Origin: a virus | Lineage: Duplodnaviria > Heunggongvirae > Uroviricota > Caudoviricetes | IMG/VR virus record: IMGVR_UViG_3300029702_000002 | Reading direction: 5' to 3' (one strand) | Length of the DNA stretch: 64,000 nt | Shown: piece after piece, positions 1 through 64,000 of the stretch | Layout of the letters: each line of letters opens with the position of its first letter | How positions within the stretch are numbered: the stretch's first letter is position 1 | Position numbers and translations under genes: made by a program | The notes under the pieces: generated by a model | Databases searched by the model: none | The model's input: the letters and a program-made list of their open reading frames with translations, nothing else | What the model was told of the DNA's origin: nothing

Positions 1-908
1 TTACGTGATACCTCCTGGCTTATGCCTAATGCTGGGAAGTAACTACGCGCAGTACGGCGCAAATCTCGGGGTGTAAATGGCTCAAGCTCCATCAGTTCTG
101 GTCGTTCCAGAATACGACGTAATGCCTGGGCTATTGCCACTTTAGACATAGGAAGGTCTTTCCCGATTTTTTTATTCGAAGGCACGAGCCACTGGCTGTC
201 TTTACCATATTCGAACAACTCTTCAATACAAGTGCGCATTAATGAGCTTAAAGGCAGAGAATGCTCACGGGCAGATTTGTTCCTCTTGCCTTGATTCCAA
301 ACCCCACGCTTAAGATTGAACTCACTTTTTTTAGCCCGCAGTACTTCGTCAGGTCGTCTTGCGGATACAAGACATAGCCTGGCCGCCCATTTTGTACCAG
401 CACACACATTGAAGTAGTCCCATATATTCCAGAACACCCATACCTCTGCGTCGGTCAGCTTCCGCTCGCGAGGTGTGGGCTTTGCGCCACCGGCAACTTT
501 GTTAAGTGACATATCGTTTAACGGTGACACGTCTATCATCCCCTGGAAGGCGCACCAGCTAAGGAACTGCTTCATCAGAGAGAAAACGCGGCGGCCCATA
601 ACAATTTTGCCATCCAGTATTAGTGGGTTGACCAGTTGGTTCACCATGAACCTATTAATGTCACTTACTTTTACATCGGCAATGTGCGGCAAAACATGTA
701 TCAAAATACAATGAACAGCGATCTCTGGCCGACGTCTGGTTATCAGCAGAGATAAGCGAGTGAATAACATGAATGCGTCCGAGAATCTCATGTCATTGCT
801 GACCTGGGAGATCATAACGGCCTGCATTTGAGATGCTCTTTCGAGATACTCTATCGCCTCTTTTGAGGTGTTCTCCGCAGCGCGTGCTCTGTCAAAGCTA
901 TTTTTCAT
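1..908 (-). CDS. int: Tyrosine integrase (phage integrase family), partial; C-terminus outside window
   Basis: Minus-strand ORF from ATG at 908 with no stop in window; translation ends ...FTPRDLRRTARSYFPALGISQEV matching integrase box II region, with an upstream ARRPDEV...HSLPLS box I-like region. Confidence 0.6.
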   Translation of the reverse strand, partial: MKNSFDRARAAENTSKEAIEYLERASQMQAVMISQVSNDMRFSDAFMLFTRLSLLITRRRPEIAVHCILIHVLPHIADVKVSDINRFMVNQLVNPLILDGKIVMGRRVFSLMKQFLSWCAFQGMIDVSPLNDMSLNKVAGGAKPTPRERKLTDAEVWVFWNIWDYFNVCAGTKWAARLCLVSARRPDEVLRAKKSEFNLKRGVWNQGKRNKSAREHSLPLSSLMRTCIEELFEYGKDSQWLVPSNKKIGKDLPMSKVAIAQALRRILERPELMELEPFTPRDLRRTARSYFPALGISQEVSR

Positions 909-1010
909 ATGACAATCACCGAGTTACGCCGATGCACTGTATAAGTAAACAGTATATTAGGCATAGATTCTTATAGGATCAAGAGTAAAAGTAACTCATT
1001 TTCAGCAATG

Positions 1011-1041
1011 ATTCCATACATAGTAGGTATGGAATCATTGT
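1011..1041. promoter_or_regulatory. Perfect 12-bp inverted repeat ATGATTCCATAC-N7-GTATGGAATCAT about 100 bp upstream of int start; candidate operator
   Basis: Read directly from sequence; half-site copies recur at 4080-4101 and 5083-5101. Confidence 0.4.
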
Positions 1042-1158
1042 GGGCATTTTTTATAAAATCTGTGATTCTTCTCAGGATAAATTATCTAAACTAAAAATTG
1101 TGTTTTGTGTTGGCATCTGCTTGAATAGACGCATGTTTATTCAGATATGGAATAATCA

Positions 1159-1695
1159 GTGAACAACCAAATTCATTGGGACTACCCATTCTCAGAAGAA
1201 TTCGGCAGTGGGATGGTACACAGACAATTCACTGTGGGAAGCACTATTTATGCCGTTGGGTTTGAACAAATATTGACGATGGATGATTTCACACGTAAGG
1301 GAGTTGATATCCTAAATGTACATCCAACATTCCGGTTTCCTCTGAGTGGTGTATGGGGAGTGATTTTTGACGAAATTGACCCTGTAGAAATGGATTTCAA
1401 AGGATTTCGGCATATCCAACATCAAGGCTTGGCAGGTGGTCAAGTGCTTTTGAATGTTGCAAGTATAATCTTTGACCATTATACTGTTTGTAACGCAGGA
1501 GCTTATGTCTTCTCCGCCGCAGTCGACCATCAGCATTTACGCAGAACTGACTTGGTAGACATTTACTGTAAGATACTGGGTCTAAATGGAAAACGTAAAA
1601 GTAGATTGTTCGCCAATGGTTTTCCTGGATGGGAGGCATACTGTGATGTACCAACAGGAGGAAGAGGCTATGTCGTCACGACTGAAAGTTATTAA
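1159..1695 (+). CDS. Hypothetical protein (178 aa, GTG start)
   Basis: ORF with stop overlapping the next gene start; no recognisable motif. Confidence 0.45.
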   Translation: MNNQIHWDYPFSEEFGSGMVHRQFTVGSTIYAVGFEQILTMDDFTRKGVDILNVHPTFRFPLSGVWGVIFDEIDPVEMDFKGFRHIQHQGLAGGQVLLNVASIIFDHYTVCNAGAYVFSAAVDHQHLRRTDLVDIYCKILGLNGKRKSRLFANGFPGWEAYCDVPTGGRGYVVTTESY

Positions 1696-1897
1696 TTATT
1701 ACCCCACCTCTGCAGAACGTTTGAGCCTTGAAATGGGCGAAAGACTACAGAAAGCTGCTGGTCAGGATTTAAAGAACAAGTTGGGTTCAGGGGAAATTAA
1801 ACTGATTAACGGTAAATATGTAGGTGAAAGCCTGAAAGTTAATAGCACCTCTATGCTAAAAGCGCGGTTGCGTAAAGCGTATATCCCCGCTAAATGA
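1670..1897 (+). CDS. Hypothetical small protein (75 aa)
   Basis: ATG at 1670 preceded by AGGAGGAAGAGG ribosome-binding site; overlaps stop of upstream ORF; followed by hairpin terminator. Confidence 0.45.
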   Translation: MSSRLKVINYYPTSAERLSLEMGERLQKAAGQDLKNKLGSGEIKLINGKYVGESLKVNSTSMLKARLRKAYIPAK

Positions 1898-1926
1898 AAA
1901 GGCCTATATGGGCCTTTTCATTTTTA
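1897..1926. terminator. Bidirectional intrinsic terminator hairpin (AAAAGGCC-TATAT-GGGCCTTTT)
   Basis: GC stem flanked by A-run and T-run between convergent genes. Confidence 0.6.
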
Positions 1927-2169
1927 TAGTGTACTCACCAGCGCCGCAAATTCCGTATACCCCCCAATATGCTCTCCATGTATGAATATCTGAGGTATGG
2001 TATCCACTGGTTTACCAACCAGGTTGCTCAACGTTTCTTTGTTGATCCCCGCAGATGTAATATCTATATACTCATAATCACCGTAGCCATGTCCCTTTAG
2101 TTGCTTCGCCAGCTCGACCGCACGTTTGCAGTATGAGCAGTTATCTCGTCCGTAGATAGTGATCGTCAT
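1924..2169 (-). CDS. Glutaredoxin/NrdH-like redoxin (81 aa)
   Basis: N-terminal CSYC active-site motif (YGRDNCSYCKRA) and glutaredoxin-like length. Confidence 0.7.
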   Translation of the reverse strand: MTITIYGRDNCSYCKRAVELAKQLKGHGYGDYEYIDITSAGINKETLSNLVGKPVDTIPQIFIHGEHIGGYTEFAALVSTL

Positions 2170-2342
2170 AACTTAACAAATACCTTTATAAATATTGATT
2201 CGAACATATCAGACTATACTACAAACAGATTTTTTTGATAAGTATGTAGTAACTTATTGATTGACTAGTAAACAATTGAAGTGATTACGACAATAGATTA
2301 CAGTAAGGATTGCCTTGAAATGTACATTTTATAGAGGTTTTA

Positions 2343-3251
2343 ATGATTGGTAAGTTGTCTGATTCTTTGATTGAAAATAAATACAACGAATTTAGAGAAG
2401 AAATATCTTTACTTTTTGACTATTTAAATCAGATAAATGATACAACAAAGAAAAATATAAAACGTCTTCTTAAAGAAGTGGAGTATGCACAAAATCCAGA
2501 TACTATTATTAATATTAATGAAACTATTAAGATTAAGTGTGGCACAACGTTAGCTCGCCATTTATGTTCAAACCCATATACAGGTTCAACATTAGAGATA
2601 GGTAACAGCGCCATTGATTTAGAAGAAAAGATAAGATTGTGTAATACTTTGAAAAATAAACAATATCAGTGGGTTATTACTGAAGCCTATGAGTTACTGG
2701 AAGACTATATTGAGGCAATATATGTCTATACTGTATGTGTTCGAAATGATTTATGGTCCTCAAGTGATTTTGGTAAGGTTGAAGATGATGAAATTGGGAA
2801 AAGGGAAGTTTATTACAGATTATTAAAAGCAAAAAGTAACCCATCGAAAAAAATAACTAAAATTTTCAGAAATAAAATACCTGGCTTCAAAGAGATAGAA
2901 ACAAACAACAAGATTGGCAAAAACTATCGCTTTAACATCAAGCTAATTGAACTACTAAGACATACAATAGTACACAATAGTGGACGATTCAATGATACAG
3001 AAAAATTTATAAATAAGGTTTTAGATGAATCTGAAATAAACGGTAAGAAAAGAGTTATTGGAGAAAGAGCTGTTAGAAGTTACATTACTAAAGTGCAAGA
3101 AGATGATATTGTGATGCTCTTAGAAAGACCATCTGAAATTTTAGGTTCTTTTGGTGGGTATTTTAACAGAGCAAAATTTTTACTAAGTGATATTTTAGAA
3201 TACTCACTAATCATTAAAGAAGAACTAAAATCATATCTAGGCAATCATTAA
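2343..3251 (+). CDS. AT-rich hypothetical protein with HEPN-like Rx4H motif (LRHTIVHNSG); candidate abortive-infection protein
   Basis: 302-aa ORF with markedly lower GC than neighbours; R-x4-H motif in C-terminal half; own terminator. Confidence 0.5.
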   Translation: MIGKLSDSLIENKYNEFREEISLLFDYLNQINDTTKKNIKRLLKEVEYAQNPDTIININETIKIKCGTTLARHLCSNPYTGSTLEIGNSAIDLEEKIRLCNTLKNKQYQWVITEAYELLEDYIEAIYVYTVCVRNDLWSSSDFGKVEDDEIGKREVYYRLLKAKSNPSKKITKIFRNKIPGFKEIETNNKIGKNYRFNIKLIELLRHTIVHNSGRFNDTEKFINKVLDESEINGKKRVIGERAVRSYITKVQEDDIVMLLERPSEILGSFGGYFNRAKFLLSDILEYSLIIKEELKSYLGNH

Positions 3252-3252
3252 C

Positions 3253-3282
3253 AAAAAAGGGGCCGAAGCCCCTTTGGATTTT
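3253..3282 (+). terminator. Intrinsic terminator (AGGGGC-CGAA-GCCCCT followed by T-run)
   Basis: GC hairpin plus U-tract directly after stop of 2343-3251. Confidence 0.65.
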
Positions 3283-3429
3283 GCGCTTAAAAAAGTGTTG
3301 CTAGGATGTTAGCAAGCTATGGTTAAGAACGTCTGCCGTAATTGTCTATCACAGCGTTGAGCTGTCTGGTTTATGTTAGCGGAGTCTTAATCGAGTTGAT
3401 TAAAAGGCCAAACCGCTCAACGCTGTGTC

Positions 3430-3516
3430 TGGCGGAGAGTAATGGAATCGAACCATCATCGCTTGCGCAATGGGACGGTTTTCAAGACCGCTTGAGCACC
3501 ATGCTCCCTACTCTCC
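3430..3516 (-). tRNA. tRNA-Ser (anticodon UGA), long variable arm, CCA encoded
   Basis: Manual cloverleaf: acceptor GGAGAGT/ACTCTCC, anticodon loop CUUGAAA, T-loop TTCGATT, 3' GCCA. Confidence 0.85.
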
Positions 3517-3729
3517 AATTGTTGTGGTGCCGGGTGCTTCCCGGTGTCCTTTGGCTGGTTATCCACCGTGGACGGAGCCAATAGTCATCACAAAGGATCA
3601 ATATAACCATTTCCCCGCGTGCGCTTAGCCGCATTCACCACAACGAAAAGAGCACTGTATGACGTTTGCACGGACTTACGCTTCAAACAGGGCAGTCTCG
3701 GCGGTTCTCAATGCTCTTTCCTGTTGTGT

Positions 3730-3805
3730 TGGTGCCGGTTAACGGATTCGAACCGCTGACATCCTGCTTACAAGGCAGGTGCTCTACCAACTGAGCTAAA
3801 CCGGC
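3730..3805 (-). tRNA. tRNA-Thr (anticodon UGU), CCA encoded
   Basis: Acceptor GCCGGTT/AACCGGC, D-arm TAGCTCAGTTGGTAGAGC, anticodon loop CUUGUAA, T-loop TTCGAAT. Confidence 0.9.
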
Positions 3806-3807
3806 AT

Positions 3808-3882
3808 TGGCGATGGTGGGTGGATTCGAACCACCGACCAGTTGGTTAACAGCCAACTGCTCTACCGCTGAGCTACACCATC
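3808..3882 (-). tRNA. tRNA-Asn (anticodon GUU), CCA encoded
   Basis: Acceptor GATGGTG/CACCATC, anticodon stem GTTGG/CCAAC with loop CUGUUAA, T-loop TTCGAAT; 2 nt from tRNA-Thr. Confidence 0.85.
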
Positions 3883-4342
3883 AATTCGGCACTGCCAGTA
3901 TTTATTACTCAACAGTGCCAATCGCGACGGTTTAGTTTCTGCCAGGAAACGCACCGCTACTTGCACTTTTCGTTAGTGCCAGACGCTTTCGACTTCGCTC
4001 AATAGTAGAAGGCAAAATCTTTAAGTAGATGATGTTTCTGAGGACTGCACCTACTTTGTAATTTATACAATGTGATGTATGGAATCATTTGTTGTGAAAA
4101 CAGGCACCAATGGCAACAGTGGTTAAACCTACACAACTATCCTGTCTTCACAACGTTGAGGCCACTACTCCGATTGAATGTTTGCCCAACATGTTACATA
4201 TCAACGCTCGCCGGTATCTCTGTGAATAGAACCTTAGAATTGATAAAAATGTAATGGCCTCAACGTTGTGTGCTGGCTAACCATACCAGCCGGGCTACGT
4301 CGCCGCTTTTTAACCCAGTATAAACGACATAATTGAACAAAA

Positions 4343-4457
4343 TGACGTAACAGGATGGGCGGTCATTGGCTAAGAATCCGGGAGTCGTATATGAGTTGAA
4401 AATATACTGACCGCCCATCCTGTTACTTCATCGGAGGGAACATTCATGTTCCCTCCT
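4343..4457. ncRNA. Candidate structured RNA: 23-bp near-perfect inverted repeat (4343-4365 / 4408-4430, 42-nt loop) immediately followed by 10-bp GC hairpin (4434-4457)
   Basis: Arms TGACGTAACAGGATGGGCGGTCA and its complement read directly; no ORF support; next to tRNA cluster. Confidence 0.35.
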
Positions 4458-4661
4458 GCGTTCTGCAATCACACTCGCTCAGTGTGTCCCATTTCGGTAA
4501 CGAGGCTGGAAACTGACCTCGCTGGTGTTTGGCTTATTAGGCTACTGCCAGATAGACTTCTTCGTTTGCACTTGTATTTAAGTTCAAACAGTCGCGTCTC
4601 AACGAAAACAAAGTCATCTTATACATAAAAGATAAGTAAGTAAATACTTATCATTGTGTTT

Positions 4662-4952
4662 TTATTCGGTTGCGACTTTTTTGATCAAGGCCACTCTACG
4701 ACTAGGTGTTCTTGTGATGGTGGCAGTGAATCGTTTCGCTTGGATAGTAATGGTTTCGTTCTCCTTAAGTTGCCCGTAGCGAGTTTCCACCAGGGTGCCA
4801 AGACGCCACAGACCATCATCGATACGTTTATGACTAGCAAATTTAATCAGCAACAGTTTTACGACTAACTGACCTACGTAAAAGGCGAATGCGACTCCGG
4901 CCGCTAAGAAATAGGTGGCCAACCACCAGTCCCAAGAAGTTAAATTGCTCAT
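4662..4952 (-). CDS. Small membrane protein (96 aa, N-terminal hydrophobic segment)
   Basis: ORF start overlaps stop of upstream small ORF (ATGA). Confidence 0.5.
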   Translation of the reverse strand: MSNLTSWDWWLATYFLAAGVAFAFYVGQLVVKLLLIKFASHKRIDDGLWRLGTLVETRYGQLKENETITIQAKRFTATITRTPSRRVALIKKVATE

Positions 4953-5101
4953 TTTCTAACCTTTGTTTCATGAACTACCCGATACACACGCTTTCCGATG
5001 CACAGTGTTTTGGTTTTAAGTTCCTGCTTAATTAAATCACGACAGATGCCGAAGCCGATAAGGAAGCCACCCATAAAAGCTAATGAGATGTATGGAATCA
5101 T
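4949..5101 (-). CDS. Small hydrophobic protein (50 aa, MIPYISLAFMGGFLIGFGIC...)
   Basis: Below ORF-track size cut-off; ATG overlaps upstream stop (ATGA) and own stop overlaps downstream start; AGGAG site 8 nt upstream. Confidence 0.4.
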   Translation of the reverse strand: MIPYISLAFMGGFLIGFGICRDLIKQELKTKTLCIGKRVYRVVHETKVRK

Positions 5102-5313
5102 ATTAACACTCCTGATTCTACTAATTGCTGTAGCAATACTTTCCCTTTATCAGTTAACTGGTAGTTGGCCGAACACCACGTTTCAGAAACGTTTGCAACC
5201 AACCCTAAACGCTCTAACTTAGCTCGCGTTTTAGGCTTCCAGTACTCAGGGAACTCCGGCCACTTACTTATTTCATGAAGCGTTTCTTTCTCCCGTTTAC
5301 TTAATACGATCAT
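5098..5313 (-). CDS. Hypothetical protein (71 aa)
   Basis: Translationally coupled to ligase stop. Confidence 0.5.
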   Translation of the reverse strand: MIVLSKREKETLHEISKWPEFPEYWKPKTRAKLERLGLVANVSETWCSANYQLTDKGKVLLQQLVESGVLI

Positions 5314-6632
5314 TCTTTATCTCCGATTCGATCTTCGGTATCGCGTAAGCAACGCGGCCATTTCAGTCGTGGGTGGCGTAAGCTGCCGTCCGGTGTTTTC
5401 TCGTGACAATGAACCTCAACAATACGACCACGGTACTTCTCTTTGTTGTTCCAGATCTCGTCCAGATATTTATGCTTAATACCGCTCGCACGAACGATGA
5501 CGCCGTTTTCAAGACGAATAACAATTTTTCCAAGTGTGTTGGCAAAACCAGAGTCCGGGTCGCCCGGCTCAAAGTCGATAATTTCACCATCTTCTGAATC
5601 TTCGTCTTTTAACTTCCACCAGCTGCGGGTACGTTTAAACTCGTAAACAGAGTTCGGATCTTTGCCCATCTCCCCTTCTTCGTTATCGTCCAGGCGTTTC
5701 ATGAAGCGTTCGATGAAGTCTTCGTGGCTATGGATGATATAGAACGGATGCAGGTGAATGTCTTGTGTGTAGCCTTCACTGCGATCGTTTTTGAACAACG
5801 CCACCAGCATAGCCAGGCGCTCTTTCAGCTTCATACCTGTCTTTGCATACTCTTTGGATTTAGCCTGTGCTCGCCATTCCGGTAGGAAGAAGTCGAAAAC
5901 ATGATAAATAGCGCCAATTGCCTGCACGTTCTTTTTGCGCAATGCAGATACGGACTGGTTAAATGAACCGGCAGTTCCTTCACCATCGAAGAAGATGTGT
6001 TTGTGGCCTGAAAGTTTGCCTAATTCGAGCATGGCTGGCTTTAGGTGATCGAGAGACGTGATTGGATTACCAGTACGAGAAAGGAAGTTAACCTCTTCCT
6101 CGTCAACAATAACCTCGCAAATTACTCGCAAACCATCGAGCTTAAGACTGCCAATCATCGGCCATTTTGCTTTAGGATTTGGCTTGAAGGGGTATTTGTC
6201 GCCTTTTTCTTTATACGGTGACGCCAGCTGCACCTCGAATTTCGGAATGGGATTTTCAAAAACCTTGTTGCATAGGCTAATCCCAACGCCAGCTTTCGGG
6301 TCTTTTAAGAGGAAACGACGGAACACGTCCTGCCCATCGGCGCACATTGACGCCACGATAGACTCAACAGCTGCTATTGCTGCGTTCCCCGTTAGCTCGC
6401 GAGAGGCCAGCTTATTCAGTACATCAATGGCTTTTTCGTCACTTGGGATGGACTCACTAAGCGGCTCTGCCACTTTGTATTTCTTTACCCCAAAACGGAT
6501 GAAAGGGTTGAGCATCAATGAAACCATGCTTTGTTCAAAGTCATCCATGTTGGCCAATGCCTCTTTTTTTGCATTGGTTCCCATAGCTTTCATTTCGTCC
6601 AGCTTATGCTTAAGTGCGATCAACTTTTTCAT
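5310..6632 (-). CDS. ATP-dependent DNA ligase
   Basis: Adenylation motif I KLDGLR, FDGE motif and WWKLK motif V in 440-aa ORF. Confidence 0.8.
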   Translation of the reverse strand: MKKLIALKHKLDEMKAMGTNAKKEALANMDDFEQSMVSLMLNPFIRFGVKKYKVAEPLSESIPSDEKAIDVLNKLASRELTGNAAIAAVESIVASMCADGQDVFRRFLLKDPKAGVGISLCNKVFENPIPKFEVQLASPYKEKGDKYPFKPNPKAKWPMIGSLKLDGLRVICEVIVDEEEVNFLSRTGNPITSLDHLKPAMLELGKLSGHKHIFFDGEGTAGSFNQSVSALRKKNVQAIGAIYHVFDFFLPEWRAQAKSKEYAKTGMKLKERLAMLVALFKNDRSEGYTQDIHLHPFYIIHSHEDFIERFMKRLDDNEEGEMGKDPNSVYEFKRTRSWWKLKDEDSEDGEIIDFEPGDPDSGFANTLGKIVIRLENGVIVRASGIKHKYLDEIWNNKEKYRGRIVEVHCHEKTPDGSLRHPRLKWPRCLRDTEDRIGDKE

Positions 6633-7111
6633 TGTTGTTTTGCCTCCATATGTTGATCGATTTGCTCATGTGTTTTTTTTGTTGTTTCTTCAAGCAACGC
6701 CGCATACACGTCAGTGATCGCTGTTTGTGATGTGGCGCTCTTCTTAACCATGCTATTAATCGTTACACTGTCACGTTTTCGTTTTATAGTTCTGGCTTGT
6801 TTATTCCGTTCTTCAACCTCCTTAATGAGCGCGGTCATATCTTCGAAATACAGAGATTCTCCTTTACGAATCTCTTCAACCATCATTTTTAACGCCTTGC
6901 ATTTGCCTGCTTTGATAGCGGTTGCGCACGACTGGAATGAAGTTCGAGGAAGACGGTTTTCTTTGAAGGCAAGAATGGTGTGCTGGCAAACGGAGTAGCT
7001 GCAATATGCCGACTCACCGTTTATCTTTACTTCCTCACAACGAAGTGAATAACCATTATTTCCTGAAATAGAGGGGATTTTTGACAAATCAGCTTTCACA
7101 ACTACCGCCAT
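6629..7111 (-). CDS. Hypothetical protein (160 aa, Cys-rich N-terminus)
   Basis: ORF overlapping ligase start by 4 nt. Confidence 0.5.
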   Translation of the reverse strand: MAVVVKADLSKIPSISGNNGYSLRCEEVKINGESAYCSYSVCQHTILAFKENRLPRTSFQSCATAIKAGKCKALKMMVEEIRKGESLYFEDMTALIKEVEERNKQARTIKRKRDSVTINSMVKKSATSQTAITDVYAALLEETTKKTHEQIDQHMEAKQQ

Positions 7112-7166
7112 AAATAATCTTGTACTTACCTATCGTTATTTGCGTAAAAAACGACGCGCGGAGAGA

Positions 7167-7943
7167 TTACCAACTTCCCCAGCTAATCATCTTGCGCTGA
7201 TCGCTTTCTAAGCGATAAGGGGCAAGAAGCTCTGTGACATGATTGGTGGCGTATGATTTAGCCTCTTGCTTAATCATCGGTAATTCGTTAGCAATCCTGA
7301 CCATCTTCCCAGCAAATTCCGCCATTACGCCATCACAAGCCTTCCCCGCATCAACAACGATATGCACAAGATCCAACTGGCTTTTGCACATATCCCAAAG
7401 AGACGCGTATTCACTCTCTCTGATTACATTTACGGCACTATTAGCCCCTTTATTAATCAAAACTTCCAACAGATTTTTCGGGGTAACGAAATCTGCTTTC
7501 AGAGATAATGTCTTTTCACCACTTATCGAACGCAAGTACTCTTCGTAGTTATTCTTCATCAAACCGCTGCTGCGCATTGCTAGAACTGCTTCTTGAATGG
7601 CCGCTTCAATAGTTTCGTCGTTTGAAAGACAAAAAACGGTATTTGTGTAGATCACTCTGCCATCAAGCCATGCTCCAACCTGCACTTTAAGACTGAGCGG
7701 GTTTTCTTTGCTAATAAAAACAACTAATGCAGAACGCCGTGCACAAGAAGGTTCGCCCCATACGTGTAACTCAACTTTCAGATAAGGCAACCCTGGTAGC
7801 GGGATCTCGTCCATACGAGCAGCGATATGATTCATTGCTGTATTGACGGCCTTTCCAATGATGTCTAGTCGACTGCCCTCGCTGATTTCTAAACCTGTTT
7901 TATCAATGATGTCACAGGCCAATTTCTGAATTTCGTCTTTCAT
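7167..7943 (-). CDS. Hypothetical protein (258 aa)
   Basis: First gene of leftward operon 7943 to 4662. Confidence 0.55.
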   Translation of the reverse strand: MKDEIQKLACDIIDKTGLEISEGSRLDIIGKAVNTAMNHIAARMDEIPLPGLPYLKVELHVWGEPSCARRSALVVFISKENPLSLKVQVGAWLDGRVIYTNTVFCLSNDETIEAAIQEAVLAMRSSGLMKNNYEEYLRSISGEKTLSLKADFVTPKNLLEVLINKGANSAVNVIRESEYASLWDMCKSQLDLVHIVVDAGKACDGVMAEFAGKMVRIANELPMIKQEAKSYATNHVTELLAPYRLESDQRKMISWGSW

Positions 7944-8068
7944 ACCAACTCCTAGCTAACAGATGAAAGTATTCTTACAAAAAACTAAGTATGTATCTAC
8001 TTATCATTTTAGGCGCAATAGTTCCCTATACGAAGATGCCGGGCTTATAGTCTGCCCGGCATTCACCA

Positions 8069-8482
8069 TTAATGAGCTACAGCCTCACTGTTGCACATCT
8101 TTCTGTAGACCTGCTTATAACGCTGTAAGTCATGAGGATCATTAGGTGCCAACGACTTCGATAGGATTTTGTATACCACCCCTTTCGAAAACATGCCCTT
8201 TGGCTTCATTTCGAGTTCAACAACATATGAGTGATAGCCCACGTATGCACCAAAGCCATTTTTGGCGTTTAATTCACCACACACAAAGCCTGTCACACTC
8301 CCATCGTCATGATCAGTCCTGACAAACTTATCTTTCCTAAACATCACCGACGTGGGATCTTTCATGTCATCCGCAATGGCCTGTTGGCCCAGAGTAATAG
8401 CCTTCTCGTCTGTAGGCTTACACCCAACTAATGCAAACAAAGACAATAAAGCACCTGTTAAAATCAGCTTCTTTTTGCTCAT
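8069..8482 (-). CDS. Lipoprotein (137 aa); candidate superinfection-exclusion/lysogenic conversion protein
   Basis: Signal peptide with lipobox LVGC; isolated gene with own hairpin. Confidence 0.6.
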   Translation of the reverse strand: MSKKKLILTGALLSLFALVGCKPTDEKAITLGQQAIADDMKDPTSVMFRKDKFVRTDHDDGSVTGFVCGELNAKNGFGAYVGYHSYVVELEMKPKGMFSKGVVYKILSKSLAPNDPHDLQRYKQVYRKMCNSEAVAH

Positions 8483-8714
8483 TTTGACTTCCCTTTATTT
8501 ATATTTATCGTAGGTATTAGTTAACCAAAACACGAGCAGTGTCACAATAATTCCATAACTTATTATTTCCACTAGTGATTAATACCACATCAACTTTACG
8601 GTTCATAAATTAAATTATCAAAGCTGACAGATTAACTAAATTTAAGTACCCTTTTCGCACACTTGACGCTTGCCGCGTCTAAACTGTTCATCCTATATCA
8701 ACAGAATAAAAAAC

Positions 8715-9860
8715 ATGAAATACATAAAATCTTCTTCGTTGCTGGCATTAACTTTGCTTTTTAGCTCTGGATTCGTTAACGCAGACAATAAACAAACGTT
8801 GATAGAAGCCGCTACCGCAGGTGATACCGCAGCACAAAGTGAGTTAGGGACAAATTATTTGGATGGTGTCAATGGTTTTGATAAGGATGTAGTTGAGGCA
8901 AAGAAGTGGATTGATCTCGCTGCAGAAAAGGGAGATAAAGTAGCATATTATGCACTTGGAGTTATGTACACATTTGGCGAGGGTGTAGATAAAGACCTAA
9001 ATAAAGCTGTTGAGTACTACAAACTTGCGGGGGATGCTCGTGAAGGTAGAGCCTACAACAATCTTGGTGCTATTTATCAAAAGGGGATGCTTGGTAAAGT
9101 AGATCATGCACTCGCCATTAAATACTTCAAACTAGCCTCTGATGTCGGGTATGTTAAAGCAACTTCAGTTCTTGGGGCGTATTACCAATATGGTAAAGGC
9201 GTTAAAAAGAATTATAAAAAGGCTTTTACTTATTACAAAAAGGCGGCAGACCAAGGCAGTTCAGAAGCTATGATAGGATTAGGAATACTATACGATGATG
9301 GGTTAGGCGTTAAACGCAATGATGCAGAAGCAGTTAAGTGGTATAAAAAGGCAGCGGAACTTGGAAACGCCGACGCCATAACCAATCTTGGCATTATGTA
9401 TGAGAATGGGGAAGGTGTAAAAAAGGACTATAAAAAAGCAGCCGACCTTTATCAGACTGCTTGCAATAAAGGAGAAAAAAGAGGCTGTGAATACATTGCT
9501 GAACTGAAAGAAAGCGGAAAATATCGAGTATCTGATTCCAAAGCCAAATCAAAATCAGATGTACAGCGACTTATTGCTAAATCCATTGATAAAGGCGTTA
9601 ACGCAACATTTACCTGGCAGGGTGATGATGCCGTCTTCACCGCTAATGATGGCAAAGTTGACTGCACCTTCTTGAAGGATTTTTCAGAGAAAGGAGGCAA
9701 TCTGGCTACCTCGTTTGTTTGCACCGATAACGTTCAAATCATCCTGAAGCAATTCAGAGATACCAAGAATGCCTACCTCGCGGTAATGACTGACAACTTC
9801 AACACAGAAGTTAAATCATTTTCGGTCAATGTTTACGTGACTAATACTGGTTCAAACTAA
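8715..9860 (+). CDS. Secreted Sel1-repeat (TPR-like) protein
   Basis: Signal peptide MKYIKSSSLLALTLLFSSGFVNA then at least 6 Sel1-type repeats (G-x-x-Y/N-x-x-G-x-G-V-x-K-D/N-x-x-x-A-x-x-W/Y-Y-K-x-A-A); start taken at ATG 8715 inside longer ORF 8670. Confidence 0.7.
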   Translation: MKYIKSSSLLALTLLFSSGFVNADNKQTLIEAATAGDTAAQSELGTNYLDGVNGFDKDVVEAKKWIDLAAEKGDKVAYYALGVMYTFGEGVDKDLNKAVEYYKLAGDAREGRAYNNLGAIYQKGMLGKVDHALAIKYFKLASDVGYVKATSVLGAYYQYGKGVKKNYKKAFTYYKKAADQGSSEAMIGLGILYDDGLGVKRNDAEAVKWYKKAAELGNADAITNLGIMYENGEGVKKDYKKAADLYQTACNKGEKRGCEYIAELKESGKYRVSDSKAKSKSDVQRLIAKSIDKGVNATFTWQGDDAVFTANDGKVDCTFLKDFSEKGGNLATSFVCTDNVQIILKQFRDTKNAYLAVMTDNFNTEVKSFSVNVYVTNTGSN

Positions 9861-11105
9861 TGCTGCTATACCTTTTACCTTGCTTAAAAGTTCAAGCTGT
9901 CGTGAGTAAGGTTTTGCGCAATAGTAGGCTTTGATAATCTGCCCCGGTGTCGCATCGCCGGGGTCGAGTCCTTCCTCGCCCAAACACGCAACTTTGACAT
10001 TAAGACCAATACTTGTGAGTCGCCTGGCTGCGGCCATAGTGTTGCGTATAGCTTGCTTTTCACTATCCCACATCATGATCACATTACGTAATCCACGCGC
10101 CTTGAGCGTCAGGAACGCGCCCAGCTGATCTTCTGCATCCTGAGTGGTGTTGCCAGATAGATGCATCCCGAACGTTCCTATTGGTTCCACGTAATCACGT
10201 AATGTTTCTTCGTCAAAAATAGCTCGTTTGACCCCCATAACATCGAACGCCCCCTCACAGACAACTACCGTCTGTTTGCCGACTGCATTATGGCCGTTGT
10301 AGAGAAACTTACCTGAAGCTGGAAGCTGCATAGGAAAGAGGTAGCGACGTTCTGCTGTACCGGTAATGTCTCGTCCCTGAAATGTCTTCATTACCCCATC
10401 CAGATCGTAAACCGGTATGAGTATTCGCATATCGAATATCTGTCCTTTTACCTGATCTGTATACGGATCTACATAGGCGTGTTTGCCTTCGACGCAGTAT
10501 CGTAGGTCAAAATACTTTGCCATTTCAGGCGATATGTTTCGTTCAACCAGATAGTCTGGAAGACGGCCATCTATAGGCAGTTCGTAATGACGAGGGAGGG
10601 CAACTGGTCCCTCTAACTCGACTGTGCTTGCAAGCACTATCTCTTCTTTCTTTGGTGTCCATCCCTGAGAAAGAAGGGCGTTCTGCACATATTCTTCGAA
10701 CTGTCGCCGTGATTTACCGCTGTAGTGCTTGAGGAACACCAGCTTATTAAATTGTATTTCTTCAGGATGGTCGCCAGCGAAACATTTACCCACACCACTG
10801 GTCAGATTGAAATATACCTTCCAGTTGGAGCTGCCGCATACCGGACACTCCTTGATATTCACTTCACGACCGCGAGCACTCACGCCTCCGCGCCGATAAA
10901 TGATACCTTCAGTGTCCAACCATTGTTCAAAATCTAATTCGGTAATTAGCTCTTTCAGCTCGCTCACGATAATTCCACTTTTAACAGGCAATATTGTGAC
11001 CAACCTAAATGTTGATATAACATAAAGGCTCATGTGTTTTTCTTTTGTGGTTTGGCAAAAGAAAAGTTGTTTCACCAATGAATCAAGCGTGGAGGCGTTC
11101 TCCAC
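9852..11105 (-). CDS. DNA primase (zinc-ribbon + TOPRIM)
   Basis: CPVCGSSNWKVY...C zinc-binding motif and TOPRIM VVVCEGAFDVMG; true start probably internal (GTG near 10967 with GGA site or ATG 11033). Confidence 0.8.
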   Translation of the reverse strand: MENASTLDSLVKQLFFCQTTKEKHMSLYVISTFRLVTILPVKSGIIVSELKELITELDFEQWLDTEGIIYRRGGVSARGREVNIKECPVCGSSNWKVYFNLTSGVGKCFAGDHPEEIQFNKLVFLKHYSGKSRRQFEEYVQNALLSQGWTPKKEEIVLASTVELEGPVALPRHYELPIDGRLPDYLVERNISPEMAKYFDLRYCVEGKHAYVDPYTDQVKGQIFDMRILIPVYDLDGVMKTFQGRDITGTAERRYLFPMQLPASGKFLYNGHNAVGKQTVVVCEGAFDVMGVKRAIFDEETLRDYVEPIGTFGMHLSGNTTQDAEDQLGAFLTLKARGLRNVIMMWDSEKQAIRNTMAAARRLTSIGLNVKVACLGEEGLDPGDATPGQIIKAYYCAKPYSRQLELLSKVKGIAALV

Positions 11106-11114
11106 GCTTATTTT

Positions 11115-12455
11115 TTAGGTAACGTCTAAGATTCGCTCAATGAAGCGCATTTGTTCGAGGTTTTGTTTAACGCGAATGCTGATCCCTCCCTGCTGGTTAC
11201 GTGAACCAGCAAAGTAGAGACGAGCCTCTCCTTTCGCTTCTTCTTCTTCGGTTTTGTTGATCGTTATTACCAGGTCAGCAATACGTACTTTTTCGATGTT
11301 GTCGGCAGCGTGCATCATTGTGGCAACTTCTGACGCGCCACCTTCACGGTTTGTCTGCGATGCCGTGATCCCAGCAACGTTATGCTTGTCATAAAGAGCA
11401 CGTAAATCGGTGTAGATACTACGAATGTTGGCGCGATCATCACGAAGGTCATAACTGGCACGCATCAAATCTGCGTAGTCGACAACAACCATGTCAGGCA
11501 CCATGCCGTTGGCTTTCATGCTGTTAAGCATACGGTCCAGATCTGCCGGTGACATACTTCCTGACGGACGCTCAACCACCCACAAACTACCAATCCCCTT
11601 CGTGGCTCCCAACTCTGCCAACTTACGATGAACCTCATCGCGCCGTTCCACCAGCTTGGACATTTCTGTCTCCGACAATCTTGCATCAAAACGGTCGGAT
11701 AAAATGGTGGTGTGAACCTCCAGCGAGAGATACAGAACATTGTAGCCAGCAAGCGTTGCGTTTATGGAAAACTCACCCATTGCGGTCGATTTGCCGGATT
11801 TAGCGAACCCCATGAAGAGCACCATTTCACGCTTCGCCCAGCCTTTTTGGTACAGCAACCTATCGAGCAGAGGGAGTCCAGTTGTAATGCTGTTTGGCAC
11901 ATACTCCTCTGAAGCCTCATATTCACGCGCTTTCAATCGCTCACTTGCGGAGGTGTAGTAGTCATAGATTCCGGTCGCTTCGTTCGAGCCTATCTGCTGA
12001 ACCTTGGCCATGATTGCCATCGCCCCCTGAAAGTCGCCCTTCTCTTTCAGTTCAGCAGCTTTAATCAGAGCATCATCAAACGCTACACTTTTTGCGAATG
12101 TGGATACCTGGTCAACCATGTACGAGGTATCAGACAATTTTTCTGCAAGGATGCGCTTAAACGCAGCAACAACATCCGGGAAGAGTTCCTCACGGATGGT
12201 CTTATCGCGTTTCGCGCGCTTAAGCATATCCAGAATCGCAGATGAAGAAGGCGCGCTCTTGTACATACGGTAATAGCCCGAAACCATATTAACCAATATG
12301 GCATTGGCCGCATTGGCAAATTGGCTAGGCACAACCAGATCTCCCGCACGAGTAAGAAACTCGTGATCACGACAAAAATATGCCGTCAGTCTGTTCTGGA
12401 AATCTTCATCAAACTCTTCGGACAGCCCGCGTCCTGTATGGCAAAGTTCGGTCAT
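11115..12455 (-). CDS. Replicative DNA helicase (DnaB-like)
   Basis: Walker A GFAKSGKST, Walker B VVVDYADLM, DnaB C-terminal domain architecture. Confidence 0.85.
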   Translation of the reverse strand: MTELCHTGRGLSEEFDEDFQNRLTAYFCRDHEFLTRAGDLVVPSQFANAANAILVNMVSGYYRMYKSAPSSSAILDMLKRAKRDKTIREELFPDVVAAFKRILAEKLSDTSYMVDQVSTFAKSVAFDDALIKAAELKEKGDFQGAMAIMAKVQQIGSNEATGIYDYYTSASERLKAREYEASEEYVPNSITTGLPLLDRLLYQKGWAKREMVLFMGFAKSGKSTAMGEFSINATLAGYNVLYLSLEVHTTILSDRFDARLSETEMSKLVERRDEVHRKLAELGATKGIGSLWVVERPSGSMSPADLDRMLNSMKANGMVPDMVVVDYADLMRASYDLRDDRANIRSIYTDLRALYDKHNVAGITASQTNREGGASEVATMMHAADNIEKVRIADLVITINKTEEEEAKGEARLYFAGSRNQQGGISIRVKQNLEQMRFIERILDVT

Positions 12456-12498
12456 GTGCTTTCCTTTGTTTTTTAAACAAATTGTTTTCTAGTATTAG

Positions 12499-13248
12499 TT
12501 AATTAGATAGGGGATCAATAAACCGCCGTGCTTCTTCCAGTTCTTCTGGAAAGTGGGCGGAAATAAGGCGCTCTGGAACGATTTCCATTAGCCAGATAGC
12601 GGAGAAAATTGCGCGTATGCGCTTGCTGCGAGGTATGGTGCGCAAACGCTCCAGAATCCACTCAAAATAGCTTTCCTGAATCGGGTTGAACTGCATGTCT
12701 CCCATATGCTTAAAGCTAACAAGAGAGTCATCCAGACGGGTTGTTGCGCGTCTGGCTAATTTCTCTTCAAATATCTCAATCAGTTCTGGCTGCCACAAAT
12801 GCTGTGGGCGCGGCAGCTTGTCCCACAGCCGTCGTGCAGCTGCGGAAAGAACGGTGGAGATAAAGTAGTCGTATGAGCAGCAATAGCGATCCGCAAACTG
12901 GCGTGCTTTCCATAGCGACGTTTTGTTGGCAGTCGACAACTCCTGATAAGGCAGGCGTTTTAACCCGGTGGTGAACGGAGCTGTTTCAAAGTGTTCGCGA
13001 CCGTGCGTCAGCATGATATTTGAGTACTGACGTTTGTATGCCTCCGTAAAAAGACAGGTGGCCATGAGAGGATGCATGTCGCGGTAATCAAACCACTTCG
13101 TCTCGAAGAGTTCAGCCTCGTCTTTACAGCGCGACAAACCAATGTTTTCAGCGACCCACTTGTCCATAACAGCGGTATTCCACTCTGTCATGAAGTCGTA
13201 CTGGTCGTTGTCGATGGTATCGAAAAAGATTTGGCTCATGTGGCTCAC
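12499..13248 (-). CDS. Hypothetical protein (249 aa), possibly replication-associated
   Basis: ORF immediately upstream of helicase in same orientation. Confidence 0.55.
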   Translation of the reverse strand: MSHMSQIFFDTIDNDQYDFMTEWNTAVMDKWVAENIGLSRCKDEAELFETKWFDYRDMHPLMATCLFTEAYKRQYSNIMLTHGREHFETAPFTTGLKRLPYQELSTANKTSLWKARQFADRYCCSYDYFISTVLSAAARRLWDKLPRPQHLWQPELIEIFEEKLARRATTRLDDSLVSFKHMGDMQFNPIQESYFEWILERLRTIPRSKRIRAIFSAIWLMEIVPERLISAHFPEELEEARRFIDPLSN

Positions 13249-13355
13249 CTGGTAGGTAGTTACTTACTTATCACAATGAGCGGATGATAGCGACTGGTGG
13301 CAGTTTTTGGAAGTGGAAACGGAAGGGAGTTGTTCTGGTGGTGTCTTTTAAAAGA

Positions 13356-13410
13356 CCTGCTTCCGTATATATTTAATAAGTTACTTATTATTTATATATA
13401 CAGAAGCAGG
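13356..13410. repeat. 55-bp AT-rich near-palindrome, copy 1 (identical to 44652-44706)
   Basis: CCTGCTTCCGTATATATTTAATAAGTTACTTATTATTTATATATACAGAAGCAGG read in both places. Confidence 0.9.
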
Positions 13411-13521
13411 CATAACTTGTCGTCTTAGACGCCCAGAAGCTCTACACTTTGAGCCTGTTAAATTGATTAAAAACTTATGTGTAAAATAGAACGCATTAGT
13501 CAGTAGCAAAGAGATGCAATA

Positions 13522-14289
13522 ATGGACGATTTATCGGTATACGCGAGATCATTGGATAAGGCTAAATACTATGTTTACTGTCTCTATGATACAGAAGACA
13601 AGATGAAAAGACCGTTTTACATAGGAAAAGGCAAATCGACTCGTTGTCTCGATCACATCAAGTATCCCGATGACTCTCCCAAATCCATGCGGATCAAAGA
13701 ACTTTTGGCTAATAAAAAATTAGGCATAGATATACTTCGTCATGGTATGGATGAAACCACAGCCAAACTTGTTGAGGCGACATGCATCGACCTTATGGGG
13801 GTCGGAGAGCTTACGAATAAGGTACGAGGAAGTGGTTCCATGATGGGCAGAATATCACTGGACGCCTACCATCACTTAGTGCTGCAAGAGGAAACTGAAA
13901 TTGCTCCTGAGCACGCCGGTCTTGCCTTCCTGCTAAACAGCACCTACAAGTCAGGAATGTCCGCTCTGGCATTATATGAAGCTACGCGTGGCGTATGGGC
14001 AAAGGTTCCAAGAGACGAGAATCTCAAATATGCCTACGCTACATATGGTGGGCTGATAATGGAAGTTTATCAGATTGAATGCTGGGTCAAAGCCGGTTCT
14101 CAGCAGTACTTTACAAGGGATATAGCTCTTGGCCCCGACACAAAACGTTATGAATTTGTTGGCAGAATAGCCGATGAGCATATTAGAAAACTGTATGTAG
14201 GCAAATTAATCAAGAAGCCACCAAGCTACGGTAGCCCTTTTGTGAAGGTTGGGGTGGTTAGGACTGAACATAGTGTTAGCGCGGCATAA
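13522..14289 (+). CDS. GIY-YIG nuclease domain protein (free-standing, 255 aa)
   Basis: N-terminal YYVYCLYD...PFYIGKGKSTRCLDH matches GIY-YIG catalytic motif; lone plus-strand gene in minus-strand region. Confidence 0.7.
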   Translation: MDDLSVYARSLDKAKYYVYCLYDTEDKMKRPFYIGKGKSTRCLDHIKYPDDSPKSMRIKELLANKKLGIDILRHGMDETTAKLVEATCIDLMGVGELTNKVRGSGSMMGRISLDAYHHLVLQEETEIAPEHAGLAFLLNSTYKSGMSALALYEATRGVWAKVPRDENLKYAYATYGGLIMEVYQIECWVKAGSQQYFTRDIALGPDTKRYEFVGRIADEHIRKLYVGKLIKKPPSYGSPFVKVGVVRTEHSVSAA

Positions 14290-14341
14290 AGCTGACACTG
14301 TAGTTATGCATTGGCGCAATGTACGCGCCAATGCATGATTT

Positions 14342-14701
14342 TTAACCTTTCTTCATCAACTCTCGTTTGATTTCATCGGTACGCATCGTGACATCGGCAG
14401 CGGTGATCGCCTCATTCAATTTCACGATGTCCTCGATTTCCTGCGGTGACTTCTCTGCCAGATGGAAAATGGCTGCTCGAATCACGTCAGAACGAGTGAA
14501 CTTCTCGAAGCGAGGGATGAACTTCATCATCTCCAGCAGTTCGAAGTATTCGTCCTCCAGTGACATTGTGCGGCTTTTAATTTTCTCTTTGCCACGAGTC
14601 GGGCGTCCCTGTGGTCTGACTGGTTGGCGCAAAGGAGTTGTGTTCTTAGCCGGTGCATCAGGCTCTTTGCGCTTTGCTAGGTCACCCATTTTCATGGACA
14701 T
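14342..14701 (-). CDS. ParG-like small partition protein (basic N-terminal tail, putative ribbon-helix-helix C-terminus)
   Basis: 119-aa ORF translationally coupled (ATGA) to ParA-like gene. Confidence 0.5.
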   Translation of the reverse strand: MSMKMGDLAKRKEPDAPAKNTTPLRQPVRPQGRPTRGKEKIKSRTMSLEDEYFELLEMMKFIPRFEKFTRSDVIRAAIFHLAEKSPQEIEDIVKLNEAITAADVTMRTDEIKRELMKKG

Positions 14702-15369
14702 TATTCTTCTTCCTCCAGACTCAACAGATAATCTACAAATTCTTCAAACTCGGCTTCCGCCTTTTTGTCGCGCTCGCTACCGGTCATTTCAAAGATAGAA
14801 CGACCAGACTCTTCCGCATCATCATAGACGTTGCGGTTATATAGATTGACTGGCGCAGACTCGATTCCAAACGTCTCAACAATCTCTTTAGCCGCCAGAA
14901 TGCGAGACACTTGTGATGGCAAAGCCGGGCACTGGTTCATGACCGCGCGGACCTTCACTTTATCGTTTACATTGCGAACATTGTCGATAATAGGATCGAT
15001 GTCACGTAAAGATTTCAAATCACGACGCTTAGGACGCAGCGGGATAATGATAACGTCAGCCATCAGCATCGCTTGTCGCTGAATTTCGGAGTCGAAGCCA
15101 CCAGCATCTACCACTACAAACTCAGCTCTACCCTGAAGCGATTTTAGGTGCTTAATGATGTCATCCTGAACGTATGCAAAAGGAATCAGCTCCAGGTCTT
15201 CGTTCTGTCGACGGTCTTCACACCAGCTCGTTGTCGTGCGCTGAATATCTATATCGGTAATATAAACCTTCTTCTTCTTTTTGACTTTCAGGCAAACGGC
15301 AATTTGCTGGGCAACGGTGGATTTGCCAGGCCCGCCCTTTGTGCCGCCAACCACAAAGATCTTGGTCAT
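14701..15369 (-). CDS. ParA/MinD-family partition ATPase
   Basis: Deviant Walker A KIFVVGGTKGGPGKST at N-terminus, 222 aa. Confidence 0.85.
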   Translation of the reverse strand: MTKIFVVGGTKGGPGKSTVAQQIAVCLKVKKKKKVYITDIDIQRTTTSWCEDRRQNEDLELIPFAYVQDDIIKHLKSLQGRAEFVVVDAGGFDSEIQRQAMLMADVIIIPLRPKRRDLKSLRDIDPIIDNVRNVNDKVKVRAVMNQCPALPSQVSRILAAKEIVETFGIESAPVNLYNRNVYDDAEESGRSIFEMTGSERDKKAEAEFEEFVDYLLSLEEEE

Positions 15370-15687
15370 TGGAGAGTTCCCTTTGCGTATATAATTATCG
15401 TCTGAAACAACTTGTTTTCTTATATGTGATATAGCCTAAATGCCTACGGCTGCGGTGTAAAGGTTAAATGGTAGGTTGTGATTAACAATTGGCAAACATA
15501 GCTTGTATTTGTCTGTTGAAAAAAGTAACAATGACCTCTATATTACAAGTACGGTGATATGCCGTACACAATTTGATAATGCACACGTAATGGGCTATAG
15601 CCTTTTAAAGTAATTTTTGAGTCGAAAACTCAGTTTGAACAGAGGAGATTGATGGCCTTCCTACATCACGGCCATCAGGAGGAATAC

Positions 15688-15957
15688 ATGTCAGCACTAA
15701 AAAAGCAGCGCATCGATTTGAGATTAACCGATGACGATAAAAGCATCATCGAGGAAGCTGCCGCAATGTCTAACCAGAGCATTACTCAGTTTATGGTTAG
15801 CAGTGCATCTGAACGTGCCGTGAAAGTTATAGAGCAACACCGTAGACTAGTTCTGAATGAAGAATCCTGGAATCTGGTTATGGACGCTATAAGCAATCCT
15901 CCGGCACCGAACGACAAGCTGAAACGAGCTGCTGATCGTCTGAAAAGCATGGAGTAG
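15688..15957 (+). CDS. DUF1778/TacA-like antitoxin
   Basis: Small ORF immediately upstream of GNAT toxin; ATG 15688 preceded by CAGGAGGAA. Confidence 0.7.
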   Translation: MSALKKQRIDLRLTDDDKSIIEEAAAMSNQSITQFMVSSASERAVKVIEQHRRLVLNEESWNLVMDAISNPPAPNDKLKRAADRLKSME

Positions 15958-15964
15958 TTTACTC

Positions 15965-16486
15965 GTGGATAATATAAAGATAGAAATTTTCTCTGGAGAG
16001 AAAGATTATGATTTGAATGGTTTTGATTGCGGTGAAGAATCACTAAATGCCTTTTTAACCAACCACTTAAAAAGGCAGCATGAGGGAAAAATTCTTCGCG
16101 CTTATGTGCTTTGCACGAAAGAAGGCAGACCAAAAGTGTTAGGGTATTACACTTTGTCAGGTAGCTGCTTTGAAAAGGAGTCCTTACCTTCAAGAAGCCA
16201 GCAAAAGAAGGTACCTTATCGGAATGTTCCAAGTGTTACTTTGGGTAGGCTGGCTTTGGACAAGTCCCTTCAAGGTCAAGGATTTGGCTCAATGCTTGTA
16301 ACACATGCAATGCGCGTTGTGTACAATGCATCTCTTGCTGTAGGCATTCATGGACTTTTCGTTGAGGCGTTAAATGACAAAGCCAAGGCGTTTTATAAAA
16401 GTTTAGACTTTATCCAGCTGGTTGGTAACAACGAGCGTTCTTTGTTCTATCCTACAAAATCTATCGAAAAATTGTTCGAAGAATAA
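15965..16486 (+). CDS. GNAT acetyltransferase toxin (TacT/AtaT-like)
   Basis: 173-aa GNAT fold with LQGQGFGSMLV acetyl-CoA motif, 8 nt after antitoxin stop; GTG start. Confidence 0.75.
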   Translation: MDNIKIEIFSGEKDYDLNGFDCGEESLNAFLTNHLKRQHEGKILRAYVLCTKEGRPKVLGYYTLSGSCFEKESLPSRSQQKKVPYRNVPSVTLGRLALDKSLQGQGFGSMLVTHAMRVVYNASLAVGIHGLFVEALNDKAKAFYKSLDFIQLVGNNERSLFYPTKSIEKLFEE

Positions 16487-16517
16487 TGTACTCCCCTCAA
16501 GTGAGGGGAACTTCGCA

Positions 16518-16733
16518 TCACCAACCGCAAACTCTCTCTCCCATCGTATTGTGAAAAAGGATTTGGCGTTCGGTTTCTTCGGTCATCACATCATTATTGC
16601 TGATATAGATAGGCCCAGCTCCATCGCAGAACAATACGCTGGCGGTTTGTGGTTTAATGACGCACCCACTTATCATACAACTCACGATGAACGGCAGAAG
16701 CATCTTTCTGACGTATTTTATTGCTCGTCTCAT
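16518..16733 (-). CDS. Outer-membrane spanin (Rz1-like lipoprotein), overlapping i-spanin
   Basis: Signal peptide with lipobox ISGC; ORF overlaps 3' end of 16654-16905 in another frame. Confidence 0.5.
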   Translation of the reverse strand: MRRAIKYVRKMLLPFIVSCMISGCVIKPQTASVLFCDGAGPIYISNNDVMTEETERQILFHNTMGERVCGW

Positions 16734-16905
16734 TCACCACTTCCACTGTGCTTTGAAGTCGTTTTCTGTCTTCCTGTTTTGCCTTCTCTTCCATTGCTCG
16801 TCGCGCCGCATTCCCGCCCATCGTGTAAGCGCCGACAAGAACGAAAAGAACGGCAGCCAGCGTAATCAAAGCAACTTTTAGCTTTGTCATCAGGCTGCCT
16901 AGCAT
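16654..16905 (-). CDS. Inner-membrane spanin (Rz-like)
   Basis: N-terminal transmembrane segment then charged coiled-coil-like region; directly downstream of endolysin. Confidence 0.5.
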   Translation of the reverse strand: MLGSLMTKLKVALITLAAVLFVLVGAYTMGGNAARRAMEEKAKQEDRKRLQSTVEVVNETSNKIRQKDASAVHRELYDKWVRH

Positions 16906-16906
16906 A

Positions 16907-17626
16907 TTAGACCATCCCTTTCTGGTATTTTCTTACCTGCGACCAGGCAATGAATCCTGCCACAACAATAGTGGCAATACCGAAGATGATGCGTACTGTA
17001 TCCCCGCTAGAGATATGACCTTGTGCTTTATCCATAGCAGCGGAAACCTGCGGCATAACATCGGCCAGCTGCGCCAGACCAATACCTGCTGTAACAGTTG
17101 CGCCTGCAGTTTCTTTAGTTACAGGAACAGCCTTCACGGTTTTCACCGGCTTAACAACGCCAGCTCGACGCAGACCTTCCTCAATAACTTCTGCCGCATA
17201 CCAGGTGTTCAGCGTTTTTAGCGGGCCTCGGCCATTCTCGTGGCGAATGATTGCCTCAACCAAAGGTCGAAGGATGTCGTAATCATGCAGATCGATGATC
17301 ATGTCTGCGGTTACACCAACGGCTTTAGACACCTCATTAATGTAGGCGTCAGTATTGTTTTCATTCGGCGGTGCCCAGCGTTCAATAACTTCACGAATGG
17401 TATCGATACTTGTGCCGTCTTTTGCGCGACGTTTATCGTGGTAGGTAATTAGAGTCACCGCCAGCGCACGAATCCCCCAAACAGGGTCTTTAAACGTGCA
17501 AAAGCGCGGTTCGTCTGGATTCGCAACCAGACCTTGCCACGGTGATCCTTTATCAAGATTACCGGGGTTATTATTACGAATGCCTCTCGGAGTCTTCATC
17601 CTTGATCTCCTGTTATTGCAGTCCAC
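16907..17626 (-). CDS. Putative endolysin/peptidoglycan hydrolase with C-terminal hydrophobic segment
   Basis: GIRNNNPGNL motif-containing domain, position between holin-like and spanin genes; C-terminal VRIIFGIATIVVAGFIAW hydrophobic stretch. Confidence 0.55.
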   Translation of the reverse strand: MDCNNRRSRMKTPRGIRNNNPGNLDKGSPWQGLVANPDEPRFCTFKDPVWGIRALAVTLITYHDKRRAKDGTSIDTIREVIERWAPPNENNTDAYINEVSKAVGVTADMIIDLHDYDILRPLVEAIIRHENGRGPLKTLNTWYAAEVIEEGLRRAGVVKPVKTVKAVPVTKETAGATVTAGIGLAQLADVMPQVSAAMDKAQGHISSGDTVRIIFGIATIVVAGFIAWSQVRKYQKGMV

Positions 17627-17948
17627 TTTTTACGCCATACGCGGCTAACCCCAAAAGCAGTGCGGTAATAATGAACGACGTTATTTTAGAAACAATGCCG
17701 CCAAAGAACCCACTTGAGATGGAATCTAACCGGTTAAGGAGTTTGTCCAGATTGGAGTGTTGAATACTATGTTGCGCCGGGGTCATATCACCAAAGTAGG
17801 TTTTCAGCTGATCATTGACCTCCTGGCCAATTTCTTCACGTAGCTCTTTACCTAATTTGCCAACAACCTCCCGAGCAACGATCGCGGCAATACGCTCAAC
17901 TTGCTCTGTTGTAACGCCCGCCATCTCGTTCGACATGTTTTCCTCCAT
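17613..17948 (-). CDS. Holin-like membrane protein (single C-terminal TM)
   Basis: Position upstream of endolysin; C-terminal ITSFIITALLLGLAAYGV segment. Confidence 0.4.
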   Translation of the reverse strand: MEENMSNEMAGVTTEQVERIAAIVAREVVGKLGKELREEIGQEVNDQLKTYFGDMTPAQHSIQHSNLDKLLNRLDSISSGFFGGIVSKITSFIITALLLGLAAYGVKSGLQ

Positions 17949-18138
17949 GAAAAGTCAAATCGGGATGGCGGATTTATATCACACTTCTCCTTTCAATTAT
18001 AGGTATATACTTACCTATCTATGCATATGCCGTTTAACGGCTGTTCAAATTCGTATCTAGTAACTCACTAATATATCCCTATGATTGCGGCTGTGAGATC
18101 GCATTTTAAACCTCACAGCCATATAAATAATGTCTAAA

Positions 18139-21100
18139 TCAGTTACTTGTTGCCCCAACAGTACCTGCAAATTTCAGCCATTGACCTGACGGACTTCTAT
18201 TACTACGGTAGTGATAAACGAGGATTGCGTTTGTAACTCCACCGTAGTCAGCTTTATGTGACGTTGTTAAACGAATTGTATAATCACCGTTAGGTAGATT
18301 AAAAACTTCGATTATAGATTCTGCTAATTCTACAGCACCAAATCCCGTTATATTGTTGATACTGCCAGCATTGAATCCCATAGCATCGCCAAAGCCAATC
18401 CAATAACTTTTGCTAAACGCCCCATTTGATTTTAGGTGGCTAATGAATGCGGACAAGCTCATGCCCATATCCCCACCTGAAACAGAGGAAGTTCGCACAG
18501 TCATGCTTGGAAGAGCACTGCTCTTCACATAGGAACTTAGAAGGTTTGTTACCTCTGTTTTCGTGTAAGCATTAAGGTTAGCCGCAGTCAAAGTTATATC
18601 GGCAGAGCCATCAAACGCCACACCAGCAATTTTCCTTGCTGTCTGCAATTTTGTGGCGGTTGCGGCATTACCAGTAGTGTTCTGATTACCAGTTGTATTC
18701 ACACCAGGGATTGAATCCTTAGCGGTATATACCTGCGCCCACGCTGACCATGCCGCACCTGTGTTATCTCTTCGTGAGCGAATGAAAACTGGCGCATGTG
18801 CACCGCTCGTACCACTCCAGCCAATAAGCAACTCTCCCTCACCAGCAGCACTCGCACCTTTCATGTGCAATACGTTGCCATACATGGTCGGGTAGCTATT
18901 GTTGTACGCCTCATACATTTGAATGCCAGCAGTGCCTTGAGTAGAGCCGCTTAACGCCGTAACTCGGCCACGAGATACCAATGTATTAATATTGATATCG
19001 CCTGAACCATCAAACTTAACACCATTGATGTTTCTCGCTGTTTGCAACTTCGTAGCTGTTGAAGCATTACCGTTCAAACTACCATTTACGCCACCAGTCA
19101 CATTTAGTCCATTACCAATTGATACAGCACCGCTGGTATTATTAATTGTAATAGGTCGCAAACCGTTCCATGAACCTAATGTGTCTCCTGATGCTGTTAG
19201 CATGAAATATGTGTTCGATCCATCATTACGGATAAAGAACCCAAAGCTACCGTAAGCAATGCGGAAACCATTTGCATATTTTGAAATGATCTCGCCAGAA
19301 GATGTCAAACCTCCAGATAATGTACCACCGGTAAGAGGTAATGCACCGACATCAGAGGCTGTTGGTTTGTTTTTCGTGTTATATACTCTTCGCCATCCTG
19401 GAGAATAATCTGTGCCATTAAATACATAGATAAACTCCGCATTAGTGAGAGCACCGGAAACACTTGTCGTTGTGGCCGTTGTTATGCGGATCGTATAATT
19501 ATTTGAACTACTACCGTTATTAAATACTTCTATAACAGCTCCTGCCAATGGAATAACGCCACAACCAGTTTCACTATTTGGTATGGTTGCGCTATTGGCA
19601 TAGGCCCACGCACATCGAGCAATCCATGCCTTTGTGTTAAAGGCTCCATTATTTTGCAATAACGTCACTAACTGGGCTGTTGTTATTGCTCCGCCATTAC
19701 TTCCTGTAGTTAACCAACCAGTAGGAGATGCTGGGCAACCTATATTTGCTGGTGACAAGGAAATATTTGCCGAACCGTCAAACGACACCCCATTAATAGT
19801 ACGCGCAGTCTGCAACTTCGTAGCAGTAGCCGCATTACCTGTTGTATTCTGATTACCAGTCGTATTAACACCTGGCAAATTAATATTTGCAGTACCATCA
19901 AAGCTCACGCCGCCGATAGTTCTTGCCGTCTGTAGTTTTGTAGCAGTTGCGGCATTACCAGTGGTGTTCTGATTACCCGTAGTGTTTACACCTGGAAGAT
20001 TAATATTGGCAGAACCGTCGAAACCAACTCCACCGATAGATCTTGCCGTCTGTAATTTCGTTGCTGTAGCAGCATTTCCTGAAAGACTTGAAATAAATGG
20101 ATGTGAACAGTAATAACCTCGTCCATTTTTAAAGTCCAAAATTATCTGTGCATTCGTACTTTCTGATAAAGGATCAGTTGCCCCCCACTTATAAGTGGTT
20201 TGACCAACTGCATAATCAGCCGTTGGAACAATCACATTTAATCCTTCCTCAGCAAAAATCTGGATAGGGAATGCTCTTGTCTCAACGTAAAATACACTAC
20301 ACAAATCATCATCTTTCACGCTTGCGATAATCGAGTGTATAGATCGTTCAACGGTTGAATATATTGAGAAAAAACCAACAGCATATGAACCGCGATCAGA
20401 CCAACCGCCCGGCATAACAAAACCATTAAACTCACAATTATTCATAGCGTATCCGCCAGCTGAGGAATAAGTGGTGATAACCACTCGTGAGGCTAATTCA
20501 TCTGTGCCACCACCAGTTCGGCGAAAGACTACAGGATACCACTTACCGCTTACTGCATTTGCAGGAGCAGAGAAAGTGTATTTTCGCATCCCCTTTTTCT
20601 TATCCACTTCACCTTTGCTGTAAACATTAATGTTATTCAGGAAGCGGCCCTTGTCGGGGATATCAGCACCATTCTGATCCTTCTGTAGTCTTTTTTCAGC
20701 ATTATCATATGCGGCCTTAACTGCTTTTGGCGTTGCGGCCAGCGATTCACTGGTGCTATCGACAGCACTGCTAAGTTTCACAACACCTTTAGTTGTAAGG
20801 CTTGCGTCTTCCATCGCAACTGCACCGGCAATCTCTTCAGCACGATCAGCAGCAGCTTCCGCACGGGTCGCAGCGGATTCAGCAGCAGTTTTGCTCTGAG
20901 ATGCTGCCGTCGCACTGCCTGCCGCCTCTGTTGCTTTCGTGGATGCTGTCGTGGCGCTGCCCTTCGCTGCGGACGCTTGTCTGGTCGCCTCATCTTTTGA
21001 AGCAGACGCCGATGATGCCGATGACGCTGCCGAACTGGCGGACGATGCGGCTGCCGTTTTTGAGGATTCTGCACGGGTTTCCGACGCTTTCGCGTTCGTT

Positions 21101-22176
21101 TCGGATGTCTTCGCTGCGGAAGCAGACCTCGCTGCTGCGCTGGCCTGTTCAGTGGCTTCGCCAGCCTTCGTTGTGGCTGTTGAAGCAGACGATGCGGCAC
21201 TTTCTGCCGATTTTCCGGCGGCGGTGGCACTGGCTGAGGCCTGCCCGGCACTTGTTGACGCGGCACTGGCAGACGACGCAGCCGCTGTTTTTGAGCCTGC
21301 CGCAGCCGAAGCGCTCTGTCCCGCTGCCGTTTCAGAAGACCTGGCGTTCGTCTCGGACGTTTTTGCCGCCTTCGCGGAATTTCCTGCCGCCGTTGCCGAG
21401 GAAGCGGCATTACTGGCGCTCGAGGCTGCGCTCGTTTCTGATGATTTCGCTGCCTCTTTTGAGGCCGCCGCATCCCGGGCTGAGGTGGCAGCTTCTGACG
21501 CTTTCGTGGTCGCGGTGGATGCAGAAGTGGCTGCTGATTGTTGTGACGCTGCGGCATTCGTTTCAGATTTTTTCGCAGCAGTTGCACTCGCACTTGCGGC
21601 ACTTTGTGAGGATGCCGCAGCGGATGCACTTTGAGACGCTTGAGAGGCTTTTTCTCCAGCGGTATTGGCGCTTTCTGCTGCTGCGGCAGCACTGGCCGCC
21701 GCCTCACGAGCTTTGTCGCCAGCAGCATCAATCGCGTCAGTGTTATTTTTATACCACTCAACGTTTTCGTTGTGCTCGTTGACGATCTGCATTAGCGGCT
21801 TAACGGTTACTTCTGTACCGTCTTCACGCTCGATTGTCACCTCATCCAGAGCAGTCAACCAACTGCGCATAGACTTGGAATCAGCCGACATACGCGACAT
21901 TAGTGCTGTAAAGCGCGCGCTAAACTGTGTTAAGTCGCCTTCATAGGTCGTAATGATTCGGCACGGAACCTCAGACTGAGTTTCGCCGGTATAAGGTTCT
22001 GAGAGAACAATATTCGTATCGCTTATTACGCGCTTGATCTCATACAGCTTATTGTCGGGGCCAATGACGATCATCCCCGGCAACACACCATTAGCTGTTA
22101 CGTTCCAGGCTGTCCCTGCCCCAACCAGAGTATTGCTACCCTGTGTAAATGTGATAGTACCTTCCCTGTACCACAT
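18139..22176 (-). CDS. Tail fibre protein (1345 aa)
   Basis: Long Ala/Ser-rich low-complexity region followed by at least 5 copies of NTTGNAATATKLQTAR..GV.FDGSA fibre repeat. Confidence 0.9.
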   Translation of the reverse strand: MWYREGTITFTQGSNTLVGAGTAWNVTANGVLPGMIVIGPDNKLYEIKRVISDTNIVLSEPYTGETQSEVPCRIITTYEGDLTQFSARFTALMSRMSADSKSMRSWLTALDEVTIEREDGTEVTVKPLMQIVNEHNENVEWYKNNTDAIDAAGDKAREAAASAAAAAESANTAGEKASQASQSASAAASSQSAASASATAAKKSETNAAASQQSAATSASTATTKASEAATSARDAAASKEAAKSSETSAASSASNAASSATAAGNSAKAAKTSETNARSSETAAGQSASAAAGSKTAAASSASAASTSAGQASASATAAGKSAESAASSASTATTKAGEATEQASAAARSASAAKTSETNAKASETRAESSKTAAASSASSAASSASSASASKDEATRQASAAKGSATTASTKATEAAGSATAASQSKTAAESAATRAEAAADRAEEIAGAVAMEDASLTTKGVVKLSSAVDSTSESLAATPKAVKAAYDNAEKRLQKDQNGADIPDKGRFLNNINVYSKGEVDKKKGMRKYTFSAPANAVSGKWYPVVFRRTGGGTDELASRVVITTYSSAGGYAMNNCEFNGFVMPGGWSDRGSYAVGFFSIYSTVERSIHSIIASVKDDDLCSVFYVETRAFPIQIFAEEGLNVIVPTADYAVGQTTYKWGATDPLSESTNAQIILDFKNGRGYYCSHPFISSLSGNAATATKLQTARSIGGVGFDGSANINLPGVNTTGNQNTTGNAATATKLQTARTIGGVSFDGTANINLPGVNTTGNQNTTGNAATATKLQTARTINGVSFDGSANISLSPANIGCPASPTGWLTTGSNGGAITTAQLVTLLQNNGAFNTKAWIARCAWAYANSATIPNSETGCGVIPLAGAVIEVFNNGSSSNNYTIRITTATTTSVSGALTNAEFIYVFNGTDYSPGWRRVYNTKNKPTASDVGALPLTGGTLSGGLTSSGEIISKYANGFRIAYGSFGFFIRNDGSNTYFMLTASGDTLGSWNGLRPITINNTSGAVSIGNGLNVTGGVNGSLNGNASTATKLQTARNINGVKFDGSGDININTLVSRGRVTALSGSTQGTAGIQMYEAYNNSYPTMYGNVLHMKGASAAGEGELLIGWSGTSGAHAPVFIRSRRDNTGAAWSAWAQVYTAKDSIPGVNTTGNQNTTGNAATATKLQTARKIAGVAFDGSADITLTAANLNAYTKTEVTNLLSSYVKSSALPSMTVRTSSVSGGDMGMSLSAFISHLKSNGAFSKSYWIGFGDAMGFNAGSINNITGFGAVELAESIIEVFNLPNGDYTIRLTTSHKADYGGVTNAILVYHYRSNRSPSGQWLKFAGTVGATSN

Positions 22177-22269
22177 GTTGAATATGCTCCTTGATTTGGC
22201 GGGTTATCCTTGCCCGCCATTAAGTAAATACTTACCTATTTTTACCGATATAAAATTTTTTTTCCACCA

Positions 22270-25200
22270 TCACAGACGGCCAATTCTTACTCGTAGGACG
22301 TTGTTATCGTCATAAACGTCAATCCGCTGACCATTTATAACCAATCGCCCATTGCCGCCGCTATTACCGTTGATCTCAAGCGTTCCATTTTTGCCGAACC
22401 GCCATCCAGATCTACCGCTAACAAAATTGGTAGATTGCAGATCGCCTACTTTTGCATTGGTGATTGTGCCATCCTTGATATACGCTCCATTCATATAGGC
22501 GATACTGTTTTCGATAACAAATGGCGTTGTGATCTTCCCGTTAACAGAGTTGACCAAACCAAACCTGTCCGCCTGAACCAAAAACTGAGATAGCCCAGTG
22601 GTGTCAATACCAAGCGCAATACCGGCAACATACTTCTGCCCTCCGCTCGTTGAAGTCTCCATTTTCAACGTCCACGCGGTTGACACTTTTTTGTTGGTAT
22701 CAGCAATAGCTGTTGCCTGCTGTTGAATTGTCGCGGTATTTCCATCCACCTCTGCTTTCAGAGTATCGATTCGCCCACTTAGAGCATTATCTGCCTGCGT
22801 TCTCGCTGTCGTTTCAGTTGTGACCGCCGCAGAAATGTTGGCTGCTGTTTGAGACTCTAAGTTTGTGATTTGGGTCGCCAATGCCGCATCTTGCTCTGTA
22901 CGCGTTTTCGTTTCGGTTGCCACAGCCGCTTTAATATCCTCTTTGTATTGAGAGGTCAGCTTGGTGATCTGAGATGACAACGCCGAGTCAGCATCAGTTC
23001 GAGCCTGCGTTTCCACTGCAACGGCCGCACTAATATCTTTCGCAGTCTGTGCTTTTAAACTTGAAACCTCTTTTGTTAAAGCGGTATCACCATCTGCACG
23101 AGCCGTTGTTTCTTTGGCAAGAGACGCCTCGAGATCATTAGCTTTTGCTGTAAGAGATGTAATCTGGCTGGACAATGCACTATCGGCGTCAGTCCTTGCC
23201 TTTGTCTCTACAGCAACGGCTGCGGCAATGTCAGTTCCGGTCTGCGCCCGCAGGCTGTTAATTTCTCGTGAGAGCGCCTCGTCAGCACTTGCTCTGGCCT
23301 CCTGCTCCTGAGTGATGGCGGCTGATATATCACCGTCAACCTTTGCTTGAAGCTGGTTTATTTGTTTAGCTAACGCAGAGTCTCCGCTCGCACGAGCCTC
23401 CTGCTCACTGCGTATTGCAGCAGAAATATCATCATCAACTTTTGCCTGAAGTTGGGTGATCTGGCTTGCCAGAGCCGAATCTTCCGTTGCTCGGGCTTCT
23501 TGCTCTTCCTTAATGGCTGCGACAATATCGTTGCTTACTTTCGACTCAAGCTGAGTTATTTGTTTCGTCAAAGCTTCATCGGCAGATGTACGAGCCTCCT
23601 GTTCTGTACTAATCGCCGCGCTGATATCTCCTTCAAACTTAGATTGCAGCTGAGTGACACGCTTTGCCAACGCTTCATCGCCATCGGCACGAGCGGTGGA
23701 CTCTTCCAGAATACTGGCCTTAATGTCTTCGCCAATTTCTACGCGAATTTCTTCAACCTTCGTAGCCATTGCAGACATATCATCAGCAAAGGTTTTCTGT
23801 GTTGTTGCGATCTTCGCGTTATTGACCATCTGCTTGTGCTGGTCTTCATCTTGACGAAGAGCCAGGTCAATATTTGTTTTGGCTAACGCCTCAATGTTCG
23901 TAGTCAGTTCTGCACTTGCACGATCGACCTCTGCAACCGTCTTTTTCATTTCTTCAACGGCAGCGGAGCTTTCCTCTACCGTTGACTGCAACACTTCCAG
24001 TTGTTTAGCGTTTGCAGCATCGCCTTCAACACGAGCCTCGCTTTCCTTAGCAATAAGAGCCGCCGCTTCATCTCTTGCAGCCTTTATTGCCTCGACTGTA
24101 TTAGCGAGAGCTTTATCGTGTTCAGATACGGTATTTTCGATTTCAACAATTGCAGCATCAGTAGCATCAATTTTTTCAAACGCTTCATTGACCTTGTCGA
24201 TCGTTGCCGAAACCTCACCTTTAAGCTCGGTTTGTGCGTTCTCCAAAGCATCGCTACGCTCGTTGAATTTTATTTCAAAATCCGCGAGGTTATCGCTGAA
24301 CTGCTTATCTAATTCAGCTATATCTTCCTTAACGTCGTTTACCGCCCCCTCCAAAGATTCGACGCTCTGGTTGATATGCTCATTTAACTCGTCAACGGCT
24401 TCTTGAGAGGCTTTGCTGTTGATGTCCTCAAGCAGAGCCTGACCAAGCTCGGAAGATGTAATTTTGCCAGTCAGGAACGACAGTACATCGCGAGTTGTCG
24501 CCTCTGTACCCAAGTTTGAGTTCGGAGGACTTAACATACCTCGCTTGTTCGATGCTCGAACCCAGTAATACCACGTTTCGCTATCCCCAAGACCAGCATG
24601 TGTAAAGGTGGTGCTTGCAGACTCTGCGATCAGTTTCGCCGTATCCAGATTATTGGTCTGGGACGCGTAAACATTAATGTGATCAAGGTCTACCGAATCT
24701 GGATTAACCCAATTCAGTATCACATTACGATAGTCTCCAACGGCCGTTAATGACGTTGGGGCATCTGGCGGTGTCATTGTGCCCAGCACCTGATAAACGG
24801 TACTGATAATCTCTGTTTTTTTACCGTTGAATGAAACCGCATACAGCTGGAAGTCGTAGCGTCCATTCTCCGCAACATTAACGATTTCGTATTGCTCTTC
24901 GGTTACACGCGCCGATTGCCAGTTCGATACATTGTTTTCATCAGAACGTCGCCAACTGATCCAATACTCTGGAGATTTCCCTTCCCATGTTGCAGTCAGT
25001 TTTACTGACAGGTTGCCAGGGCTTGAGAGATAAGTCCCTTCGGTGATTTGCAAATTAGACGGCTTGGAGTAAGTCGGGTCCAATACCGTCGTATTTTGCG
25101 GGATAAGCGTTGCACCATTGTCGATCGCCTCATATTTAGACGGATTGTTCTCAACAGCGGTGATGTCAAAGCTACCCGGCGTTTCCCCCTGCGCGATGTT

Positions 25201-27003
25201 AACGATGCGAACGCGCATAGGTTCGAGGTCTGGTTCTGTAATAGTCCAGACGCCGTTCAAAACAGGCGTTTCAGCCGAAGACAGGGCTTTTGAAAACGTA
25301 ACTTTTGTTATATTTTCGCCAGTTTCAAGAACATCGCGTTCAACGATTTTGCCTTCCTGATTCAGTATTCGAATAAAGCAGCCGCCTTTGGCTAACGACA
25401 CAGGCGCATCGAGTGTGACGCTGTTTTTGGTAAACGCCACAATTCGACCTGAGTTACGTTTGCCTGCGCGATATTTGTTCTGAATCAGAACGGTTTCACC
25501 AGGCATCAGAAATGACGCGTCTAAGCCGGCAGTAAATGTAATTACATCCGACTCCATTCTGGCGGTATATAAAAGCCATAAACCAACTCGGTGAGCCTGC
25601 CCTCGGCTTGTACAGCCAAATGCTACGACTTCTGTCTTACGCTCACCATAACGGCGCATTGCGTCCTGATCTTCAACGTACTCGATGTTTTGCTTATAAC
25701 CGTCCTCCTTGTTGTTGTAGGTTACGAGCGCAACGGATGGGCGATCTTTACGCGCAGAACCTTTATAGGTAAACAATCCATCTTTGACGTTAGAGTTGGT
25801 AAACATCATTACCGGATCTGATGGGCTATCCTGCATGATGTTAACCATCCCACCAGCCCAAAACACCATGCCGCGGAATGCTCCAGCAATATCCTGAATT
25901 AGCCGGTATGCGTCCTGTCGACTGGTGATCTGCGTATTGATTGCAAAGCGTTTCTCTTTGCCACCAAAGCCATCATCGACCTCTTCGTCACAATATCGAC
26001 CAATCTGGTACAACTGGCCAAGGTCAATCATAGATTCCGACACATACTGACCAAGGCCATATCGAGCATTGGTCAGCAAATCAAAGAGAATCCACGCGGG
26101 GTTCGAAGAAGACAACAGCTTAAAAGTACCATCCCATACCCCAGCGTAAGTGTTACTTGACTCGTTATAGTTTGAAGGTACTCGAATTTTTAGGCCACGC
26201 ACCAGATAAGAGCGAGATGGCATGGTGCTGCCGAATTGCTCAGAGTTTACCTTCAATCCAACCAAAACAGAGTTTGGATAGTTCATCGGTGTATCGACAA
26301 TTTCCCCGATTGAATCCACCCATGTATCGTTATAGAGATACTGGCTACTGTTATCATCGGTAATACGGACTACACGAACCTTGTATGCGCGTCCAGGCTT
26401 AGGCAGCTTAAGCTCGTAGCTACGGTAATAAACGCCGGTCTTCTTTGCTGTTAGCTTAATGCCAACGCTTTTTTCACCTTCCGCGACCACATCTACAAAT
26501 GTTGAGTCGCCATTTGCTATCTGGAACTTGTACTCAACAGTCGTACCGTTCGTGTCACCAGTTTTTTTATCTATGCTTCGCAAAGAAGGAAACTTCATGA
26601 TGACACGAACCCGATCAGCTTCATCGTTATCGATTGAAACCGTTACATAATGTGTTTTTTTTAACTGGATATTGACGGATTTAGGCGTTTCAACGAAATC
26701 AAAGCCAGACATTGGAGTCTGGTCTTGTGAACCGTCGCGAAAATCCCATGTGATTCCGCTGAAGTTGGAGGAACCGTCTTCATTTACAATCGGCAGATCG
26801 TCGATAAAAATAGATCTTGCGCCATTTACTAAGCCGCCAATTACCCCTTCCCCAAGAAGATCGAGGATAGCGGCCATTGCACGAGAATTTACGGTATCGT
26901 CGGCTTCAACCGGTGTACGGCTGGAGCTTTTGCTGCTTTTTTTACCACCCGCACCGGCAATAAACAGCGGTAGCTTTTTCTTCTTGAACTGTTCCATGTT
27001 CAA
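22270..27003 (-). CDS. Tail tip/host specificity protein, lambda J-like (1577 aa)
   Basis: N-terminal two-thirds aligns by eye with lambda J (NPAWILFDLLTNARYGLG, SYLVRGL); C-terminal third has about 10 tandem coiled-coil repeats (ISAAI..EQEARA.ADEAL...ITQLQ.KV). Confidence 0.9.
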   Translation of the reverse strand: MNMEQFKKKKLPLFIAGAGGKKSSKSSSRTPVEADDTVNSRAMAAILDLLGEGVIGGLVNGARSIFIDDLPIVNEDGSSNFSGITWDFRDGSQDQTPMSGFDFVETPKSVNIQLKKTHYVTVSIDNDEADRVRVIMKFPSLRSIDKKTGDTNGTTVEYKFQIANGDSTFVDVVAEGEKSVGIKLTAKKTGVYYRSYELKLPKPGRAYKVRVVRITDDNSSQYLYNDTWVDSIGEIVDTPMNYPNSVLVGLKVNSEQFGSTMPSRSYLVRGLKIRVPSNYNESSNTYAGVWDGTFKLLSSSNPAWILFDLLTNARYGLGQYVSESMIDLGQLYQIGRYCDEEVDDGFGGKEKRFAINTQITSRQDAYRLIQDIAGAFRGMVFWAGGMVNIMQDSPSDPVMMFTNSNVKDGLFTYKGSARKDRPSVALVTYNNKEDGYKQNIEYVEDQDAMRRYGERKTEVVAFGCTSRGQAHRVGLWLLYTARMESDVITFTAGLDASFLMPGETVLIQNKYRAGKRNSGRIVAFTKNSVTLDAPVSLAKGGCFIRILNQEGKIVERDVLETGENITKVTFSKALSSAETPVLNGVWTITEPDLEPMRVRIVNIAQGETPGSFDITAVENNPSKYEAIDNGATLIPQNTTVLDPTYSKPSNLQITEGTYLSSPGNLSVKLTATWEGKSPEYWISWRRSDENNVSNWQSARVTEEQYEIVNVAENGRYDFQLYAVSFNGKKTEIISTVYQVLGTMTPPDAPTSLTAVGDYRNVILNWVNPDSVDLDHINVYASQTNNLDTAKLIAESASTTFTHAGLGDSETWYYWVRASNKRGMLSPPNSNLGTEATTRDVLSFLTGKITSSELGQALLEDINSKASQEAVDELNEHINQSVESLEGAVNDVKEDIAELDKQFSDNLADFEIKFNERSDALENAQTELKGEVSATIDKVNEAFEKIDATDAAIVEIENTVSEHDKALANTVEAIKAARDEAAALIAKESEARVEGDAANAKQLEVLQSTVEESSAAVEEMKKTVAEVDRASAELTTNIEALAKTNIDLALRQDEDQHKQMVNNAKIATTQKTFADDMSAMATKVEEIRVEIGEDIKASILEESTARADGDEALAKRVTQLQSKFEGDISAAISTEQEARTSADEALTKQITQLESKVSNDIVAAIKEEQEARATEDSALASQITQLQAKVDDDISAAIRSEQEARASGDSALAKQINQLQAKVDGDISAAITQEQEARASADEALSREINSLRAQTGTDIAAAVAVETKARTDADSALSSQITSLTAKANDLEASLAKETTARADGDTALTKEVSSLKAQTAKDISAAVAVETQARTDADSALSSQITKLTSQYKEDIKAAVATETKTRTEQDAALATQITNLESQTAANISAAVTTETTARTQADNALSGRIDTLKAEVDGNTATIQQQATAIADTNKKVSTAWTLKMETSTSGGQKYVAGIALGIDTTGLSQFLVQADRFGLVNSVNGKITTPFVIENSIAYMNGAYIKDGTITNAKVGDLQSTNFVSGRSGWRFGKNGTLEINGNSGGNGRLVINGQRIDVYDDNNVLRVRIGRL

Positions 27004-27014
27004 AAAATCCTTGT

Positions 27015-27608
27015 TTACATTAGCTGGTCAATCGTGATTGAAGAACTCACAACCTGTGAGCCAACCAGAATTTCCTCGCCATAGATAAGTTGTACTGGGT
27101 TGCCCTGGTTTTCTGTATTTTGAGGGCCGTCGAAATAATAAGAGTTCGAGTTATCTGCCTGTCTCACACTTTCGTTAGTGGCTTGCGGCGATATGATTTG
27201 TGATATGCCGCCCATCATCAGTGACAAACCGAGAGGTGCTAAAGCAGGCATCACTACCGCCGATACAACCAACAAAGCGGCCCCTACTACCGTCTGAAAC
27301 CACCCAAAAGCAGATCCACCGCTTCCTCGCGGAACAGGTGTAATGCGGATTTTGGCAATGTTGTCAGACTGCCCCATCATCTGATATTCACTTTCGTCAA
27401 CAGACCACTTGTGGCCCTGTTTATTGGTGATCTGGATGTGGTAACTGTCATAGGTTTTGATATTGCGCTTCATCCATGCTTTAAACCCAGGCTTGTTGGC
27501 TTCAATTAAATCCAGAGCCTGTTTTGTATTGCGCACCTTTAGATGCCAGTGGCGACCAAAATGTTTAGCCATAGGTCCGCCAAGCTGCACATGAACTAAC
27601 TCAGACAC
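27015..27608 (-). CDS. Tail assembly protein, lambda I-like
   Basis: Position between K-like and J-like genes; RITPVPRGSGG motif and C-terminal hydrophobic segment. Confidence 0.75.
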   Translation of the reverse strand: MSELVHVQLGGPMAKHFGRHWHLKVRNTKQALDLIEANKPGFKAWMKRNIKTYDSYHIQITNKQGHKWSVDESEYQMMGQSDNIAKIRITPVPRGSGGSAFGWFQTVVGAALLVVSAVVMPALAPLGLSLMMGGISQIISPQATNESVRQADNSNSYYFDGPQNTENQGNPVQLIYGEEILVGSQVVSSSITIDQLM

Positions 27609-28420
27609 GTCTCATCTCCCTTGAGCAAGTCTCTGTGACGCAAGTGATGCGTCGTATGTTTCTGATACATTCCGCCGTAATAAGCACGACAACTAAGACG
27701 GTCGATCTGGTGATGAAGAATCATTCCATCGCCGATATAAACCGCGCAGTGATCTGGCATTTTCCCGTATTGAATAAAGAAGACGTCCCCACGTTGAGGC
27801 TCTGTTCCAGGCGCAAGCCGTACCAACCCTTCGTTTCGGTAGTTCTGGTCGAGAATGTCGTTATCGCCGGTGTACCACGATGGAATATGCAGGTGTGCGT
27901 TCGGGTTAAGCTCGACGTTAAACTCACGCTTCAAATAGTCCCGACACAACATCCAGCAATCGAATACGCCAAATACATACGGTCTACCCAGGTATGGCAT
28001 TTCGAAACCATCAGGTGTGATCACATTCATCTCGCTAAAATGGAAAGGGGCATCTCCCTCAACATTCTTGCGAATAGCCAGAATCATCCACGGAACTTCC
28101 GTCGCTTCACAGCCTGCACGATCGGCATCAGATGCTTCTGCTGATTCATCAGTATGTGAATGCCAGATTGCGATTACGTCACCTGCATCCTCTGCCGCTA
28201 TAATGTCGTCAACGTGCATTACAAAAGTGTTCTGCGGGTTCTCCGAAACATTTCGCGCTTCCATAAAGCGATATTTGTCGCCATTAGTTCTCACCAGAAA
28301 GCCACACGCTTCATTAGGGTAGCGATTTATGGCGCAGAGATAGATTTGCTGCATAACATCAGAGCCAAGCTCAGGGATTGCTTTATTACCCATATCGCGT
28401 AGCTCCAATAAACCCGCCAA
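27596..28420 (-). CDS. Tail assembly protein, lambda K-like (JAB/MPN + NlpC/P60)
   Basis: EACGFLV...AIWHSHTD JAB motif and Cys/His NlpC-like C-terminus, similar to lambda K. Confidence 0.8.
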   Translation of the reverse strand: MAGLLELRDMGNKAIPELGSDVMQQIYLCAINRYPNEACGFLVRTNGDKYRFMEARNVSENPQNTFVMHVDDIIAAEDAGDVIAIWHSHTDESAEASDADRAGCEATEVPWMILAIRKNVEGDAPFHFSEMNVITPDGFEMPYLGRPYVFGVFDCWMLCRDYLKREFNVELNPNAHLHIPSWYTGDNDILDQNYRNEGLVRLAPGTEPQRGDVFFIQYGKMPDHCAVYIGDGMILHHQIDRLSCRAYYGGMYQKHTTHHLRHRDLLKGDETCLS

Positions 28421-29084
28421 AATGGATCACTCCGTTGGCAAAATAATTCCGACGCGCATTACAGGCGTCATAACGTTTTGTGCAGTAATCAGCACCAGAC
28501 ATAGACGTCTGCTGGTTATTTTTGTCGAAATATGGACCGGTATAGCCGCATTCTGGCCCTCGGTATTTCCACGGGCAGGTGTTTTTAATGATCTGACGAT
28601 ACGGCAGTTGCACCCCCATCAAATCGAACACACTGGACAACTCAAACTCGACAACCTGATGAGTTTCGAGCGTTTTCTGTTCGATAAACCACATTTCATC
28701 CGGGAAATGTTGGTTTGGATCTGCTGTTGGATTACCGTCTTTAAAATTAACGGCATCGAGGAAGCGAGCCAGCGTCATCTTGCGAATAATGCGGCAGCCA
28801 ACAAGATCGTCGTTTGCCTGAACTTCCGCAGAGACGGTTCCGGCAAAGTTCGATACCTGAATTTTTGGACGTGGCAACGTTCCCTGGCCCGTTTTGTCAA
28901 AGCCTGATGCTTTGATTGGCCACGGCTCGTATGTCACTCCTTGCCAGACGACCGGTTGCATCAGTTCGTTTGTTCCGGCGTGGAAGAATAGCTTCCCCCC
29001 TGAAGTTGTGTTCGACATATCCAGTACGAACAACTCAATGAGTGCAGAGGGAGATAAGCTCTGAATATCAGCTTTAATTCCCAT
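28386..29084 (-). CDS. Minor tail protein, lambda L-like
   Basis: ARFLDAVNF and RGPECGYTGP motifs match lambda L; start set at ATG 29084 with AAGGA site (longer ORF to 29117 runs into hairpin). Confidence 0.8.
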   Translation of the reverse strand: MGIKADIQSLSPSALIELFVLDMSNTTSGGKLFFHAGTNELMQPVVWQGVTYEPWPIKASGFDKTGQGTLPRPKIQVSNFAGTVSAEVQANDDLVGCRIIRKMTLARFLDAVNFKDGNPTADPNQHFPDEMWFIEQKTLETHQVVEFELSSVFDLMGVQLPYRQIIKNTCPWKYRGPECGYTGPYFDKNNQQTSMSGADYCTKRYDACNARRNYFANGVIHFGGFIGATRYG

Positions 29085-29166
29085 TGTTTCATCCTTGAAA
29101 TAAGTAGGCGCTAACATCCTGTCAGCGCCACAATGATAGTAAATTAGTACTTACTTATCCAGATAC

Positions 29167-29502
29167 TTAAGCCTCAAATACTTGTCTGAATGGAGCGGTT
29201 AATACTGCGTACCCCTGATATCGCTTGACCGTATGACTGTCACATACAACTACAATCCGTTTTCCTCTTGGATTAACCCAATAGAACGACTCAACGCCTG
29301 CTCGCTCAGTCAGGAAGTCATCGATTGCATTAATTTCGTTGTATGATCTGGTAAAGGTTAACGACCATTCTTCTTTAATACGATTAAGACCTTGAGCCTG
29401 TCGCTGCTCGTAGTCATCACCAAAATTAAGTACCGTTACATTCGGTTTTACGCTTTTTTCAGATTCGTAATCTGGATACCAATTAAACGTTTGTCTTTCC
29501 AT
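29167..29502 (-). CDS. Minor tail protein, lambda M-like
   Basis: 111 aa; position and FGDDYEQRQAQGLN similarity to lambda M. Confidence 0.75.
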   Translation of the reverse strand: MERQTFNWYPDYESEKSVKPNVTVLNFGDDYEQRQAQGLNRIKEEWSLTFTRSYNEINAIDDFLTERAGVESFYWVNPRGKRIVVVCDSHTVKRYQGYAVLTAPFRQVFEA

Positions 29503-29544
29503 CTCACATCCTTGTGAGACTGCCCCGACCGGGGCAGTCGATAG

Positions 29545-32500
29545 TTAGTTACGTTGAGTGTTTGGGTTGAGTGATCCGCCAGGGCGTTTCTCTTGAGCGA
29601 TAGTCTCAAGCGCGATTGCTTTCATCCGTTGAGCGGCATTGTTCCATATGCTTTCTGTATCGCCGGATTCAGTTGTGCTACCGTCACTATGGACGTTGAT
29701 CTCAATTGATACCGGAGAAAGAACATTTCCTCCTCCACTCATACCATCGGTACTGAGCGTTACAGGGATTGTTCGACCATCAGGCAATGGAACATACGCC
29801 TCATTCATATCGCCTTCCCCAAACAACGCCAATTGAGGTGAGTTGGCGATACCGCCTTTCTGGTATGCCCGGAGCGGGATCACGCCGTCTTTTCCGAATA
29901 TGCCACCATTTGCAAACTTCGGAATTGCAGGAATACCATTCGTGCCATCGGCAGCAGAACTGGTCAGATTGTTGAACCCGGAAGTTGAGCCAGAAGAACC
30001 GGACATCAATCCATCGAATCCACCACCAGCCCATACTGAAACCAAACCAGATGCAACTGTCGCGCCGAAATTCAACCACTTATTACCAGAGCCGGAAGCA
30101 TTAGCTCCAAGCATTGCAAACGCGGCAGACAGAGCGCCGGTAACAGAGCTGAGGTTCTGCATCGAGAAGATGGAGTCCTTCACTGCTTTTGTCTCAGCAT
30201 CTTTGGCTTCGGTGCTATCAAATAGCCCCGATACCCAGCTACCAATCGCATTTGTTGCTGTGCCAATTGCGCTGGTGGTCTGCTGTGTTGTTTGCCCCAA
30301 TCCAGTTACCGAACTGGACGTCTCCTTCGTGGCTTCTCCTACAGACTTGTCGCCGTTAACAGTGTTGCCCATTCGTACCCCTTGATTGGCAACGGCGGAA
30401 GCAACCCCGGTCAGCAAATTACCACTCTGTGAACTACCAGCAGCGGTGGTTCCCATCCCCAACATGTTCATTAGAGGCAGCGTGATCTGCGACTTCACGA
30501 CCATATTGGTGATATCTTTCAAAATGGACTGAGATAGGCTGGAGAAGCTCATCTTCCCGTTAATAACGAAATCAGTCAGGACATCAGTTAAGCCACTAAA
30601 CAAATCAGTCCAGGTGCTTTCGATCTGCTCTGCCAGGTTTTCGTATTCCAGTGCCAACTTCTGCGTCGCAGTCCCCGTCTCTTTAATAAGCGCGGTATTG
30701 CCAGCAGCAATCAGTTGATTGATTTTCTTTGTATAAAGCGCCACAACTTTAGGATCAGACGCCTTATCACGAAGTTCTATCAACGCTTTGAGATTGCGGT
30801 TGTAGGTGTCTTCGAAATCAGCAACTTTATCTTCGCGAGACGGCGTATAGCCAGCACTAATAATGGAATCCGACTCCGGTGCCCAGGTGGAGATCATCTG
30901 CTCAACATTGCGGCGATTAAACATCTCGCGATATTCAGGTGTCGCATTTTTGAGGTCTTCAAGACGTTTTTTCGCCTTGTCGATCATCTCTTGAGTGATG
31001 AACTCGTTAGGAACCGCATTAGCCAAATCTGTCAGCGATTTCGTTGTATCGCGAAGAGACTGATCAAACGATACCGTAGCCTTAGAGCTTTCACCCATTT
31101 GCCCCATAAGCTGATCGGCTTTGTCCAGAGCCTTCTGGTATCCGGCTGCCAGTTTCTGTTGCGCTGCCTGTTCCTTCTTGGCCGCACGCTGCGAGGCGTT
31201 AGCTGATCGTTGGGCTGCTTTCTCGGCAGCTGCTGCATCCTGTTCACGAGCTTTAGTCAGTGCAGCAATAGCTGCGGCACGCTCTTCATCGCTCATTTTC
31301 TCCAGAGAGCTGGCGCTGGATGCTTTCTGCAAATTAAGCTGCGTCTTGAGTTGTTTAGGCCCAATAATCGGCTTACCTTCGAAGTCCATCATCGGAGTGC
31401 CGTCAGGCAAAGTACGTTGATAAGTCGCAGAATCCATCTGGTTTCGCATATATTGCGCCAGCGCCTTCTGAGCAGCTTTATCAGTTGTACCTAACCCAAG
31501 AACAGTCCCCTGGTTTGACATTACGCCCTTACCAGTTTTGGCCGCGTTATCTCTCTCGAACTCTGCCTGAGTCAGCTCCTGAGCAACGGCTTCCAAATGC
31601 TCCTGATAACCACGAATACTGCCTTGCAGTTTCTGGATCTGCTCGGTATTTCCATCCTTTTTGGCTTTTTCAAGCTGATCATTAAGAGTCGCAATTTGCT
31701 TCTCGGTCGCATTCTTACGAGAAGAAAGTGAATCAACCAGTTTTTGCGCAGGCTCCAGATAGCTTTTGTTTACCGTTTCACGTAACGGTGCCAATAGCTT
31801 GTTCTTTTCGTCATCTGAAAGTGAACCGTCATCATTGATTTTCTGGATCTTATCCAGAGCCTCTTGCCGGGCTTTCACGAATGTTGCCGCGAAAATCTGG
31901 TTTTCCGCTCGAATTTTCTCAATCTGAGATTCGGCAGCCTCTTTAGCCAAACGCTTTGCTACAGCGCCGTCACCAAGAGCTATCGTGCCGGTTATCTTTT
32001 GATACTCCTCCTGATTTTTTTTCAGGCGTGCTTCGATGTCAGCCTTCGACTCTTTGTGAGTAATAACACCGGCAGAGTTAGATACGTAATTAACACCCTC
32101 ACCAGTTTTTAATGCTCGTTGATCAGCAAGAATCTGCTTTTCGAGCTTTTCTGCGCGGTCGGCCATTTGTGCACGTTTGGCCGCTGTCATCGCTTCTGGT
32201 ATTTTCCTAATCTCGTCAACGACCTTTGAAGTTTCGCTGCGGAGCATGGTCATGTACGTGATTAGGCCAGCAACAGCTACAGTGGCAACTGTAAATGCTG
32301 CCCCTATAGGGTTTGCTGCAATGAACGCCGTTAATCCAGCAAAAGCGCCTTTAAGCCCCGTAATCGCCCCACGGATGGCGAAAATAAGAGAGGGGATCGG
32401 AGCCAGCCCCATACGTGCCGCACGATTGAATCGAGTTACTGCTGTAGCGCCGAGGTTAAATGGAGTCTGTATGGCGGTCGCCATCGTGGCAAAGGTGCTA

Positions 32501-34125
32501 ACCATCTGGCTCCCAGCGCCAACTACCCCCATGATCCCTGCTCGCATCAGTTTGAACGCAACCATCGCGGCCACGACCTTACCGAGATTAATTACCAGCT
32601 CTTGGTTCTTTGCTAACCATTGAGCAAGCTGACGCAACCCATCGATTGCCGTTGTTAACCCCGAACCTAAAGAATTGGCAAACGAAATCCCTTCGGCGCT
32701 ATTCATGATTGAAGCCAGTTCTTTCATCCCCTTCGATAGAGAATCCAGATATCCGGCCTGACCAACCCGATCAGCAAATAACGTGAATGACGTCTGAAGT
32801 TGCGCCAGCGCACCTGTGTAGGTTTGCATCATGTCTTTCGCTGCGTTCTCATTCTCCGCACGCAGACCAACAAACATCAGAGACAACGCCTGTTTTGCCT
32901 CAACCGTACCGCTGGCAACGGCTTTAGTCAGTTCCCCCATAGTGATGCCTGCGGCGTCTGCCATTGCCTGCATCGCGTTAGGAACGGCTTCACCTAATTG
33001 CTGACGTAGCTCTTCCATTGACACAACGCCCTTACCGGACATCTGCTGAACGGCCACAGCCGCACGTTTCAACAGCTCACTATCACCACCAAAACGAGCA
33101 ACGGAGTCCACCAGCGCCTTCAGAGAACCATCGGTTGGATCTAAGCCAGCAGAACGAAACTTCACGAAGGAGTCTGTTAACGCCTGCATCGCGAACGGCG
33201 CATTTTGAGCCATGTCTACGATGTACTTCATATCATCAGCGGCAGCCTGGCCCGGGTTGGACTTCTCCTTATTCAACCCTCGAAGCATCACCCGCATACG
33301 TTCCATTTCGGCCGCAGCTTCAACAATAGGCTTCTGCCACCCAAACATGATGTCAGTAACCGTTCTGGCTGCATCTCCGATCTCGCCAAGCAGGAAAATG
33401 TTGCCACGCAGGCCAGAGAACATACCTCCTTCGTTACTTTTACCGCTATGGCCAGAAGCGCCGCTACGCCGCCCGCTACCACCATCACCACTTCCAGATG
33501 TACGAACGCGTACCGGCTTGCTAATCAGTTGCTGACGTCCGATAACTTCGTCCATCTGCTCACGAACCTTTTTCAGTCCCTCGGCAGCCTGACTCGTTGT
33601 GACACCCCAATTACTGAGTCGCTTCGTCGTGGTATTAAGGCGCGTATTCATGCCACTCACGGACGCAGAGGCTTCTTTGACCTCCGTACCAAAGCGGCTT
33701 GCGCTTTTGCTTGCATAGGTCGCCCAATCAGAGAAATCATTTAGCTCTGATTGCACTTTACGTAATGACGCGGTGAGTTTATCTACTGAAGAAGTTGTCG
33801 TATCGACGCGCTCAATCAGGGCTTTAAGGCTGGTGATGTTGCCACGCATTTTACGCGTAGCATCTGAAGCAAGCTCAAAACCGGCAGCTACATCCTGTAG
33901 TTTATCTGCCGTAGAATCGAGCTTGCTTTCCAGAACGCCAATGATACGGGCGACCGAACCCAAAGAGCGTTCAAAGGTTTGGATTTTTTGAGCAGGCTTT
34001 GTTACCTGCTCACCAAATCGAGTAAGCAGTTTCCCCGCACGATCGATTGACGCTGTAAACTGTTTGTCTTCCAGCGACAGGATAAACTCTACGTTTTGTG
34101 ACATTCCCTTGTCATCCTCTGCCAA
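29545..34125 (-). CDS. Tail tape measure protein (1526 aa)
   Basis: Size, coiled-coil-rich N-half, Gly/Ala-rich hydrophobic segments, position upstream of M/L/K/I/J. Confidence 0.9.
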   Translation of the reverse strand: MAEDDKGMSQNVEFILSLEDKQFTASIDRAGKLLTRFGEQVTKPAQKIQTFERSLGSVARIIGVLESKLDSTADKLQDVAAGFELASDATRKMRGNITSLKALIERVDTTTSSVDKLTASLRKVQSELNDFSDWATYASKSASRFGTEVKEASASVSGMNTRLNTTTKRLSNWGVTTSQAAEGLKKVREQMDEVIGRQQLISKPVRVRTSGSGDGGSGRRSGASGHSGKSNEGGMFSGLRGNIFLLGEIGDAARTVTDIMFGWQKPIVEAAAEMERMRVMLRGLNKEKSNPGQAAADDMKYIVDMAQNAPFAMQALTDSFVKFRSAGLDPTDGSLKALVDSVARFGGDSELLKRAAVAVQQMSGKGVVSMEELRQQLGEAVPNAMQAMADAAGITMGELTKAVASGTVEAKQALSLMFVGLRAENENAAKDMMQTYTGALAQLQTSFTLFADRVGQAGYLDSLSKGMKELASIMNSAEGISFANSLGSGLTTAIDGLRQLAQWLAKNQELVINLGKVVAAMVAFKLMRAGIMGVVGAGSQMVSTFATMATAIQTPFNLGATAVTRFNRAARMGLAPIPSLIFAIRGAITGLKGAFAGLTAFIAANPIGAAFTVATVAVAGLITYMTMLRSETSKVVDEIRKIPEAMTAAKRAQMADRAEKLEKQILADQRALKTGEGVNYVSNSAGVITHKESKADIEARLKKNQEEYQKITGTIALGDGAVAKRLAKEAAESQIEKIRAENQIFAATFVKARQEALDKIQKINDDGSLSDDEKNKLLAPLRETVNKSYLEPAQKLVDSLSSRKNATEKQIATLNDQLEKAKKDGNTEQIQKLQGSIRGYQEHLEAVAQELTQAEFERDNAAKTGKGVMSNQGTVLGLGTTDKAAQKALAQYMRNQMDSATYQRTLPDGTPMMDFEGKPIIGPKQLKTQLNLQKASSASSLEKMSDEERAAAIAALTKAREQDAAAAEKAAQRSANASQRAAKKEQAAQQKLAAGYQKALDKADQLMGQMGESSKATVSFDQSLRDTTKSLTDLANAVPNEFITQEMIDKAKKRLEDLKNATPEYREMFNRRNVEQMISTWAPESDSIISAGYTPSREDKVADFEDTYNRNLKALIELRDKASDPKVVALYTKKINQLIAAGNTALIKETGTATQKLALEYENLAEQIESTWTDLFSGLTDVLTDFVINGKMSFSSLSQSILKDITNMVVKSQITLPLMNMLGMGTTAAGSSQSGNLLTGVASAVANQGVRMGNTVNGDKSVGEATKETSSSVTGLGQTTQQTTSAIGTATNAIGSWVSGLFDSTEAKDAETKAVKDSIFSMQNLSSVTGALSAAFAMLGANASGSGNKWLNFGATVASGLVSVWAGGGFDGLMSGSSGSTSGFNNLTSSAADGTNGIPAIPKFANGGIFGKDGVIPLRAYQKGGIANSPQLALFGEGDMNEAYVPLPDGRTIPVTLSTDGMSGGGNVLSPVSIEINVHSDGSTTESGDTESIWNNAAQRMKAIALETIAQEKRPGGSLNPNTQRN

Positions 34126-34381
34126 ATATTTGCATCAGTTGCTCTTTGGCGTCAGGGTCTGCCTTATCCTGGCTTGGATCGTAGACTTTATCTGTTACGA
34201 CTGGTCTTCCAATCCTGAGTTGCAAACCCTCCATGAACGCCTTCACAGCCTCGCCATCCGCCTGGGACGCACGAGCGACTTGTAAGTTGCGGACATCCTC
34301 TTCCGCACGCAGACGGTCTATATTGCGACTGAGCATCCAGAACATCGTGAGAGGAACGTTCAGTAGCTCTAATGGCGACAC
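34112..34381 (-). CDS. Tail assembly chaperone extension (lambda T-like; probable -1 frameshift product with upstream G-like ORF)
   Basis: ORF frame is open across the stop of 34462-34779 and is -1 relative to it; canonical G/T position before tape measure. Confidence 0.45.
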   Translation of the reverse strand: MSPLELLNVPLTMFWMLSRNIDRLRAEEDVRNLQVARASQADGEAVKAFMEGLQLRIGRPVVTDKVYDPSQDKADPDAKEQLMQIFGRG

Positions 34382-34461
34382 GGCGTAGTGAGCAACTACA
34401 CGACTGAAATAGAATCCGAGATCTATTGAGACGGTCCTTGTCCCGGATTCATCGCGGGAAA

Positions 34462-34779
34462 TTACTTTGCCCCTTCGCCAGCCGCTTTTTCGTTTTCTTC
34501 ATCAATCACTTCCATAGCGAAGGTGAAGATCTGCTGGAGTTGCGGAACAGTCAGTTTTTCAAGAACTTCGTCAGGTACTGAAGGGATAACCTTACGAACC
34601 AGATCTGCATAAGCTGTCACTTGCTCAACAGGAGACATGTTCATGAGATCTTTGCCTTCCATCTGCTTGATGGAAACGAACAGACCTACCGTCATTTCAA
34701 CGATGGGATATTCCTGACCGCCAAATTTGATGCTTTTCTTCGGAGGCAGAATGGAATCGAGATCGAGTAATTTGGTCAT
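34462..34779 (-). CDS. Tail assembly chaperone (lambda G-like)
   Basis: 105-aa acidic ORF between major tail protein and tape measure. Confidence 0.55.
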   Translation of the reverse strand: MTKLLDLDSILPPKKSIKFGGQEYPIVEMTVGLFVSIKQMEGKDLMNMSPVEQVTAYADLVRKVIPSVPDEVLEKLTVPQLQQIFTFAMEVIDEENEKAAGEGAK

Positions 34780-34834
34780 TGGTTAAAATCCTTTTAAAAG
34801 AGAGGCTCATCCTGAGCCTCTGCTTAATTACTGA

Positions 34835-35617
34835 TTAACCTGCGGAGTTAATCGTTACTGACTTAGTAGCCTTCTTAGAACCGCTATTGCTGGTGAAGGA
34901 GATGTTTGCAGTACCCTGCGCCACACCGCGCACAAGACCCGTTTGATCTACCGTGGCCTTTTCCTGGTCTTCGGATTCCCAAACACCGGTTTTGTCTGCG
35001 GCATCAGCTGGAGTGATTTCGGCTGTCAGTTGCACAGTTTCTCCAGCTTTTACGGTTGGAGATTCCGGTTTGATCGACACGGTTTTTACCGGTTTAGGGC
35101 CGCTCATTCTTCCCAGAACGCCTTCGTCATCAGGGTACGCACTGAACTGAACAGAGAACACACGAACATCATCAGACTGGTAAGTCATGGTGAAGTTACC
35201 TGCGGTCGCAGCTTTCGGGATGGTCAGAACGTAGTCGGTAGTGTCCTGCGGAGTCAGAACCAGCTCTTTGGCTACGTCGATCAGGTTGACACCCTGTGCG
35301 GAAGTGATGGTCACAGCGTTGTCGTCTTCGTTCAGAGTAGACCCCGGCATCAGATCGACCATATTTTTCAACACAGACTCGGCCAGCGGCGCAGTAATGG
35401 TAATGTTACGACCCTGCACCAGCTCGGACATAATTGTCTGCCCGTGCTGGTCGACAGTGACTTTCAGCGTTTCAGTGGCTACTTCAACCTGAACACCACC
35501 TTTGGTGTAACCCAAATCCACACCACCAAACGACACCTTACAGGCACCAAGTTTGATGTTTTTTACATGGGTATTAGACATTGATGGAAAACTCCTTTTT
35601 CCGTTAATTCTACGCAT
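34835..35617 (-). CDS. Major tail protein with C-terminal Ig-like (Big_2) domain
   Basis: Position; C-terminal VKTVSIKPESPTVKAGETVQLTAEITPADAADKTGVWESEDQEKATVDQTGLVRGVAQGTANI is a Big_2-type repeat. Confidence 0.65.
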   Translation of the reverse strand: MRRINGKRSFPSMSNTHVKNIKLGACKVSFGGVDLGYTKGGVQVEVATETLKVTVDQHGQTIMSELVQGRNITITAPLAESVLKNMVDLMPGSTLNEDDNAVTITSAQGVNLIDVAKELVLTPQDTTDYVLTIPKAATAGNFTMTYQSDDVRVFSVQFSAYPDDEGVLGRMSGPKPVKTVSIKPESPTVKAGETVQLTAEITPADAADKTGVWESEDQEKATVDQTGLVRGVAQGTANISFTSNSGSKKATKSVTINSAG

Positions 35618-35655
35618 TCATTGCGCTAATAGTAAGTATATACTTACCGATTAAC

Positions 35656-36039
35656 TTAATTCAATAAATAGCCAGCAAATTCAACAGGAATGCCTGCTTC
35701 TATTAATGCTCCATCATTTTTGGGATAAATGATTGGCATCGCAATCGGTCGTACCAGTCGAAAATAAACACCACCAGATTCCGTTTCCTCTACTGGAAAC
35801 ATCTCAATGATTTTATTGGCTTTCTCAACCGTCGTAGTAATTGACGAACCACGCACAATGATTGTGAATGATTCGTGATAAAAGCCCTGTAGCTCATGAT
35901 CGATGCTGATACCGGTATTTGGGTTAATAAGCAGGACGCCAGATTTCACATTGGCAGGCAAGTAGTGACAGAAAATGTCAGTCCCGACCGTGCCAATCTT
36001 TGCCTTCTGCATCAAACTTGCAAACGCTTCAATAAACAC
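35656..36039 (-). CDS. Tail completion/terminator-type protein (start uncertain)
   Basis: ORF 35656-36162 overlaps upstream gene; GTG at 36039 with GAGAGG site chosen. Confidence 0.45.
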   Translation of the reverse strand: MFIEAFASLMQKAKIGTVGTDIFCHYLPANVKSGVLLINPNTGISIDHELQGFYHESFTIIVRGSSITTTVEKANKIIEMFPVEETESGGVYFRLVRPIAMPIIYPKNDGALIEAGIPVEFAGYLLN

Positions 36040-36040
36040 A

Positions 36041-36514
36041 TTAACCTCTCGTAAATCCGGCTTTTCTGGCAGCCTCAAGAATCGCTTCTGAGAACTGCTT
36101 CTCGCTAATTTCCACCGCTCTTTCCAGAAAGTGTGGCCCAACACGGGGTTTAACACCGGCAATTGGTGGGTTTGTCACGTTCTTCATTCGAGAAAGATAA
36201 CCGAGTCGGTATTTACCCAGCTCCATGTACTTAGCATAGTCACCTACTTCTACGCCCGGATGCCCCTGACGTGGTTTTGCTCCAGACACAGAAAGCTCAA
36301 TACGCAGCCCTGAATAACCTTCTTTAATCACCCTGGCAAAGATGGCTGTCTCCAGAGATCCGGTTTCCAGCGGGGCCATTGCACGGCTGAGGCGCTCAAC
36401 CAAACGCGCCAGCTTTTCCATGTCCCGAATAAGATATCGCTTAAATGCTTTCTGGCTGTTGTTGAGTCTATTCCCCGCACGTTTGAACTGATGCGCATCG
36501 TATTTCAGACCCAT
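36041..36514 (-). CDS. Head-tail joining/neck protein (hypothetical, 157 aa)
   Basis: Position in head-tail connector region. Confidence 0.5.
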   Translation of the reverse strand: MGLKYDAHQFKRAGNRLNNSQKAFKRYLIRDMEKLARLVERLSRAMAPLETGSLETAIFARVIKEGYSGLRIELSVSGAKPRQGHPGVEVGDYAKYMELGKYRLGYLSRMKNVTNPPIAGVKPRVGPHFLERAVEISEKQFSEAILEAARKAGFTRG

Positions 36515-36849
36515 ATATTCGCCCCTACTTCAAGATGCCCAGGTCTTCCTCGTAGCCCCCAGCGGCGATGAACACTGGACACCTTTAATTTTTGACCTTC
36601 AAGGATCAGTACATCATCAAGTTGTACAGCCGCTTCTAAAGGGACAACTAACACAGCATCAAACAGCTCCAGACTCGCCTTACCACGACTACCAGAGCTA
36701 TCAGCACGAACTGACGATTTCTCATTACTCTGTTCGAACTTAACCACGCCGACATTCGTCTTCCTGACGAATTGTAATTGCGCCTCACCGTAAACGTTCT
36801 TTGCGCCAAAGCGGTAGATCGCAATTTCTGTTTGCCATGAAATATTCAT
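36505..36849 (-). CDS. Head-tail adaptor-like protein (hypothetical)
   Basis: Start placed at internal ATG with GGGAGAGAGC site; longer ORF to 36945 also possible. Confidence 0.45.
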   Translation of the reverse strand: MNISWQTEIAIYRFGAKNVYGEAQLQFVRKTNVGVVKFEQSNEKSSVRADSSGSRGKASLELFDAVLVVPLEAAVQLDDVLILEGQKLKVSSVHRRWGLRGRPGHLEVGANIWV

Positions 36850-36928
36850 GCTCTCTCCCTGTTGTTGTCGGTCGCTCTCATTACTGGCCAAAAAACCTTT
36901 CGACCAAAAGTAAATAATGCGACTGGCG

Positions 36929-37762
36929 TTACGCACGGCGAACAATCATACGGTTGTTGATGTAACTGACCAGCAAGCGCCAGGTACTACGAGCCACATG
37001 CACGTTTGCAGCTTTACCGGTACGGTACATGTTGGTTGTTTCACCGATGGACTCTGACAAAATGCCATCCTCTCGTGCTGCGGCTACATCATTGCCATTT
37101 GCGATCTCACACGCTTCGTTGACAACGGCAAGCATCAACGCTTCTTTGAAGTAGTCAGGGAACTCTTCAAACTTCTCCTGCGTCATCTTTTCCCAATCGA
37201 CTAAATCATGCCGGTACGCTCCATCTGCTCCCCACGGAATGTCATACACATTCAGCATATTTTGAGGGCGATCGTATCGGTCAAAGTCGATACGTAGAAT
37301 TTTGCGGATTGAGAACGGTAAAGTTTTAATTCGTCTGGTAGCCTCAATGAGACGCTTGCGCATTAAGCCTTCACCATCCGACAGCAAAGTGTCCCCATTC
37401 AGCATATCGATCGCCTGCATTTGAGCATCAGCGACAGTTGCAAACGACTGTTCTGGTATCGACAGTTCAAAACTATTCAGCAGAACATACATTTGCCGCT
37501 CTTCATGCGTCAGACCCGATGCAACAGCCTTCACAATGACGTACCGCAGATCTCGCTCTTTCTCAGAGAGCTGGTTATATTCAGCCGACACGACAACCGG
37601 AATCGACATTTGACCGATGGTAATTTCTAGCGGCTCGCCATCAACGAGAATAGCCCCGGTGCTGTCCTTTACTGTGTAGGTGGCAGATTCGATATCCAGC
37701 ACGTTGAAGGCAAATGAAAGAGAAACAGCTTCACCGCTACGATACGAGTCGATCTGCGCCAT
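36929..37762 (-). CDS. Hypothetical virion morphogenesis protein (277 aa)
   Basis: ORF in structural operon. Confidence 0.55.
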   Translation of the reverse strand: MAQIDSYRSGEAVSLSFAFNVLDIESATYTVKDSTGAILVDGEPLEITIGQMSIPVVVSAEYNQLSEKERDLRYVIVKAVASGLTHEERQMYVLLNSFELSIPEQSFATVADAQMQAIDMLNGDTLLSDGEGLMRKRLIEATRRIKTLPFSIRKILRIDFDRYDRPQNMLNVYDIPWGADGAYRHDLVDWEKMTQEKFEEFPDYFKEALMLAVVNEACEIANGNDVAAAREDGILSESIGETTNMYRTGKAANVHVARSTWRLLVSYINNRMIVRRA

Positions 37763-38196
37763 TACTCACCGCCTTGTGCTTTCAGGATGCCGTCAATCAT
37801 TTCGACAATTCCTTTCGCTTTGACACCAACCTGATTACCAATAACTCGTAGACCGGCAATACCTTCGTTGTCTGCAATTGACTCCAGCTCTTCTCGTGTG
37901 AAAGTCTGGATCTGTTTGGCCGGTTCATCTGGTGTCCCACGTTTCATTGGCACAATGTCAGGCGCTGCTGGCTCGGTAATCAGGTCTGCTGTCAATTCAC
38001 CACGATCACTGTATGCGGCAGACGGAGAAACATTTTTGCCCTCTACTGTTGACGCTCGCATTGAAGCACAAATCCTTTGCTGATCGATAAAAGGCAACTC
38101 CGCTACGGACACCCCGTTCTCGAACTGAACGCCGCACAACATTCCCGAATAACCGGAAAATTGCGGTTCTAATAAAACAATTTTTGCTGGTTTCAT
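37762..38196 (-). CDS. Hypothetical structural protein (144 aa)
   Basis: ORF in structural operon, ATGA overlap with next gene. Confidence 0.5.
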   Translation of the reverse strand: MKPAKIVLLEPQFSGYSGMLCGVQFENGVSVAELPFIDQQRICASMRASTVEGKNVSPSAAYSDRGELTADLITEPAAPDIVPMKRGTPDEPAKQIQTFTREELESIADNEGIAGLRVIGNQVGVKAKGIVEMIDGILKAQGGE

Positions 38197-38240
38197 AACG
38201 CATTCTCTCTACATGGGCGGCTTTCGCCGCCCAATATTGA

Positions 38241-39161
38241 TTATTCCTGTGCAGCAGTGACTTCTACGGTCGCTGTCGCTTTGTGGCTACCATCTTGGGT
38301 AGTAACCTCGATTGTGGCAGTACCAGCCGCAACACCAGTTACAACACCGGTTTCGCTGTCAACCGTTGCAAACTCGGTATTTTTAGATTCCCAAGTAACG
38401 GTTTTATTTGTGGCTCCTGCCGGCTCGACATTTGCTGTCAGCTGAACAGTTTTGTTTGCCTCAACGGTTGTGCTATTTGGGTCGATTTCGACGCCGGTAA
38501 CAGCCACAACAGGCGCAGTTACTTCCACCGTTGCAGTTGCCTTTTTGCTACCATCTTGGGAAACGATCTCAATCGTCGCAGTGCCAACTTCTACACCAGT
38601 TACGTTCCCGCTCTGGTCTACCGTTGCCTTATCTTCATTTTTGGAAGACCAGGTAACAGCCTTATTCGTCGCATTTGACGGCTGAACATTCGCTTTCAGA
38701 CTGACTGATTTTCCTTTCTCAACAGAGGTTGAGTCTGGCGTTACCGTTACGGATTGAACGGCTACCGGATTTACGGTGACTTCCACTGAAGCGGAAAGCT
38801 GGGTTTCCTGATCAGTTGCAGTAATTTTTACTTTACCTGGGGCTACGCCAGTTACTAATCCAGTGCCGTTAACGGTTGCAATTTGGTCATTGGCTGACTT
38901 CCAGGTGAATGAACTGGCACTCTTACCCATACTAATACCTGCACTAAGTTGAACAGTTTTCCCAACCAAAACTGACGGTGAAGCCGGGGTTATGTTTACG
39001 GATTGGGAGAGGGGAACCGCCTGCAAACAAGCAGATAGCTGACTTTGTTGCCGCTCGGTTAAAGGTTCATCGGAGATAGAATTGGTAAATCCGGCACGGC
39101 ACATATGCCCCGTAAAATCCGAAAATGCCTCTTCCGTAATCTTCATCTTTTGTTCTGGCAT
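38241..39161 (-). CDS. Ig-like (Big_2) repeat protein, probable capsid decoration protein
   Basis: Three tandem Big_2-like repeats (VTVTP..T.V..GK.V.L.A.V.P..ATNK.VTW.S.N...ATVD..G.VTGV..GTATI). Confidence 0.7.
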   Translation of the reverse strand: MPEQKMKITEEAFSDFTGHMCRAGFTNSISDEPLTERQQSQLSACLQAVPLSQSVNITPASPSVLVGKTVQLSAGISMGKSASSFTWKSANDQIATVNGTGLVTGVAPGKVKITATDQETQLSASVEVTVNPVAVQSVTVTPDSTSVEKGKSVSLKANVQPSNATNKAVTWSSKNEDKATVDQSGNVTGVEVGTATIEIVSQDGSKKATATVEVTAPVVAVTGVEIDPNSTTVEANKTVQLTANVEPAGATNKTVTWESKNTEFATVDSETGVVTGVAAGTATIEVTTQDGSHKATATVEVTAAQE

Positions 39162-39234
39162 TTCTCGCTCCTACAAAAAGGGTGGGCGTATAGCCCACCC
39201 TTTAACATAGATAACTACTTATCTACTACACTGA

Positions 39235-40110
39235 TTAAATTTTTACATTGGTCAGTGCAGCGATAGCCTTATCGTGCTTATTCGCCAGAGAGCAGTACCA
39301 CTTCACACGGGTACGTACTGCGTCTTTGTTCTGTACAGTACCAATGTTTTCAACAACGATACCTGCGTTGTCGCCGCCATACAGACCAGTAACGCCGTTC
39401 TCTTCTGACAGATGCAGGCAGTAGATGCTTGCTTTGCCAGAATCGGTCGGGATGAAGTCGTTGATGATGAACGGAACGCCGTTATGACACAGCATCGGAC
39501 GACCGAAGTTCTCCATCATGATTTCAGACGGACCTACGTTTACTGTACGCAGCAGCGCACGGTAAGCACGCAGGTGCTCTGAACGCATCATGATGCAGTC
39601 AGCACCAAGATCTTTCACCGCATCGACCAGTTCGTCGAACATAGAGAAAGTCATAGATGCACCGGCGATATCGATCTTCTGATCTGCGTGCATCAGGCGT
39701 GGAATGCCGTCAAACGCCTTGTTGTTGGAGCTGGAGTCACCCAAAATCAGGTTGCGACGGAACGCACGAGCCAGACCTTTAACTTTCTGACGAACCTGAA
39801 TAGCCAACTGGTTGTTGGTGTCGGCCATAGTGGTCGCCAGGAATTTATCAACGTCTACGTCACCAGCCAGAATACGCAGTTTCGCAACGCATTCTTCGAA
39901 GGTTGCTGCACCTTCAGGGATGGTGTCGTTAACGTCGATGAAGGTAGCTTCACTCAGCGTTTTTTCACGGTTGTACAGATATGCCTTTGAATTAATTTTC
40001 ATAAAAGGCAGGATGGCAAACAGGTCATCGCGATCGATGATAGTTTCGATCACACCCTGTTCAAGTTCGTTGTTAGACAGCTTTTCAGCTTCTTCACGCA
40101 GTAATGGCAT
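39235..40110 (-). CDS. Major capsid protein
   Basis: 291-aa ORF after scaffold-like gene and before decoration protein; strong codon bias. Confidence 0.75.
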   Translation of the reverse strand: MPLLREEAEKLSNNELEQGVIETIIDRDDLFAILPFMKINSKAYLYNREKTLSEATFIDVNDTIPEGAATFEECVAKLRILAGDVDVDKFLATTMADTNNQLAIQVRQKVKGLARAFRRNLILGDSSSNNKAFDGIPRLMHADQKIDIAGASMTFSMFDELVDAVKDLGADCIMMRSEHLRAYRALLRTVNVGPSEIMMENFGRPMLCHNGVPFIINDFIPTDSGKASIYCLHLSEENGVTGLYGGDNAGIVVENIGTVQNKDAVRTRVKWYCSLANKHDKAIAALTNVKI

Positions 40111-40135
40111 CTATCAATTCCCTTTGATTTAGATG

Positions 40136-41023
40136 TTACTTAAGTCCAATTTTCCCCAGACCGGAGGCCAACTTATCCATAGTCGACTTGTTCTTCGGTT
40201 GGGATATTGTGTAGGTCGATTTGGAATGTGAGCCTACACCCTGCTTGGCTTCGCTACGCATCAATGCGTCAGCTTCCGGATCTGCCCGCACAATGCGTTC
40301 AATCGCGGATTCAAACGGCAACGGCTTACCTTCACCGTCAACCAGAACAGCTCGTTCTTTATGACCTGCCGGTTTGTCATAACCCACTACGCTACCGTCT
40401 TCACCCACTTCAAAATGAGAACCGTAGATCACGCGGGCTTTTGCCGGGGTCATCAGAACTTTGTCACGTAGGAAGAGAGAGTTACTGAAGGAAGCGCCCA
40501 CGGTCATCTCGACTAATTGAGATTTCAGTGATGCGTTTTCACTTTCCAGTGCTGCATAACGTTCGTCACGCTGTGCCAGCTCTGCCTGGTGTGCTTCGAT
40601 CATCTGTTTTTTAACAGCATCGAACTCACCACGACGCTCCAGTTCAGCTTGCTCCGCCTCACGACGTGCGTTTTCTGCGGCCTGTTCAGCTTCTAAAAGC
40701 TGGCGAGCACGAGCCGGATCGATATCACCGTACTGAGCAAGCTGATCGGCCAATGTGCGCTCTTTCTCTTTGCGCTTCATGTTCTCCTTCAGCAGTTCAG
40801 CACCAGCTTTCTTGGTTTTACGAAGTTCGGCCAGTAACTCTTCCTGAGTCATGCCAGCGTATTCGTCATCGCCCTTCGGCTGCTCTTTTTGTTCACCCTG
40901 TTTGTCAGGATCTTGTGTACTCTGCTCATTATCAGCAGCTACACCGCCAGCGCCTCCACGCTCATGCGCTTCAGCGACATCCATCAGACCACGACGGGCC
41001 AAAAGCATTTGCCACAGATTCAT
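40136..41023 (-). CDS. Scaffolding protein
   Basis: Charged, E/Q/A-rich coiled-coil-type 295-aa ORF between portal and capsid genes. Confidence 0.6.
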   Translation of the reverse strand: MNLWQMLLARRGLMDVAEAHERGGAGGVAADNEQSTQDPDKQGEQKEQPKGDDEYAGMTQEELLAELRKTKKAGAELLKENMKRKEKERTLADQLAQYGDIDPARARQLLEAEQAAENARREAEQAELERRGEFDAVKKQMIEAHQAELAQRDERYAALESENASLKSQLVEMTVGASFSNSLFLRDKVLMTPAKARVIYGSHFEVGEDGSVVGYDKPAGHKERAVLVDGEGKPLPFESAIERIVRADPEADALMRSEAKQGVGSHSKSTYTISQPKNKSTMDKLASGLGKIGLK

Positions 41024-41044
41024 AAAAATTCCTTTTGTTACTTA

Positions 41045-42619
41045 TCACTCGTTCTCTTGAGTAGATGAGTCCCCATTCCCTCGGGGTTGATCTTGCCCGC
41101 TTTCTTGGGCTGCACCACGATCATAAGTAAGTACTGACTTATTTTCAAGGGTATTTAGATCATTTTTTGGAGGAAAATTCAAGAGATCTTTATCAAATTC
41201 CTTTTTCATCGCCTCAGTAATGTTCGGGAAAATCTTCTCAATAAGCATTTCCATCTGGTGACGACGTACAGAGTCCGGTGCCTGAAGTAATGACAGTTTC
41301 TCGGCAACAGAAAATTCATCAGTAAGGCCACGAATATCGAAACTTTCTGGATACGCAATTAAAGAGTGGTCTTCGTCCAGATCTACCCCCATCCATTTCG
41401 CAACCAGTAGCATGATTTGGCGTTCAGCCCTTTCCAGACGCTCTGCTTTTGTGACAAGCAAGCTATTTACACGCTGGAAGTCATACATTTTTGCGGCACC
41501 AGATGAATTATCGATTCCCTGTGCGTTGTCCTGCTTCGTTCGCTCACCAGCTACACCAACTGAATGGTAGATTTCGTTAATCACCGTCTTAATCGTAGTG
41601 ATGATCATCTGAGCTTGTTTCGGGTCTGGTGACAGATAAAACGGCTGGTTTCCACCTTCAGAATCGTAGGTGAAGACTCGCTTTGTGCCCATTTCAAGCA
41701 CTTTAGTGTGGTTTTCATCACCAGGTAAAAGCGACTGTACCGGTATAGCCAACTGGCTAAATGTCTGATCCTGAATAATGGCATCAAGGTTTGACAGATA
41801 GTTTGCAACCGCACGATCAAGATAAGCGATATCATCGATCAACGATGGGCTGAAATACGGTGATTCACTTTCTCCAATACAATCAACAGGAAACACAGGA
41901 ACTACGCCGAGATTATGCTCACCGCTATCCTCTAAAATAACTTTTGCCTGACGGCGACCTGCTCCACCAGCGCCCTTCTTCACTTCCTCACGGAACAGAT
42001 ACCACTCGTTTTGTGTCCACAGACGATAACGTTGGTATTCCTGACCTGTAGAAGTAAAAGGATCTGCGTCATCACGAGCGACTTCCACAATTAACGCCCA
42101 CAACATATTCCCGTCGTCGTCCCATGCCACATCCAGCATTTGCTGAGGTGAAATCCAGTAGGCGTAGGCGCGAGCATCTTTCTTTTTCTCGTCAGCTACT
42201 GACTCAACATCACCACTCATCGTGCTATCGACAACAACCCATATGCGACCGTAAATAGACGACTGCAAATCAATAGCGGCCATAAATGAGTCAATAGAGG
42301 CATTCTGGCGAGTCGCACGTTTCCAGAAATTGCGGATCTGCTCTGGTGCCTCTTCGATATTTCTATGAATGTCTTCTTTAAAGAGATATTTGTTGATGAG
42401 GTTTACCACCTCACGAGTGTGGTTGAAGCGATAAGCACGCTCAACTCGCTCCTTAAACTCCTGATCTCCCTCTTTAAAGTAACGAAAGATATTGTCTGTA
42501 AACCAACCACGCCCGCCAGCGTAAGTGCTGGCGAGGAAGTCCCAATGTTCTTTTTTCTTTTCGTATTCCGGGTGGCGTCGCGCCACCAGATCCTTAATTT
42601 GTTTGTCGTTCAATTCCAT
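41045..42619 (-). CDS. Portal protein
   Basis: 524-aa ORF directly after large terminase. Confidence 0.8.
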   Translation of the reverse strand: MELNDKQIKDLVARRHPEYEKKKEHWDFLASTYAGGRGWFTDNIFRYFKEGDQEFKERVERAYRFNHTREVVNLINKYLFKEDIHRNIEEAPEQIRNFWKRATRQNASIDSFMAAIDLQSSIYGRIWVVVDSTMSGDVESVADEKKKDARAYAYWISPQQMLDVAWDDDGNMLWALIVEVARDDADPFTSTGQEYQRYRLWTQNEWYLFREEVKKGAGGAGRRQAKVILEDSGEHNLGVVPVFPVDCIGESESPYFSPSLIDDIAYLDRAVANYLSNLDAIIQDQTFSQLAIPVQSLLPGDENHTKVLEMGTKRVFTYDSEGGNQPFYLSPDPKQAQMIITTIKTVINEIYHSVGVAGERTKQDNAQGIDNSSGAAKMYDFQRVNSLLVTKAERLERAERQIMLLVAKWMGVDLDEDHSLIAYPESFDIRGLTDEFSVAEKLSLLQAPDSVRRHQMEMLIEKIFPNITEAMKKEFDKDLLNFPPKNDLNTLENKSVLTYDRGAAQESGQDQPRGNGDSSTQENE

Positions 42620-42645
42620 TTGAATAACCTTAGATAATTACTTAC

Positions 42646-43902
42646 CTATCGAGAACCACCAAGAATAACACGGTTTTTGACTGGATACCTACGATGTACT
42701 GGATAGCCCAATGCGTCTGCACTATGCTCAATGCCACCTGTCTTATCCATATCTCGTGTTCCAGGCTTGTAGATGACTTTTTCCAGTGAATCAATCAAAT
42801 GCTTGCACTTCGGATCGATATACAACCGGATATCTCCAGATGCGGTCATCAGCATTCGGTTAACAGCATTAACACGATCCGCAATTGGCGGGTGCTTTTT
42901 CGAATAATCGACACGTAAGAATCCCTTCTCTTTGAATATGTCGACGTCAGACTCCCCGCGAGCATGTTGGCGATAAGCACCTGCCGGATCTGGAAATACC
43001 GTTATCTGTGATTTCCAGCGCCAGAAGCGTCTCTCAAGCTCATCACAAACCTCTGCCGTGTTAGAGGAAAAGAGCACCAATTCATCAATTGCCCATAGCT
43101 CACCATTTGGCTGAGGTTGCAAAATTACTGAAGACATCGGGTCAATGTTGAAGTCCTGCCCTACCCATATAGGCAACCGAGGGTTGAACTGAAGCGGTTT
43201 TACATGCACGTTACGATCGAACGGGTAGTAAACGCGCCCGGACATGTTCTCAAAGCTCGCCAGGTACTCCTGAGCGAACGATTTCGGGTCCATATCGTTC
43301 TTAGCAGCTTCAATTTCCGCCGTAGGCACAAACGGAGAATCGGCAGTTACAAACTGCCAGCTCTTCCACTGTCCCTTTCTTTGCAGCTCTACGTTCTGGC
43401 CTATAGTCCACAGTTTGTGAAATTCCGAGAAACCTTTTGGCGTACCAATGATCAGTGCACCGCCGCGTGTCGATGAAAGAGTAGGTCGTAACACCTTGTA
43501 CCAGGTGTCAGCCTTCATATCCTGAAATTCATCAAGCACTACAAAATGCAACGCTACGCCGCGCAGAGTGTCAGGCTTATCAGCACCTTTGAGGGCGATC
43601 TCCGAACCGTTCTTCAACACGATTGTCATCGTGGTGTCGTTCTTTTTCCTAACCCACTTACGAGGCAGAACTTCCTGTAGATCGTCCCACAAAATCTGGC
43701 GAGCCATCTGGTAAGTAGGAGCGACATACCAGACCCTTTGCTTTTTTTCCTTTGCCGCCGCACGAATAATAGTGGAGATCGACAACCGGGATTTTCCCCA
43801 GCGTCGACCAGCACAAACAACTTTAAATCGATGCGGAGACTGGAAGACTTTCATCTGTCCAGAATGCAGTTGCACAAGACTGAGCGAGGACGGGATTGCC
43901 AT
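42646..43902 (-). CDS. Terminase large subunit
   Basis: N-terminal Walker A VVCAGRRWGKS, ATPase + nuclease two-domain size, overlaps terS stop. Confidence 0.9.
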   Translation of the reverse strand: MAIPSSLSLVQLHSGQMKVFQSPHRFKVVCAGRRWGKSRLSISTIIRAAAKEKKQRVWYVAPTYQMARQILWDDLQEVLPRKWVRKKNDTTMTIVLKNGSEIALKGADKPDTLRGVALHFVVLDEFQDMKADTWYKVLRPTLSSTRGGALIIGTPKGFSEFHKLWTIGQNVELQRKGQWKSWQFVTADSPFVPTAEIEAAKNDMDPKSFAQEYLASFENMSGRVYYPFDRNVHVKPLQFNPRLPIWVGQDFNIDPMSSVILQPQPNGELWAIDELVLFSSNTAEVCDELERRFWRWKSQITVFPDPAGAYRQHARGESDVDIFKEKGFLRVDYSKKHPPIADRVNAVNRMLMTASGDIRLYIDPKCKHLIDSLEKVIYKPGTRDMDKTGGIEHSADALGYPVHRRYPVKNRVILGGSR

Positions 43903-44534
43903 TATTCGTCCTCCCCTTCACTTCCATCATCTGTCGCATCAAATTCGCTTAGAGCTTCTTCTTCCAACGTCTCAAGCAATTCGTCATCGATGATTTCAGG
44001 CTCGTCGTCTTCCTGACGTAATTTCGCCACCTGGGAAGGCGTAAGCTCACCAAATACCAGGTTCGGAATTTCTTCCTCGTCATTTTCCGCATGATCCATG
44101 CCCAATGCTTTGGACGAAACTTCAAAGCATTTTGCAAGGGTATTACTGGCTCTCTGTAAGCTCTTGAGAGAATCCTCAATCGCCCCTAAAGGCTTACCCT
44201 CACGTTTGGCCGTAGTGACTTCGACCATCACCATCTGCCCCAACGCATACGCCCAGCCGTCATAACGTGTACGACGTTCTTCTATCTTTTCCGCACGGGC
44301 TTTAGCGCGAAGCTCTGCGTCAGATTTAAGAGACTCACGAACCATCTTCCCAACAGAGTCCGCGCCTTTCTCTAATCCTCGCTTTTTGAAATGTCTGGAG
44401 AGTGTTTCACGACGAATGCCGTACTCTTCCTCCAGCTTTGAGAGTGTATATTCGCCTGACGTCCATTTGGCTTCAGCTTCGGCCCACTCCGCTGGTGTCA
44501 GGCGAGTTTTTACCTCGTCTTTTTCGACCGTCAT
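43902..44534 (-). CDS. Terminase small subunit
   Basis: N-terminal HTH-like region, acidic C-terminal tail, immediately upstream of terL. Confidence 0.7.
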   Translation of the reverse strand: MTVEKDEVKTRLTPAEWAEAEAKWTSGEYTLSKLEEEYGIRRETLSRHFKKRGLEKGADSVGKMVRESLKSDAELRAKARAEKIEERRTRYDGWAYALGQMVMVEVTTAKREGKPLGAIEDSLKSLQRASNTLAKCFEVSSKALGMDHAENDEEEIPNLVFGELTPSQVAKLRQEDDEPEIIDDELLETLEEEALSEFDATDDGSEGEDE

Positions 44535-44651
44535 AGATCCCTCTAAAACACACAGAGCGCGTCCATGCGCTCTAAAACAACTTGTTTACTGCATTTTCTA
44601 ACCAACTTGTTTTCTGGGTTGTTTAATTAGGTCTGGGCATGTCTTATTAAG

Positions 44652-44706
44652 CCTGCTTCCGTATATATTTAATAAGTTACTTATTATTTATATATACAGA
44701 AGCAGG
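44652..44706. repeat. 55-bp AT-rich near-palindrome, copy 2 (identical to 13356-13410), about 120 bp upstream of terS
   Basis: Exact 55/55 identity to copy 1. Confidence 0.9.
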
Positions 44707-44730
44707 TCTTTAAATAAGCTCCCAGACCGA

Positions 44731-44997
44731 TTACATCACCAGTAACTTCGCTTTGGCTCGACCTAAAGTGGTTAACCCAAGAGTTCGGCGGTGATAGCGA
44801 TTGTCACTGCGTTGGCGCGTATGCCCTTTCTCCACAAGCCCCTTTTTTATCAGAGCGCGAATTGAGAACTGGATACTTTGCTTGGTTGTCTTGTACGGCA
44901 AAACTTCAAGCAATTCGTCCAGATCAAGTAGATGACCTCGCTCATAACCGAGATTGAGCGTTTTGATGATGTCCTTTTGTTTATCGGTTAACGTCAT
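44731..44997 (-). CDS. Small putative DNA-binding protein (88 aa)
   Basis: AAGGA site; basic C-terminus; last gene of ParB/ATPase/GNAT operon. Confidence 0.45.
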   Translation of the reverse strand: MTLTDKQKDIIKTLNLGYERGHLLDLDELLEVLPYKTTKQSIQFSIRALIKKGLVEKGHTRQRSDNRYHRRTLGLTTLGRAKAKLLVM

Positions 44998-45006
44998 GGC
45001 AAATCC

Positions 45007-45897
45007 TTATGCCGGTAAAGCAATTTCTAACGGTTTATCCAAAGGTTGTTTGTCGAATGCCAGCAGTGGCAGCGTGTCAGGCAGTCGACGACCAAAGTCA
45101 GGGTTTCGATACACCCCATACAACGGAGACGTAAAGCTCAGGTTGTGAATGTCCTTGAGCAACTTCACAATGCTGGCCTCGTCCACCAGACTGTCGGCAA
45201 TGTCCTGAATCGTCGTGCCACGATTCCGCCCAGCTTTTGCCAGGGAACTGTTCTTATGGTAGTCCGCCACCAGATCACGCAGTGCACGGCGACGACGAGA
45301 CTCGCTCATTGCGAACAACTCTTTGACGATCGCCTCGTTATCACCCGGGTCGGAACGAAAATGGCGCTGGAATACACGCAGTGCACTTTCATAGCTCTTC
45401 GGTCGCTCAGGGCGGATGAACTTAAACCCTGCTTTCATGGCGAAGGGATTGTATTTGCTCATCGAGGACTGGATCTCAATGATTGGCCGGTCATGCATCC
45501 TGCTAACCAGGTTAATCATTCGATAAGAGACGCCTACGCCACGATACTGAGTATCCACAACTGAGCGACTGATCACCGCAAAGTTGTTATTCACGTACCG
45601 ACCCCAGTACTGGTTAGCCACGGTGGTATTAGTGGTTGGTTTCAACTTAGGAAACATGCGGTGGCGAGGTGCCAACAGTAGTTTCGGGTAAGCCATAACC
45701 ACGACGCCCACCAGACGGTCATCAAGTTCGCAGCGATAGTAAGTTGGCGCGAAAGGTTTGCCGTCTGTTTTGTAGTGAAGCGACTTAAGAGCGTGCCAGT
45801 CCTCTACAGTTCCCTTTGTAACAGTCATTCGCTCCAGAAAGTCCAGATGACGCGGAAACTCTTCAGGGCGGTAGCGTTTAATGATGATGTCCGTCAT
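45007..45897 (-). CDS. GNAT-like acetyltransferase-fold protein with C-terminal extension (296 aa)
   Basis: VVDTQYRGVGVSYRMI resembles GNAT motif A (Q/R-x-x-G-x-G/A); 4-nt overlap with upstream ATPase. Confidence 0.45.
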   Translation of the reverse strand: MTDIIIKRYRPEEFPRHLDFLERMTVTKGTVEDWHALKSLHYKTDGKPFAPTYYRCELDDRLVGVVVMAYPKLLLAPRHRMFPKLKPTTNTTVANQYWGRYVNNNFAVISRSVVDTQYRGVGVSYRMINLVSRMHDRPIIEIQSSMSKYNPFAMKAGFKFIRPERPKSYESALRVFQRHFRSDPGDNEAIVKELFAMSESRRRRALRDLVADYHKNSSLAKAGRNRGTTIQDIADSLVDEASIVKLLKDIHNLSFTSPLYGVYRNPDFGRRLPDTLPLLAFDKQPLDKPLEIALPA

Positions 45898-46559
45898 GAA
45901 TGGACCTCATCATGACTACCATTGTGATATTCCACCTTCACGCGTTCTTTGTAGTGCTTGGTGATCTGCATATCCGGGCGCAGCGCGTTCTTCAGGTCTT
46001 CGTGAGTCGTCGCCACCATTACCGTCGCACCAACCTTTCGCGCGGCACGCTGGAGGTTAGACGCCACAACCTGAGCGGTTACACGGTCGAGAACAGCGCC
46101 GAACTCGTCAGCAGCCCACACTTTAGCGCCTGACTCAATCAGTTTGGCAATCTTGAGACGATATTTCTGGCCGTCTGACATTTCAGAAGGCTTGCGAACA
46201 AACAGATATGCATCGTTCAGACCAGCCATAGATAACAACCCAAGCGCATCACTGGTCGTTTTGCCCAACTGATCGATGACGTTAACCTCATTATCGAAGG
46301 TAAAATCATCGATGGAGGCTACAGACAGCCCTTCATCCTTCATCTGTCGTTGCAACTCGCGCAGCACAACGGATTTGCCGGAACCGGATTGGCCGGTGAT
46401 GTACACCACATCGCCCTGCTTCACTTCCAGCTCCAGATTGTCGTAAAGCGTCCACTCTTTTTCGTCCAGGCCAAGCCCGAACGACTCAGCGATTTCCAAC
46501 GTGCGCGTGGTTTTATTTACGCGTGTCTGAAACGATATGTTGATGATGTATTTGCTCAT
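45894..46559 (-). CDS. ABC-type ATPase (single nucleotide-binding domain, 221 aa)
   Basis: Walker A GQSGSGKS, signature-like MSDGQKYR, Walker B VWAADEF, H-loop TTHE. Confidence 0.7.
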   Translation of the reverse strand: MSKYIINISFQTRVNKTTRTLEIAESFGLGLDEKEWTLYDNLELEVKQGDVVYITGQSGSGKSVVLRELQRQMKDEGLSVASIDDFTFDNEVNVIDQLGKTTSDALGLLSMAGLNDAYLFVRKPSEMSDGQKYRLKIAKLIESGAKVWAADEFGAVLDRVTAQVVASNLQRAARKVGATVMVATTHEDLKNALRPDMQITKHYKERVKVEYHNGSHDEVHS

Positions 46560-47224
46560 GCAGCCATCTCCCCGGAAGAGATCTTCTCCGCATATGCCAC
46601 AAATGCGTCTACCCCGCTTTCTCCCGTCATTTCTTCCATATGGGCAAGCAAATCACCAACAACAATGGCAGAGCCAGCAGGGAGCGTTTTAAAGCCCAAT
46701 ACGTCGACAACACGTACTTCTTCCGCTGCAACTTCACGACTGATCTCGGTGTGTTCATCCTTCTGTCGTTTAGTTTCTTCGCCAAGATCGATAACTAGCG
46801 AGTCGGTGTCCATTTCTTCTGTCATACTGCCAACGAGAACATTCAACTCACGCTCTTCAAAGCCGAAAACCTCGATATCGTCCAGAACAAGCGACTCAAG
46901 CTCTTTCTGTAGCTTAATTGCATCGTAATCAATGCTGGCAAGTCGGTTATCTTCAAGGCGCTTCGCACGAACCTCGTCATCACTGAGATCATCGCGAACA
47001 ATAACCGGTACGCGCTCAAGTCCAGCAAAAATTGCAGCCTCACGGCGGCCGTGGCCAGTAATAATTACGTCGTTCTTATCGACCGTAATTGGCTGGTCAA
47101 ATCCGCGCTTTTTAATGGCTGCGGCCAGATCTCGGATCTGCTGTTCATCATGCTTTTTGGCATTCATCTCATAGGGAATAAGATCTGCCGGGTCGCGATA
47201 TACGATTTCAAACTTTTTGGTCAT
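46556..47224 (-). CDS. ParB-like nuclease domain protein
   Basis: ParB N-terminal motif ITGHGRREAA; start at ATG 47224 overlapping upstream stop. Confidence 0.65.
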   Translation of the reverse strand: MTKKFEIVYRDPADLIPYEMNAKKHDEQQIRDLAAAIKKRGFDQPITVDKNDVIITGHGRREAAIFAGLERVPVIVRDDLSDDEVRAKRLEDNRLASIDYDAIKLQKELESLVLDDIEVFGFEERELNVLVGSMTEEMDTDSLVIDLGEETKRQKDEHTEISREVAAEEVRVVDVLGFKTLPAGSAIVVGDLLAHMEEMTGESGVDAFVAYAEKISSGEMAA

Positions 47225-47922
47225 TACATACGCTCCTTGTAGTAGTCGACCAGCCACACCAGAGCCTCACCAGCGTTCTCCATTTCATTACCGGTGTTAA
47301 TAGCCTGCTCTTTGATGATGTTTTTTATGGTTTCTGCAACACGATCTGACGCATCGAAAGTTACTTTGAAGCGCATGGTCTGATGTTCCGCACCCACACG
47401 TTCGGTTTTCTCTCGTTTGTCGGTATCGACAGGCTCATCACTACCACGAGACAACGCCTCCAGTGCTTCAAGGTCGATTGCCGCCTCTTTTGCTAAAACC
47501 ATCGAGATTTCGTCGTCATACGGGGCGATTTCAGACAGTTGATAGTCAAGTTCTGACTGAATTTCTTCAATGAAGCGTTGCAATGCGATTTGGTCGTCTT
47601 CACCGTATCGCTCGTTGTCCACCAGTGACATCTGTTTAGCTACGACATCGCTAATTTTGCCCACAGAAAGCACCGGAACCGTTGAAATTCCTTGCTCAAT
47701 AGCAGCACGCCAGCGATGTTCGCCGCCGAGGATTTCAAAAAATCCATCTTCAAGTTCACGAGCCAAAATTGGCTTAAAAAAGCCCAATTTTTCGATAGAA
47801 CCTTTCAGTTTTTCAAAATTCTGCGCACCAACCGAATTGGTGTTCCAGGTATTCGGGCGAAGGTTGGCAACATCAACCTGCAAAATCGTGATTTTTACAT
47901 CCATTTTATTGCTACAATCCAC
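47224..47922 (-). CDS. ParB-like nuclease domain protein
   Basis: ParB N-terminal motif ILGGEHRWRAA. Confidence 0.65.
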   Translation of the reverse strand: MDCSNKMDVKITILQVDVANLRPNTWNTNSVGAQNFEKLKGSIEKLGFFKPILARELEDGFFEILGGEHRWRAAIEQGISTVPVLSVGKISDVVAKQMSLVDNERYGEDDQIALQRFIEEIQSELDYQLSEIAPYDDEISMVLAKEAAIDLEALEALSRGSDEPVDTDKREKTERVGAEHQTMRFKVTFDASDRVAETIKNIIKEQAINTGNEMENAGEALVWLVDYYKERM

Positions 47923-47986
47923 TAAGTAATCACTTACTTATTATAATAGCCAAATAACATACAAAAGGCACTAAGGAAAGAGGTTT

Positions 47987-49546
47987 ATGACTGTTCGGAT
48001 TGTATCTAACGCAGTTAATGCGCTTATTTCTGGCGCAGATGACAAGGTAAAGCAAATGGTGCAACAGATGTTGAGCTACGAAGTCGAGACTGGCGACTGG
48101 AAGGGCACAAGCACGATGTTCAACTGGAGTAAAAACTCGTTCCCTGCTGGCTTTGCCAAGCCTGTAGCGGCGAACTTGAACAAGGCGGGCATCAAATGTG
48201 TTCATATCCGCAAAGACAAAGCCCCGGCGCTTGGTAAACCAAATCCGGCGGTTAACCCATTCCCATACAATCCTGATTATGCGTATCAGGATCAGACTGT
48301 GGAAACACTGGTTCGAGAGGGAATGATGATTGCGCAGATCGCTACTGGTGGCGGGAAATCTAACGTTGCCTGCAAAGCAGCTGCACGTATCGGTCGAATG
48401 ACATTATTTTTAACAACCCGCTCTGTTCTGATGTTTCAAATGGCCGAAAACTTCCAGAGATCCATCGACTACCGCGCCGAAAATGGCGAACCGTGGTTAA
48501 AGGGCCAAAAGGTTGGAGTCATTGGCTCGGGTGAGTTCCAGGTATCACGACATATCAACGTCGCTACAGTTCAAACTCTGGCAAGTTTCCTTGAAGAACC
48601 ACCACGCGATGCAACACCAGATAAAAAGAGCTACCACCTCAAACGTCGGGAGTTGGTGAAACGCTTCCTTTCAAGTGTGTCTCTGCTTATTCTGGAAGAA
48701 GCGCATGAGTCTTCAGGCTCTAATTTCTATGACATTGCCAGATTATGTGTGAACGCAGACTATCGTCTGGCGCTTACAGCCACGCCGTTCATGAAGGATT
48801 CGACGGAAGCCAACATGCGCCTGATGGCGGTGGCCGGGCGAATTGAAATTAAAGTCACAGAAAAGTACCTGATTGATCGAGGCATTCTGGCAAAGCCGTA
48901 CTTCCTTTATCATAAAGTTGCCTACAAGCCAGACGAGGCCAGAATCAAGGCCGAACTTGCCAACAAACACCTCAATTTTAGAGTTGGTATGAGCACCGCC
49001 TACCAAAAGGCTTATCAGTTGGGGATCGTGTATAATTTGGGACGTAACGAGGCCATAGTGCGCGAGGCATTGCTTTATAAGCAACATTCACTCAACTGCA
49101 TGACTCTGGTTCGTCTTAAACGCCACGGGCAAATCCTGATGGAGATGATGAAGGAGTCAGGTCTTAAAGTTGATTTCATCTATGGGGAATCTAACCAGAC
49201 GACAAGGCAAGCAAAGCTGAACAGTTTAGCGTCTGGAGAAATAGATGTTTTAATAGGCTCGACTATTCTGGATGTCGGTGTTGATGTGCCAAGCGTTGGT
49301 GCGGTCATTCTTGCTGGTGGTGGGAAAGCAGAAGTTGAAATGAGGCAGCGTGTCGGTCGTGGCTTACGAGCCAAAAAAAATCAGGCAAACGTGTGTTTTA
49401 TCACTGATTTCATTGACATTAGCAACAAATACCTGTTGTCTCACTCTTATGAGCGAAAACACATCATCGACACCACACCTGGCTTTGCAGAAGGTGTATT
49501 GCCTATTGATGGAGCATTCGATTTTGGAGTTCTGAAACGAGATTAG
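47987..49546 (+). CDS. Superfamily 2 DNA helicase (DEAH box)
   Basis: Walker A ATGGGKSN, DEAH-like LILEEAHE, C-terminal helicase domain motifs. Confidence 0.8.
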   Translation: MTVRIVSNAVNALISGADDKVKQMVQQMLSYEVETGDWKGTSTMFNWSKNSFPAGFAKPVAANLNKAGIKCVHIRKDKAPALGKPNPAVNPFPYNPDYAYQDQTVETLVREGMMIAQIATGGGKSNVACKAAARIGRMTLFLTTRSVLMFQMAENFQRSIDYRAENGEPWLKGQKVGVIGSGEFQVSRHINVATVQTLASFLEEPPRDATPDKKSYHLKRRELVKRFLSSVSLLILEEAHESSGSNFYDIARLCVNADYRLALTATPFMKDSTEANMRLMAVAGRIEIKVTEKYLIDRGILAKPYFLYHKVAYKPDEARIKAELANKHLNFRVGMSTAYQKAYQLGIVYNLGRNEAIVREALLYKQHSLNCMTLVRLKRHGQILMEMMKESGLKVDFIYGESNQTTRQAKLNSLASGEIDVLIGSTILDVGVDVPSVGAVILAGGGKAEVEMRQRVGRGLRAKKNQANVCFITDFIDISNKYLLSHSYERKHIIDTTPGFAEGVLPIDGAFDFGVLKRD

Positions 49547-49649
49547 TTATGAGCGAAAAGAAAACAACTTATTGTCAGGTAGCATTGTCTGATAAGGCCA
49601 ATGACAAACTTGGAAAGTTTCAAGTGAAACTAAAAGAAAAAATATCAAA

Positions 49650-49826
49650 ATGTCTAAGGCTGAAGTCATAAATACCATTCTGGAACAATTGACAATGGCC
49701 GACTTTGACAAGGTTATATCTTCTGTCGGGGCTTCCGCTAAGACTCGTGAGAAAATCATGCGTATCTATGAGAACTCTAATATGACAAAGGAAGATCTCG
49801 AAACGCTATTAAGCAGATTAAAATAA
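49650..49826 (+). CDS. Small hypothetical protein (58 aa)
   Basis: Short ORF below track cut-off between helicase and lipoprotein gene. Confidence 0.3.
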   Translation: MSKAEVINTILEQLTMADFDKVISSVGASAKTREKIMRIYENSNMTKEDLETLLSRLK

Positions 49827-49852
49827 TCACGCTATCAATTAGGGAGACAAAG

Positions 49853-50317
49853 ATGAAGTCTCCCATACTGTTCACTTTCTGTTCTAAAACTATCATGAAA
49901 TACTCGCTTCTCCCTCTACTAACGTTACCAGTGTTGATGCTTACCGCGTGCCAATCACGCCCAATATCAATCCATGACGCCAAACCAGCACCGCAGGCCA
50001 AAGTGTTCAAGTATCAAAGCGCAGCGCCAGCTACGTTGGTGGTAATGAGAGACACAGGTTTTGTAGGAGCTGGATGTGATGCTTCCATTTTCATCAACGG
50101 CGAAACTGTCGCAAAACTGGCTACAGGCGAAAAAGCGACTTTCCATTTAAATGCCGGAGAATTAATTGTGGGTGCATCTCTTGAAGGTGCAGGTTTATGT
50201 GCTCTAAACCCCGCTCGTCAAGAGCGAGAAACGACTCTGAAGAATGGAGACACAAAAGCGTTCAGGGTGTTCACCAGCAATTCTGGTGACATCGACATTC
50301 TGCCAACAACTCTGTGA
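49853..50317 (+). CDS. Lipoprotein (lipobox LTAC)
   Basis: AGGGAGA site before ATG 49853; internal ATG 49895 would give a canonical 19-aa lipoprotein signal peptide. Confidence 0.6.
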   Translation: MKSPILFTFCSKTIMKYSLLPLLTLPVLMLTACQSRPISIHDAKPAPQAKVFKYQSAAPATLVVMRDTGFVGAGCDASIFINGETVAKLATGEKATFHLNAGELIVGASLEGAGLCALNPARQERETTLKNGDTKAFRVFTSNSGDIDILPTTL

Positions 50318-50321
50318 TGAC

Positions 50322-50846
50322 ATGACAACCAAAGATATTACCTACGGTATCCAAGCTGAACTCTGGCCGCGAGATTACACTAACGTTGAAAAACTACTGA
50401 TGTTCTGGCGCAGAGAACAAATTCCTGTAAGGGTCACTCTCGAAGATGGCCAGGCGTTTTGCATGTACGTTTATGGCCTCATGCCATCTCGTAACAAAGT
50501 TGACCTTTGCCCAGCCCCTTTTGACAAAGAAAATCGTATAAGGCTCCCACTTGAACGCATTAGTACAATTGAATCAGGTGTGGTTGACAGTATCGCTCAC
50601 GATTTCAAAGGTCGACTAACAGTTCACCCTGATTATGTCGATAATCGGCCATCACGCCGCGATTTTTTTGCAATTTGCAACCAAGCCTACAAAGCAAACA
50701 AATCTATAAGGGTGTACATGGCGGATGGCCGTGAAATTGAGGGGGTGTCAGCAGGCGCAGATGCTTGTCAGGTTACACTACGTGTCGAGAACGTTAGAAA
50801 AATAGTTGTTTTGTTCGATTGGGTTGAACGAATTTTGCCTTTTTGA
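50322..50846 (+). CDS. Hypothetical cytoplasmic protein (174 aa)
   Basis: ATG 5 nt after lipoprotein stop. Confidence 0.5.
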   Translation: MTTKDITYGIQAELWPRDYTNVEKLLMFWRREQIPVRVTLEDGQAFCMYVYGLMPSRNKVDLCPAPFDKENRIRLPLERISTIESGVVDSIAHDFKGRLTVHPDYVDNRPSRRDFFAICNQAYKANKSIRVYMADGREIEGVSAGADACQVTLRVENVRKIVVLFDWVERILPF

Positions 50847-50849
50847 GTT

Positions 50850-51158
50850 ATGAAATCGATATTGTTACCACCATTATTTTTACTTTGCTCAGTTGCGGCA
50901 AATGCAATGGACTATAAGCCTGTCATTCAGTCGCTGATGAATGACGTGTGCTCAACGTCTCAGAATGTATCAGTTTGCATGTATCAATTTTCGGCAGCCG
51001 TAAAAGCAGGAAAAGCGATAGGTGAGAATGTGGAACTGTGTAAGAAAGTGGCAAATGAAGAACGGGCAATGTTGGATTGCGAATCTAGCGAGTCATCGGC
51101 ACAGTTCGTTGATGCGCTATTTGACACCAATCGTAAGGCTGTAGAGTCTGTTCAATAA
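50850..51158 (+). CDS. Secreted small Cys-containing protein (102 aa)
   Basis: Signal peptide MKSILLPPLFLLCSVAANA; followed by hairpin 51171-51195. Confidence 0.55.
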   Translation: MKSILLPPLFLLCSVAANAMDYKPVIQSLMNDVCSTSQNVSVCMYQFSAAVKAGKAIGENVELCKKVANEERAMLDCESSESSAQFVDALFDTNRKAVESVQ

Positions 51159-51348
51159 ATCTATAAGGTTAATAACCGGCTAAGTCCGGTTATTATTTTT
51201 CACATCACTTCTTTATATCTATAAATCAAATAATCTAAATATATATAAGGTCGAAAGCCGGAATCGATTATTTATTTAGGGAACACCTTCGACGATCTCG
51301 CTTTTATTTCTAGGACTTTCATCCCTGCAAAAAATTTTAAAAAAACAC

Positions 51349-51377
51349 TTGCAATCTTTTTTCGCGTATCGATAATT
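51349..51377 (+). promoter_or_regulatory. Sigma70-like promoter (TTGCAA-N16-GATAAT) for AT-rich cassette
   Basis: Hexamers read from sequence about 65 nt upstream of ATG 51442. Confidence 0.45.
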
Positions 51378-51441
51378 GAACTCGTCGAAAGCGAAGACGC
51401 TAACGACAATAAATTTTAAATTTACATAAGGAAAAATTATC

Positions 51442-52092
51442 ATGGCTAACATTATCATTTCTAAAAAATCCATCATTGAAGCTGCTTCCATTGTATCCGA
51501 TGAACTGCGCGAAAAAGCAGATCTGGCAACTCAAACATATAACGAACATTATAAAAATGGTACGCACACTAAAGCAGACAAAGCAAATATGCAAGCTGCG
51601 ACCACTAAACTTGCTTACTTCATCAACAACGTCGTAAACGCAGTAGAAGACGAAAAATTATGCTCTGTTTTCTACTATGCGATTAAAGCAAGCAAACAAG
51701 CGCCAGAAGTATTTTTTCGTGATGCAATGACTAATAGTTATTCTCTGGAAAAACTGGTTTATCTGGTTAAATCAATTAAATCTGGTAAATGCGTTTATTC
51801 CATCGCTGATATGTCTGGATCTCGTGTATTCGCTTTAATCGATATGATTAACGACGAGATCGACACGTTCACCAATGGCGCTGTTTTCGATTTAATGAAT
51901 GAAGCTAAAAAAGCGTGTGAAATTAAATTGGACGCTGGCTATACTCAAGCCAACCAGTTGATCAATCTTTGCGAACGTCTTGGACTTGTTGAAAAAGTCA
52001 AAGGAGCTGGGAGTGCGAAAGCTGGTACTCAGCAATATCGCTTCATTAAAAATGATTTCTACAATTATTTAGCTGATGCTTTCAAAGCGTAA
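51442..52092 (+). CDS. AT-rich hypothetical protein (216 aa)
   Basis: Low-GC ORF with AAGGAAAAA site; no recognisable motif. Confidence 0.55.
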   Translation: MANIIISKKSIIEAASIVSDELREKADLATQTYNEHYKNGTHTKADKANMQAATTKLAYFINNVVNAVEDEKLCSVFYYAIKASKQAPEVFFRDAMTNSYSLEKLVYLVKSIKSGKCVYSIADMSGSRVFALIDMINDEIDTFTNGAVFDLMNEAKKACEIKLDAGYTQANQLINLCERLGLVEKVKGAGSAKAGTQQYRFIKNDFYNYLADAFKA

Positions 52093-52140
52093 TTAATGGA
52101 ATCAAGCGCCCATAGTGGGCGCTTTAAAGGAGCTTTAAAA

Positions 52141-52344
52141 ATGGTCAGCTATGACAAGATCCGCGCGGAATATCGCGCAAAGTATCGCGCTTATAAACTG
52201 GAATTAATCGATGATTTGATCGCGCAACGCGACCAATTAAATTTTACGTTTTCTGATTTGCTTAACAGCAAGCGAGATTGCAAGCGCAAACGTGAATACT
52301 TACGTTTAAGCGCATTAATCGGAAAACTTCAAAATTCTATTTAA
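52141..52344 (+). CDS. Small basic hypothetical protein (67 aa)
   Basis: ATG with AAAGGAGCTTTAAAA leader. Confidence 0.45.
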   Translation: MVSYDKIRAEYRAKYRAYKLELIDDLIAQRDQLNFTFSDLLNSKRDCKRKREYLRLSALIGKLQNSI

Positions 52345-52365
52345 TTTTTTTTAAGGAGCTTAATC

Positions 52366-52596
52366 ATGTTTGTTCTTATCGCTGGCGTTAACGTCCATAA
52401 TGAATATTATGTTAGTCGCATCGCTGGGATCGCTGGTTACGCTGGGCGCGCAGTCGAGCTTATAGATGAAACGACGCGCAAAATTGACTTATTGAGCGAC
52501 CAGGAGCGAAAAAAAGCAGACGTGAACGACGCTGATATATTTTTAATGCTGAAAGCGTTTGTAGAAATGGGATTTGAAATCAGTTTACATAAATAA
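52366..52596 (+). CDS. Small hypothetical protein (76 aa)
   Basis: ATG with TAAGGAGCTTAATC leader; strong terminator follows. Confidence 0.5.
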   Translation: MFVLIAGVNVHNEYYVSRIAGIAGYAGRAVELIDETTRKIDLLSDQERKKADVNDADIFLMLKAFVEMGFEISLHK

Positions 52597-52602
52597 AATC
52601 GA

Positions 52603-52632
52603 GCGCCCACTATGGGCGCTTTTTTCGTTTCC
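52603..52632 (+). terminator. Intrinsic terminator (GAGCGCCCACTATGGGCGCTTTTTT); tandem second hairpin at 52650-52680
   Basis: GC hairpin plus T-run after 52366-52596; same stem also at 52107-52125. Confidence 0.65.
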
Positions 52633-53069
52633 AATACTTCCACAATAACGCGCCATCAATGGCGCGTTTTTTATTGTCTTTAACTCACTCCAACAACATA
52701 AAAATAAGCACCAAAATAACGCCATAGACGCGCTTTTATATCCTTGCCAGTACATACCCATTACTTAACACATTAACGCGCTTAAAACGCGTTATATTGC
52801 GCTATAGAGTATGGTTAATCATTGGCTTTTAGTCTTGCTATGTGATCCGCGTTTATTTGTCGGTGCGGATCGGCATTTTGTTTTGTTCTGTATCCGCTCG
52901 CGTATTATGTGCGCGTGATTTTTCACATAATCACACCACTTAATCACGTATGTGATTATGCTACGAAAGAAATCTGGATGTCTCAGGTGACGAAAGTCAT
53001 CATAATTTTCCCCGCTCACCTGTCCGACAACCGCTGGTTGGATTCCACCAGCTTCCCGATGTTTTTCTA

Positions 53070-53155
53070 CATAAAGGCGAATGCAGCCGTTTCCCGAAAA
53101 AATCCTGTCCGTTCCCCGTCGGCTCATGAATACGTTCCTCGCCGTTTCTGAAAAT
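53070..53155. repeat. Iteron-like direct repeats (AGCCGTTTCCCGAAAA family), cluster A
   Basis: 3-4 imperfect copies at about 21-bp spacing; Chi-like GCTGGTGG at about 53145. Confidence 0.5.
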
Positions 53156-53211
53156 TTCCCTGCGGCAGCTGGTGGCTATAGAGAAAGGGCCGTTTCTGGC
53201 CCTCTTCTCAG

Positions 53212-53694
53212 TTACACGCCATCAAGGATGTGGATGCGGTTGCTTGCGTATACATTCAGCATAAAGTTAGCGCAAAACAGTTTCCATGTATCAACGCCAG
53301 CGGTATACGTAATGTTTTTGCATTTAATTGCATTGTTGGCGATCCGCATCCCCTGCGATACTGCTTCATCGTCGGAAAATTTGAACGACGATTGAGTTTT
53401 AATCCAGACAGAAATCTGCGTAGCGAACTCAATCAGCTTGGACTGGCAGAATCGCCCGGAGCGCACCGGAAAGACGAACGTTCCGAATCCAGAATTTACC
53501 ACATACGCTTTTTCAAATACCCGCGAGTAACGACGATTGCCAATGATGTCGCGTGCAATAATGCATTTTTCTTGTGCTGACAGTTCTACCGTCTCATTGT
53601 CGCGCCATGCACCAAGTACTCGTTTTTCAATGTCAGAGAACGTTACAGCGATATTGCCATGTGCGGGTGCGTTTACAGTAGCGATAAAATTCAT
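53212..53694 (-). CDS. Hypothetical protein (160 aa), monocistronic cassette
   Basis: Shared upstream promoter/operator element. Confidence 0.55.
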   Translation of the reverse strand: MNFIATVNAPAHGNIAVTFSDIEKRVLGAWRDNETVELSAQEKCIIARDIIGNRRYSRVFEKAYVVNSGFGTFVFPVRSGRFCQSKLIEFATQISVWIKTQSSFKFSDDEAVSQGMRIANNAIKCKNITYTAGVDTWKLFCANFMLNVYASNRIHILDGV

Positions 53695-53898
53695 GATTAA
53701 TTCCTTATCGTAAATAACAAATTGTTTTCTTGTTGGTGTTAATTATCGTTGTACGAATAAGGCGTCAAAGTGGAAAGTTACGGTAGCCGGACGGGAACAG
53801 GTGGGTTTGTCGGTTGCCTGGAGGTAAGAGGTTGGTGTTTTTAGCCTGCGGGAAACAAGATAGTCATTTAAGGCCACCAATGCTGGTGGCCTTAGCCT

Positions 53899-54180
53899 TT
53901 AGTGGAGCAGACCGATGTCGATGGTATCCCCTGAATCATCCACACGGATCATCAGCATGGCAAAGGCGTTTAGTGGATAGCTTGCGTGCCATTCAGGGAA
54001 GCGGTCATCTCGCATGAAGTCGACAATGTCGTAAACGCATCCCTCAAAGTGGAAGAATCGCGTGCTTACCTGCTCGTCATAATCCACATGATCCATTTCT
54101 TGCTGTTCTGTTTCCGGCAAGTCCAGCCATGATTCAAGAAATACATTTTGTGCTTTAGGGGTAATGGTGAAATCAGTCAT
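53899..54180 (-). CDS. Small acidic hypothetical protein (93 aa), monocistronic cassette
   Basis: ATG at 54180 with GAGGA site; conserved upstream element and 3' hairpin 53871-53895. Confidence 0.5.
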   Translation of the reverse strand: MTDFTITPKAQNVFLESWLDLPETEQQEMDHVDYDEQVSTRFFHFEGCVYDIVDFMRDDRFPEWHASYPLNAFAMLMIRVDDSGDTIDIGLLH

Positions 54181-54369
54181 GAGCATATCCTCACTGCGTA
54201 AACATGTTGTTTTCTTGTTGGTGTAATTATCGCAGTGTAGATAAGGCATAAAAGAAGTTAATACAGGCTGAATACACAAGAAAGGTTATGGAAGTTGATA
54301 GCCAGGTTTCAAACTAACCTTCGGTTATTAAAAGTCATTTAAGACCACCAATGCTGGTGGCCTTAATAA

Positions 54370-54513
54370 TTATCGCCCGATTACGCTAAGGATCTTTTCC
54401 TCAACTGATTTGTTGTTGCGACTAAACTGCCTTGCGTATCTGATGACAGAAGAGGCGTTTTGCTTTCTGACCATCTCGGCTCTTTCCTTCAGGCGTTTCT
54501 TGAAATCGCCCAT
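54370..54513 (-). CDS. Small basic protein (47 aa), coupled to upstream gene
   Basis: Short ORF starting 2 nt after stop of 54516-54890 and ending 5 nt before conserved hairpin. Confidence 0.3.
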   Translation of the reverse strand: MGDFKKRLKERAEMVRKQNASSVIRYARQFSRNNKSVEEKILSVIGR

Positions 54514-54515
54514 AT

Positions 54516-54890
54516 TTACCACCAGGCGCAGAAGGTCAGTCTGTTATTGTGAAAGTCGTGGTTCTTAATCAGATCTTCCACAAGCTCTTTCAACTGCCCC
54601 ACATCATGCCAGTAACCTTCATCGTACTCCTGACTGCCGAAGAAAAAACCTTCCCGGGTAGGCAAGTACTCTTCGCAATTACTTTCGTTTATGTGCATCA
54701 AATGAGCCTTCAGAAAACAAATGTCATTCATCGTTAATTCTAAAAGCTCACAATTTTCGACTTCACCTACGTTGCGCTCCATCCACCCAACGAGCGCATT
54801 GAACTTACGGAAGTAAGCAACCTGCTTTCTGGATGCCTCGTTATTCAGATCGTTTTTAGGCTGCGTCTCGATATAGATATCAAGTCCCAT
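54516..54890 (-). CDS. Hypothetical protein (124 aa), monocistronic cassette
   Basis: ATG 54890 with AAGGAAACC site; conserved upstream element. Confidence 0.5.
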   Translation of the reverse strand: MGLDIYIETQPKNDLNNEASRKQVAYFRKFNALVGWMERNVGEVENCELLELTMNDICFLKAHLMHINESNCEEYLPTREGFFFGSQEYDEGYWHDVGQLKELVEDLIKNHDFHNNRLTFCAWW

Positions 54891-55007
54891 GATGGTTTCC
54901 TTATTAAGTTGCTTCAGTGAAATCATTTTCACAAATCAGATAAGGCAGAAAACAAATTGTTATCGGGCATAATAAAATGGCGCGGTTTACGCGCCATTTA
55001 AAGAGGA

Positions 55008-55403
55008 TTAAGCGAATACGCTTTCAGGGATTAAGGTGTCGGCAGGAATGCCAGAGGTAATGCGCAGGCCGTACTGACCAATCCAGGTAGTGTTGGTATT
55101 CAGGCTGGAGGCGAATACGGTGTTAACCATATTCATCATGGTTTCAAACACCTCTTCATTAACCTGGCGGAAGTAGTTCTCGATTTTCAGCAGCAGCGGG
55201 TCAGTTGCATCGAGAATGGACTGGTATTGAGTCGCGTACTCGCCGCCGGAGGCATCACCTTTACGCACGATCGTACTGGCCTGGACTTCGGCACCAGTTT
55301 CGGTGTTGTACGTAACAACGGTGATTTTTGCCACATTCTTACCTTCGGCGGTTTCAGAGGCATAGTAAACATCAACTGTCAGTTTTTCGCGTTTAACGGT
55401 CAT
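55008..55403 (-). CDS. Hypothetical protein (131 aa)
   Basis: ATG 55403 with GGAGAG site. Confidence 0.5.
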   Translation of the reverse strand: MTVKREKLTVDVYYASETAEGKNVAKITVVTYNTETGAEVQASTIVRKGDASGGEYATQYQSILDATDPLLLKIENYFRQVNEEVFETMMNMVNTVFASSLNTNTTWIGQYGLRITSGIPADTLIPESVFA

Positions 55404-55529
55404 TTCACTCTCCGTAGTGTTTTGGTTATTTTTATATTCTATGATCGTAAGTATGTACTTACAATACAAAAAAGCCCCGTAAGGATGGCGGGGCTGTCGT
55501 ACGGTCGACTAATTACCACTTGCACATTA

Positions 55530-55841
55530 TCAGGCTATTGCCATCACTGATGCTCTCTGAATCTCTTGCTGGGCCACGCGGTTAACTTCCATCAAAGCCA
55601 GTTCGAGCTGATGTTCCGGCCACATTCTTTGAAATGCCACCCAGCCTTTTCCACGCTGGCGACGAACATTCATTACATAACGAGTAAAGGTGTTTTTATC
55701 GAAAGACACCGCTGTTTCACGGAACAGACGAATAGAGGTTCCATTGGCAACGATGTCCAGCAAAGTTAATTGAGCAACCAGCGCAGGCTTCTCTTTTCTC
55801 TTCTGGTCTTTGTCCAGACCAAGAACCAATGATTTTTTCAT
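55530..55841 (-). CDS. Hypothetical basic protein (103 aa)
   Basis: ATG 55841 with GGAG site; conserved upstream element at 55853-55867. Confidence 0.5.
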   Translation of the reverse strand: MKKSLVLGLDKDQKRKEKPALVAQLTLLDIVANGTSIRLFRETAVSFDKNTFTRYVMNVRRQRGKGWVAFQRMWPEHQLELALMEVNRVAQQEIQRASVMAIA

Positions 55842-55994
55842 CACAACTCCGTAAACAACTTGTTTTCTCAATGGCGTAAATAATACCAGTAAGAAAACGG
55901 CTACAAAGCATATTGATCAGGTGCATGAGCTATATGCAGGTTCTTCCCTGCGGCTATAGAGAAATTAAGCCAGCAATGCTGGCTTTGGTTGGGG

Positions 55995-56324
55995 TTACTC
56001 GAATACTTCAAGAAACTCCTGAACGTCCCAATGCTGGACGAGGTGAAGATAGACCTTAGAAATCACGTCATTTTCGCTATCGCATGTGAAGTAGTACTTC
56101 TGGCTGCGGTTGTATGTGTCCACACAAAATTCGCTCATATCCATAAAGTCAGCATCTTCACCCAGGTCGCTGATCATCAAAGCAGGTGCGTCATCACGAG
56201 TCATCAGTTCCAGCACCCATCTTGAATTGATCAGAGTGGAAGACCAACCTTCTAACTCATAAAACTGATCAAACTCTTTTTGAGTTAATTTCTTGATTTG
56301 GTTGATGTCGATATTTGTAAACAT
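55995..56324 (-). CDS. Small acidic hypothetical protein (109 aa)
   Basis: ATG 56324 with AAGGA site; conserved upstream element; 3' hairpin 55968-55986. Confidence 0.5.
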   Translation of the reverse strand: MFTNIDINQIKKLTQKEFDQFYELEGWSSTLINSRWVLELMTRDDAPALMISDLGEDADFMDMSEFCVDTYNRSQKYYFTCDSENDVISKVYLHLVQHWDVQEFLEVFE

Positions 56325-56679
56325 AAAGCAATCCTTAAACAACATGTTTTCTTGATGGTGTTATTATCGCAATAACGCACAGGCGAAAAAGGATTTTGTT
56401 CCGGTGAATGTGGTTTTGGCAGTGAGTTTTCAGGTTCAGTACCGAGTACACTTTTTACATTATTCTGATTTAGTGGCCGAAAGTGGCTGGTGGCAGAGTA
56501 ATCCTCTCCCCAAAAACCTACTGAAATCGATTGTGACCCGTTGGCTGTCTGGCACAATTACGCTGTAGCTGGGCATTCAGAGGGAATCCAGCGGTAAGCA
56601 AGTCCGCCTACGTGAGCGCCTCTCTTCTTCCCGCACATTACAGGTGGGTAGCCGCAACTCTCCCTCTCGCTATACCGGT

Positions 56680-56830
56680 ACGCCACCGTTCCTGAACCGG
56701 CATCGAGCCTTTTCCCGAAATCCACACAGGCAACTCGACCGTTTCCCTGAAAACCTCCAGCCGTTCCCCGAAGGCAACCCAGCCGTTTCTGTAGCGGGAT
56801 GCAGCCTTTTCCCTGTATGGACCGAAGGCT
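56680..56830. repeat. Iteron-like direct repeats (CCGTTTCCCTGAAAACC family), cluster B, 6 copies
   Basis: Six imperfect 20-23-bp units in tandem, same family as 53070-53155. Confidence 0.55.
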
Positions 56831-56859
56831 GACCGTAGGGGTGTTACGGGGGGATAAAA

Positions 56860-57780
56860 TCAGGAGTTGAATAAATACGAAAAAGGAGGCGACACCCCTC
56901 CTTCCCTCCCCACTTATACATACCTGGCTTCTTCGCTATACATGTTGTGTTTTATCTGTCTCAACCTCTCTATAGGCGTTAATGCTCACTCCTTCCAGAA
57001 TGTTCTATACGGCGACTATTTCTGTTGGTGAATTGGGTGTGTTGTTTTCTCTGTCGGTGTATGTGGTTTCGTTCGTTTTGCGGTGGTTCTTCTATGGGGT
57101 GTTCTCGTCGTTTTGGTGATTGTTCTTCTCCGTGTATGGAGTAATGGCAGGTGGGCGATTCCTTTCGTTGTTGTGTTTGAGTTGTTTGTCTGGAGTGTGT
57201 GAAAGGCTTTTGTAGTTATTCGTGTATTGGGTAATGGCGTTTCCCGTGATTGTTATGTTTCGTGTCTTTTGGGATTGAGAGAATCCTTGCGGTTACAGGC
57301 TTCGTTGGGGTTTCAGCGGTTCAGGTGTTTCTTCGCTGTTTGGGTAATGGCGTGTCGTGGGTATCGCGCGTATGAATGTTTTCGGATTGCCTGTGAAAGT
57401 TAGGTTGGTTGTCCGGTAGCCTGGGGAGAAGAGGTGGGTCTTTTCGGTAGCCTGCCATAAAGAGGTTGGTTGTTTTTGGGAATGGCATGTGTGTTATTTA
57501 GTTGTTTTGTTATGCCTGAAAATAAGTTGTTTATATGGTTGTGTAACGCAACGGGAGCGATTTTGAGCGTGTGTTTTTGTTGGTAGTGTGTTGGGTCGTC
57601 TGTGGTGAAAATTGGACGCTGTGGCGCTGTCTGCTGCGTAGCAGTTACGGGTATAAGAAGTGATGTGTGAAAACGTCAATTTTTTAGACCAAATCGGGTG
57701 AAAGCGTTGACGTTTCGTTGATCTGTTATTTAGTTGTTTTCTTATTTGTATAAACAACCATAACCTATTGATATTTAAGG
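56860..57780. repeat. ORF-free GT-skewed region with degenerate direct repeats of about 115 bp (units begin GGGTAATGGCG)
   Basis: Plus strand almost exclusively G/T-rich for about 900 bp; three GG(G/A)GTAATGGC copies and two CGGTAGCCTG copies. Confidence 0.55.
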
Positions 57781-57876
57781 GTATGATTGCAGGTATGGAA
57801 GGGGAGTAGTGGCGATCAACGGATTCTTATAGAAAAGAATCAAATTGTGACCGCCATTATCAATAAGTTGCAACCG

Positions 57877-58446
57877 TTAGTTGTTCAGATAAACATTTGG
57901 AACACGGACGTAGAAGTTCCTGTCACCGGTAAGTTCCAGAGTAATGTTAATGTCATTACCATTGTCTAGTGTAGCCGTTGCTCTATAGAACTTATCCGTC
58001 ACCTTGTCCTCTATTGTCACCTTCATACATTTTGGTGCAGTCGAACCGTTATTCTCTTTCAGAATAGTTGTCACGAGAGGGCAGGCTGCTTCTTCAAGAG
58101 CAACCTCGTCCTTGTGTGGGATGCCGATGAAGATAATCCAAGCCAGCGACGCAACGATTATGATAAATGGCACTCTGCTGCCTTTTGTAATAGTCGCGCG
58201 CTTCCAGAGATAGACAGGCAGGAGGAATACCCCCCATAGAATTGAAGGTGGTTCACAGCCAGACTCCGATAGAGCCATTCTGTCAGCTACTAACAAACCG
58301 ATGGTAGTTACACCCCCAATTATAATAGCGTAATTGGTATACTCTTCCGGCAATACTCCAAAGAAGAAAGGCATGAACGCTAGAATCCACGCATAAATGT
58401 TATTCAGAGGTTTTGTTTGTTGGTTCTGGGTTTCCATCACATCCAT
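57877..58446 (-). CDS. Integral membrane protein (189 aa)
   Basis: Several hydrophobic segments. Confidence 0.5.
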   Translation of the reverse strand: MDVMETQNQQTKPLNNIYAWILAFMPFFFGVLPEEYTNYAIIIGGVTTIGLLVADRMALSESGCEPPSILWGVFLLPVYLWKRATITKGSRVPFIIIVASLAWIIFIGIPHKDEVALEEAACPLVTTILKENNGSTAPKCMKVTIEDKVTDKFYRATATLDNGNDINITLELTGDRNFYVRVPNVYLNN

Positions 58447-58598
58447 TCCATCACATAAAAATCGCGTTTATATATTATCAATTTTCTCACTTGTATAACC
58501 TAAATACGCATCCGTTTATCAATCCACCTTCCACAAACATCAGCTTTGGCTATGAAAAATAACAATCTCAAAGTGAAACCATTATCATAGGATAACGA

Positions 58599-58784
58599 TT
58601 AGATGAGATGGTCTAATTCATCATCTATCATCGCTTTAACACTTGAGTCATTAACCCCGTATTGATTTATGAGCCGTTTCAGCTCCGGTGAAAACTGAAG
58701 GTAGATATCGTGGGCGTTTTTCACTGTAGGTTCAACGCCACGCATTTCAAGCGCCTTTAGTAGATATGAGTCTTCTTTAAGCAT
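58599..58784 (-). CDS. Small hypothetical protein (61 aa)
   Basis: Short ORF, weak support. Confidence 0.3.
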   Translation of the reverse strand: MLKEDSYLLKALEMRGVEPTVKNAHDIYLQFSPELKRLINQYGVNDSSVKAMIDDELDHLI

Positions 58785-58820
58785 AAATTCTCCGTTATCT
58801 AGTATGAAGCGATTGCCGGA

Positions 58821-59120
58821 TTACCATTGCCAGCACTCAAGCCCTTCAACGACCGGTGCGCCACAATCAAAATGTACAGAGTCAAAGCCTACATCAAGTA
58901 CTTTCTGAATGTTCGCAATCGCGCCCTCGGATATACCATATCGACGCAACTCATCTTTCCAGTCATCGTCCTGTAACCCGGCGTGGACAATGCAACCGTA
59001 CTCAATTTGTGAAACCCAATCCAGCTCATTGCTTGCGATCATGAATCGGCGAGCATCTTCCTCTGATGTATGAGATGAGCTGATCAATGCCACCTGGTAG
59101 GCTTGGGTAATGTTCAACAT
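58821..59120 (-). CDS. Hypothetical protein (99 aa); rightmost prophage gene
   Basis: Preceded by two copies of the shared AAACAA-N-TTGTTT operator element (59133-59148, 59184-59198). Confidence 0.5.
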   Translation of the reverse strand: MLNITQAYQVALISSSHTSEEDARRFMIASNELDWVSQIEYGCIVHAGLQDDDWKDELRRYGISEGAIANIQKVLDVGFDSVHFDCGAPVVEGLECWQW

Positions 59121-59236
59121 TTAAACCACTCCAAAACAAGTTGTTTTCTTATGTGGTTTATTATCTCAATCAACAAAAGGCAGAAAACAAATTGTTTTAG
59201 GGTATGTGTAAATCAGAAGGGATTGTGTCTAAATGA

Positions 59237-59265
59237 AAATGCCCAGCGTATTGCCGGGCATTGTG
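59237..59265 (-). terminator. metG intrinsic terminator
   Basis: GC hairpin (GCCCGGCAATACGCTGGGC on gene strand) with flanking T-run just after metG stop. Confidence 0.6.
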
Positions 59266-59281
59266 AAGAATGGTTGCTTAA

Positions 59282-61315
59282 TTACTTAACCTGGTGGCCT
59301 GGTTTAGCACCAGCATCCGGGCTTAACAGGAAGATATCTTTCCCGCCGGGGCCAGCAGCCATCACCATGCCTTCGGAGATACCGAAGCGCATTTTACGCG
59401 GAGCCAGGTTGGCCACCATAATGGTGTGACGACCAATCAGTGCCTGTGGATCTGGATAAGCGGAACGAATGCCGGAGAAGACATTACGTTTTTCGCCACC
59501 GAGATCCAGCGTCAGGCGAAGCAGTTTGTCAGAACCTTCGACAAACTCCGCGTTTTCAATCAGAGCCACGCGCAGGTCAACTTTGGCGAAGTCGTCAAAG
59601 GTGATGGTTTCCTGAATCGGATCATCTGCCAGTGGGCCAGTTACTGGCGCGGCAGCGGCTTTTACTTCCTCTTTGGATGCTTCCACCAGTGCTTCAACCT
59701 GCTTCATGTCGATGCGGTTATACAGTGCCTTGAACGGATTCACTTTATGGCCCAGCAGCGGTTGCTGGATACCATCCCAGGTCAGTTCTGTATTCAGGAA
59801 TGCTTCTGCACGTTCAGTCAGTTTCGGCAGTACCGGTTTCAGGTACGTCATCAGCACGCGGAACAGGTTAATGCCCATAGAGCAAATCGCCTGCAGATCG
59901 GCATCGCGCCCTTCCTGCTTCGCCACCACCCACGGAGCCTGTTCATCGACATAGCGGTTAGCCAGATCAGCCAGCGCCATGATTTCACGAATCGCTTTAC
60001 CAAATTCGCGGCTTTCCCATGCTTCACCAATCACTTCAGCAGCATCAGTAAAGGTTTTGTACAGTTGCGGGTCAGCCAGTTCGCTTGCCAGCACGCCGTC
60101 AAAACGCTTGTTGATAAAGCCTGCATTACGGGAGGCCAGGTTAACCACTTTGTTCACGATATCGGCATTCACGCGCTGAACGAAATCCTCCAGGTTGAGA
60201 TCGATATCATCAATGCGCGAAGAGAGTTTCGCAGTGTAGTAGTAACGCAGGCTGTCAGCGTCAAAATGATTCAGCCAGGTGCTGGCTTTAATAAAGGTGC
60301 CGCGAGACTTGGACATCTTCGCACCGTTCACCGTCACATAGCCATGAACAAACAGGTTGGTCGGCTTGCGGAAATTGCTGCCTTCCAGCATGGCAGGCCA
60401 GAACAGGCTGTGGAAGTAAACGATATCTTTACCGATGAAGTGGTACAGCTCGGCGGTGGAGTCTTTCTTCCAGTATTCGTCGAAGCTGGTAGTGTCGCCG
60501 CGTTTGTCGCACAGATTCTTGAAGGAACCCATGTAGCCAATCGGCGCGTCCAGCCAGACGTAGAAATATTTGCCCGGTGCGTTCGGAATTTCAAAACCGA
60601 AGTACGGCGCATCGCGGGAGATATCCCACTGTTGCAGGCCAGATTCAAACCACTCCTGCATTTTGTTTGCCACCTGCTCCTGCAACGCACCGCTGCGGGT
60701 CCATGCCTGCAACATTTCGCTGAAAGAAGGCAGATCAAAGAAGAAGTGTTCGGAATCACGCATTACCGGCGTAGCACCAGAAACTACCGATTTCGGCTCG
60801 ATCAGTTCAGTCGGGCTGTAAGTAGCGCCGCAGACTTCACAGTTATCGCCGTATTGATCCGGTGCTTTACATTTCGGGCAGGTGCCTTTCACAAAACGGT
60901 CCGGCAGGAACATGCCTTTTTCCGGATCGTACAGCTGAGAGATGGTGCGGTTTTTAATAAAACCGTTCTCTTTCAGGCGAGTATAGATAAGCTCGGACAA
61001 CTGACGGTTCTCTTCGCTGTGCGTCGAGTGATAGTTGTCATAGCTGATGTTAAAGCCTGCAAAATCAGTCTGGTGTTCCTGACTCATTTCGCCAATCATC
61101 TGTTCCGGTGTGATACCAAGCTGCTGTGCTTTCAGCATGATCGGTGTGCCGTGGGCATCGTCGGCACAGATGAAATTAACCTCGTGGCCGCGCATTCGCT
61201 GGTAACGAACCCAGACATCAGCCTGGATGTGCTCCAGCATATGGCCGAGGTGGATTGAGCCGTTAGCGTACGGCAGCGCGCACGTCACCAGAATTTTCTT
61301 CGCGACTTGGGTCAT
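59282..61315 (-). CDS. metG: Methionine--tRNA ligase
   Basis: Translation from [25 protein letters not shown] (HIGH motif), KMSKS motif, C-terminal ...AKPGHQVK; start placed at internal Met 44 of the 720-aa ORF to give the 677-aa enterobacterial MetG. Confidence 0.95.
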
Positions 61316-61472
61316 AGTAGGCATTACTTCTTTGTAGTGAAAAGGGGCTTGATAGTAACAAAATGGCCTTATGTCTGCCATGTGATAACAGCATTTCTCA
61401 TAAATGATTAAATGTCGTAGCTGGAGTACACTACAAGGCGACAATTGCGCAAATTAAAATAAAGGAGACGGG

Positions 61473-62573
61473 ATGAGCGAGTCCAAATCGCCGGATGCCC
61501 TGAGAGCAATGGTAGCCGGTACGCTGGCTAATTTTCAGCACCCAACCCTGAAACACAACCTGACTACGCTTAAAGCGTTACACCATGTTGCGTTGATGGA
61601 TGACACACTGCATGTCGAACTAATCATGCCTTTCGTGTGGAATAAGCCTTTTGAAGACCTGAAAGAGCAATGTAGTGGTGATCTGCTCCGTATCACTAGC
61701 GCAAAGGCTATTGACTGGAAGCTGTCGTACAACATTGCCACGCTTAAGCGCGTCAAAAACCAACCAGGCATTAATGGCGTGAAGAACATCATTGCGGTCA
61801 GCTCCGGTAAAGGCGGCGTGGGTAAATCCTCCACGGCGGTAAACCTGGCGCTGGCGCTGGCGGCTGAAGGTGCGAAAGTTGGTATTCTGGATGCCGATAT
61901 CTACGGGCCATCAATTCCAACCATGCTGGGCGCGGAAAACCAACGTCCAACCTCACCGGACGGTACTCACATGGCACCTATCATGTCTCATGGCCTGGCA
62001 ACCAATTCAATTGGCTATCTGGTCACCGACGACAATGCAATGGTGTGGCGTGGACCGATGGCCAGCAAGGCGCTGATGCAGATGTTGCAGGAAACACTGT
62101 GGCCTGATCTGGACTATCTCGTTCTCGATATGCCGCCGGGCACTGGTGATATTCAGTTGACGCTGGCGCAGAACATTCCTGTAACTGGTGCGGTTGTGGT
62201 AACTACGCCGCAAGACATCGCGCTGATCGATGCGAAGAAAGGCATTGTGATGTTCGAAAAAGTCGAAGTGCCGGTACTGGGTATCGTCGAAAACATGAGT
62301 GTGCATATTTGCAGTAACTGCGGTCATCACGAGCCAATTTTTGGCACCGGTGGCGCACAGAAACTGGCCGAGAAATACAACACGCAGTTGTTAGGCCAAA
62401 TGCCACTTCATATCTCTCTTCGTGAAGATCTGGATAACGGAACACCAACCGTTATTAGTCGTCCAGATAGCGAATTTACGGCTATTTATCGTGACCTCGC
62501 AGATCGCGTTGCTGCCCAAATGTATTGGCAAGGTGAAGTAATACCTGGCGAAATCGCATTCCGCGCAGTGTGA
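61473..62573 (+). CDS. apbC: Fe-S cluster carrier ATPase ApbC/Mrp
   Basis: AVSSGKGGVGKSSTAVNLALALA Walker A and CxxC motif; near-identical to enterobacterial Mrp by recall; divergent from metG as in E. coli. Confidence 0.95.
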   Translation: MSESKSPDALRAMVAGTLANFQHPTLKHNLTTLKALHHVALMDDTLHVELIMPFVWNKPFEDLKEQCSGDLLRITSAKAIDWKLSYNIATLKRVKNQPGINGVKNIIAVSSGKGGVGKSSTAVNLALALAAEGAKVGILDADIYGPSIPTMLGAENQRPTSPDGTHMAPIMSHGLATNSIGYLVTDDNAMVWRGPMASKALMQMLQETLWPDLDYLVLDMPPGTGDIQLTLAQNIPVTGAVVVTTPQDIALIDAKKGIVMFEKVEVPVLGIVENMSVHICSNCGHHEPIFGTGGAQKLAEKYNTQLLGQMPLHISLREDLDNGTPTVISRPDSEFTAIYRDLADRVAAQMYWQGEVIPGEIAFRAV

Positions 62574-62575
62574 TA

Positions 62576-62600
62576 AAAAGGCGGTGCATTGCACCGCCTA
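62576..62600. terminator. Bidirectional terminator hairpin (AGGCGGTGCATTGCACCGCCT) between apbC and the UmuD'-like gene
   Basis: GC palindrome flanked by A-run and T/A-rich sequence. Confidence 0.55.
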
Positions 62601-62610
62601 ATCAGTTCTC

Positions 62611-63000
62611 CTACATCACGGGACAATCATCAAACTCGCCACTTCTTGCGTCGTTGATAATGTGAGTGATCACACCAAACACGGCATTGCTGCCCGTGCA
62701 TCCATCGTCATCCTTTGGCAATGCTTCCTTCTTACCGGTTCTTAAATCCTCCAGATGCTGACGTGGGTACTTCCGGTATCTTTTTACGCGATATTCCCCA
62801 TCCAGAGCGCATACAAGCAGAGAACCATCAACCGGGGTAAGTGAGGAATCGACCACCAGCAATGCACCCTGTAATATTCCCTCACGATGATGACTATCAG
62901 CTGCCCTCATGAAGTAGGTCGCTGAAGGATGTCTAATTATCTGCTGATCAAGAGAAATACGGCTCTCAGCATAATCCGCCGCAGGAGAAGGGAAGCCCAT
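62611..63000 (-). CDS. UmuD'-like (S24 peptidase-fold, pre-processed form) protein, apparently lacking Ser/Lys dyad
   Basis: 129-aa product starts MGFPSPAADY (UmuD begins ...CGFPSPAADY after its cleavable N-terminus); SGDSM region replaced by AADSHH; no umuC partner downstream. Confidence 0.65.
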   Translation of the reverse strand: MGFPSPAADYAESRISLDQQIIRHPSATYFMRAADSHHREGILQGALLVVDSSLTPVDGSLLVCALDGEYRVKRYRKYPRQHLEDLRTGKKEALPKDDDGCTGSNAVFGVITHIINDARSGEFDDCPVM

Positions 63001-63016
63001 AATACTCGCCTCTTAA

Positions 63017-63036
63017 TACTGTATGCACATACAGTA
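63017..63036. promoter_or_regulatory. LexA (SOS) box TACTGTATGCACATACAGTA
   Basis: CTGT-N8-ACAG consensus, 17 bp upstream of UmuD'-like start codon. Confidence 0.8.
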
Positions 63037-63662
63037 TATATTGAAGCTATATATTTTTGAACTCTATCTCTTAAAAAAGATGTTAATAAGATGCTAACTA
63101 TTGAAAGGCATAAATATATACAATTCAAACAAACGTTATTTTTAACAAATTTTTTCTTCCCATTGACTTTTTCAAACGCCTTGTCCGGTCTAAAGTGCGC
63201 AGAAGTCACTTTTTCCTTCCTGAGTTATCCACAGGCTTATGCACTTGCATGAAAAATCTATTCACACTATCTTAATTCGCAAGACACTGATGTTGCAGTA
63301 TTGAGGGTATGTTGGGTTAAAAATAGACATTAAAAAGCCCAGTTGACTAGGCTGGGCTTTTTAAAAGGAAACAGAGTTTGCGGCTCTGTTCCTGAGCCAT
63401 AAGTATCTGGCGACTGAATTAAGATTAACCGAATGTACTGGATTCATCAAGAAACGTTGAGTGGTCATACCAGGTAATAATGACCATTTACTAAACATCG
63501 TTGTTCTCAAAGAAGATTTAAGTCCAGGTTTTTGGTGACTCTAAAACCTTACCTTAACTCGAAATCGTGCCGTAAGTATCTGGCGACTACAGATATTGCA
63601 ACTGCAAAGGCAAGCCCAAAGGTATTTGCAGCTAGGCGCGATAAAACTAAGTGAGGCCTGTT

Positions 63663-63746
63663 ATGGTTAACTTACTGTTCAAAATCGTGCCGCCGATGTT
63701 CGCGATTATCAAAGCGATCATTGAGTACGTAAACCAGCGTCCATAA
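63663..63746 (+). CDS. Candidate small hydrophobic peptide (27 aa, MVNLLFKIVPPMFAIIKAIIEYVNQRP)
   Basis: Short ORF with GTGAGG site; speculative. Confidence 0.2.
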   Translation: MVNLLFKIVPPMFAIIKAIIEYVNQRP

Positions 63747-63801
63747 CGCTAGTTGCTACAGGCCCCATCAAGAGCATGGGGCCTCTTTATCGTACTATTG
63801 C

Positions 63802-64000
63802 TTATTTTTTACGGACTGAGTTGTTCACTGCTCTGGCAATTTTCTCCCGCAATTGCTGCGCTCCGTGGTACTGAACCGCAATATCCCGCAACTCGTTCAC
63901 CAGTTCTCTAATCTGGTGATCTTTAAGCTCATTATTTGGGTGATGGGTAACAACTCTGGTTAATTCACCCTTGTCTTTTGCTCTTACGTATGCAGCTCTT
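63802..64000 (-). CDS. Hypothetical protein, C-terminal fragment (N-terminus outside window)
   Basis: Open frame to window end, stop at 63802-63804; product ends ...IRELVNELRDIAVQYHGAQQLREKIARAVNNSVRKK. Confidence 0.3.
   Translation of the reverse strand, partial: RAAYVRAKDKGELTRVVTHHPNNELKDHQIRELVNELRDIAVQYHGAQQLREKIARAVNNSVRKK

Follow-up and report, generated by a model that had tools for sequence, protein, structure and literature searches.

An AtaRT/KacAT-like toxin-antitoxin operon in a variable slot of an SSU5-like phage-plasmid as a candidate addiction module

Results

Two genes on the plus strand lie between partition genes and a lysis cassette in the window, by which we mean the whole 64,000-nucleotide stretch of viral DNA that was analysed (Table 1). 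The ORF listing and the sequence give first an ORF of 89 aa that opens with ATG and closes with TAG, and then one of 173 aa that opens with GTG and closes with TAA. Between them lie 7 nt (15958-15964), so that the second gene starts at the eighth base past the stop of the first, and the public record CP057798.1, which is identical here, gives both genes the same coordinates. All the genes around the pair are on the minus strand and the pair alone is on the plus strand, reading away from parA on one side and towards the lysis cassette on the other. An earlier note on this DNA had described such an arrangement, a small DUF1778 ORF followed by a 173-aa GNAT gene, transcribed opposite to its neighbours and towards the lysis genes, and the description was borne out. 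Finding these two genes together is far beyond chance.

Table 1. Features of the toxin-antitoxin locus and its neighbours (positions in the window)
Feature	Position	Strand	Basis
parB-like gene, 119-aa ParA partner	14342-14701	-	
parA	14701-15369	-	Pfam MipZ/AAA_31/ParA; PHROG 'ParA-like partition protein', E 4e-51
Variable cargo slot relative to SSU5	15477-16535	none	blastn: homology up to 15476 and again from 16536
Predicted sigma-70-like promoter, TTGAAA, 17 nt, TATATT	15516-15544	+	10/12 consensus matches, the region's best
Putative operator palindrome, GTACGG-TGATATG-CCGTAC	15549-15567	none	begins 5 nt past the -10 hexamer
5' leader, ~120 nt from operator to start codon	15568-15687	+	
Predicted stem-loop, TGATGGCC-N12-GGCCATCA	15650-15677	+	3' arm abuts the Shine-Dalgarno sequence
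Shine-Dalgarno sequence, AGGAGG	15677-15682	+	
Antitoxin gene, AtaR/KacA-like, DUF1778, N-terminal ribbon-helix-helix, 89 aa	15688-15957	+	homology
Toxin gene, AtaT/KacT-like GNAT aminoacyl-tRNA N-acetyltransferase, 173 aa, GTG start	15965-16486	+	homology
G+C-rich hairpin between toxin gene and Rz1	16490-16511	none	9-bp stem; terminator-like score on the - strand
Rz1-like gene	16518-16733	-	PHROG Rz-like spanins; Cyrano and SSU5 annotation
Rz	16654-16905	-	PHROG Rz-like spanins; Cyrano and SSU5 annotation
Endolysin gene	16907-17626	-	PHROG endolysin; Cyrano and SSU5 annotation
Holin gene	17613-17948	-	lysis cassette member; Cyrano and SSU5 annotation

The 173-aa protein was compared with solved chains using phmmer. 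It matched AtaT (6gts_A, E 8e-79; 6AJM is AtaT too) and KacT (5zgn_C, E 3.7e-74), its residues 1-172 aligning to both free of gaps, while the remaining solved GNAT toxin chains, TacT-type included, gave E 2.5e-20 or weaker. Global identity to the chromosomal AtaT of E. coli O157:H7 is 68%. The 89-aa protein matches the Pfam family TacA1/DUF1778 from end to end (E 5.7e-26), and its best solved relatives are KacA (5zgn_A, E 6.6e-42) and AtaR (6ajm_C, E 1.3e-40); identity to the chromosomal O157:H7 AtaR is 75%. These matches support the family assignment proposed earlier, of a DUF1778 antitoxin beside a GNAT toxin of the tRNA-acetylating type. The accompanying label 'TacA/TacT-like' fits at the level of the superfamily but not at that of the clade. 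Among the solved chains the closest relatives of the toxin are not in the TacT/TacT2/TacT3 clade, as the AtaT/KacT group is far ahead, with AtaT at 8e-79 against 1e-18 to 1e-20 for Salmonella-type TacT chains. By sequence comparison the pair is placed in the AtaRT/KacAT clade of the GNAT/DUF1778 superfamily. This is 'clade A' of PMC9177977, whose members AtaT, KacT and AcaT have a single substrate profile of tRNAs charged with Gly and hydrophobic residues.

We then compared the toxin with AtaT at the 15 positions where mutation of AtaT alters its toxicity (PMC7595197). It has the AtaT residue at F30, H34, R37, S76, S78, K81, K82, Y85, R95, G108 in the acetyl-CoA site and the catalytic Y144, with conservative changes in R71K and K77R; only R40E and K79Q are non-conservative. 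Of the contacts to the tRNA acceptor stem (H34, R37, R40, R71, S76-K79, K81, K82, Y85 and R95), 8/12 are identical and 2/12 conservatively replaced. As R40E and K79Q lie on the tRNA-contact surface, substrate preference may be shifted from that of AtaT; K79 is retained in sister alleles. The acetyl-CoA loop, of the pattern Q-x-x-G-x-G and here Q103-G-Q-G-F-G108, and Y144 are invariant in six aligned homologues. With G108 and Y144 in place, the loss of conserved acetyl-CoA-binding residues that the earlier note named as grounds against a toxin is not seen.

The antitoxin keeps R8, D10 and R12 in a stretch (..KKQRIDLRL..) that is the same in KacA and AtaR; in KacA these residues read operator bases (PMC6698736). 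At the positions through which KacA neutralises its toxin, alignment showed M65 and I68 to be identical and Q70N and R77K to be conservative changes. Apart from these toxin-binding residues of the antitoxin, two of which are kept only conservatively, the sequence-level traits that define AtaRT/KacAT and that were examined are all present.

A longer antitoxin starting at ATG 15652 or TTG 15649, which the annotation of phage Cyrano gives as a 101-aa protein, was considered and rejected, the frame being broken by a 1-nt insertion between 15652 and 15688 in three sister alleles (L023, L025 and L031). We take 15688 as the start because AtaR and KacA begin there and because of that break in the upstream frame. 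The GTG start of the toxin gene and the short spacer are typical of the clade: GTG is the start codon in 27/38 clade-A toxins, and the spacer ranges from 2 to 11 nt among homologues.

The GNAT might instead be a harmless acetyltransferase acting on some other substrate, a small molecule or a protein, with the upstream gene encoding only a transcription factor. The generic Pfam and NCBIfam matches of the protein are indeed weak and RimI-type-like (it is above the gathering scores of Acetyltransf_1 and Acetyltransf_7, weakly), and AtaT itself is reported to acetylate the protein EspB (PMC7957018). We regard this as extremely unlikely, given 68% full-length identity to a toxin of solved structure and proven activity, the retention of all the catalytic and cofactor residues and most of the tRNA contacts, and the presence beside the gene of a cognate-type antitoxin and an operator.

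Upstream of the antitoxin gene, the promoter that we predict to serve the pair is conserved in all related alleles. The half-sites of the palindrome that follows it equal those of the crystallised KacAT operator, TGTACGG-TTATTAA-CCGTACA, for which the duplex in the KacAT-DNA crystal was AAATGTACGGTTATTAACCGTACATGA (PMC6698736), and the same half-sites stand upstream of chromosomal ataR, in GTACGGTGACATACCGTAC. With one mismatch allowed the motif occurs a single time in the 64 kb, where 0.05 occurrences are expected. It also lies upstream of the antitoxin gene in 50/53 clade-A genomic homologues from Enterobacterales and in all the viral homologues but one (L034), at distances to the start codon ranging from -33 to -172 among homologues. 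We infer that an antitoxin-toxin hexamer represses the operon at 15549-15567 with conditional cooperativity, as in KacAT.

The leader that runs from the operator to the start codon has a length of about 120 nt, against about 27 nt for chromosomal ataR. An Rfam search of the leader returned no known RNA family; one miRNA match, at E 0.34, was set aside as a chance Rfam match. As a whole the leader folds no better than its shuffles (z -0.36). The one part that stands out is the local stem-loop at its downstream end, beside the Shine-Dalgarno sequence, and the arms are conserved in all the phage-plasmid alleles. Where they do change, pairing is preserved, from G-C to U-G in L053, in L032 and L033, and from U-A to C-G in L039. 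A covariance model of the stem-loop recovered just L053, L033 and L032, all of them related in sequence, so formal support from covariation is thin; it amounts to two both-sided changes and one mismatch.

More distant homologues with long leaders have hairpins of unrelated sequence at the same position. Counting the cases in which the 36 nt before the Shine-Dalgarno sequence had z < -1 and a 3' arm ending within 3 nt of it gave 14/21 long leaders against 4/48 control genes of the window, in a comparison where the 21 leaders are not independent of one another, the shuffles kept mononucleotide content only, and control segments were positioned from the start codon and leader segments from the Shine-Dalgarno sequence. 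The recurrence of a hairpin at this site is suggestive, and we treat it as an unexplained regularity and not as a finding. A stem-loop so placed could tune the ratio of antitoxin to toxin.

The DNA that carries the pair was identified by comparison with public records. The stretches of the window that were searched, 1-25000 and 39001-64000, are 100% identical to and collinear with CP057798.1 17901-81900. This record is pRHB14-C22_3, a circular, non-mobilizable element of 108,954 bp from a pig-farm E. coli, with tail, capsid, portal, terminase and lysis genes and parAB. Identity of the region to the Escherichia phages Cyrano and CMS-2020a is 97-99.6%. SSU5/pHCM2-like phage-plasmids are circular, non-mobilizable replicons of roughly 100-120 kb that combine phage structural and lysis genes with plasmid partition genes and are collinear with SSU5. 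Judged by these traits and matches, the carrier is an extrachromosomal SSU5/pHCM2-like phage-plasmid of E. coli, not an integrated prophage.

Compared with SSU5, the pair occupies a slot flanked by homologous DNA, 86% identical before it and 81% after it by blastn. One boundary of the slot sits inside the last codons of Rz1. In SSU5 the slot holds two unrelated genes on the minus strand, in PhiR41_1 two other genes and not the pair, and in pJN2-26 a single gene on the plus strand; the slot genes of these three relatives gave no Pfam or PADLOC match. G+C is 41% in the slot against 48% in the flanks. Since relatives hold unrelated genes here and the G+C content of the slot is lower, we consider the pair to be cargo. 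The earlier description of the pair as prophage cargo is therefore right as to the cargo, SSU5, PhiR41_1 and pJN2-26 all carrying unrelated genes in a slot of low G+C, but not as to an integrated prophage, the carrier being an extrachromosomal phage-plasmid.

The toxin gene ends 31 nt from the Rz1 stop codon and a single hairpin, which falls within the cargo segment in the SSU5 comparison, is common to both genes and is likely a transcription stop. This closeness, together with a slot boundary within the Rz1 coding sequence, might suggest that the pair modulates the lytic programme of the phage, either by convergent transcription that damps leaky Rz/Rz1-endolysin expression or by a toxin-induced arrest that times lysis. 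We find this very improbable: slot genes of either orientation occur in relatives, so convergence is no conserved requirement, transcription of one unit is probably kept out of the other by the hairpin, and the idea is without precedent.

Two links between the toxin and other genes of the phage-plasmid were considered and dropped. A tie to its metG is not supported, since PhiR41_1 has metG without the pair. A tie to its tRNA genes (Ser, Thr and Asn) is not supported either: of the three, AtaT was seen to act in vivo on the Asn tRNA only, which was not one of its efficient substrates.

The surroundings of the pair look like a defence hotspot, given that a counter-oriented cargo gene 1.4 kb upstream (13522-14289) matches the defence protein PD-T4-3 of PADLOC-DB v2 with E 1.3e-23. 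Accessory slots of prophages frequently carry defence genes. The same molecular machine could then serve in abortive infection or superinfection exclusion, a competing phage shutting down host transcription or triggering loss of the antitoxin, and the resulting arrest of translation protecting the lysogen population. Occupation of a variable slot close to the PD-T4-3-like gene is in keeping with this, and tRNA-targeting toxins are common as defence effectors (PMC12409363). Neither protein of the pair, however, matches a PADLOC-DB v2 model at E 0.01, the literature searched gave no GNAT/DUF1778 pair that defends against phage, and such pairs are also frequent on chromosomes outside obvious defence islands, as with ataRT between livJ and panM. 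We consider a defence role unlikely, though it is the main rival to addiction.

The full segment was found in 143 PLSDB plasmids, mostly from Escherichia, and in 152/5,426 complete E. coli genomes. Chromosomal ataRT, with about 65% DNA identity to the pair, occupies 1,626 chromosomal places, in about 30% of complete E. coli genomes. Using metG as a marker of the phage-plasmid backbone gave 219 plasmids against 152 genomes with the pair, so the pair may be missing from roughly a third of the related phage-plasmids of E. coli. Among IMG/VR loci whose toxin is 92% identical or more, 28/30 had the context parAB-pair-Rz-endolysin. In L033, a different phage-plasmid-like contig, a pair of 72% identity likewise lies beside a ParA gene; a P1-type methyltransferase and further partition proteins are encoded on the same contig.

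Both ORFs are intact in 28/28 SSU5-like viral contigs. Between allele groups dN/dS is 0.04-0.16 across both genes (0.05-0.16 for the toxin), with dS up to 0.59; the value was 0.41 for a single allele that is nearly identical, with 5 differences only. Intact copies and low dN/dS therefore indicate that both genes are maintained as functional. One allele group has an antitoxin gene that is 100% identical and a toxin gene with 25 substitutions clustered in its 5' half, and such mosaic alleles suggest recombination within the operon.

Such mosaics are also what one might see if the pair were a selfish or neutral passenger, hard to lose and spread by recombination without benefit to the phage-plasmid, or if it were mainly a host stress or persistence module of the kind proposed for TacT and KacT. 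The lack of the pair in PhiR41_1, and perhaps in about a third of related phage-plasmids (152 vs 219), points the same way. Strong purifying selection on both genes, the 28/28 intact copies and the recurrence of a partition-gene neighbourhood in two phage-plasmid lineages all speak against it, and we think this reading improbable.

Discussion

The locus is best explained as an operon of the AtaR-AtaT/KacA-KacT clade of type II toxin-antitoxin systems, held in a swappable slot between parAB and the lysis cassette and serving as an addiction module of the phage-plasmid; we put the probability of this reading at roughly 0.6. Its parts differ in strength. By analogy with the characterised members of the clade, the molecular mechanism is very likely to be N-acetylation of aminoacyl-tRNA that arrests translation, with the antitoxin neutralising the toxin directly and the operon repressing itself at the palindrome. 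The role as an addiction module in plasmid-prophage maintenance is argued from position and precedent, and is somewhat better than an even bet.

[quoted passage not shown] Its expected targets are Gly-tRNA and tRNAs with hydrophobic or aromatic residues, the initiator Met-tRNA included. Once acetylated these tRNAs would be barred from translation, and growth would stop. The C-terminal half of the antitoxin would wrap around the toxin and block both its acetyl-CoA site and its dimerisation, while the N-terminal ribbon-helix-helix would read GTACGG-N7-CCGTAC, which is predicted to overlap the transcription start. As the palindrome is read over the transcription start, a T-A2-A2-T hexamer would therefore repress the operon, and an excess of toxin would lift repression. 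Toxin synthesis would be held below that of the antitoxin by the weakness of GTG as a start codon and by the spacer of 7 nt.

The carrier being a phage-plasmid, the most likely role shifts to maintenance of the plasmid prophage. If the low-copy plasmid prophage were lost from a cell, the labile antitoxin would be lost with it and the cell would be arrested by post-segregational killing. Addiction of this kind would complement the adjacent parAB. We favour it because of the plasmid lifestyle of the carrier, the partition genes beside the pair in two phage-plasmid lineages, the precedent of GmvAT and the recognised place of toxin-antitoxin systems among the shell genes of the SSU5 supercommunity (PMC7969092). 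The literature searched held no experiment on this allele and no GNAT toxin-antitoxin system of SSU5-like elements.

The host may complicate this picture. Chromosomal ataRT encodes an antitoxin of 75% identity, which might weaken any addiction by neutralising the toxin. A broader proposal joins this to the leader: phage-plasmid AtaRT operons would have an additional post-transcriptional control in the stem-loop at the antitoxin Shine-Dalgarno sequence, and the module would be a device for both addiction and superinfection defence that interacts with chromosomal ataRT through cross-neutralisation or anti-addiction. Taken as a whole, we hold this proposal to be improbable.

The pair is already known and publicly annotated, and is best described as an uncharacterised orthologue in a known family. 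PGAP labels the two products 'DUF1778 domain-containing protein' and 'GNAT family N-acetyltransferase', with 'TacA family antitoxin' in some records; phage Cyrano has 'KacT acetyltransferase-type toxin' and 'putative antitoxin', and both proteins belong to existing PHROG families. As the family, its chemistry, structures and operator are all established, the pair adds context and no new principle. Phage-plasmids of the SSU5/pHCM2 type are often met in E. coli, Klebsiella and Salmonella, some of them with ESBL genes, and knowledge of their maintenance and defence cargo helps to explain their persistence. A toxin of the AtaT type is a plausible stabiliser of such a phage-plasmid, and could interact with the chromosomal ataRT present in about 30% of E. 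coli genomes.

Among the closest known systems is AtaR-AtaT of E. coli O157:H7 (PDB 6AJM, 6GTS and others). It has the same gene order, with proteins of 88 and 175 aa compared with 89 and 173 aa here, and identities of 75% and 68% without internal gaps. Tyr144, Gly108, the DNA-reading residues of the ribbon-helix-helix and the GTACGG-N7-CCGTAC operator are all the same. The two systems differ in that AtaRT is chromosomal, between livJ and panM, and the pair described here is borne by a phage-plasmid. AtaT starts with ATG and our toxin with GTG, DNA identity is only about 65%, R40E and K79Q alter the tRNA-contact surface, and the leader is about 27 nt in AtaRT but about 120 nt here, with a stem-loop abutting the Shine-Dalgarno sequence.

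KacA-KacT of Klebsiella pneumoniae (PDB 5ZGN and 5XUN) is another close relative, KacA being the best match of the antitoxin (E 6.6e-42). The half-sites are those of the KacAT-DNA crystal, and the T-A2-A2-T hexamer and conditional cooperativity of that system are expected here. KacAT is a chromosomal locus of Klebsiella, whereas the present pair is on a phage-plasmid. Q70 and R77 of KacA are N70 and K77 here, both conservative changes, and the catalytic Tyr of KacT is Y145, compared with Y144 in AtaT and in the toxin described here.

TacA-TacT of Salmonella, with TacAT2 and TacAT3, shares the superfamily, the architecture and the chemistry of aminoacyl-tRNA acetylation, but is far more distant. 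The residues with which AtaT contacts the acceptor stem are not conserved outside the AtaT/KacT clade (PMC7595197).

GmvA-GmvT of the Shigella virulence plasmid pINV, whose gmvT is listed as a GNAT toxin (PMC9177977), is reported to be a GNAT toxin system that aids vertical transmission of a large low-copy plasmid (PMC6519299). It is the best functional precedent for addiction, though pINV is not a phage-plasmid.

The phd-doc genes of P1 are a classic addiction module. Like the pair described here they form a type II toxin-antitoxin system on a phage-plasmid, where they count as a persistent gene of plasmid type (PMC7969092). Their protein families and toxin chemistry are unrelated to those of the AtaRT/KacAT-like pair.

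Mosaic toxin alleles and the leader

The antitoxin gene is 100% identical between the window and the viral homologue loci L011-L022, and the leader is identical or nearly identical. Divergence lies in the toxin gene, whose 5' half (15965-16213) carries 25 substitutions relative to these loci, 9.5 of them non-synonymous, with the amino acid changes at residues 2-5, 32, 52-54 and 79. This mosaic pattern in the sequences suggests recombination within the toxin-antitoxin (TA) operon.

The leader ends in a stem-loop that directly adjoins the Shine-Dalgarno sequence of the antitoxin gene. Hairpins occur at the equivalent position in 14 of 21 AtaRT/KacAT-clade operons with long leaders, which are not independent of one another, as against 4 of 48 control genes in the window. 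The sequences of these position-matched hairpins are unrelated to one another, and no Rfam match to the leader was found.

A different, phage-plasmid-like viral contig, L033, carries a related AtaRT-type pair. Its leader is 172 nt long, its GTACGG/CCGTAC operator is present in two copies and, as in the window, a ParA gene adjoins the pair.

Cargo slots around parAB

SSU5, PhiR41_1 and pJN2-26 lack the TA pair, and their parA-Rz1 slot is filled by other one- or two-gene cassettes. The genes of these cassettes had no match in Pfam or PADLOC; they are candidates for maintenance or defence functions. On the other side of parAB lies a GIY-YIG protein gene, oriented, like the TA pair, against its neighbours. 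Its product matches the PADLOC model for PD-T4-3, catalogued there as a one-gene anti-phage defence, over nearly its full length (E 1.3e-23). PhiR41_1 keeps the same gene in the corresponding slot, and pLAO7, Cyrano and SSU5 have different genes there. As the content of this slot also differs among relatives, two variable cargo slots flank parAB.

The gene downstream of parA is annotated in Cyrano as a 'RelE/ParE putative toxin'. A Pfam search with the window protein gave no match, and the product is more likely the ParA partner, a centromere-binding protein, than a RelE/ParE toxin.

The tail fibre gene model looks uncertain. The N-terminal part of the mechanical ORF is long, repetitive and Ala/Ser-rich, and the public record confines the tail fibre to 18139-20814, with a hypothetical plus-strand gene at 20951-21634.

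Coordinates of the leader, cargo and accessory features
Feature	Sequence	Position	Strand	Remark
Long leader of TA pair	window	15568-15687	+	stem-loop 15650-15677 (+)
Gene downstream of parA	window	14342-14701	-	119 aa
GIY-YIG protein gene	window	13522-14289	+	255 aa; PADLOC PD-T4-3; Pfam LEM-3_GIY-YIG
Tail fibre, mechanical ORF	window	18139-22176	-	1,345 aa
tRNA-Ser(UGA)	window	3430-3516	-	
tRNA-Thr(UGU)	window	3730-3805	-	
tRNA-Asn(GUU)	window	3808-3882	-	
metG	window	59295-61328	-	methionyl-tRNA synthetase, 677 aa, full-length
apbC	window	61486-62586	+	adjoins metG
SSU5_032/031	L002 (SSU5)	6122-7278		two genes; parA-Rz1 slot
Slot cassette	L035 (PhiR41_1)	2618-3793		two genes; parA-Rz1 slot
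Slot cassette	L036 (pJN2-26)	4287-4844		one gene; parA-Rz1 slot
AtaRT-type pair	L033 (IMGVR_UViG_3300025735_000294)	4728-6461		locus of the pair; 72% identical

tRNA genes and metG

Of the three tRNA genes, only Thr(UGU) and Asn(GUU) are reported at the Rfam gathering threshold.

Acetylation of Met-tRNAfMet was the first activity described for the AtaT-type toxin family, and the metG of the phage-plasmid is a curious companion to such a toxin. However, PhiR41_1 has metG and lacks the TA pair, which counts against a link between the two. The gene is also found in Cyrano and CMS-2020a, and at 219 places on plasmids in a search of 5,426 complete E. coli genomes. It has about 94.5% nucleotide identity to chromosomal E. 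coli metG, and its position beside apbC is an arrangement that the phage-plasmid shares with the E. coli chromosome.

Follow-up and report, generated by a model that had tools for sequence, protein, structure and literature searches.

A predicted lysis operon with a membrane-anchored endolysin and an adjoining single-TM protein in an SSU5-like phage-plasmid

A four-gene operon on the minus strand

We analyzed a 64,000-nucleotide stretch of Caudoviricetes DNA (IMG/VR record IMGVR_UViG_3300029702_000002), called the window below. Four consecutive minus-strand genes occupy positions 16518-17948 (Table 1) and in all likelihood serve as the operon for late lysis in an SSU5-like E. coli phage-plasmid, judging from the relatives of the locus. 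Identity of the window is 100% to the E. coli plasmid pRHB14-C22_3 (CP057798.1) and 98% to phage Cyrano, both of them SSU5-like, and 82% to phage SSU5 (82-85% at the nucleotide level for the genes compared). Lysis-gene labels (holin, endolysin, Rz and Rz1) have already been given to the orthologues in SSU5 (SSU5_026-030) and in Escherichia phage Cyrano (CYRAN_22-25), which are 82-98% identical in nucleotide sequence, and nothing substantial sets these cassettes apart from the one in the window; the Rz1 start varies among records. The SSU5 and Cyrano lysis annotations are positional. In the source record, all cassette genes are labelled 'hypothetical', and Rz1 was missed.

Table 1. Features of the lysis locus and its flanks. 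KD, Kyte-Doolittle 19-residue mean.
Feature	Coordinates	Strand	Description
Candidate operon promoter, sigma-70-like	18070..18097	-	consensus scan, 9/12 matches
Gene 1, 107 aa	17613..17936	-	first gene of the operon; PHROG 5093, E 2e-68 (positions 1-107 of 107)
Endolysin, 230 aa, predicted Enc34/M4Lys type	16907..17599	-	PDB 7Q47, M4Lys; PHROG 873, 7e-89
Predicted endolysin membrane helix 1	17033..17113	-	aa ~163-189, ETAGATVTAGIGLAQLADVMPQVSAAM, KD 1.1
Predicted endolysin membrane helix 2	16934..16993	-	aa 203-222, RIIFGIATIVVAGFIAWSQV, KD 2.07
Predicted i-spanin Rz, 83 aa	16654..16905	-	PHROG 1026 'Rz-like spanin', 9e-25
Predicted o-spanin Rz1, 71-aa precursor	16518..16733	-	PHROG 1275, 2e-24
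Intrinsic-terminator-like hairpin	16490..16511	-	9-bp stem, 5 GC pairs

The four genes are genuine and under purifying selection, and chance open reading frames are ruled out, because synonymous codon differences from SSU5 far exceed non-synonymous ones (38 versus 5 in gene 1, 98 versus 15 in the endolysin gene, mostly in third positions) and because the PHROG matches are strong. Pfam and NCBIfam searches with all four proteins gave nothing above the cut-offs. A lysis cassette had been proposed here in the original prediction, and both the PHROG matches and the SSU5 and Cyrano annotation bear this out; the different lysis locus that would speak against it was sought, and no second one is annotated in SSU5. 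The four open reading frames that had been listed are all present, with the starts of two of them moved. Gene 1 most likely begins at ATG 17936 and not at 17948, as GGAGG lies 5 nt upstream and homologues begin MSNE. By the same reasoning (AGGAG 7 nt upstream, homologues beginning MKTPRG), ATG 17599 is the most likely start of the endolysin, in place of GTG 17626.

The 190-nt gap between the stop of the tail-fibre gene (18139) and gene 1 holds a sigma-70-like match, which may be the operon promoter; the evidence is weak, as one such site was found versus 3.3 expected in shuffled sequences, a count that is not significant alone. A terminator-like hairpin lies directly 3' of the Rz1 stop and is shared with a convergent toxin gene.

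Spanins

Rz and Rz1 are predicted to form an overlapped two-component spanin of the Chi family, in which SSU5 has been placed (PMC6139136). Rz has an N-terminal TM segment (aa ~8-28, KD 2.4); its periplasmic part is short, helical and charged and ends in DKWVRH. The i-spanins of Chi-like phages are of equal size and have the same C-terminal KW(V/M)R motif. As BLASTP gave no alignment between Rz and the i-spanin of JS26, this kinship rests on PHROG 1026 and the motif only. The Rz1 precursor has a signal peptide, MRRAIKYVRKMLLPFIVSCMISG, cleaved before Cys24 of the lipobox ISGC to leave a predicted mature lipoprotein of 48 aa, and is 40% identical to BSPM4 gp40 (E 2e-18).

The Rz1 gene opens in another frame within Rz, overlaps its last 80 nt and extends beyond its end. 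The overlap of the lipobox frame that the original prediction pointed out is thus real, but it is not atypical, since spanin genes have three standard architectures and 'overlapped' is among them (Kongari 2018, PMC6139136). Overlapped spanins like LysB/LysC of P2 likewise combine an i-spanin with an N-terminal TM segment and a lipoprotein gene that starts within and ends past the i-spanin gene. Compared with these, the present i-spanin is very short (83 aa, ~55 periplasmic residues), a trait common to Chi-like phages.

The endolysin and its membrane domain

The second gene encodes a predicted peptidoglycan glycosidase of the Enc34/M4Lys type, in which a Lys/Pro-rich linker joins an N-terminal PHA02564-type glycosidase domain (aa ~1-150) to a membrane domain of two helices at the C-terminus. 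Residues 3-151 match PDB 7Q47_A (E 6.8e-54), and identity to M4Lys of phage BSPM4 is 58% over the full length, membrane domain included. W75 (in ERWAPP), Y86 and E121 (in HENG) correspond to W79, Y95 and E131 of the Enc34 enzyme and are invariant in the alignment. With tblastn, 182 phage records were found to cover at least 80% of the protein.

No N-terminal hydrophobic segment, as would define a SAR endolysin, was found in the protein. Tat export was considered and rejected: the NRRSR in the GTG-extended N-terminus is not followed by a hydrophobic region, and homologues start downstream of it.

The C-terminal hydrophobic segment noticed originally corresponds to helix 2, which is preceded by a more weakly hydrophobic segment, helix 1, and followed by a basic tail, RKYQKGMV. 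Helix 1 is rich in Gly, Ala and Thr; the equivalent proximal helix was named amphipathic in the Enc34 work (PMC8943055). The membrane domain aligns with those of M4Lys, JS26 and BUCT551, with G174 and Q177 of helix 1, SG(D) and G207 conserved. In the four lineages compared, the linker before helix 1 carries a net charge of +2 to +4 and the C-terminal tail +1 to +3, and the loop between the helices is neutral in the window endolysin, against -1 to -2 for its three homologues. This charge bias favors an N-in/C-in topology of the membrane domain. Published predictions of topology are opposite, N-in/C-in for the Siskin endolysin versus N-out/C-in according to the M4Lys authors (PMC7143992). When the membrane domain by itself was used as a profile, the search returned only endolysin fragments (contig ends and partial calls) and no free-standing holin relatives, so that a 'built-in holin', or holin-endolysin fusion, is without homology support.

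Membrane-tethered endolysins are familiar from systems that pair a SAR endolysin with a pinholin, such as R21/S21 68 of phage 21, and from Lyz of P1. The weakly hydrophobic, Gly/Ala-rich helix 1 is SAR-domain-like, and two TM helices in an N-in/C-in hairpin, followed by a basic tail, would resemble a class II holin. Unlike in the SAR systems, the anchor is C-terminal and there is no N-terminal signal-anchor; no homology was detected, and the likeness is architectural only.

Related endolysins in other phages

The membrane-anchored endolysin is a real oddity, though largely a known one, gene 1 apart. A C-terminal endolysin TMD was first noted in Siskin (2019), then in M4Lys (2020) and Enc34 (2022), and the atypical topology is accordingly not new. 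M4Lys of Salmonella phage BSPM4 and ORF39 of Hafnia phage Enc34 share with the present protein the PHA02564 domain, the two-helix membrane domain and the basic tail, at 54-58% identity to the Chi-like homologues. Gene order in both phages is likewise a small membrane protein, the endolysin, and a short i-spanin with an overlapped, homologous o-spanin. The host element differs, as M4Lys and ORF39 come from Chi-like siphoviruses (Casjensviridae) of ~59 kb and the present cassette from a phage-plasmid of ~109 kb. The first gene is unrelated, with an N-terminal TM segment in Chi-like gp37 versus a C-terminal one in the PHROG 5093 protein. According to the Enc34 authors, the endolysin architecture is limited to Chivirus and some related viruses (PMC8943055).

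The non-canonical release that had been suggested for this cassette is supported by experiments on these homologues. M4Lys alone lyses E. coli despite azide, and neither the upstream gene nor Sec is needed; without its TMD there is no lysis, whether or not the upstream gene is added; the TMD alone is bacteriostatic, and deletion of the 13 C-terminal residues abolishes lysis (PMC7143992). Enc34 ORF39 is toxic at full length and muralytic when truncated, and its authors caution that results of overexpression from strong promoters may be artefacts (PMC8943055).

LysAP of Acidovorax phage AP1, described as a 'C-terminal SAR endolysin' and partnered by HolAP, also requires its C-terminal TM segment for lysis. 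It differs in having a GH24 domain, a single TM segment, a Holin_2-3 holin that aids it and a reported Sec dependence, and is analogous rather than homologous. The two experimental papers on such analogous C-terminal-TM endolysins disagree on the need for Sec and a holin.

Gene 1 and its family

The original prediction ascribed to the gene upstream of the endolysin a single C-terminal TM segment, and this holds: one hydrophobic segment was found, at aa ~81-103 of 107 (KD 2.0). The accompanying label 'holin-like' does not fare as well, since it reflects position only, no holin family is matched, and distant relatives of the cassette have separate holin-like genes. Neither gene 1 nor 30 relatives matched a holin family in Pfam, NCBIfam or PHROG; the only match was PHROG 5093, which was found for 30 of 30 relatives in a broad alignment and carries no functional annotation. 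We found no experimental data on PHROG 5093 in the literature searched.

Holins typically have a hydrophilic, highly charged C-terminal tail. Gene 1 is small, has one TM segment and adjoins the endolysin gene, its stop lying 13 nt before the endolysin start, and it has no such tail: only ~5 residues (KSGLQ) follow the TM segment, and across PHROG 5093 the mean is ~10 residues with ~1 positive charge. Charge bias around the TM segment gave no clear orientation. Invariant residues of the family (G49, H56 and H60, forming G...HxxxH) and the near-invariant D71 all lie in the helical soluble part. Among close relatives, the best-conserved part is the TM segment, which includes polar residues. A lambda-like dual start (Met1/Met5) was considered and rejected, as the second Met is not kept in relatives.

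AlphaFold2 with a 30-sequence alignment modelled two helices, 10-48 and 53-104, the second continuing into the TM segment (pLDDT 77.5, pTM 0.31); with only 11 close sequences, pLDDT fell to 46 and the model was unusable. Foldseek found no neighbour of the model in BFVD, and a profile search of the PDB returned designed repeat proteins only.

Gene 1 does not match the Chi-like 'class IV' holin (Siskin, Enc34 ORF38, BSPM4 ORF_37), which is N-out/C-in. Kinship with the Chi-like 'holin' gp37 was rejected, as hhalign of the two families gave a probability of 1% and the TM segments are at opposite ends (aa 20-40 in gp37 versus aa 85-102 in gene 1).

Gene 1 in different lysis cassettes

PHROG 5093 is the first gene in lysis cassettes with five different endolysin types. 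It always follows tail-fibre genes, at 70-200 nt, and in all contexts adjoins or overlaps the next lysis gene (overlap of 1-4 nt or gap of 0-13 nt), which indicates that gene 1 is co-translated with the lysis operon.

In seven informative distant cassettes, PHROG 5093 accompanies an M15, GH19, SLT or T4-type lysozyme endolysin. A separate small multi-TM protein is present in all seven; it belongs to Holin_2-3 in two, and in four the partner is 'holin-like' by topology only. None of the SSU5-like cassettes has a separate multi-TM protein; all have the TMD-endolysin, whose tail is their sole multi-TM element. In the contexts compared, a separate holin-like gene accompanies every endolysin without a membrane domain and is missing wherever the endolysin carries one. 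Aeromonas phage BUCT551 has a TMD-endolysin and spanins without gene 1. A search for further distant contexts with one additional alignment of the family found no relatives in the viral or metagenome collections.

On balance, we slightly favor an accessory role for gene 1, in the timing or triggering of lysis, over that of sole holin. A more far-reaching reading is that PHROG 5093 represents an unrecognised lysis-control class, distinct from all described classes of holin and antiholin, and that SSU5-like elements have a holin-less, two-component system, a 'trigger plus self-exporting endolysin'; we regard this as possible but rather doubtful. Across a large SSU5-related phage group, PHROG 5093 would then have stayed the first gene of the lysis operon through exchanges of both the endolysin (five types) and the hole-former (at least four types), and in SSU5-like elements its partner would be an endolysin with a membrane-lesion module of its own.

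Access of the endolysin to the murein

The endolysin probably gains access to the murein by means of its own TMD, a view in which functional properties are transferred to the SSU5-type cassette from overexpressed homologues of 54-58% identity. It would insert in the inner membrane as an N-in/C-in hairpin, with the Lys-rich linker and basic C-terminal tail facing the cytoplasm, where the catalytic domain would be held. At a critical level, or upon a trigger, the membrane domains would make a lesion through which the tethered enzyme reaches the murein, so that the endolysin would take the part of the holin as well, like M4Lys expressed by itself. Gene 1 would most likely time or trigger lysis rather than form the hole, and the spanins would complete lysis by fusing the inner and outer membranes. 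Points counted against self-access are the N-out prediction for M4Lys, the lack of holin relatives of the membrane domain, and the Sec- and holin-dependent LysAP.

The alternative that survives best is a canonical two-step release, with gene 1 as a new class of holin or pinholin that has a single TMD and the endolysin as an N-out protein (a 'C-terminal SAR' endolysin), tethered by its C-terminal helix, whose release and activation would follow depolarisation of the membrane by gene 1. Gene 1 has the holin position and is the sole small non-spanin membrane protein of the SSU5-type cassette, and the conservation of its TM segment, polar residues included, would fit. The topology is the one predicted by the M4Lys authors (PMC7143992), the AP1 study proposes this two-step model for its GH24 endolysin with a C-terminal TM segment, and the Enc34 authors speculate about a SAR-like release with a pinholin (PMC8943055). 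However, no pathway is known by which a C-terminal signal would export an N-terminal domain of ~200 aa (PMC8943055). Helix 2, at KD 2.07, differs from SAR domains in being strongly hydrophobic, and an N-out arrangement would require the Lys-rich linker to pass through the membrane. M4Lys works in the absence of its upstream gene, which (though unrelated to PHROG 5093) also fails to restore lysis to M4Lys lacking the TMD. Gene 1 itself has neither a charged C-terminal tail nor a holin-family match, the residues that are invariant in its family belong to the soluble part, and elsewhere it is found alongside separate holin-like genes. We consider two-step release rather unlikely.

Gene 1 might also have no part in lysis and be a membrane-anchored moron at the tail/lysis junction, serving superinfection exclusion or a tail-fibre-associated function. 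Its constant position after tail-fibre genes and the absence of an annotated function for its family are compatible with this, as is the presence of other membrane morons, Cor and an outer-membrane protein, at the same junction in SSU5. The spacing argues otherwise, since in every context gene 1 is 70-200 nt from the tail-fibre gene yet directly adjoins the next lysis gene or overlaps with it, and it has been retained through five changes of endolysin type; a moron is improbable. Even less probable is that the 230-aa protein is a virion-associated entry lysin: the PHA02564 catalytic domain does occur in internal virion proteins, in tape-measure proteins and in Gp29 of PDB 9VVP, and the CDD name of the M4Lys-type domain is 'virion protein' (PMC7143992), but the protein has the full-length M4Lys/Enc34 endolysin architecture, lies between gene 1 and the spanins, is the only endolysin annotated in SSU5, and has an integral membrane domain, with which it could not be packaged as a soluble protein of the virion.

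SSU5-like phage-plasmids occur widely among Enterobacteriaceae from clinics and farms, and for studies of endolysin export they provide a system in E. coli that is inducible and genetically tractable. The first 25 kb of the window match 1408 plasmid records. The cassettes of some relatives contain a two-gene insert, PHROG 2427 and PHROG 6061.

Genomic setting of the lysis operon

The four genes of the lysis operon (16518-17948) all lie on the minus strand. A 190-nt gap with a weak promoter-like site separates them from the tail-fibre gene, and a terminator-like hairpin, common to the operon and the convergent GNAT-toxin gene, closes the operon. The first 25 kb of the window are 100% identical to E. 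coli plasmid pRHB14-C22_3 (CP057798.1; circular, 108,954 bp, from a pig-farm isolate), whose record labels each of the three annotated cassette genes "hypothetical protein" and has no annotation for Rz1. Over the 1.9-kb lysis region, identity is 98% with Escherichia phage Cyrano and 82% with Salmonella phage SSU5; in both of these records, the corresponding genes are annotated as holin, endolysin, Rz and Rz1. From these matches, we assign the element to the SSU5-like phage-plasmids. Comparison with the SSU5 counterparts shows purifying selection (38 synonymous and 5 non-synonymous codon changes in gene 1, 98 and 15 in the endolysin gene).

The starts originally predicted for these two genes (17948 and GTG 17626) are probably too far upstream. 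Shine-Dalgarno sites (GGAGG and AGGAG, respectively) and homologue N-termini (MSNE and MKTPRG) make ATG 17936 the most likely start of gene 1 and ATG 17599 that of the endolysin.

Coordinates of features in the window and related loci
Locus	Feature	Position	Strand	Length
Window	ParA ATPase gene, then 119-aa gene	14342-15369	-	222 aa, 119 aa
Window	DUF1778 antitoxin and GNAT-family toxin	15649-16486	+	
Window	Terminator-like hairpin	16511-16490		
Window	Rz1 (o-spanin)	16518-16733	-	
Window	Rz (i-spanin)	16654-16905	-	83 aa
Window	Endolysin	16907-17599	-	230 aa
Window	Gene 1 (PHROG 5093)	17613-17936	-	107 aa
Window	Tail-fibre ORF	18139-22176	-	1345 aa
L001	Rz1	4220-4339		
L002	Rz1	3956-4186		
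L003 (BSPM4)	i-spanin region	3109-3492		
L005 (BUCT551)	Lysis region	1077-3577		
L024	Two-gene insert	3898-4865		
L026	Two-gene insert	4546-5522		
L028	Two-gene insert	4578-5348		

The endolysin and its membrane domain

Hydropathy analysis bears out the predicted C-terminal hydrophobic segment of the endolysin, with a strong helix at residues 203-222 (mean Kyte-Doolittle hydropathy 2.07) and, ahead of it, a weaker, Gly/Ala/Thr-rich helix at residues ∼163-189 (mean ∼1.1). Over its first 150 residues, the protein matches the catalytic domain of the Hafnia phage Enc34 endolysin, for which there is a crystal structure (PDB 7Q47, E-value 6.8e-54), and the invariant E121, W75 and Y86 correspond to the catalytic Glu131, Trp79 and Tyr95 of Enc34. 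M4Lys of Salmonella phage BSPM4 (58% identity) and the endolysins of Serratia phage JS26 and Aeromonas phage BUCT551 align over the whole protein, including the membrane region. By tblastn, the full-length architecture was found in 182 phage records, and the catalytic domain alone in many internal virion and tape-measure proteins. A profile search with the membrane domain alone found no free-standing relative. On this homology, the endolysin is a member of the Enc34/M4Lys class; the non-canonical release originally suggested was a correct guess, for a class already described. In BUCT551, such an endolysin directly follows a 453-aa gene, with no small membrane-protein gene between them, and precedes Rz and an unannotated overlapped Rz1; gene 1 is absent.

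The class was predicted for Siskin, with two C-terminal TMDs and N-in/C-in topology (PMC6498227). For M4Lys (PMC7143992), peptidoglycan degradation is reported for the truncated form, and lysis of E. coli, also with azide, for the full-length protein alone; removal of the TMD abolishes lysis even with the upstream gene co-expressed, and the TMD alone is bacteriostatic, all such homologue data coming from overexpression. The Enc34 study (PMC8943055) gives the structure and states that the route to murein is unknown. A literature search found no later paper settling the mechanism of such endolysins.

The first gene of the cassette

The single hydrophobic segment near the C-terminus of the gene 1 protein agrees with the original prediction of a single C-terminal TM. 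The protein matched no holin family of Pfam, NCBIfam or PHROGs; its sole match in these collections was PHROG 5093 ("unknown function"). It is unrelated to the first gene of Chi-like cassettes, which has an N-terminal TM instead. The latter gene in BSPM4 (gp37) is labelled "Rz-like spanin" (PHROG 7686), and the literature has it as a putative holin.

Gene 1 is restricted, among cultured-phage records, to 12 SSU5-like genomes. When 1.8 billion representatives were searched exhaustively with a profile, 54 relatives were found, which are 100-140 aa long and share the architecture. Across 30 aligned relatives, G49, H56 and H60 never vary and D71 hardly does, all in the motif YFGDMTPxQHxIQHxRLDKLL; conservation lies in the soluble part, and the TM sequence is variable. 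The AlphaFold2 model from this alignment (pLDDT 77.5) has two long helices, the second running on into the TM, and no structural neighbours of it were found. The endolysin class and the annotation of the cassette in close relatives were known. Two modest points are new: SSU5-like phage-plasmids also have the Enc34/M4Lys-type system, in their case with a first gene of unrelated sequence, and the family of this gene is conserved in lysis cassettes and uncharacterised.

Gene contexts of PHROG 5093

We compared eight independent distant loci, seven of them informative. In all eight, 70-100 nt separate the PHROG 5093 member from a preceding gene of the tail-fibre module, and the member adjoins or overlaps the next lysis gene.

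Lysis genes next to distant PHROG 5093 members
Loci	Next lysis enzyme	Separate multi-TM protein
L010, L011	Peptidase_M15_3	2-TM family common to both
L018	N-terminal fragment, M15-like by eye	Not informative (contig ends)
L014	GH19	2-TM family, also in L009
L009	None adjacent	2-TM family as in L014
L013, L017	SLT with N-terminal anchor	Pfam Holin_2-3
L016	T4-type Phage_lysozyme	42-aa and 155-aa TM proteins

A separate small multi-TM protein is encoded in 7/7 informative distant cassettes. Such a protein is missing from the SSU5-like elements of Escherichia, Salmonella, Buttiauxella, Kluyvera, Photorhabdus, Xenorhabdus and Morganella, whose endolysin always bears a TMD (identity within the group down to 56% for gene 1 and 63% for the endolysin). 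The distribution is thus complementary: cassettes whose endolysin has no membrane domain carry a separate holin-like gene, and those with a membrane-domain endolysin do not.

In contigs L011, L014 and L017 (∼104-110 kb), the lysis cassette is followed, in this order, by genes for a ∼390-450-aa protein, PhoH, a ∼230-aa protein, Hfq and DnaB. From size and gene order, several distant contigs look like distant SSU5-group elements, and metagenomes may contain a broader group of large phages or phage-plasmids related to SSU5. The Photorhabdus, Xenorhabdus and Morganella elements carry an uncharacterised two-gene insert (PHROG 2427 and PHROG 6061/4062) within the lysis operon, at the gene 1/endolysin or endolysin/spanin junction.

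Proposed lysis mechanism

In 4/4 lineages compared, the linker ahead of the first endolysin helix is Lys-rich (+2 to +4) and the C-tail is basic; the inter-helix loop has no net charge in the window protein and a negative one in the three homologues. Such a charge pattern favours an N-in/C-in hairpin, the topology predicted for Siskin, in which the catalytic domain would be cytoplasmic. Together with the M4Lys results and the complementary distribution, it favours as best reading that the endolysin's own membrane domain would make the lesion through which the tethered enzyme reaches the wall, that the spanins would complete envelope disruption, and that the PHROG 5093 protein may be an accessory timing or trigger protein. 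A partner-specific antiholin role of PHROG 5093 is disfavoured because its soluble motif stayed invariant while endolysin and hole-former changed; a factor with a shared target (the membrane, a host factor or a ligand, for example) would fit. The weak points of this reading are that the homologue data stem from overexpression, that no free-standing relative of the membrane domain was found, and that the topology predicted by the M4Lys authors is the opposite one (PMC7143992).

In the main rival explanation, which we consider rather unlikely, gene 1 encodes a single-TM holin or pinholin of a new kind, and the endolysin is exported and tethered by its C-terminus. LysAP of Acidovorax phage AP1 (GH24 domain and one C-terminal TM), analogous to the window endolysin and non-homologous, is reported as a Sec-dependent "C-terminal SAR" endolysin.

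Spanins

Rz has an N-terminal TM by hydropathy, and Rz1 a lipoprotein signal with lipobox ISG|C. The predicted overlap is present, as Rz1 starts 80 nt within the Rz 3' end in another frame, but it is not atypical: embedded, overlapped and separated pairs are the three standard architectures (Kongari et al., 2018, PMC6139136), and the pair is ordinary. The o-spanin is 40% identical to BSPM4 gp40 (E-value 2e-18). The i-spanin shares size and a C-terminal KW(V/M)R motif with those of BSPM4, JS26 and BUCT551, and gave no BLASTP alignment with that of JS26. The same study lists SSU5 in the "Chi" family in one table and among singletons in another, which we take to be the o-spanin and i-spanin tables, respectively.

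Rz1 annotation varies by record. In Cyrano, Rz1 is called from an internal GTG, so that signal peptide and lipobox are lost; SSU5 RefSeq has it twice with different starts. In BSPM4 RefSeq, the place of the plus-strand i-spanin gene (∼84 aa) is taken by a "tail protein" annotated on the minus strand.

Neighboring genes

The toxin-antitoxin pair convergent with the lysis operon, whose toxin is a GNAT-family acetyltransferase, is of the TacAT/KacAT type. The 119-aa gene after ParA is labelled "RelE/ParE putative toxin" in Cyrano, possibly a misannotation, because its position is that of a ParB/ParG-like partition partner. The tail-fibre ORF is rich in Ala and Ser over a long region and contains the unit GNAATATKLQTAR five times. 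It is annotated over 4026 nt in Cyrano and only 2676 nt in the source plasmid record, which also places an antisense "hypothetical protein" within the low-complexity part.

Follow-up and report, generated by a model that had tools for sequence, protein, structure and literature searches.

The window analysed here, a 64,000-nt stretch of DNA, is an SSU5-like phage-plasmid, and between positions 44731 and 47922 it carries a cassette of five genes, all on the minus strand. In the direction of transcription, these genes encode a ParB-like protein (ParB1, 47224..47922; Pfam ParB_N, E 3.3e-13; phrog_723, E 2e-79), a second ParB-like protein (ParB2, 46556..47224; ParB_N, E 1.3e-8; phrog_930, E 1e-112), a stand-alone ABC-type NBD (45894..46559; Pfam ABC_tran, E 5.8e-13), a GNAT-like protein (45007..45897) and a small basic protein of 88 aa (44731..44997; phrog_900, E 1.9e-45). 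ParB1 and ParB2 overlap by 1 nt (TAATG), the ParB2-ABC and ABC-GNAT junctions are both 4-nt overlaps (ATGA), and the small gene follows the GNAT gene after a spacer of 9 nt. The five proteins belong to the PHROG families 723, 930, 293, 886 and 900 (E 1.9e-45 to 1e-164), and the GNAT-like protein has 341 homologues; together with the Pfam matches, these results indicate that the five ORFs are real genes and not chance. ParB1 has two candidate starts, GTG 47922 and ATG 47904, of which the Cyrano annotation uses the latter. The gene calls of the preliminary description were thus confirmed, and its domain assignments (two ParB N-terminal domains, an ABC NBD, a GNAT and a small DNA-binding protein) held up. 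The motifs on which it had relied, namely GxxRxxA in both ParBs, Walker A and B, the signature MSDGQ and the GNAT motif-A-like stretch VVDTQYRGVGVS of the GNAT-like protein, were all located in the proteins, the last of them as quoted.

On one side, the cassette is flanked by a divergently transcribed gene for a UvsW/DEAD-type helicase (47987..49546, plus strand; Pfam DEAD, ResIII and Helicase_C), which adjoins ParB1 in every member of the lineage. On the other side, a gap of 196 bp (44535..44730) separates it from the packaging genes, that is, a putative small terminase gene (terS-like, 43902..44534, minus strand; phrog_867, E 2e-100) and the gene for the large terminase subunit TerL (42646..43902, minus strand; Pfam Terminase_6N, E 3e-9, and Terminase_6C; phrog_10250 and phrog_2). 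The putative TerS has an HTH at its N-terminus and an acidic C-terminus, its gene is translationally coupled to that of TerL, and the position of the terS-like gene is kept in all relatives compared. The gap contains an imperfect palindrome of about 99 bp, a tandem repeat with a unit of 25 nt and a terminator-like hairpin immediately ahead of the terS-like start, and it is at this gap that the SSU5 and Cyrano records were opened. A consensus scan of the 196 bp found no sigma-70-like promoter, and the terS promoter at which the preliminary description ends the operon is putative.

The ABC protein has all the catalytic motifs of its family (Walker A GQSGSGKS, signature MSDGQ, Walker B VWAADE), the histidine of ATTHEDL aligns with the H-loop on reading the alignment, and the matches in the PDB are ABC NBDs. 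Its partner is the GNAT-like protein and not a membrane protein. The latter consists of a basic GNAT domain of the acyl-CoA type (about residues 1-165) and a helical C-terminal domain (166-296) with no assigned fold. The AlphaFold2 model (pLDDT 87.4) has the alpha/beta fold of GNATs, and motif A reads R119-G-V-G122-V-S, in which R119 and G122 (the CoA-pyrophosphate motif) are invariant across 37 sequences. The best match in curated Pfam, Acetyltransf_10 (E 0.037, 14.4 bits), was below the cut-off of 23.6, and NCBIfam yielded no match; the distant relatives gp86 of Jace and gp50 of the Oenococcus phage pass the curated GNAT cut-off. RefSeq and PHROGs call the GNAT-like protein an "ABC transporter ATP-binding subunit", a misnomer that arose by annotation transfer.

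The two proteins correspond to the N-terminal and C-terminal halves, respectively, of fused ABC-GNAT proteins, for which we obtained 884 profile matches and at least 2179 fused homologues whose N-to-C order is that of the two window genes. In the profile search, the GNAT part was located at about residues 200-480 of proteins of 450-500 aa with an N-terminal ABC_tran domain. An hhalign comparison of the GNAT-like alignment (A1) with that of the fused family (A2) gave 99.9% and an E-value of 2.4e-31 over 256 columns; the motifs of the ABC protein closely match the A2 consensus, which carries R-x-I-G-L-G at GNAT motif A. In the window the two halves are encoded by separate genes and are not a single polypeptide, and the same split is found in Oenococcus phage unk162. 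An intein was observed within the ABC domain of one fused homologue (P0165).

The small protein is probably a winged-helix protein with a putative DNA-binding function, as suggested by weak matches to wHTH families (NCBIfam Sta1/Lrs14, E 0.003-0.004; Pfam LexA_DNA_bind, E 0.07; PADLOC CARF-associated wHTH, E 4.5e-5). In the lineage of SSU5-type phages its gene always comes after the GNAT gene, and orthologues with 17-43% identity are present at six distant loci.

Both ParBs consist of a ParB/Srx N-terminal domain (predicted to bind NTP in ParB1), an acidic linker and a conserved C-terminal segment (beta-alpha-alpha in ParB1) that has no Pfam match. ParB_N is above the Pfam cut-off in both, and GxxRxxA (Box II; GEHRWRA at residue 67 of ParB1, GHGRREA at residue 57 of ParB2) as well as a downstream motif of the type D/E-N-x-x-R are conserved in the orthologues. 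Invariant residues are G67/H69 (GG[EQH]HR) and D102/N103/G107 in ParB1 (alignment A4) and G57-H58-G59-R60, R89 and N93 in ParB2 (alignment A5). ParB1 matches Spo0J (1vz0, E 2.6e-9), with poor alignment through the HTH region, and resembles the ParB domain of a ParB-ABC-GNAT fusion (P0367, E 3e-11). The closest non-self families of ParB2, a type known fused to phage DNA methyltransferases, are ParB-methyltransferase fusions (phrog_498, E 1.7e-31; PADLOC MTase_II, E 2.9e-17). Both proteins are very acidic (net charge −18 for ParB1 and −22 for ParB2, with a range of −12 to −34). Neither contains an HTH domain according to Pfam and NCBIfam, and the ParA-interaction motif [LFI]G[KR]G[LFI] is absent from both. 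According to a passage in Kaljevic et al. (PMC12704722), the nucleotide specificity of ParB folds is not reliably predictable by sequence analysis or AlphaFold 3.

Databases currently annotate the cassette as plasmid partition or ABC transporter genes, as the product names in RefSeq, PHROG and GenBank show, and in the phage-plasmid literature these ParBs are listed under partition, or parB serves as a marker for SSU5 (PMC7969092; bioRxiv 2025.09.12.675607). We consider this reading highly improbable. The neighbours of the ParB genes are the helicase gene and the ABC gene, with no adjoining ParA, and the identical synteny recurs in lytic, non-plasmid phages and in one integrated prophage. The window has its own ParA-type ATPase with a coupled small ORF (14342-15369; the ParA/MipZ-type gene is 14701-15369), located 30 kb from the cassette, which makes partition very unlikely. 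These observations, together with the acidity of both ParBs and their lack of a ParA motif and an HTH, bear out the earlier rejection of plasmid partition. An ABC transporter was likewise rejected, because neither the cassette nor those of the relatives include a gene for a cognate transmembrane permease and because thousands of homologues have the ABC domain joined to a GNAT in one polypeptide.

With the gene structure, folds and motifs established, the distribution of the cassette can be considered. It is a syntenic core block in the lytic relatives nickie, RHEph10 and BUCTxx99 (about 110 kb), where it is inherited together with the head and packaging genes, with about 40% identity between phages of alpha- and gamma-proteobacteria. 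In RHEph10, a Tad2-like anti-defence gene is inserted within the cassette. The arrangement of ParB followed by ABC-GNAT, fused or split, next to the terminase also recurs in unrelated phages, namely those of Actinobacteria (Gordonia Axumite, Rhodococcus Jace), Spirochaetes (Leptospira LE4) and Firmicutes (Oenococcus unk162). Among archaeal-virus loci, TerL is directly upstream of ABC-GNAT in 46 of 80 and in 52 of 80 (about 60%, Bathyarchaeial proviruses). In these proviruses ABC-GNAT comes straight after TerL with no ParB; the partnership with ParB is therefore not universal, and no link is tighter than that to the terminase. Non-viral archaeal elements carry ParB-ABC-GNAT as well, with methyltransferase, R-M and prim-pol genes alongside and no terminase. 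In addition, there are triple fusions of ParB, ABC and GNAT (P0310, P0317, P0337 and P0367) and fusions of a family-B DNA polymerase with ABC-GNAT (PolB-ABC-GNAT; P0181 and P0205). Judged by sequence comparison, the cassette is one copy of an uncharacterised family whose members adjoin the terminase in many viruses of bacteria and archaea.

Several of these loci include accessory enzymes that differ by lineage and make or tailor amine-acyl groups. Jace encodes an aspartate decarboxylase (PanD; E 2e-33) and a CoA-transferase III, plausibly a route to a beta-alanyl-CoA donor, and Axumite encodes a formyltransferase (Formyl_trans_N). In Firmicute prophages, Amidoligase_2 follows ABC-GNAT in all six loci, and GGACT was detected in four of the six. 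An ASCH gene was observed near the cassette of an Oenococcus phage, a single case. All members of the family have a basic GNAT half (net charge +15 in the window, median +9 in the split form, +10 to +27 in the fused form), which fits a polyanionic acceptor.

The terminase linkage can be read in terms of packaging itself. The cassette would then encode an accessory complex in which the ParBs, as NTP-gated DNA clamps or nickases, and ABC-GNAT help TerS/TerL to recognise or process the ends of the genome or to start packaging, with the GNAT either acetylating a packaging protein or having no more than a regulatory role. We regard this reading as unlikely. Accessory nucleases (HNH) adjoining the terminase are a well-established precedent. 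The linkage is tight and recurrent in proteobacterial, actinobacterial, spirochaete and Firmicute phages and in archaeal-virus loci, but the window has a separate TerS-like gene coupled to TerL, the non-viral archaeal elements have no terminase at all, and adjacency to a terminase is also typical of bona fide DNA-modification clusters (PMC13229309). Inheritance as a core block with the head module (about 40% identity), the position next to the large palindrome at which the SSU5 and Cyrano records open and the frequent occurrence of the ABC-GNAT gene as the last gene on viral contigs (31 of 80 loci) agree with a packaging role; an acyl-CoA motif accompanied by PanD/CoA-transferase, formyltransferase or amidoligase, in contrast, would be senseless for a purely structural function, and the PolB fusions point toward replication instead.

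If the cassette acylates a substrate, this could be a protein or a polyamine. The ParB and PolB fusions would supply the DNA tether for an acetyltransferase acting on DNA-bound proteins (nucleoid proteins, archaeal chromatin proteins or TerS/portal) or on counter-ions, which would clear or condition the DNA for packaging or serve host takeover, and the occurrence in bacterial and archaeal viruses alike is in line with such a role. However, the strongly basic GNAT half of every member is unfavourable for HU, histones, Alba or polyamines. Protein acetylation would not usually involve custom donors, for example the putative beta-alanyl-CoA, or tailoring by formyltransferase or amidoligase, and there is no candidate substrate gene whose occurrence tracks that of the cassette. 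We rate this explanation as rather unlikely. RNA as the acceptor appears quite improbable. In this case, the cassette would encode an ATP-dependent RNA or tRNA acyltransferase, similar to TmcA/NAT10 or the GNAT toxins, that acts on RNA of the host or the phage and so reprogrammes translation late in infection. TmcA, a tRNA cytidine acetyltransferase, also combines an ATPase with a GNAT, a basic GNAT suits RNA as well as it suits DNA, and the Formyl_trans_N neighbour in Axumite is annotated as tRNA-related. The constant partners are nonetheless DNA-associated (the ParB fold, the PolB fusion and the terminase and helicase neighbours), and Pfam and NCBIfam detected no RNA-binding domain (THUMP, PUA, etc.) in the five proteins. 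ASCH proteins strip ac4C from nucleosides and tRNA (PMC6972931; bioRxiv 10.64898/2026.02.27.708502), but the association with ASCH is one case only.

The ParB and PolB fusions, the lineage-specific donor and tailoring enzymes, the basic GNAT and published ParB precedents make DNA modification the best-supported reading. Specifically, we propose that the cassette encodes an acyl-CoA transferase, gated by ATP and assisted by ParB, by which phage DNA is acylated ahead of packaging; we put the chances of this proposal at close to even, though just short of it. The products (the ABC NBD, the basic GNAT with its helical C-domain, the ParBs and the winged-helix protein) would form one multi-protein enzyme. 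ABC domains of all ABC ATPases dimerise on ATP, and here dimerisation could position or activate the GNAT domains, with the ParB-like proteins activating the enzyme or holding it on duplex DNA. The GNAT would then use a CoA thioester to acylate an exocyclic base amine, yielding N4-acyl-C or N6-acyl-A. In the window phage the group would probably be acetyl, a guess, since no donor-synthesis genes are present. The location directly upstream of terS/terL would fit a modification timed just before packaging, so that the incoming DNA would be shielded from host nucleases. Several points weigh against DNA acylation. GNATs usually acylate proteins or small amines, and exocyclic base amines are poor nucleophiles; both ParBs are acidic and have no recognisable DNA-binding domain, and how they would touch DNA is not evident. 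The cassette has been inherited vertically as a core block, whereas DNA-modification genes are more often patchy accessories, and in the literature searched no modified base was reported for SSU5-type phages, Nickievirus or other carriers. On the other hand, DNA thymine dioxygenases need phage ParB-like proteins that lack a DNA-binding domain for their activation on dsDNA, and terminase genes rank among those most often found next to such modification genes (PMC13229309). The recurrence of the cassette beside the terminase in unrelated phages, the closeness of ParB2 to ParB-methyltransferase fusions and the Tad2-like insertion in RHEph10 also speak for modification. Phage ParB folds are commonly fused to DNA methyltransferases (PMC12704722), and a summary in PMC12839542 describes DpdB as a ParB-like ATPase that is needed for base insertion by DpdA.

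The DNA-modification or anti-restriction function suggested in the preliminary description has thus become the best-supported hypothesis after the comparative analysis, although what was observed is the gene structure, folds, motifs, homology to the fused proteins, synteny, terminase linkage, accessory genes and charge pattern, from which we infer that the proteins form a complex, that DNA is acylated, by which chemistry, and how the phage benefits. Its further suggestion of a defence role, in the sense of an anti-phage system, was not upheld: PADLOC returned no real match but only generic P-loop matches and the ParB part of MTase_II models, and none for the GNAT-like protein. Its statement that the combination matches no known system is correct insofar as we found no description of the cassette in the searchable literature, but the parts do belong to a COG2401-type family and to PHROGs 293 and 886. 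More tentatively, and with some doubt, the cassette might be the founding case of a widespread, hitherto unrecognised viral system of DNA acylation, in which a GNAT driven by the ATP of the ABC domains and assisted by ParB attaches N-acyl groups to the amines of the bases shortly ahead of packaging. SSU5-type phages would use acetyl, and other carriers beta-alanyl, formylated or amidoligase-tailored variants. If true, natural DNA modification would gain a new chemical class, common to bacterial and archaeal tailed viruses.

Among known systems, ParABS shares with the cassette the NTP-binding fold of the ParB N-terminus and GxxRxxA (Box II-like), but the cassette lacks an adjacent ParA, the ParA-binding motif and the HTH/parS-binding domain, and it is present in lytic phages. 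True homologues are the COG2401-type proteins ("ABC-type ATPase with predicted acetyltransferase domain"), to both halves of which the window proteins align; these are fused proteins, whereas the cassette form is split into two translationally coupled genes. Mom of phage Mu (PDB 8bv8) is a DNA adenine methylcarbamoylase with a GNAT fold, but it has 12% identity and no sequence-level family relationship to the cassette GNAT, it acts alone, without an ATPase or a ParB, and its ncm6A chemistry need not apply to the cassette. TmcA/NAT10 are NTPase-coupled GNATs for structured nucleic acid (RNA cytidine N4), and the shared concept is an NTPase plus a GNAT acetylating an exocyclic base amine with acetyl-CoA and ATP. 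They differ in their helicase-like ATPase (an ABC NBD in the cassette), RNA substrate, tRNA-binding domain and lack of a ParB, and no homology to the cassette was detected beyond the GNAT fold. The ParB-methyltransferase fusions and the 7-deazaguanine DNA modification system Dpd (DpdA/DpdB) likewise pair a ParB/Srx-fold NTPase with a DNA-modifying module (PMC12704722, PMC12839542), which is a methyltransferase or transglycosylase domain there and would be GNAT plus ABC ATPase here. In the 5mYOX/ParB dioxygenase systems (O'Toole et al., PNAS 2026, PMC13229309), as in the cassette, a short ParB (NBD and CTD, no obvious DBD) lies beside the enzyme; there the ParB is needed for post-replicative base modification of dsDNA, and the clusters are often near the terminase. 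The partner in those systems is a Fe(II)/2OG dioxygenase instead of an ABC ATPase and a GNAT with two paralogous ParBs, and for the cassette enzyme we infer the action on DNA, but its ParB architecture and the adjacency of ParB and enzyme fit the 5mYOX/ParB pattern.

The five genes that the preliminary description had placed in one leftward operon are all present on the minus strand, with exactly the boundaries it had assigned to them. In the order of transcription, they encode ParB1 (47224-47922; Pfam ParB_N, E 3e-13; PHROG 723), ParB2 (46556-47224; ParB_N, E 1e-8; PHROG 930), an ABC nucleotide-binding domain (45894-46559; ABC_tran, E 6e-13; PHROG 293), a 296-aa GNAT-like protein (45007-45897; PHROG 886), and an 88-aa protein (44731-44997; PHROG 900). 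The PHROG matches are full-length, with E-values down to 1e-164, and the profile searches of each protein show that these are real genes; the motifs quoted in that description were likewise all found in the cassette proteins. Because consecutive genes overlap by 1, 4, and 4 nt, followed by a 9-nt spacer, the five genes very likely constitute a single translationally coupled transcription unit. The start of ParB1 is ambiguous, GTG at 47922 (232 aa) or ATG at 47904 (226 aa): the SSU5 CDS has the length of the 232-aa version, and the Cyrano annotation gives 226 aa from the ATG. The longer ORF leaves only 64 bp to the start of the divergently transcribed DEAD/UvsW-type helicase gene on the upstream side. 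On the downstream side, a 196-bp gap is followed by a TerS-like gene (phrog_867), TerL, and the portal gene.

The gap itself (44535-44730) contains an imperfect palindrome of about 99 bp (arms 44630-44668 and 44690-44728, inner 16-nt arms 44662-44677 and 44679-44694) and, before the terS-like gene, a tandem 25-nt repeat (44575-44624). It is within this palindrome, at about 44669/44670, that both SSU5 and Cyrano are opened in GenBank, and the palindrome could have a regulatory function or serve as a cos/pac site. On the minus strand, a GC-rich, terminator-like hairpin with its T-run (44553-44574) ends about 20 nt ahead of the terS-like ATG, which suggests that either the five-gene unit terminates here or entry into the late operon is controlled by antitermination.

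Sequence identity of the region is 98-99% with Escherichia phages CMS-2020a, PhiR41_1, and Cyrano and 85% with Salmonella phage SSU5; therefore, the window represents an SSU5-type phage-plasmid. The database names of the five genes are 'ParB-like partition protein' (twice), 'ABC transporter', 'ABC transporter ATP-binding subunit', and 'hypothetical', and in publications on phage-plasmids, ParBs of this kind count as partition genes or serve as SSU5 markers (PMC7969092; bioRxiv 2025.09.12.675607). These names and this usage speak for plasmid partition or ABC transport, but such a role is contradicted by several tests and is highly improbable. Both ParBs lack the ParA-interaction motif and a detectable HTH (Pfam, NCBIfam, and motif check), and they are strongly acidic across all orthologues, with net charges from −12 to −34. 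The ABC domain is not accompanied by a permease at any locus. Furthermore, a separate ParA/MipZ-type ATPase (222 aa; the counterpart of SSU5_033) is encoded 30 kb from the cassette together with a translationally coupled 119-aa ORF (14342-15369, minus strand), and this pair is likely to be the true plasmid partition locus. A GIY-YIG (LEM-3-like) ORF adjoins it on the opposite strand (13522-14289, plus). Ribbon-helix-helix domains were suspected in the beta-alpha-alpha segments conserved at the C-terminal ends of ParB1 and ParB2, but nine of these segments showed nothing of the kind in Pfam scans and are left unassigned.

A first IMG/VR scan matched only near-identical SSU5-type loci. Homologues of the GNAT-like protein with about 40% identity are present in phages of about 105-120 kb infecting Pseudomonas (nickie and relatives), Rhizobium (RHEph10 and relatives), Stenotrophomonas, and Xanthomonas. 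The gene order in these relatives is the same throughout, namely helicase (divergent), ParB1, ParB2, ABC, GNAT-like, a protein of about 90 aa, a gap, TerS-like, TerL, and portal, and it recurs in relatives from metagenomes and genomes, among them a prophage that is integrated in a contig of 3.3 Mb; it is interrupted only by small variable ORFs. From this identical order, it follows that the cassette is a vertically inherited core block of the phage lineage. Some of these relatives were isolated as free virions, and no plasmid genes were seen in them. Synteny, the missing ParA motif and HTH, and the distant ParA all bear out the earlier view that the cassette does not serve plasmid partition.

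Several relatives carry insertions between the ABC and GNAT genes: a 183-aa ORF without a Pfam match in Klebsiella phage-plasmids (locus L002, 7374-7925), a Tad2-like anti-Thoeris protein in RHEph10 (locus L004, 5393-5695; E 5e-23), and Phage_gp49_66 and RyR-domain ORFs in an Ectothiorhodospira contig (locus L090, 8961-9999). The cassette tolerates such moron insertion, with its parts all retained.

By sequence, the GNAT-like protein gave only a marginal GNAT match (Pfam E 0.037). Searches of the PDB with the protein or its profile returned nothing meaningful (AlkD at E~1, a myosin chimera at E 0.26), and NCBIfam contained no match for it or for the TerS-like protein. In an alignment of 37 diverse members, R119-x-x-G122 is invariant (YRGVGVSYR) and matches the CoA-pyrophosphate loop of GNATs; HYK, RH..FP, and EIQSSMSK.N.FA..AGF are further invariant blocks. 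A profile search of 1.84 billion representatives retrieved 884 relatives. Outside the phage family of about 300 aa, most of these are proteins of 450-500 aa with an N-terminal ABC nucleotide-binding domain and a C-terminal half corresponding to the GNAT-like protein of the window. This fused family is named 'ABC-type ATPase with predicted acetyltransferase domain' (JGI), and the Cyrano record uses the COG2401-style name 'MK0520'. Profile-profile comparison aligned the GNAT-like protein with the fused family over 256 columns, including the helical C-domain (99.9% probability, E 2e-31), and the ABC protein of the window has motifs that agree closely with those of the fused family. Because both halves are homologous to the fused proteins, the overlapping ABC and GNAT genes represent one enzyme encoded in two pieces, which follow each other in the N-to-C order of the fused proteins. 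The name 'ABC transporter ATP-binding subunit', which phrog_886 and RefSeq attach to the GNAT-like protein although it has no ABC domain, was evidently transferred from the fused proteins.

The fused ABC-GNAT homologues number at least 2,179 and come from Firmicutes and, above all, Bathyarchaeia/Thermoproteota. Among them, P0310, P0317, P0337, and P0367 are ParB-ABC-GNAT triple fusions of about 630 aa, with a ParB part that resembles ParB1 (E 3e-11, GEHR motif in common) and not ParB2. Other unusual architectures among the distant homologues include a family-B DNA polymerase at the N-terminus (P0181 and P0205), an intein with a LAGLIDADG endonuclease within the ABC domain (P0165), and a TFIIB repeat at the C-terminus (P0154), with locus L097 (5111-7486) assigned to the same group. 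The GNAT half is basic in every member, with a median net charge of +9 in the split family and +10 to +27 in the fused family.

The same combination was found in cultured phages of other phyla. Gordonia phage Axumite encodes a ParB-like protein (gp1), ABC+GNAT (gp2), a formyltransferase domain (gp3), and the terminase (gp4), and in Leptospira phage LE4, ParB_N (gp14) and ABC+GNAT (gp15) are followed by three small ORFs, TerL, and portal. Rhodococcus phage Jace has ParB_N (gp85), ABC+GNAT (gp86), an aspartate decarboxylase (PanD, gp87; E 2e-33), and a CoA-transferase III (gp88; gp87-gp88 at 7601-8712 of locus L181), with TerS nearby. Oenococcus phage vB_OeS_unk162 (locus L182) encodes ParB_N, ABC, a separate 128-aa GNAT, and, at the genome end, an ASCH-domain protein (5124-5504). 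Thus, ParB, ABC, and GNAT beside the terminase recur across unrelated bacterial tailed viruses. In Firmicute prophages, Amidoligase_2 follows ABC-GNAT in Desulfofarcimen, Pelotomaculum, Thermincola, Fredinandcohnia, and two IMG/VR contigs, and GGACT is present in 4 of the 6 loci; the four loci checked for TerL all have it downstream, with an SPP1-type portal next in the two that are annotated.

ABC-GNAT beside TerL also recurs in archaeal viruses. Of 80 loci from reference genomes, almost all of them bathyarchaeial and often with several in one genome, 51 were found by unsupervised ORF clustering to encode, immediately before ABC-GNAT and in the same orientation, a protein of about 470 aa (median gap 83 bp); this protein is a large terminase by Pfam. 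A direct TerL search placed TerL on the same strand in 53 of these 80 loci and directly upstream in 46. Of 80 IMG/VR loci, 52 have TerL directly upstream, and ABC-GNAT is the last gene on the contig in 31. Tail-tube, HK97-gp10-like, and baseplate genes are located further upstream in the archaeal proviruses, in which no ParB accompanies TerL-ABC-GNAT. ParB-ABC-GNAT fusions are found in archaeal non-viral elements, beside N6/N4 methyltransferase, type I R-M, and prim-pol genes. Single Bathyarchaeial MAGs (L099-L178) contain several separate TerL-ABC-GNAT loci, for example on five contigs of one isolate, pointing to multiple related tailed proviruses in one genome.

The accessory enzymes vary by lineage. 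Queries with ASCH, PanD, CoA-transferase, and formyltransferase found no further copies among 160 archaeal or viral loci; therefore, these are lineage-specific, not general partners. In Jace, PanD yields beta-alanine, which CoA-transferase III could convert to beta-alanyl-CoA, a ready donor for the GNAT, and the two plausibly form a self-contained route; amines or gamma-glutamyl amides are the substrates of formyltransferase, amidoligase, and GGACT. All of these enzymes make or tailor amine or acyl groups, as would be expected of a pathway in which a small acyl group is attached to a common acceptor and then elaborated. ASCH proteins hydrolyse N4-acylcytosines (PMC6972931), so that the neighbour in unk162, a single case, hints at N4-acyl-cytosine.

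Altogether, the fusions, the terminase adjacency, the accessory enzymes, the basic GNAT half, and published ParB precedents lead us to favour, tentatively and at somewhat less than even confidence, a ParB-assisted, ATP-gated acyl-CoA:DNA acyltransferase that is made just before packaging and confers an anti-restriction or DNA-conditioning benefit. The ABC domain has all catalytic motifs, the GNAT has an intact acyl-CoA site, and the fusion makes their coupling obligatory; coupling to ParB (by adjacency and fusion) and adjacency to the terminase are recurrent, and coupling to DNA polymerase is occasional. The GNAT would transfer an acyl group from a CoA thioester to phage DNA, gated by ATP and helped by the ParB proteins. 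Since genes for making a donor are absent from the window, the simplest assumption is a common one such as acetyl-CoA. A DNA-tethered acetyltransferase of proteins or polyamines would be in keeping with ordinary GNAT chemistry, but it fits poorly with custom donors and with the basic enzyme surface, which makes a polyanionic acceptor more likely than basic proteins or polyamines, and we consider it quite unlikely. TmcA is an ATPase-coupled GNAT able to acetylate an exocyclic base amine, and Mom modifies DNA with a GNAT fold. The analogy with TmcA would extend to RNA or tRNA as the acceptor, a slim prospect given that the partners are DNA-linked.

For the ParB proteins, there are close precedents. 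Post-replicative thymine dioxygenases depend for their activation on dsDNA on phage ParB-like proteins that have no DNA-binding domain, and the genes concerned have terminases among their commonest neighbours (PMC13229309). Phage ParB folds typically occur as fusions with DNA methyltransferases, and GTP is bound by one ParB-acetyltransferase fusion (PMC12704722). DpdB, according to the summary in PMC12839542, is a ParB-like ATPase needed by DpdA.

Three observations count against DNA acylation and leave some room for a packaging-accessory role, which we regard as unlikely: a modified base is known for none of the carriers in the literature searched, the cassette is inherited as a core gene block along with the head module, and its tightest partner in archaeal viruses is TerL rather than ParB. 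Of the functions proposed in the preliminary description, DNA modification or anti-restriction is thus the one tentatively retained on comparative grounds, whereas defence is not, PADLOC having assigned no defence system to the cassette.

Confirmation of the chemistry would establish a new class of natural DNA modification. Genes labelled 'partition' and 'ABC transporter' in common clinical Enterobacterales phage-plasmids (SSU5/pHCM2 type) would be mislabelled, the cluster of the GNAT-like gene alone having over 1,000 member sequences; as a DNA-modification or anti-restriction machine, the cassette would bear on the spread of these elements and their passage across restriction barriers. The newly recognised partnership of ParB-fold proteins with DNA-modifying enzymes would extend to a second, unrelated chemistry. 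The predicted mass shifts are +42 Da for SSU5-type phages and +71 Da for Jace, and these phages are already in culture. Even without a DNA target, a conserved terminase-linked ATPase-acyltransferase common to bacterial and archaeal Caudoviricetes would be unexplained virus biology. The protein families are catalogued (PHROGs; COG2401-type name) but unstudied, and, in line with the initial failure to match the combination to any known system, full-text literature searches turned up nothing that describes the cassette, its link to the terminase, or the accessory enzymes, although an earlier comparative-genomics mention is possible. Relative to known systems, the cassette would best be described as a form of ParB-assisted DNA modification with a new catalytic module.

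Follow-up and report, generated by a model that had tools for sequence, protein, structure and literature searches.

An orphan FljA-family gene with a predicted tandem Sm-like fold lies between genes for two exported accessory proteins in an SSU5/pHCM2/pMT1-type phage-plasmid

What joins three short neighbouring genes whose products are predicted to reach three different destinations? The question is raised by one locus in the window, which here denotes the whole 64-kb stretch of viral DNA that was analysed, where a gene for a lipoprotein, a gene for a protein with no signal peptide and a gene for a small secreted protein follow one another on the plus strand (Table 1). An earlier note on this DNA regarded the three as a compact unit downstream of a helicase gene and proposed that they might form an exclusion or envelope-remodelling module. 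The analysis presented here favours a different reading of the same architecture, to which we assign a probability of about 0.6, in which the locus is the tail end of a phage-plasmid helicase operon that carries a regulator of the FljA family and two exported accessory genes as co-inherited cargo and does not encode one envelope machine.

Sequence comparison identifies the window as a phage-plasmid of the SSU5/pHCM2/pMT1 type with an E. coli host. The segment from 49500 to 51400 is 99.9% identical to non-mobilizable E. coli 'plasmids' of ~95-114 kb and 99.2% identical to Escherichia phage CMS-2020a, and part of it is matched by Salmonella phage SSU5 at 78% identity; the window holds phage tail and terminase genes together with ParB-like genes and can therefore be placed in this group. 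The helicase gene opens the plus-strand block and provides the upstream syntenic anchor of the locus, and its PbeA matches in PADLOC resemble generic helicase similarity. All three genes of the trio are present at the coordinates first given for them, and dN falls far below dS for each in Nei-Gojobori comparisons with relatives, so that we regard them as genuine coding genes. The trio does lie downstream of the helicase gene, as the earlier note held, but it is not directly adjacent to it because a small conserved ORF intervenes; in the window this ORF is frameshifted by a 1-nt deletion (A6 at 49637-49642, where relatives have A7). The description of the trio as a compact unit is borne out by gaps of 4 nt between the lipoprotein gene and the middle, FljA-like gene and 3 nt between the latter and the gene for the secreted protein and by the terminator behind them, whose hairpin and T-run lie at 51170-51195. 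The three families also recur jointly in deeply diverged relatives. The trio is probably co-transcribed, and the lipoprotein and FljA-like genes are probably translationally coupled in the window. A promoter scan of the locus returned matches no better than shuffled expectation.

Table 1. Features at the end of the plus-strand helicase block, in window coordinates
Feature	Position	Strand	Remarks
DEAD/DEAH-box helicase	47987..49546	+	519-aa ORF; named so in relatives
Small conserved ORF, phrog_1466	49549..49826	+	92 aa in relatives
Lipoprotein, PHROG 890	49853..50317	+	154 aa; alternative start at 49895 gives 140 aa
FljA-family protein, PF03614	50322..50846	+	174 aa; conserved core gene of the locus
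Small secreted protein, PHROG 9536	50850..51158	+	102 aa; accessory
Intrinsic terminator	51170..51205	+	hairpin TAATAACCGG-CTAAGT-CCGGTTATTA, then T-run; ends the transcription unit

The localisations predicted for the three products in the earlier note were right, and conservation among homologues supports them. By its sequence signature the product of the first gene is a lipoprotein, predicted to be a substrate of Lgt and LspA. Its lipobox, L-T-A-C at residues 30-33 (16-19 when counted from the second start), ends in a Cys that is invariant in all homologues, down to those at 22-30% identity; across the homologues the motif varies to LSAC, ITAC, LIGC, VAGC and MSGC. The residue at +2 is Gln, and two further Cys are conserved. 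A Shine-Dalgarno sequence, AGGGAG, precedes the ATG at 49853 and not the one at 49895, and SSU5 and similar relatives start the protein at the equivalent of the second ATG. The protein matches phrog_890 with an E of 1e-51. Its match to DUF2846 (PF11008) reached 18 bits, under the gathering score of 34.3, and weak matches to this domain occur in 10 of 16 homologues, the best with an E of 9e-4. The AlphaFold model of the lipoprotein, built from a shallow alignment, has a pLDDT of 50.5 and is too poor to use, and the alignment profile found no match among PDB sequences.

At the other end of the trio, the third protein begins with a Sec-type signal peptide of 19 aa, MKSILLPPLFLLCSVAANA, with cleavage between ANA and the M of the following MDY, which leaves a mature part of 83 aa with four Cys. 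The RefSeq annotation begins at Met20 and so leaves out the signal peptide. In homologues at 65-72% identity the upstream extension is likewise open, hydrophobic and AxA-ending, residue 20 is Lys in two homologues (P0159 and P0168), and all subtypes of the protein carry MK, a hydrophobic stretch of 12-14 residues and A-x-A ahead of the mature part, with an h-region whose sequence varies while its hydrophobicity is kept. The conserved AxA-terminated extension, the homologues with Lys20 and the same arrangement in remote subtypes lead us to regard the cleavable signal peptide as real, and the product is probably a small periplasmic disulfide protein. The gene (PHROG 9536) occurs in 259 plasmids, with a remote subtype (PHROG 27673) in 151 more and another subtype in the divergent lineage L010; a signal peptide and four Cys are found in all subtypes, and three of the Cys align. 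SSU5, pMT1 and the majority of Enterobacter elements lack the gene. An identical terminator sequence lies directly 3' of the FljA-like gene where the third gene is missing and 3' of the third gene where it is present, which indicates that the third gene was either inserted precisely into the transcription unit or precisely deleted from it. Its alignment profile also found no match among PDB sequences.

The identity of the middle gene is where the module proposal and our results part: the compact unit stands, while its central member is not an anonymous envelope component but a protein of the FljA family with a predicted Sm-like fold. The FljA-like protein has no hydrophobic N-terminus and no signal peptide, and it matches PF03614 ('Repressor of phase-1 flagellin') at 278.2 bits, where the cut-off is 24, with residues 5-171 covering positions 1-170 of the 170-position profile; it also matches phrog_1444. 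An in-frame ATG at 50244 would overlap the lipoprotein gene and was rejected as the start because homologues have 172-176 aa. An exhaustive phmmer search over 1.84 billion cluster representatives returned just 25 matches, so the family is tiny. One of them, P0082, which NCBI names 'phase 1 flagellin gene repressor FljA [Salmonella enterica]', aligns over residues 4-173 with residues 1-172 of the query (35% identity, E 2e-24). Salmonella FljA, as well as the E. coli FljA and FljA z66 of pBSSB1, belongs to the same family, and the FljA-like protein aligns with Salmonella FljA from end to end (174 vs 179 aa) at only 35-36% identity. The FljA-like and canonical proteins have in common an N-terminal DI[TS]YGxxAExWPRDY motif and a C-terminal FDWVxRI motif, and the invariant positions are P35, P110, D114, F116, G141, G145 and D166-W167-V168. 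Canonical FljA prevents translation of the fliC mRNA, which persists while FliC protein is absent (PMC2652032). By analogy, the FljA-like protein presumably shares with it an Sm-like fold and an RNA-binding, translation-blocking chemistry; an identity of 35% does not guarantee the same function.

Structural modelling points in the same post-transcriptional direction. An AlphaFold2 model from a 24-sequence alignment (pLDDT 85.8, pTM 0.81) consists of two successive units of a helix and five strands, with the N-terminal helix and the strongly bent five-stranded antiparallel sheet by which the Sm/Hfq fold is recognised; the nearest folds to the model are Hfq proteins, and a profile-profile alignment of the N-terminal half with the C-terminal half runs in register (P 7e-4). 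The FljA-like protein is thus predicted to comprise two tandem Sm/Hfq-like domains in one chain, unlike Hfq and the bacterial Sm-like chaperones, which have one Sm domain per hexamer subunit. According to the model, the resemblance to Hfq is one of fold only: residues 120-162 match the Pfam Hfq profile (PF17209) with an E of 7e-4 and 19.6 bits, below the cut-off of 27, and the NCBIfam Hfq profile gave 12.8 bits, below its cut-off of 61.7. The PDB holds no solved structure of the FljA family, and the best matches of the alignment there were archaeal Hfq-like proteins at E 0.2. A Foldseek search of the model against BFVD gave no convincing two-domain match; the hits were small phage proteins with a single Sm-like unit, or long alignments that were spurious.

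The tandem Sm-like architecture fits post-transcriptional action and argues against the database label 'transcriptional regulator'. That label, used by NCBI, and other database names are what speak for a DNA-binding regulator of a promoter on the element. Such an activity appears very improbable to us: the Pfam scan and the model revealed no helix-turn-helix or other DNA-binding domain, the nearest folds are those of Hfq, and canonical FljA acts after transcription (PMC2652032).

The distribution of the FljA-like gene shows that it belongs to the backbone of these elements. With tblastn it was found in 831 complete plasmids of PLSDB, carried by Klebsiella (341), Escherichia (229), Enterobacter (92), Yersinia (62), Salmonella (60), Citrobacter (27) and Cronobacter (10), and in 14 phage records besides; the genus counts parallel those of the neighbouring helicase gene. 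Every phage-plasmid locus that we examined (SSU5, Y. pestis pMT1, S. Typhi pHCM2, five Klebsiella lineages and several metagenomic contigs) has the same slot, in which the helicase gene and the small ORF are followed by the FljA-like gene and then by a 216-aa gene (phrog_1513), and this order is unchanged where the FljA-like protein is just 28-45% identical to that of the window. A scan of GTDB species representatives yielded 11 loci with FljA homologues, and these fall into two clean groups. All six phage-plasmid-type loci have the helicase gene upstream and no flagellin gene, and the 216-aa gene lies downstream in each of the five that reach that far, the sixth (L024) ending just past the FljA-like gene. 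The chromosomal homologues, from Salmonella diarizonae, two Atlantibacter, Franconibacter and a Citrobacter MAG, lie directly downstream of a flagellin gene in five of five cases. The canonical fljBA arrangement, with fljA behind an alternative flagellin gene and co-transcribed with it, is therefore a hallmark that the window's gene lacks, and a search for a flagellin-like ORF across the 64-kb window found none. Unlike canonical fljA, the gene sits in a phage-plasmid helicase operon, has exported-protein neighbours and is kept in hosts without flagella. It is an 'orphan' member of the family and a core gene of SSU5/pHCM2/pMT1-type phage-plasmids. It is also under purifying selection, including in the Klebsiella elements, with a dN/dS of 0.08-0.25 across all unsaturated pairs, Klebsiella-Klebsiella pairs among them. 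Alleles cross host genera, as seen in the 94% identity between a Klebsiella lineage (L015) and the S. Typhi copy (P0060) and the 97% identity between SSU5 and pMT1.

The flanking genes have a different history. Orthologues of the lipoprotein and FljA-like pair occupy the same slot at 77-82% identity in SSU5 (SSU5_121/SSU5_122), pHCM2 ('repressor of fliC' and lipoprotein) and pMT1 (WP_002214134/WP_002211796), and the RefSeq record of SSU5 annotates a shortened product of 148 aa; unlike the window, the SSU5 and pMT1 loci have no third gene. Close homologues of the lipoprotein adjoin the FljA-like gene in Escherichia, Enterobacter, Yersinia, Salmonella and Citrobacter elements. In ~241 mostly Klebsiella plasmids and in L010, the opposite strand carries a PHROG 890 lipoprotein gene immediately 5' of the FljA-like gene; its product (145 aa in Klebsiella) matches the family with an E of 7e-42, has a VAGC or MSGC lipobox and is 27-30% identical to the window's protein. 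Three Klebsiella lineages (L009, L014 and L015) have neither the lipoprotein nor the third gene, and in some Klebsiella lineages the slot holds unrelated families (PHROGs 13473, 29155, 2320 and 31250) or nothing. Both exported proteins are thus dispensable and accessory, and the FljA-like protein alone of the trio is conserved family-wide.

The lipoprotein family, moreover, leads an independent life in unrelated temperate phages. PHROG 890 members without FljA are encoded between lambda K-like and I-like tail genes in mEp390, a 54-kb Klebsiella phage-plasmid and P. aeruginosa phages, and homologues occur in Vibrio phages. The slot between the K and I tail genes is a classic moron position, and the PHROG 890 lipoprotein gene is accessory and moron-like. 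T5 Llp, the Cor proteins of phi80 and N15 and lambda Bor are likewise small lipoproteins of phages or temperate elements, and genes for receptor-masking lipoproteins, T5 llp for example, lie near tail-tip genes, as PHROG 890 homologues do among lambdoid ones; the Llp, Cor and Bor families show no sequence match to the PHROG 890 lipoprotein. Typically, it is the lysogen that expresses prophage moron and exclusion lipoproteins, and their site of action is the outer membrane.

These observations bear directly on the proposal that the trio is one exclusion or envelope-remodelling module, whose three proteins would work together to keep other phages from adsorbing or injecting their DNA. In its favour, the genes are tightly packed, with probable translational coupling, the three families are found together in L010, in Klebsiella lineages and in the lineage to which the window belongs, and the position of PHROG 890 homologues beside tail-tip genes recalls T5 llp. 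We nevertheless consider a single module unlikely, as the middle protein belongs to a family of RNA-binding repressors and has no membrane-associated features, for each flanking gene there are many relatives, intact in other respects, that have lost it and kept the FljA-like gene, and the lipoprotein occurs elsewhere without the other two genes. No PADLOC model matched any of the three proteins at E<=0.01, and Pfam and NCBIfam gave no match to a known exclusion lipoprotein or defence family. Homology of the trio to housekeeping envelope proteins, set beforehand as the finding that would speak against a phage-specific envelope role, was looked for and none was found. Since the flanking proteins are dispensable and the lipoprotein is independent elsewhere, it is improbable that they and the regulator are parts of a single machine. 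One pattern resists the reading of the locus as a regulator with independent cargo: the PHROG 890 lipoprotein, the FljA-like protein and the small secreted four-Cys protein recur jointly in lineages as remote as L010, where the lipoprotein gene is on the opposite strand and the third gene belongs to a remote subtype. This repeated re-association across deep divergence hints at a possible functional link, which independent cargo leaves unexplained.

With the locus read as a regulator and two exported accessory proteins, a mechanism can be outlined. From FljA homology and the modelled fold, the FljA-like protein most likely represses translation of one or more mRNAs by binding to their leaders. 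Where the E. coli host is flagellated, the fliC mRNA would be the obvious candidate target, and its silencing would halt flagellin synthesis; such a shut-off would save resources, remove a receptor of flagellotropic phages and take away an immune signal. Upstream, an outer-membrane-type lipoprotein of a family that appears as a moron in many temperate phages, and downstream, a small periplasmic disulfide protein, would accompany the regulator. For these two exported proteins, modification of the lysogen's surface, or else exclusion, is the most plausible guess, and the exclusion or envelope-remodelling label of the earlier note, applied to them, is likewise a guess; for the FljA-like protein that label is the wrong category.

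Whether flagellin is the target at all is a separate matter. A blastn-short comparison of the E. coli K-12 fliC leader with the window gave only chance-level matches (E of at least 0.29) in what is a low-power test. K. pneumoniae has no flagella and Y. pestis is non-motile, and conservation of the FljA-like gene in Klebsiella and Y. pestis elements argues that flagellin is neither the only target nor the ancestral one. We regard fliC and some other target, which could be one of the element's own transcripts or a universal mRNA of the host, as about equally likely. Taken to its end, this line of argument would make the FljA-like protein a post-transcriptional regulator intrinsic to the phage-plasmid, directed at a universal host mRNA or at RNA of its own element, be it from replication, partition, lysis-lysogeny or the adjoining genes for exported proteins, and with no role in flagellin control, and would make canonical FljA a later offshoot. 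The gene is core and under purifying selection in non-flagellate Klebsiella (341 records) and Y. pestis (62), its alleles are common to several host genera whatever their motility, the diversity of the family lies almost wholly in phage-plasmids, canonical FljA being nearest to one of their clades (35% vs 27% and 18%), and no flagellin gene neighbours it in six of six phage-plasmid loci or in the window. Against this, repression of fliC is all that experiments have established for the family (PMC2652032), and the N-terminal DI[TS]YGxxAExWPRDY motif held in common with canonical FljA suggests a common partner; no candidate self-target was found, the Rfam scan of 47800-52200 gave no meaningful match to an RNA element, and the tree is a crude, midpoint-rooted NJ reconstruction. 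On balance we give such an intrinsic role without any part in flagellin control a substantial chance that is still well short of even.

The same tree bears on the origin of the family. Canonical FljA is ~35% identical to the main SSU5 clade and 27% and 18% identical to divergent phage-plasmid clades, and the crude midpoint-rooted NJ tree joins it to the main clade as its sister and leaves the divergent phage-plasmid clades outside this pair. The sequence relationships suggest that chromosomal fljA may derive from a phage-plasmid gene. A wider scenario, which we put forward as tentative and rather doubtful, is that FljA-type proteins were originally tandem-Sm RNA regulators of phage-plasmids with a non-flagellar target, on the element itself or shared by Enterobacterales hosts, possibly acting with the flanking proteins, and that Salmonella FljA is a domesticated offshoot.

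In summary, membership of the window's gene in the FljA family is not in itself new, because GenBank already labels the copies in SSU5 and S. Typhi: record JQ965645 names the SSU5 pair 'putative repressor of phase 1 flagellin' and 'putative lipoprotein', and the S. Typhi phage-plasmid copy (P0060) bears the name 'repressor of fliC'. In the searchable literature we found no functional study of the orphan FljA homologues (SSU5, pHCM2, pMT1 and phage-plasmids) and no statement of their core status, their Sm-like fold or the split between flagellin-linked and orphan members. Beyond family membership and fold, what we say of the FljA-like protein we infer. Phage-plasmids of the SSU5/pHCM2/pMT1 type are very common in clinical E. 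coli, Klebsiella, Salmonella Typhi and Y. pestis. If their FljA-like protein silences flagellin, they would covertly change the motility, the H antigen, the visibility to TLR5 and the inflammasome and the susceptibility to flagellotropic phages of their hosts. If another RNA is the target, the protein would represent a new class of Hfq-like post-transcriptional regulators of mobile elements, and the origin of the Salmonella phase-variation repressor would be explained as well.

Comparison of the FljA-like gene with its neighbours indicates allele exchange at this locus. Near-identical alleles are found across genera, with 97% identity between the copies of Salmonella phage SSU5 and Yersinia pestis pMT1 and 94% identity between a Klebsiella copy (L015) and that of a Salmonella Typhi phage-plasmid (P0060). 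Within one genus, by contrast, FljA-like alleles diverge by up to 40% while the flanking helicase and 216-aa genes remain 87–93% identical, and it is this combination of shared alleles across genera and divergent alleles between conserved flanks that points to exchange.

The stretch from the small ORF to the FljA-like gene is a slot for variable cargo. Its content differs by lineage and consists of unrelated genes of unknown function (PHROGs 13473, 29155, 31250 and 2320), one of which carries a signal peptide and another of which encodes a different lipoprotein with the lipobox LSGC. The small conserved ORF that lies between the helicase and lipoprotein genes, which encodes 92 aa in relatives (phrog_1466), is frameshifted in the window at an A-run that has six residues (A6) as opposed to seven (A7) in a 99.9%-identical plasmid. 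The difference is either an error in sequencing the homopolymer or a mutation that has recently inactivated the ORF.

Among the PADLOC models, the window helicase matches PbeA moderately (E 1e-22 at best) and other defence-system helicases more weakly; these matches probably reflect the similarity that superfamily-2 helicases share in general. Upstream of the helicase, the minus strand carries two ParB-like genes and one for an ABC-type ATPase. SSU5-like phage-plasmid sequence, with a helicase 82–93% identical to that of the window, is also present in Firmicutes-assigned GTDB MAGs (L023 and L024, labelled Bacillota/Candidatus Fimivivens), and a 'Gemella morbillorum' protein (P0079) is chimeric, with an FljA-like N-terminus joined to unrelated sequence; binning or assembly contamination is the most likely source of both.

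RefSeq (PGAP) gives the third gene as an 83-aa product from Met20, leaving off the signal peptide, and many Klebsiella and Salmonella records leave this gene unannotated. The SSU5 FljA-like gene appears in RefSeq as a truncated 148-aa product with an internal Met as start.

Coordinates of the features discussed
Feature	Sequence	Position
Helicase	window	47987-49546
Frameshifted small ORF	window	49549-49826
A-run	window	49637-49642
Third gene, omitted signal peptide	window	50850-50906
Third gene, omitted signal peptide	L002	7352-7408
FljA-like gene	L015 (Klebsiella)	2501-3025
Cargo slot	L014 (Klebsiella)	767-2433
Cargo slot	L015 (Klebsiella)	1635-2174
Cargo slot	L007	3383-3925
Cargo slot	L016	1565-3368
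PHROG 890 homologue, K-I slot	L011 (phage mEp390)	2920-3366
PHROG 890 homologue, K-I slot	L006 (Klebsiella phage-plasmid)	4959-5381
PHROG 890 homologue, K-I slot	L012	about 2968-3375

In three unrelated siphophage groups (E. coli, Klebsiella and P. aeruginosa), homologues of the window's PHROG 890 lipoprotein are also inserted between two tail genes, one lambda K-like and one I-like, and the tail-tip/host-range gene follows immediately downstream of them. The K-I slot is a recurrent moron position for PHROG 890 lipoproteins, and this placement might hint at a role in receptor-related exclusion.
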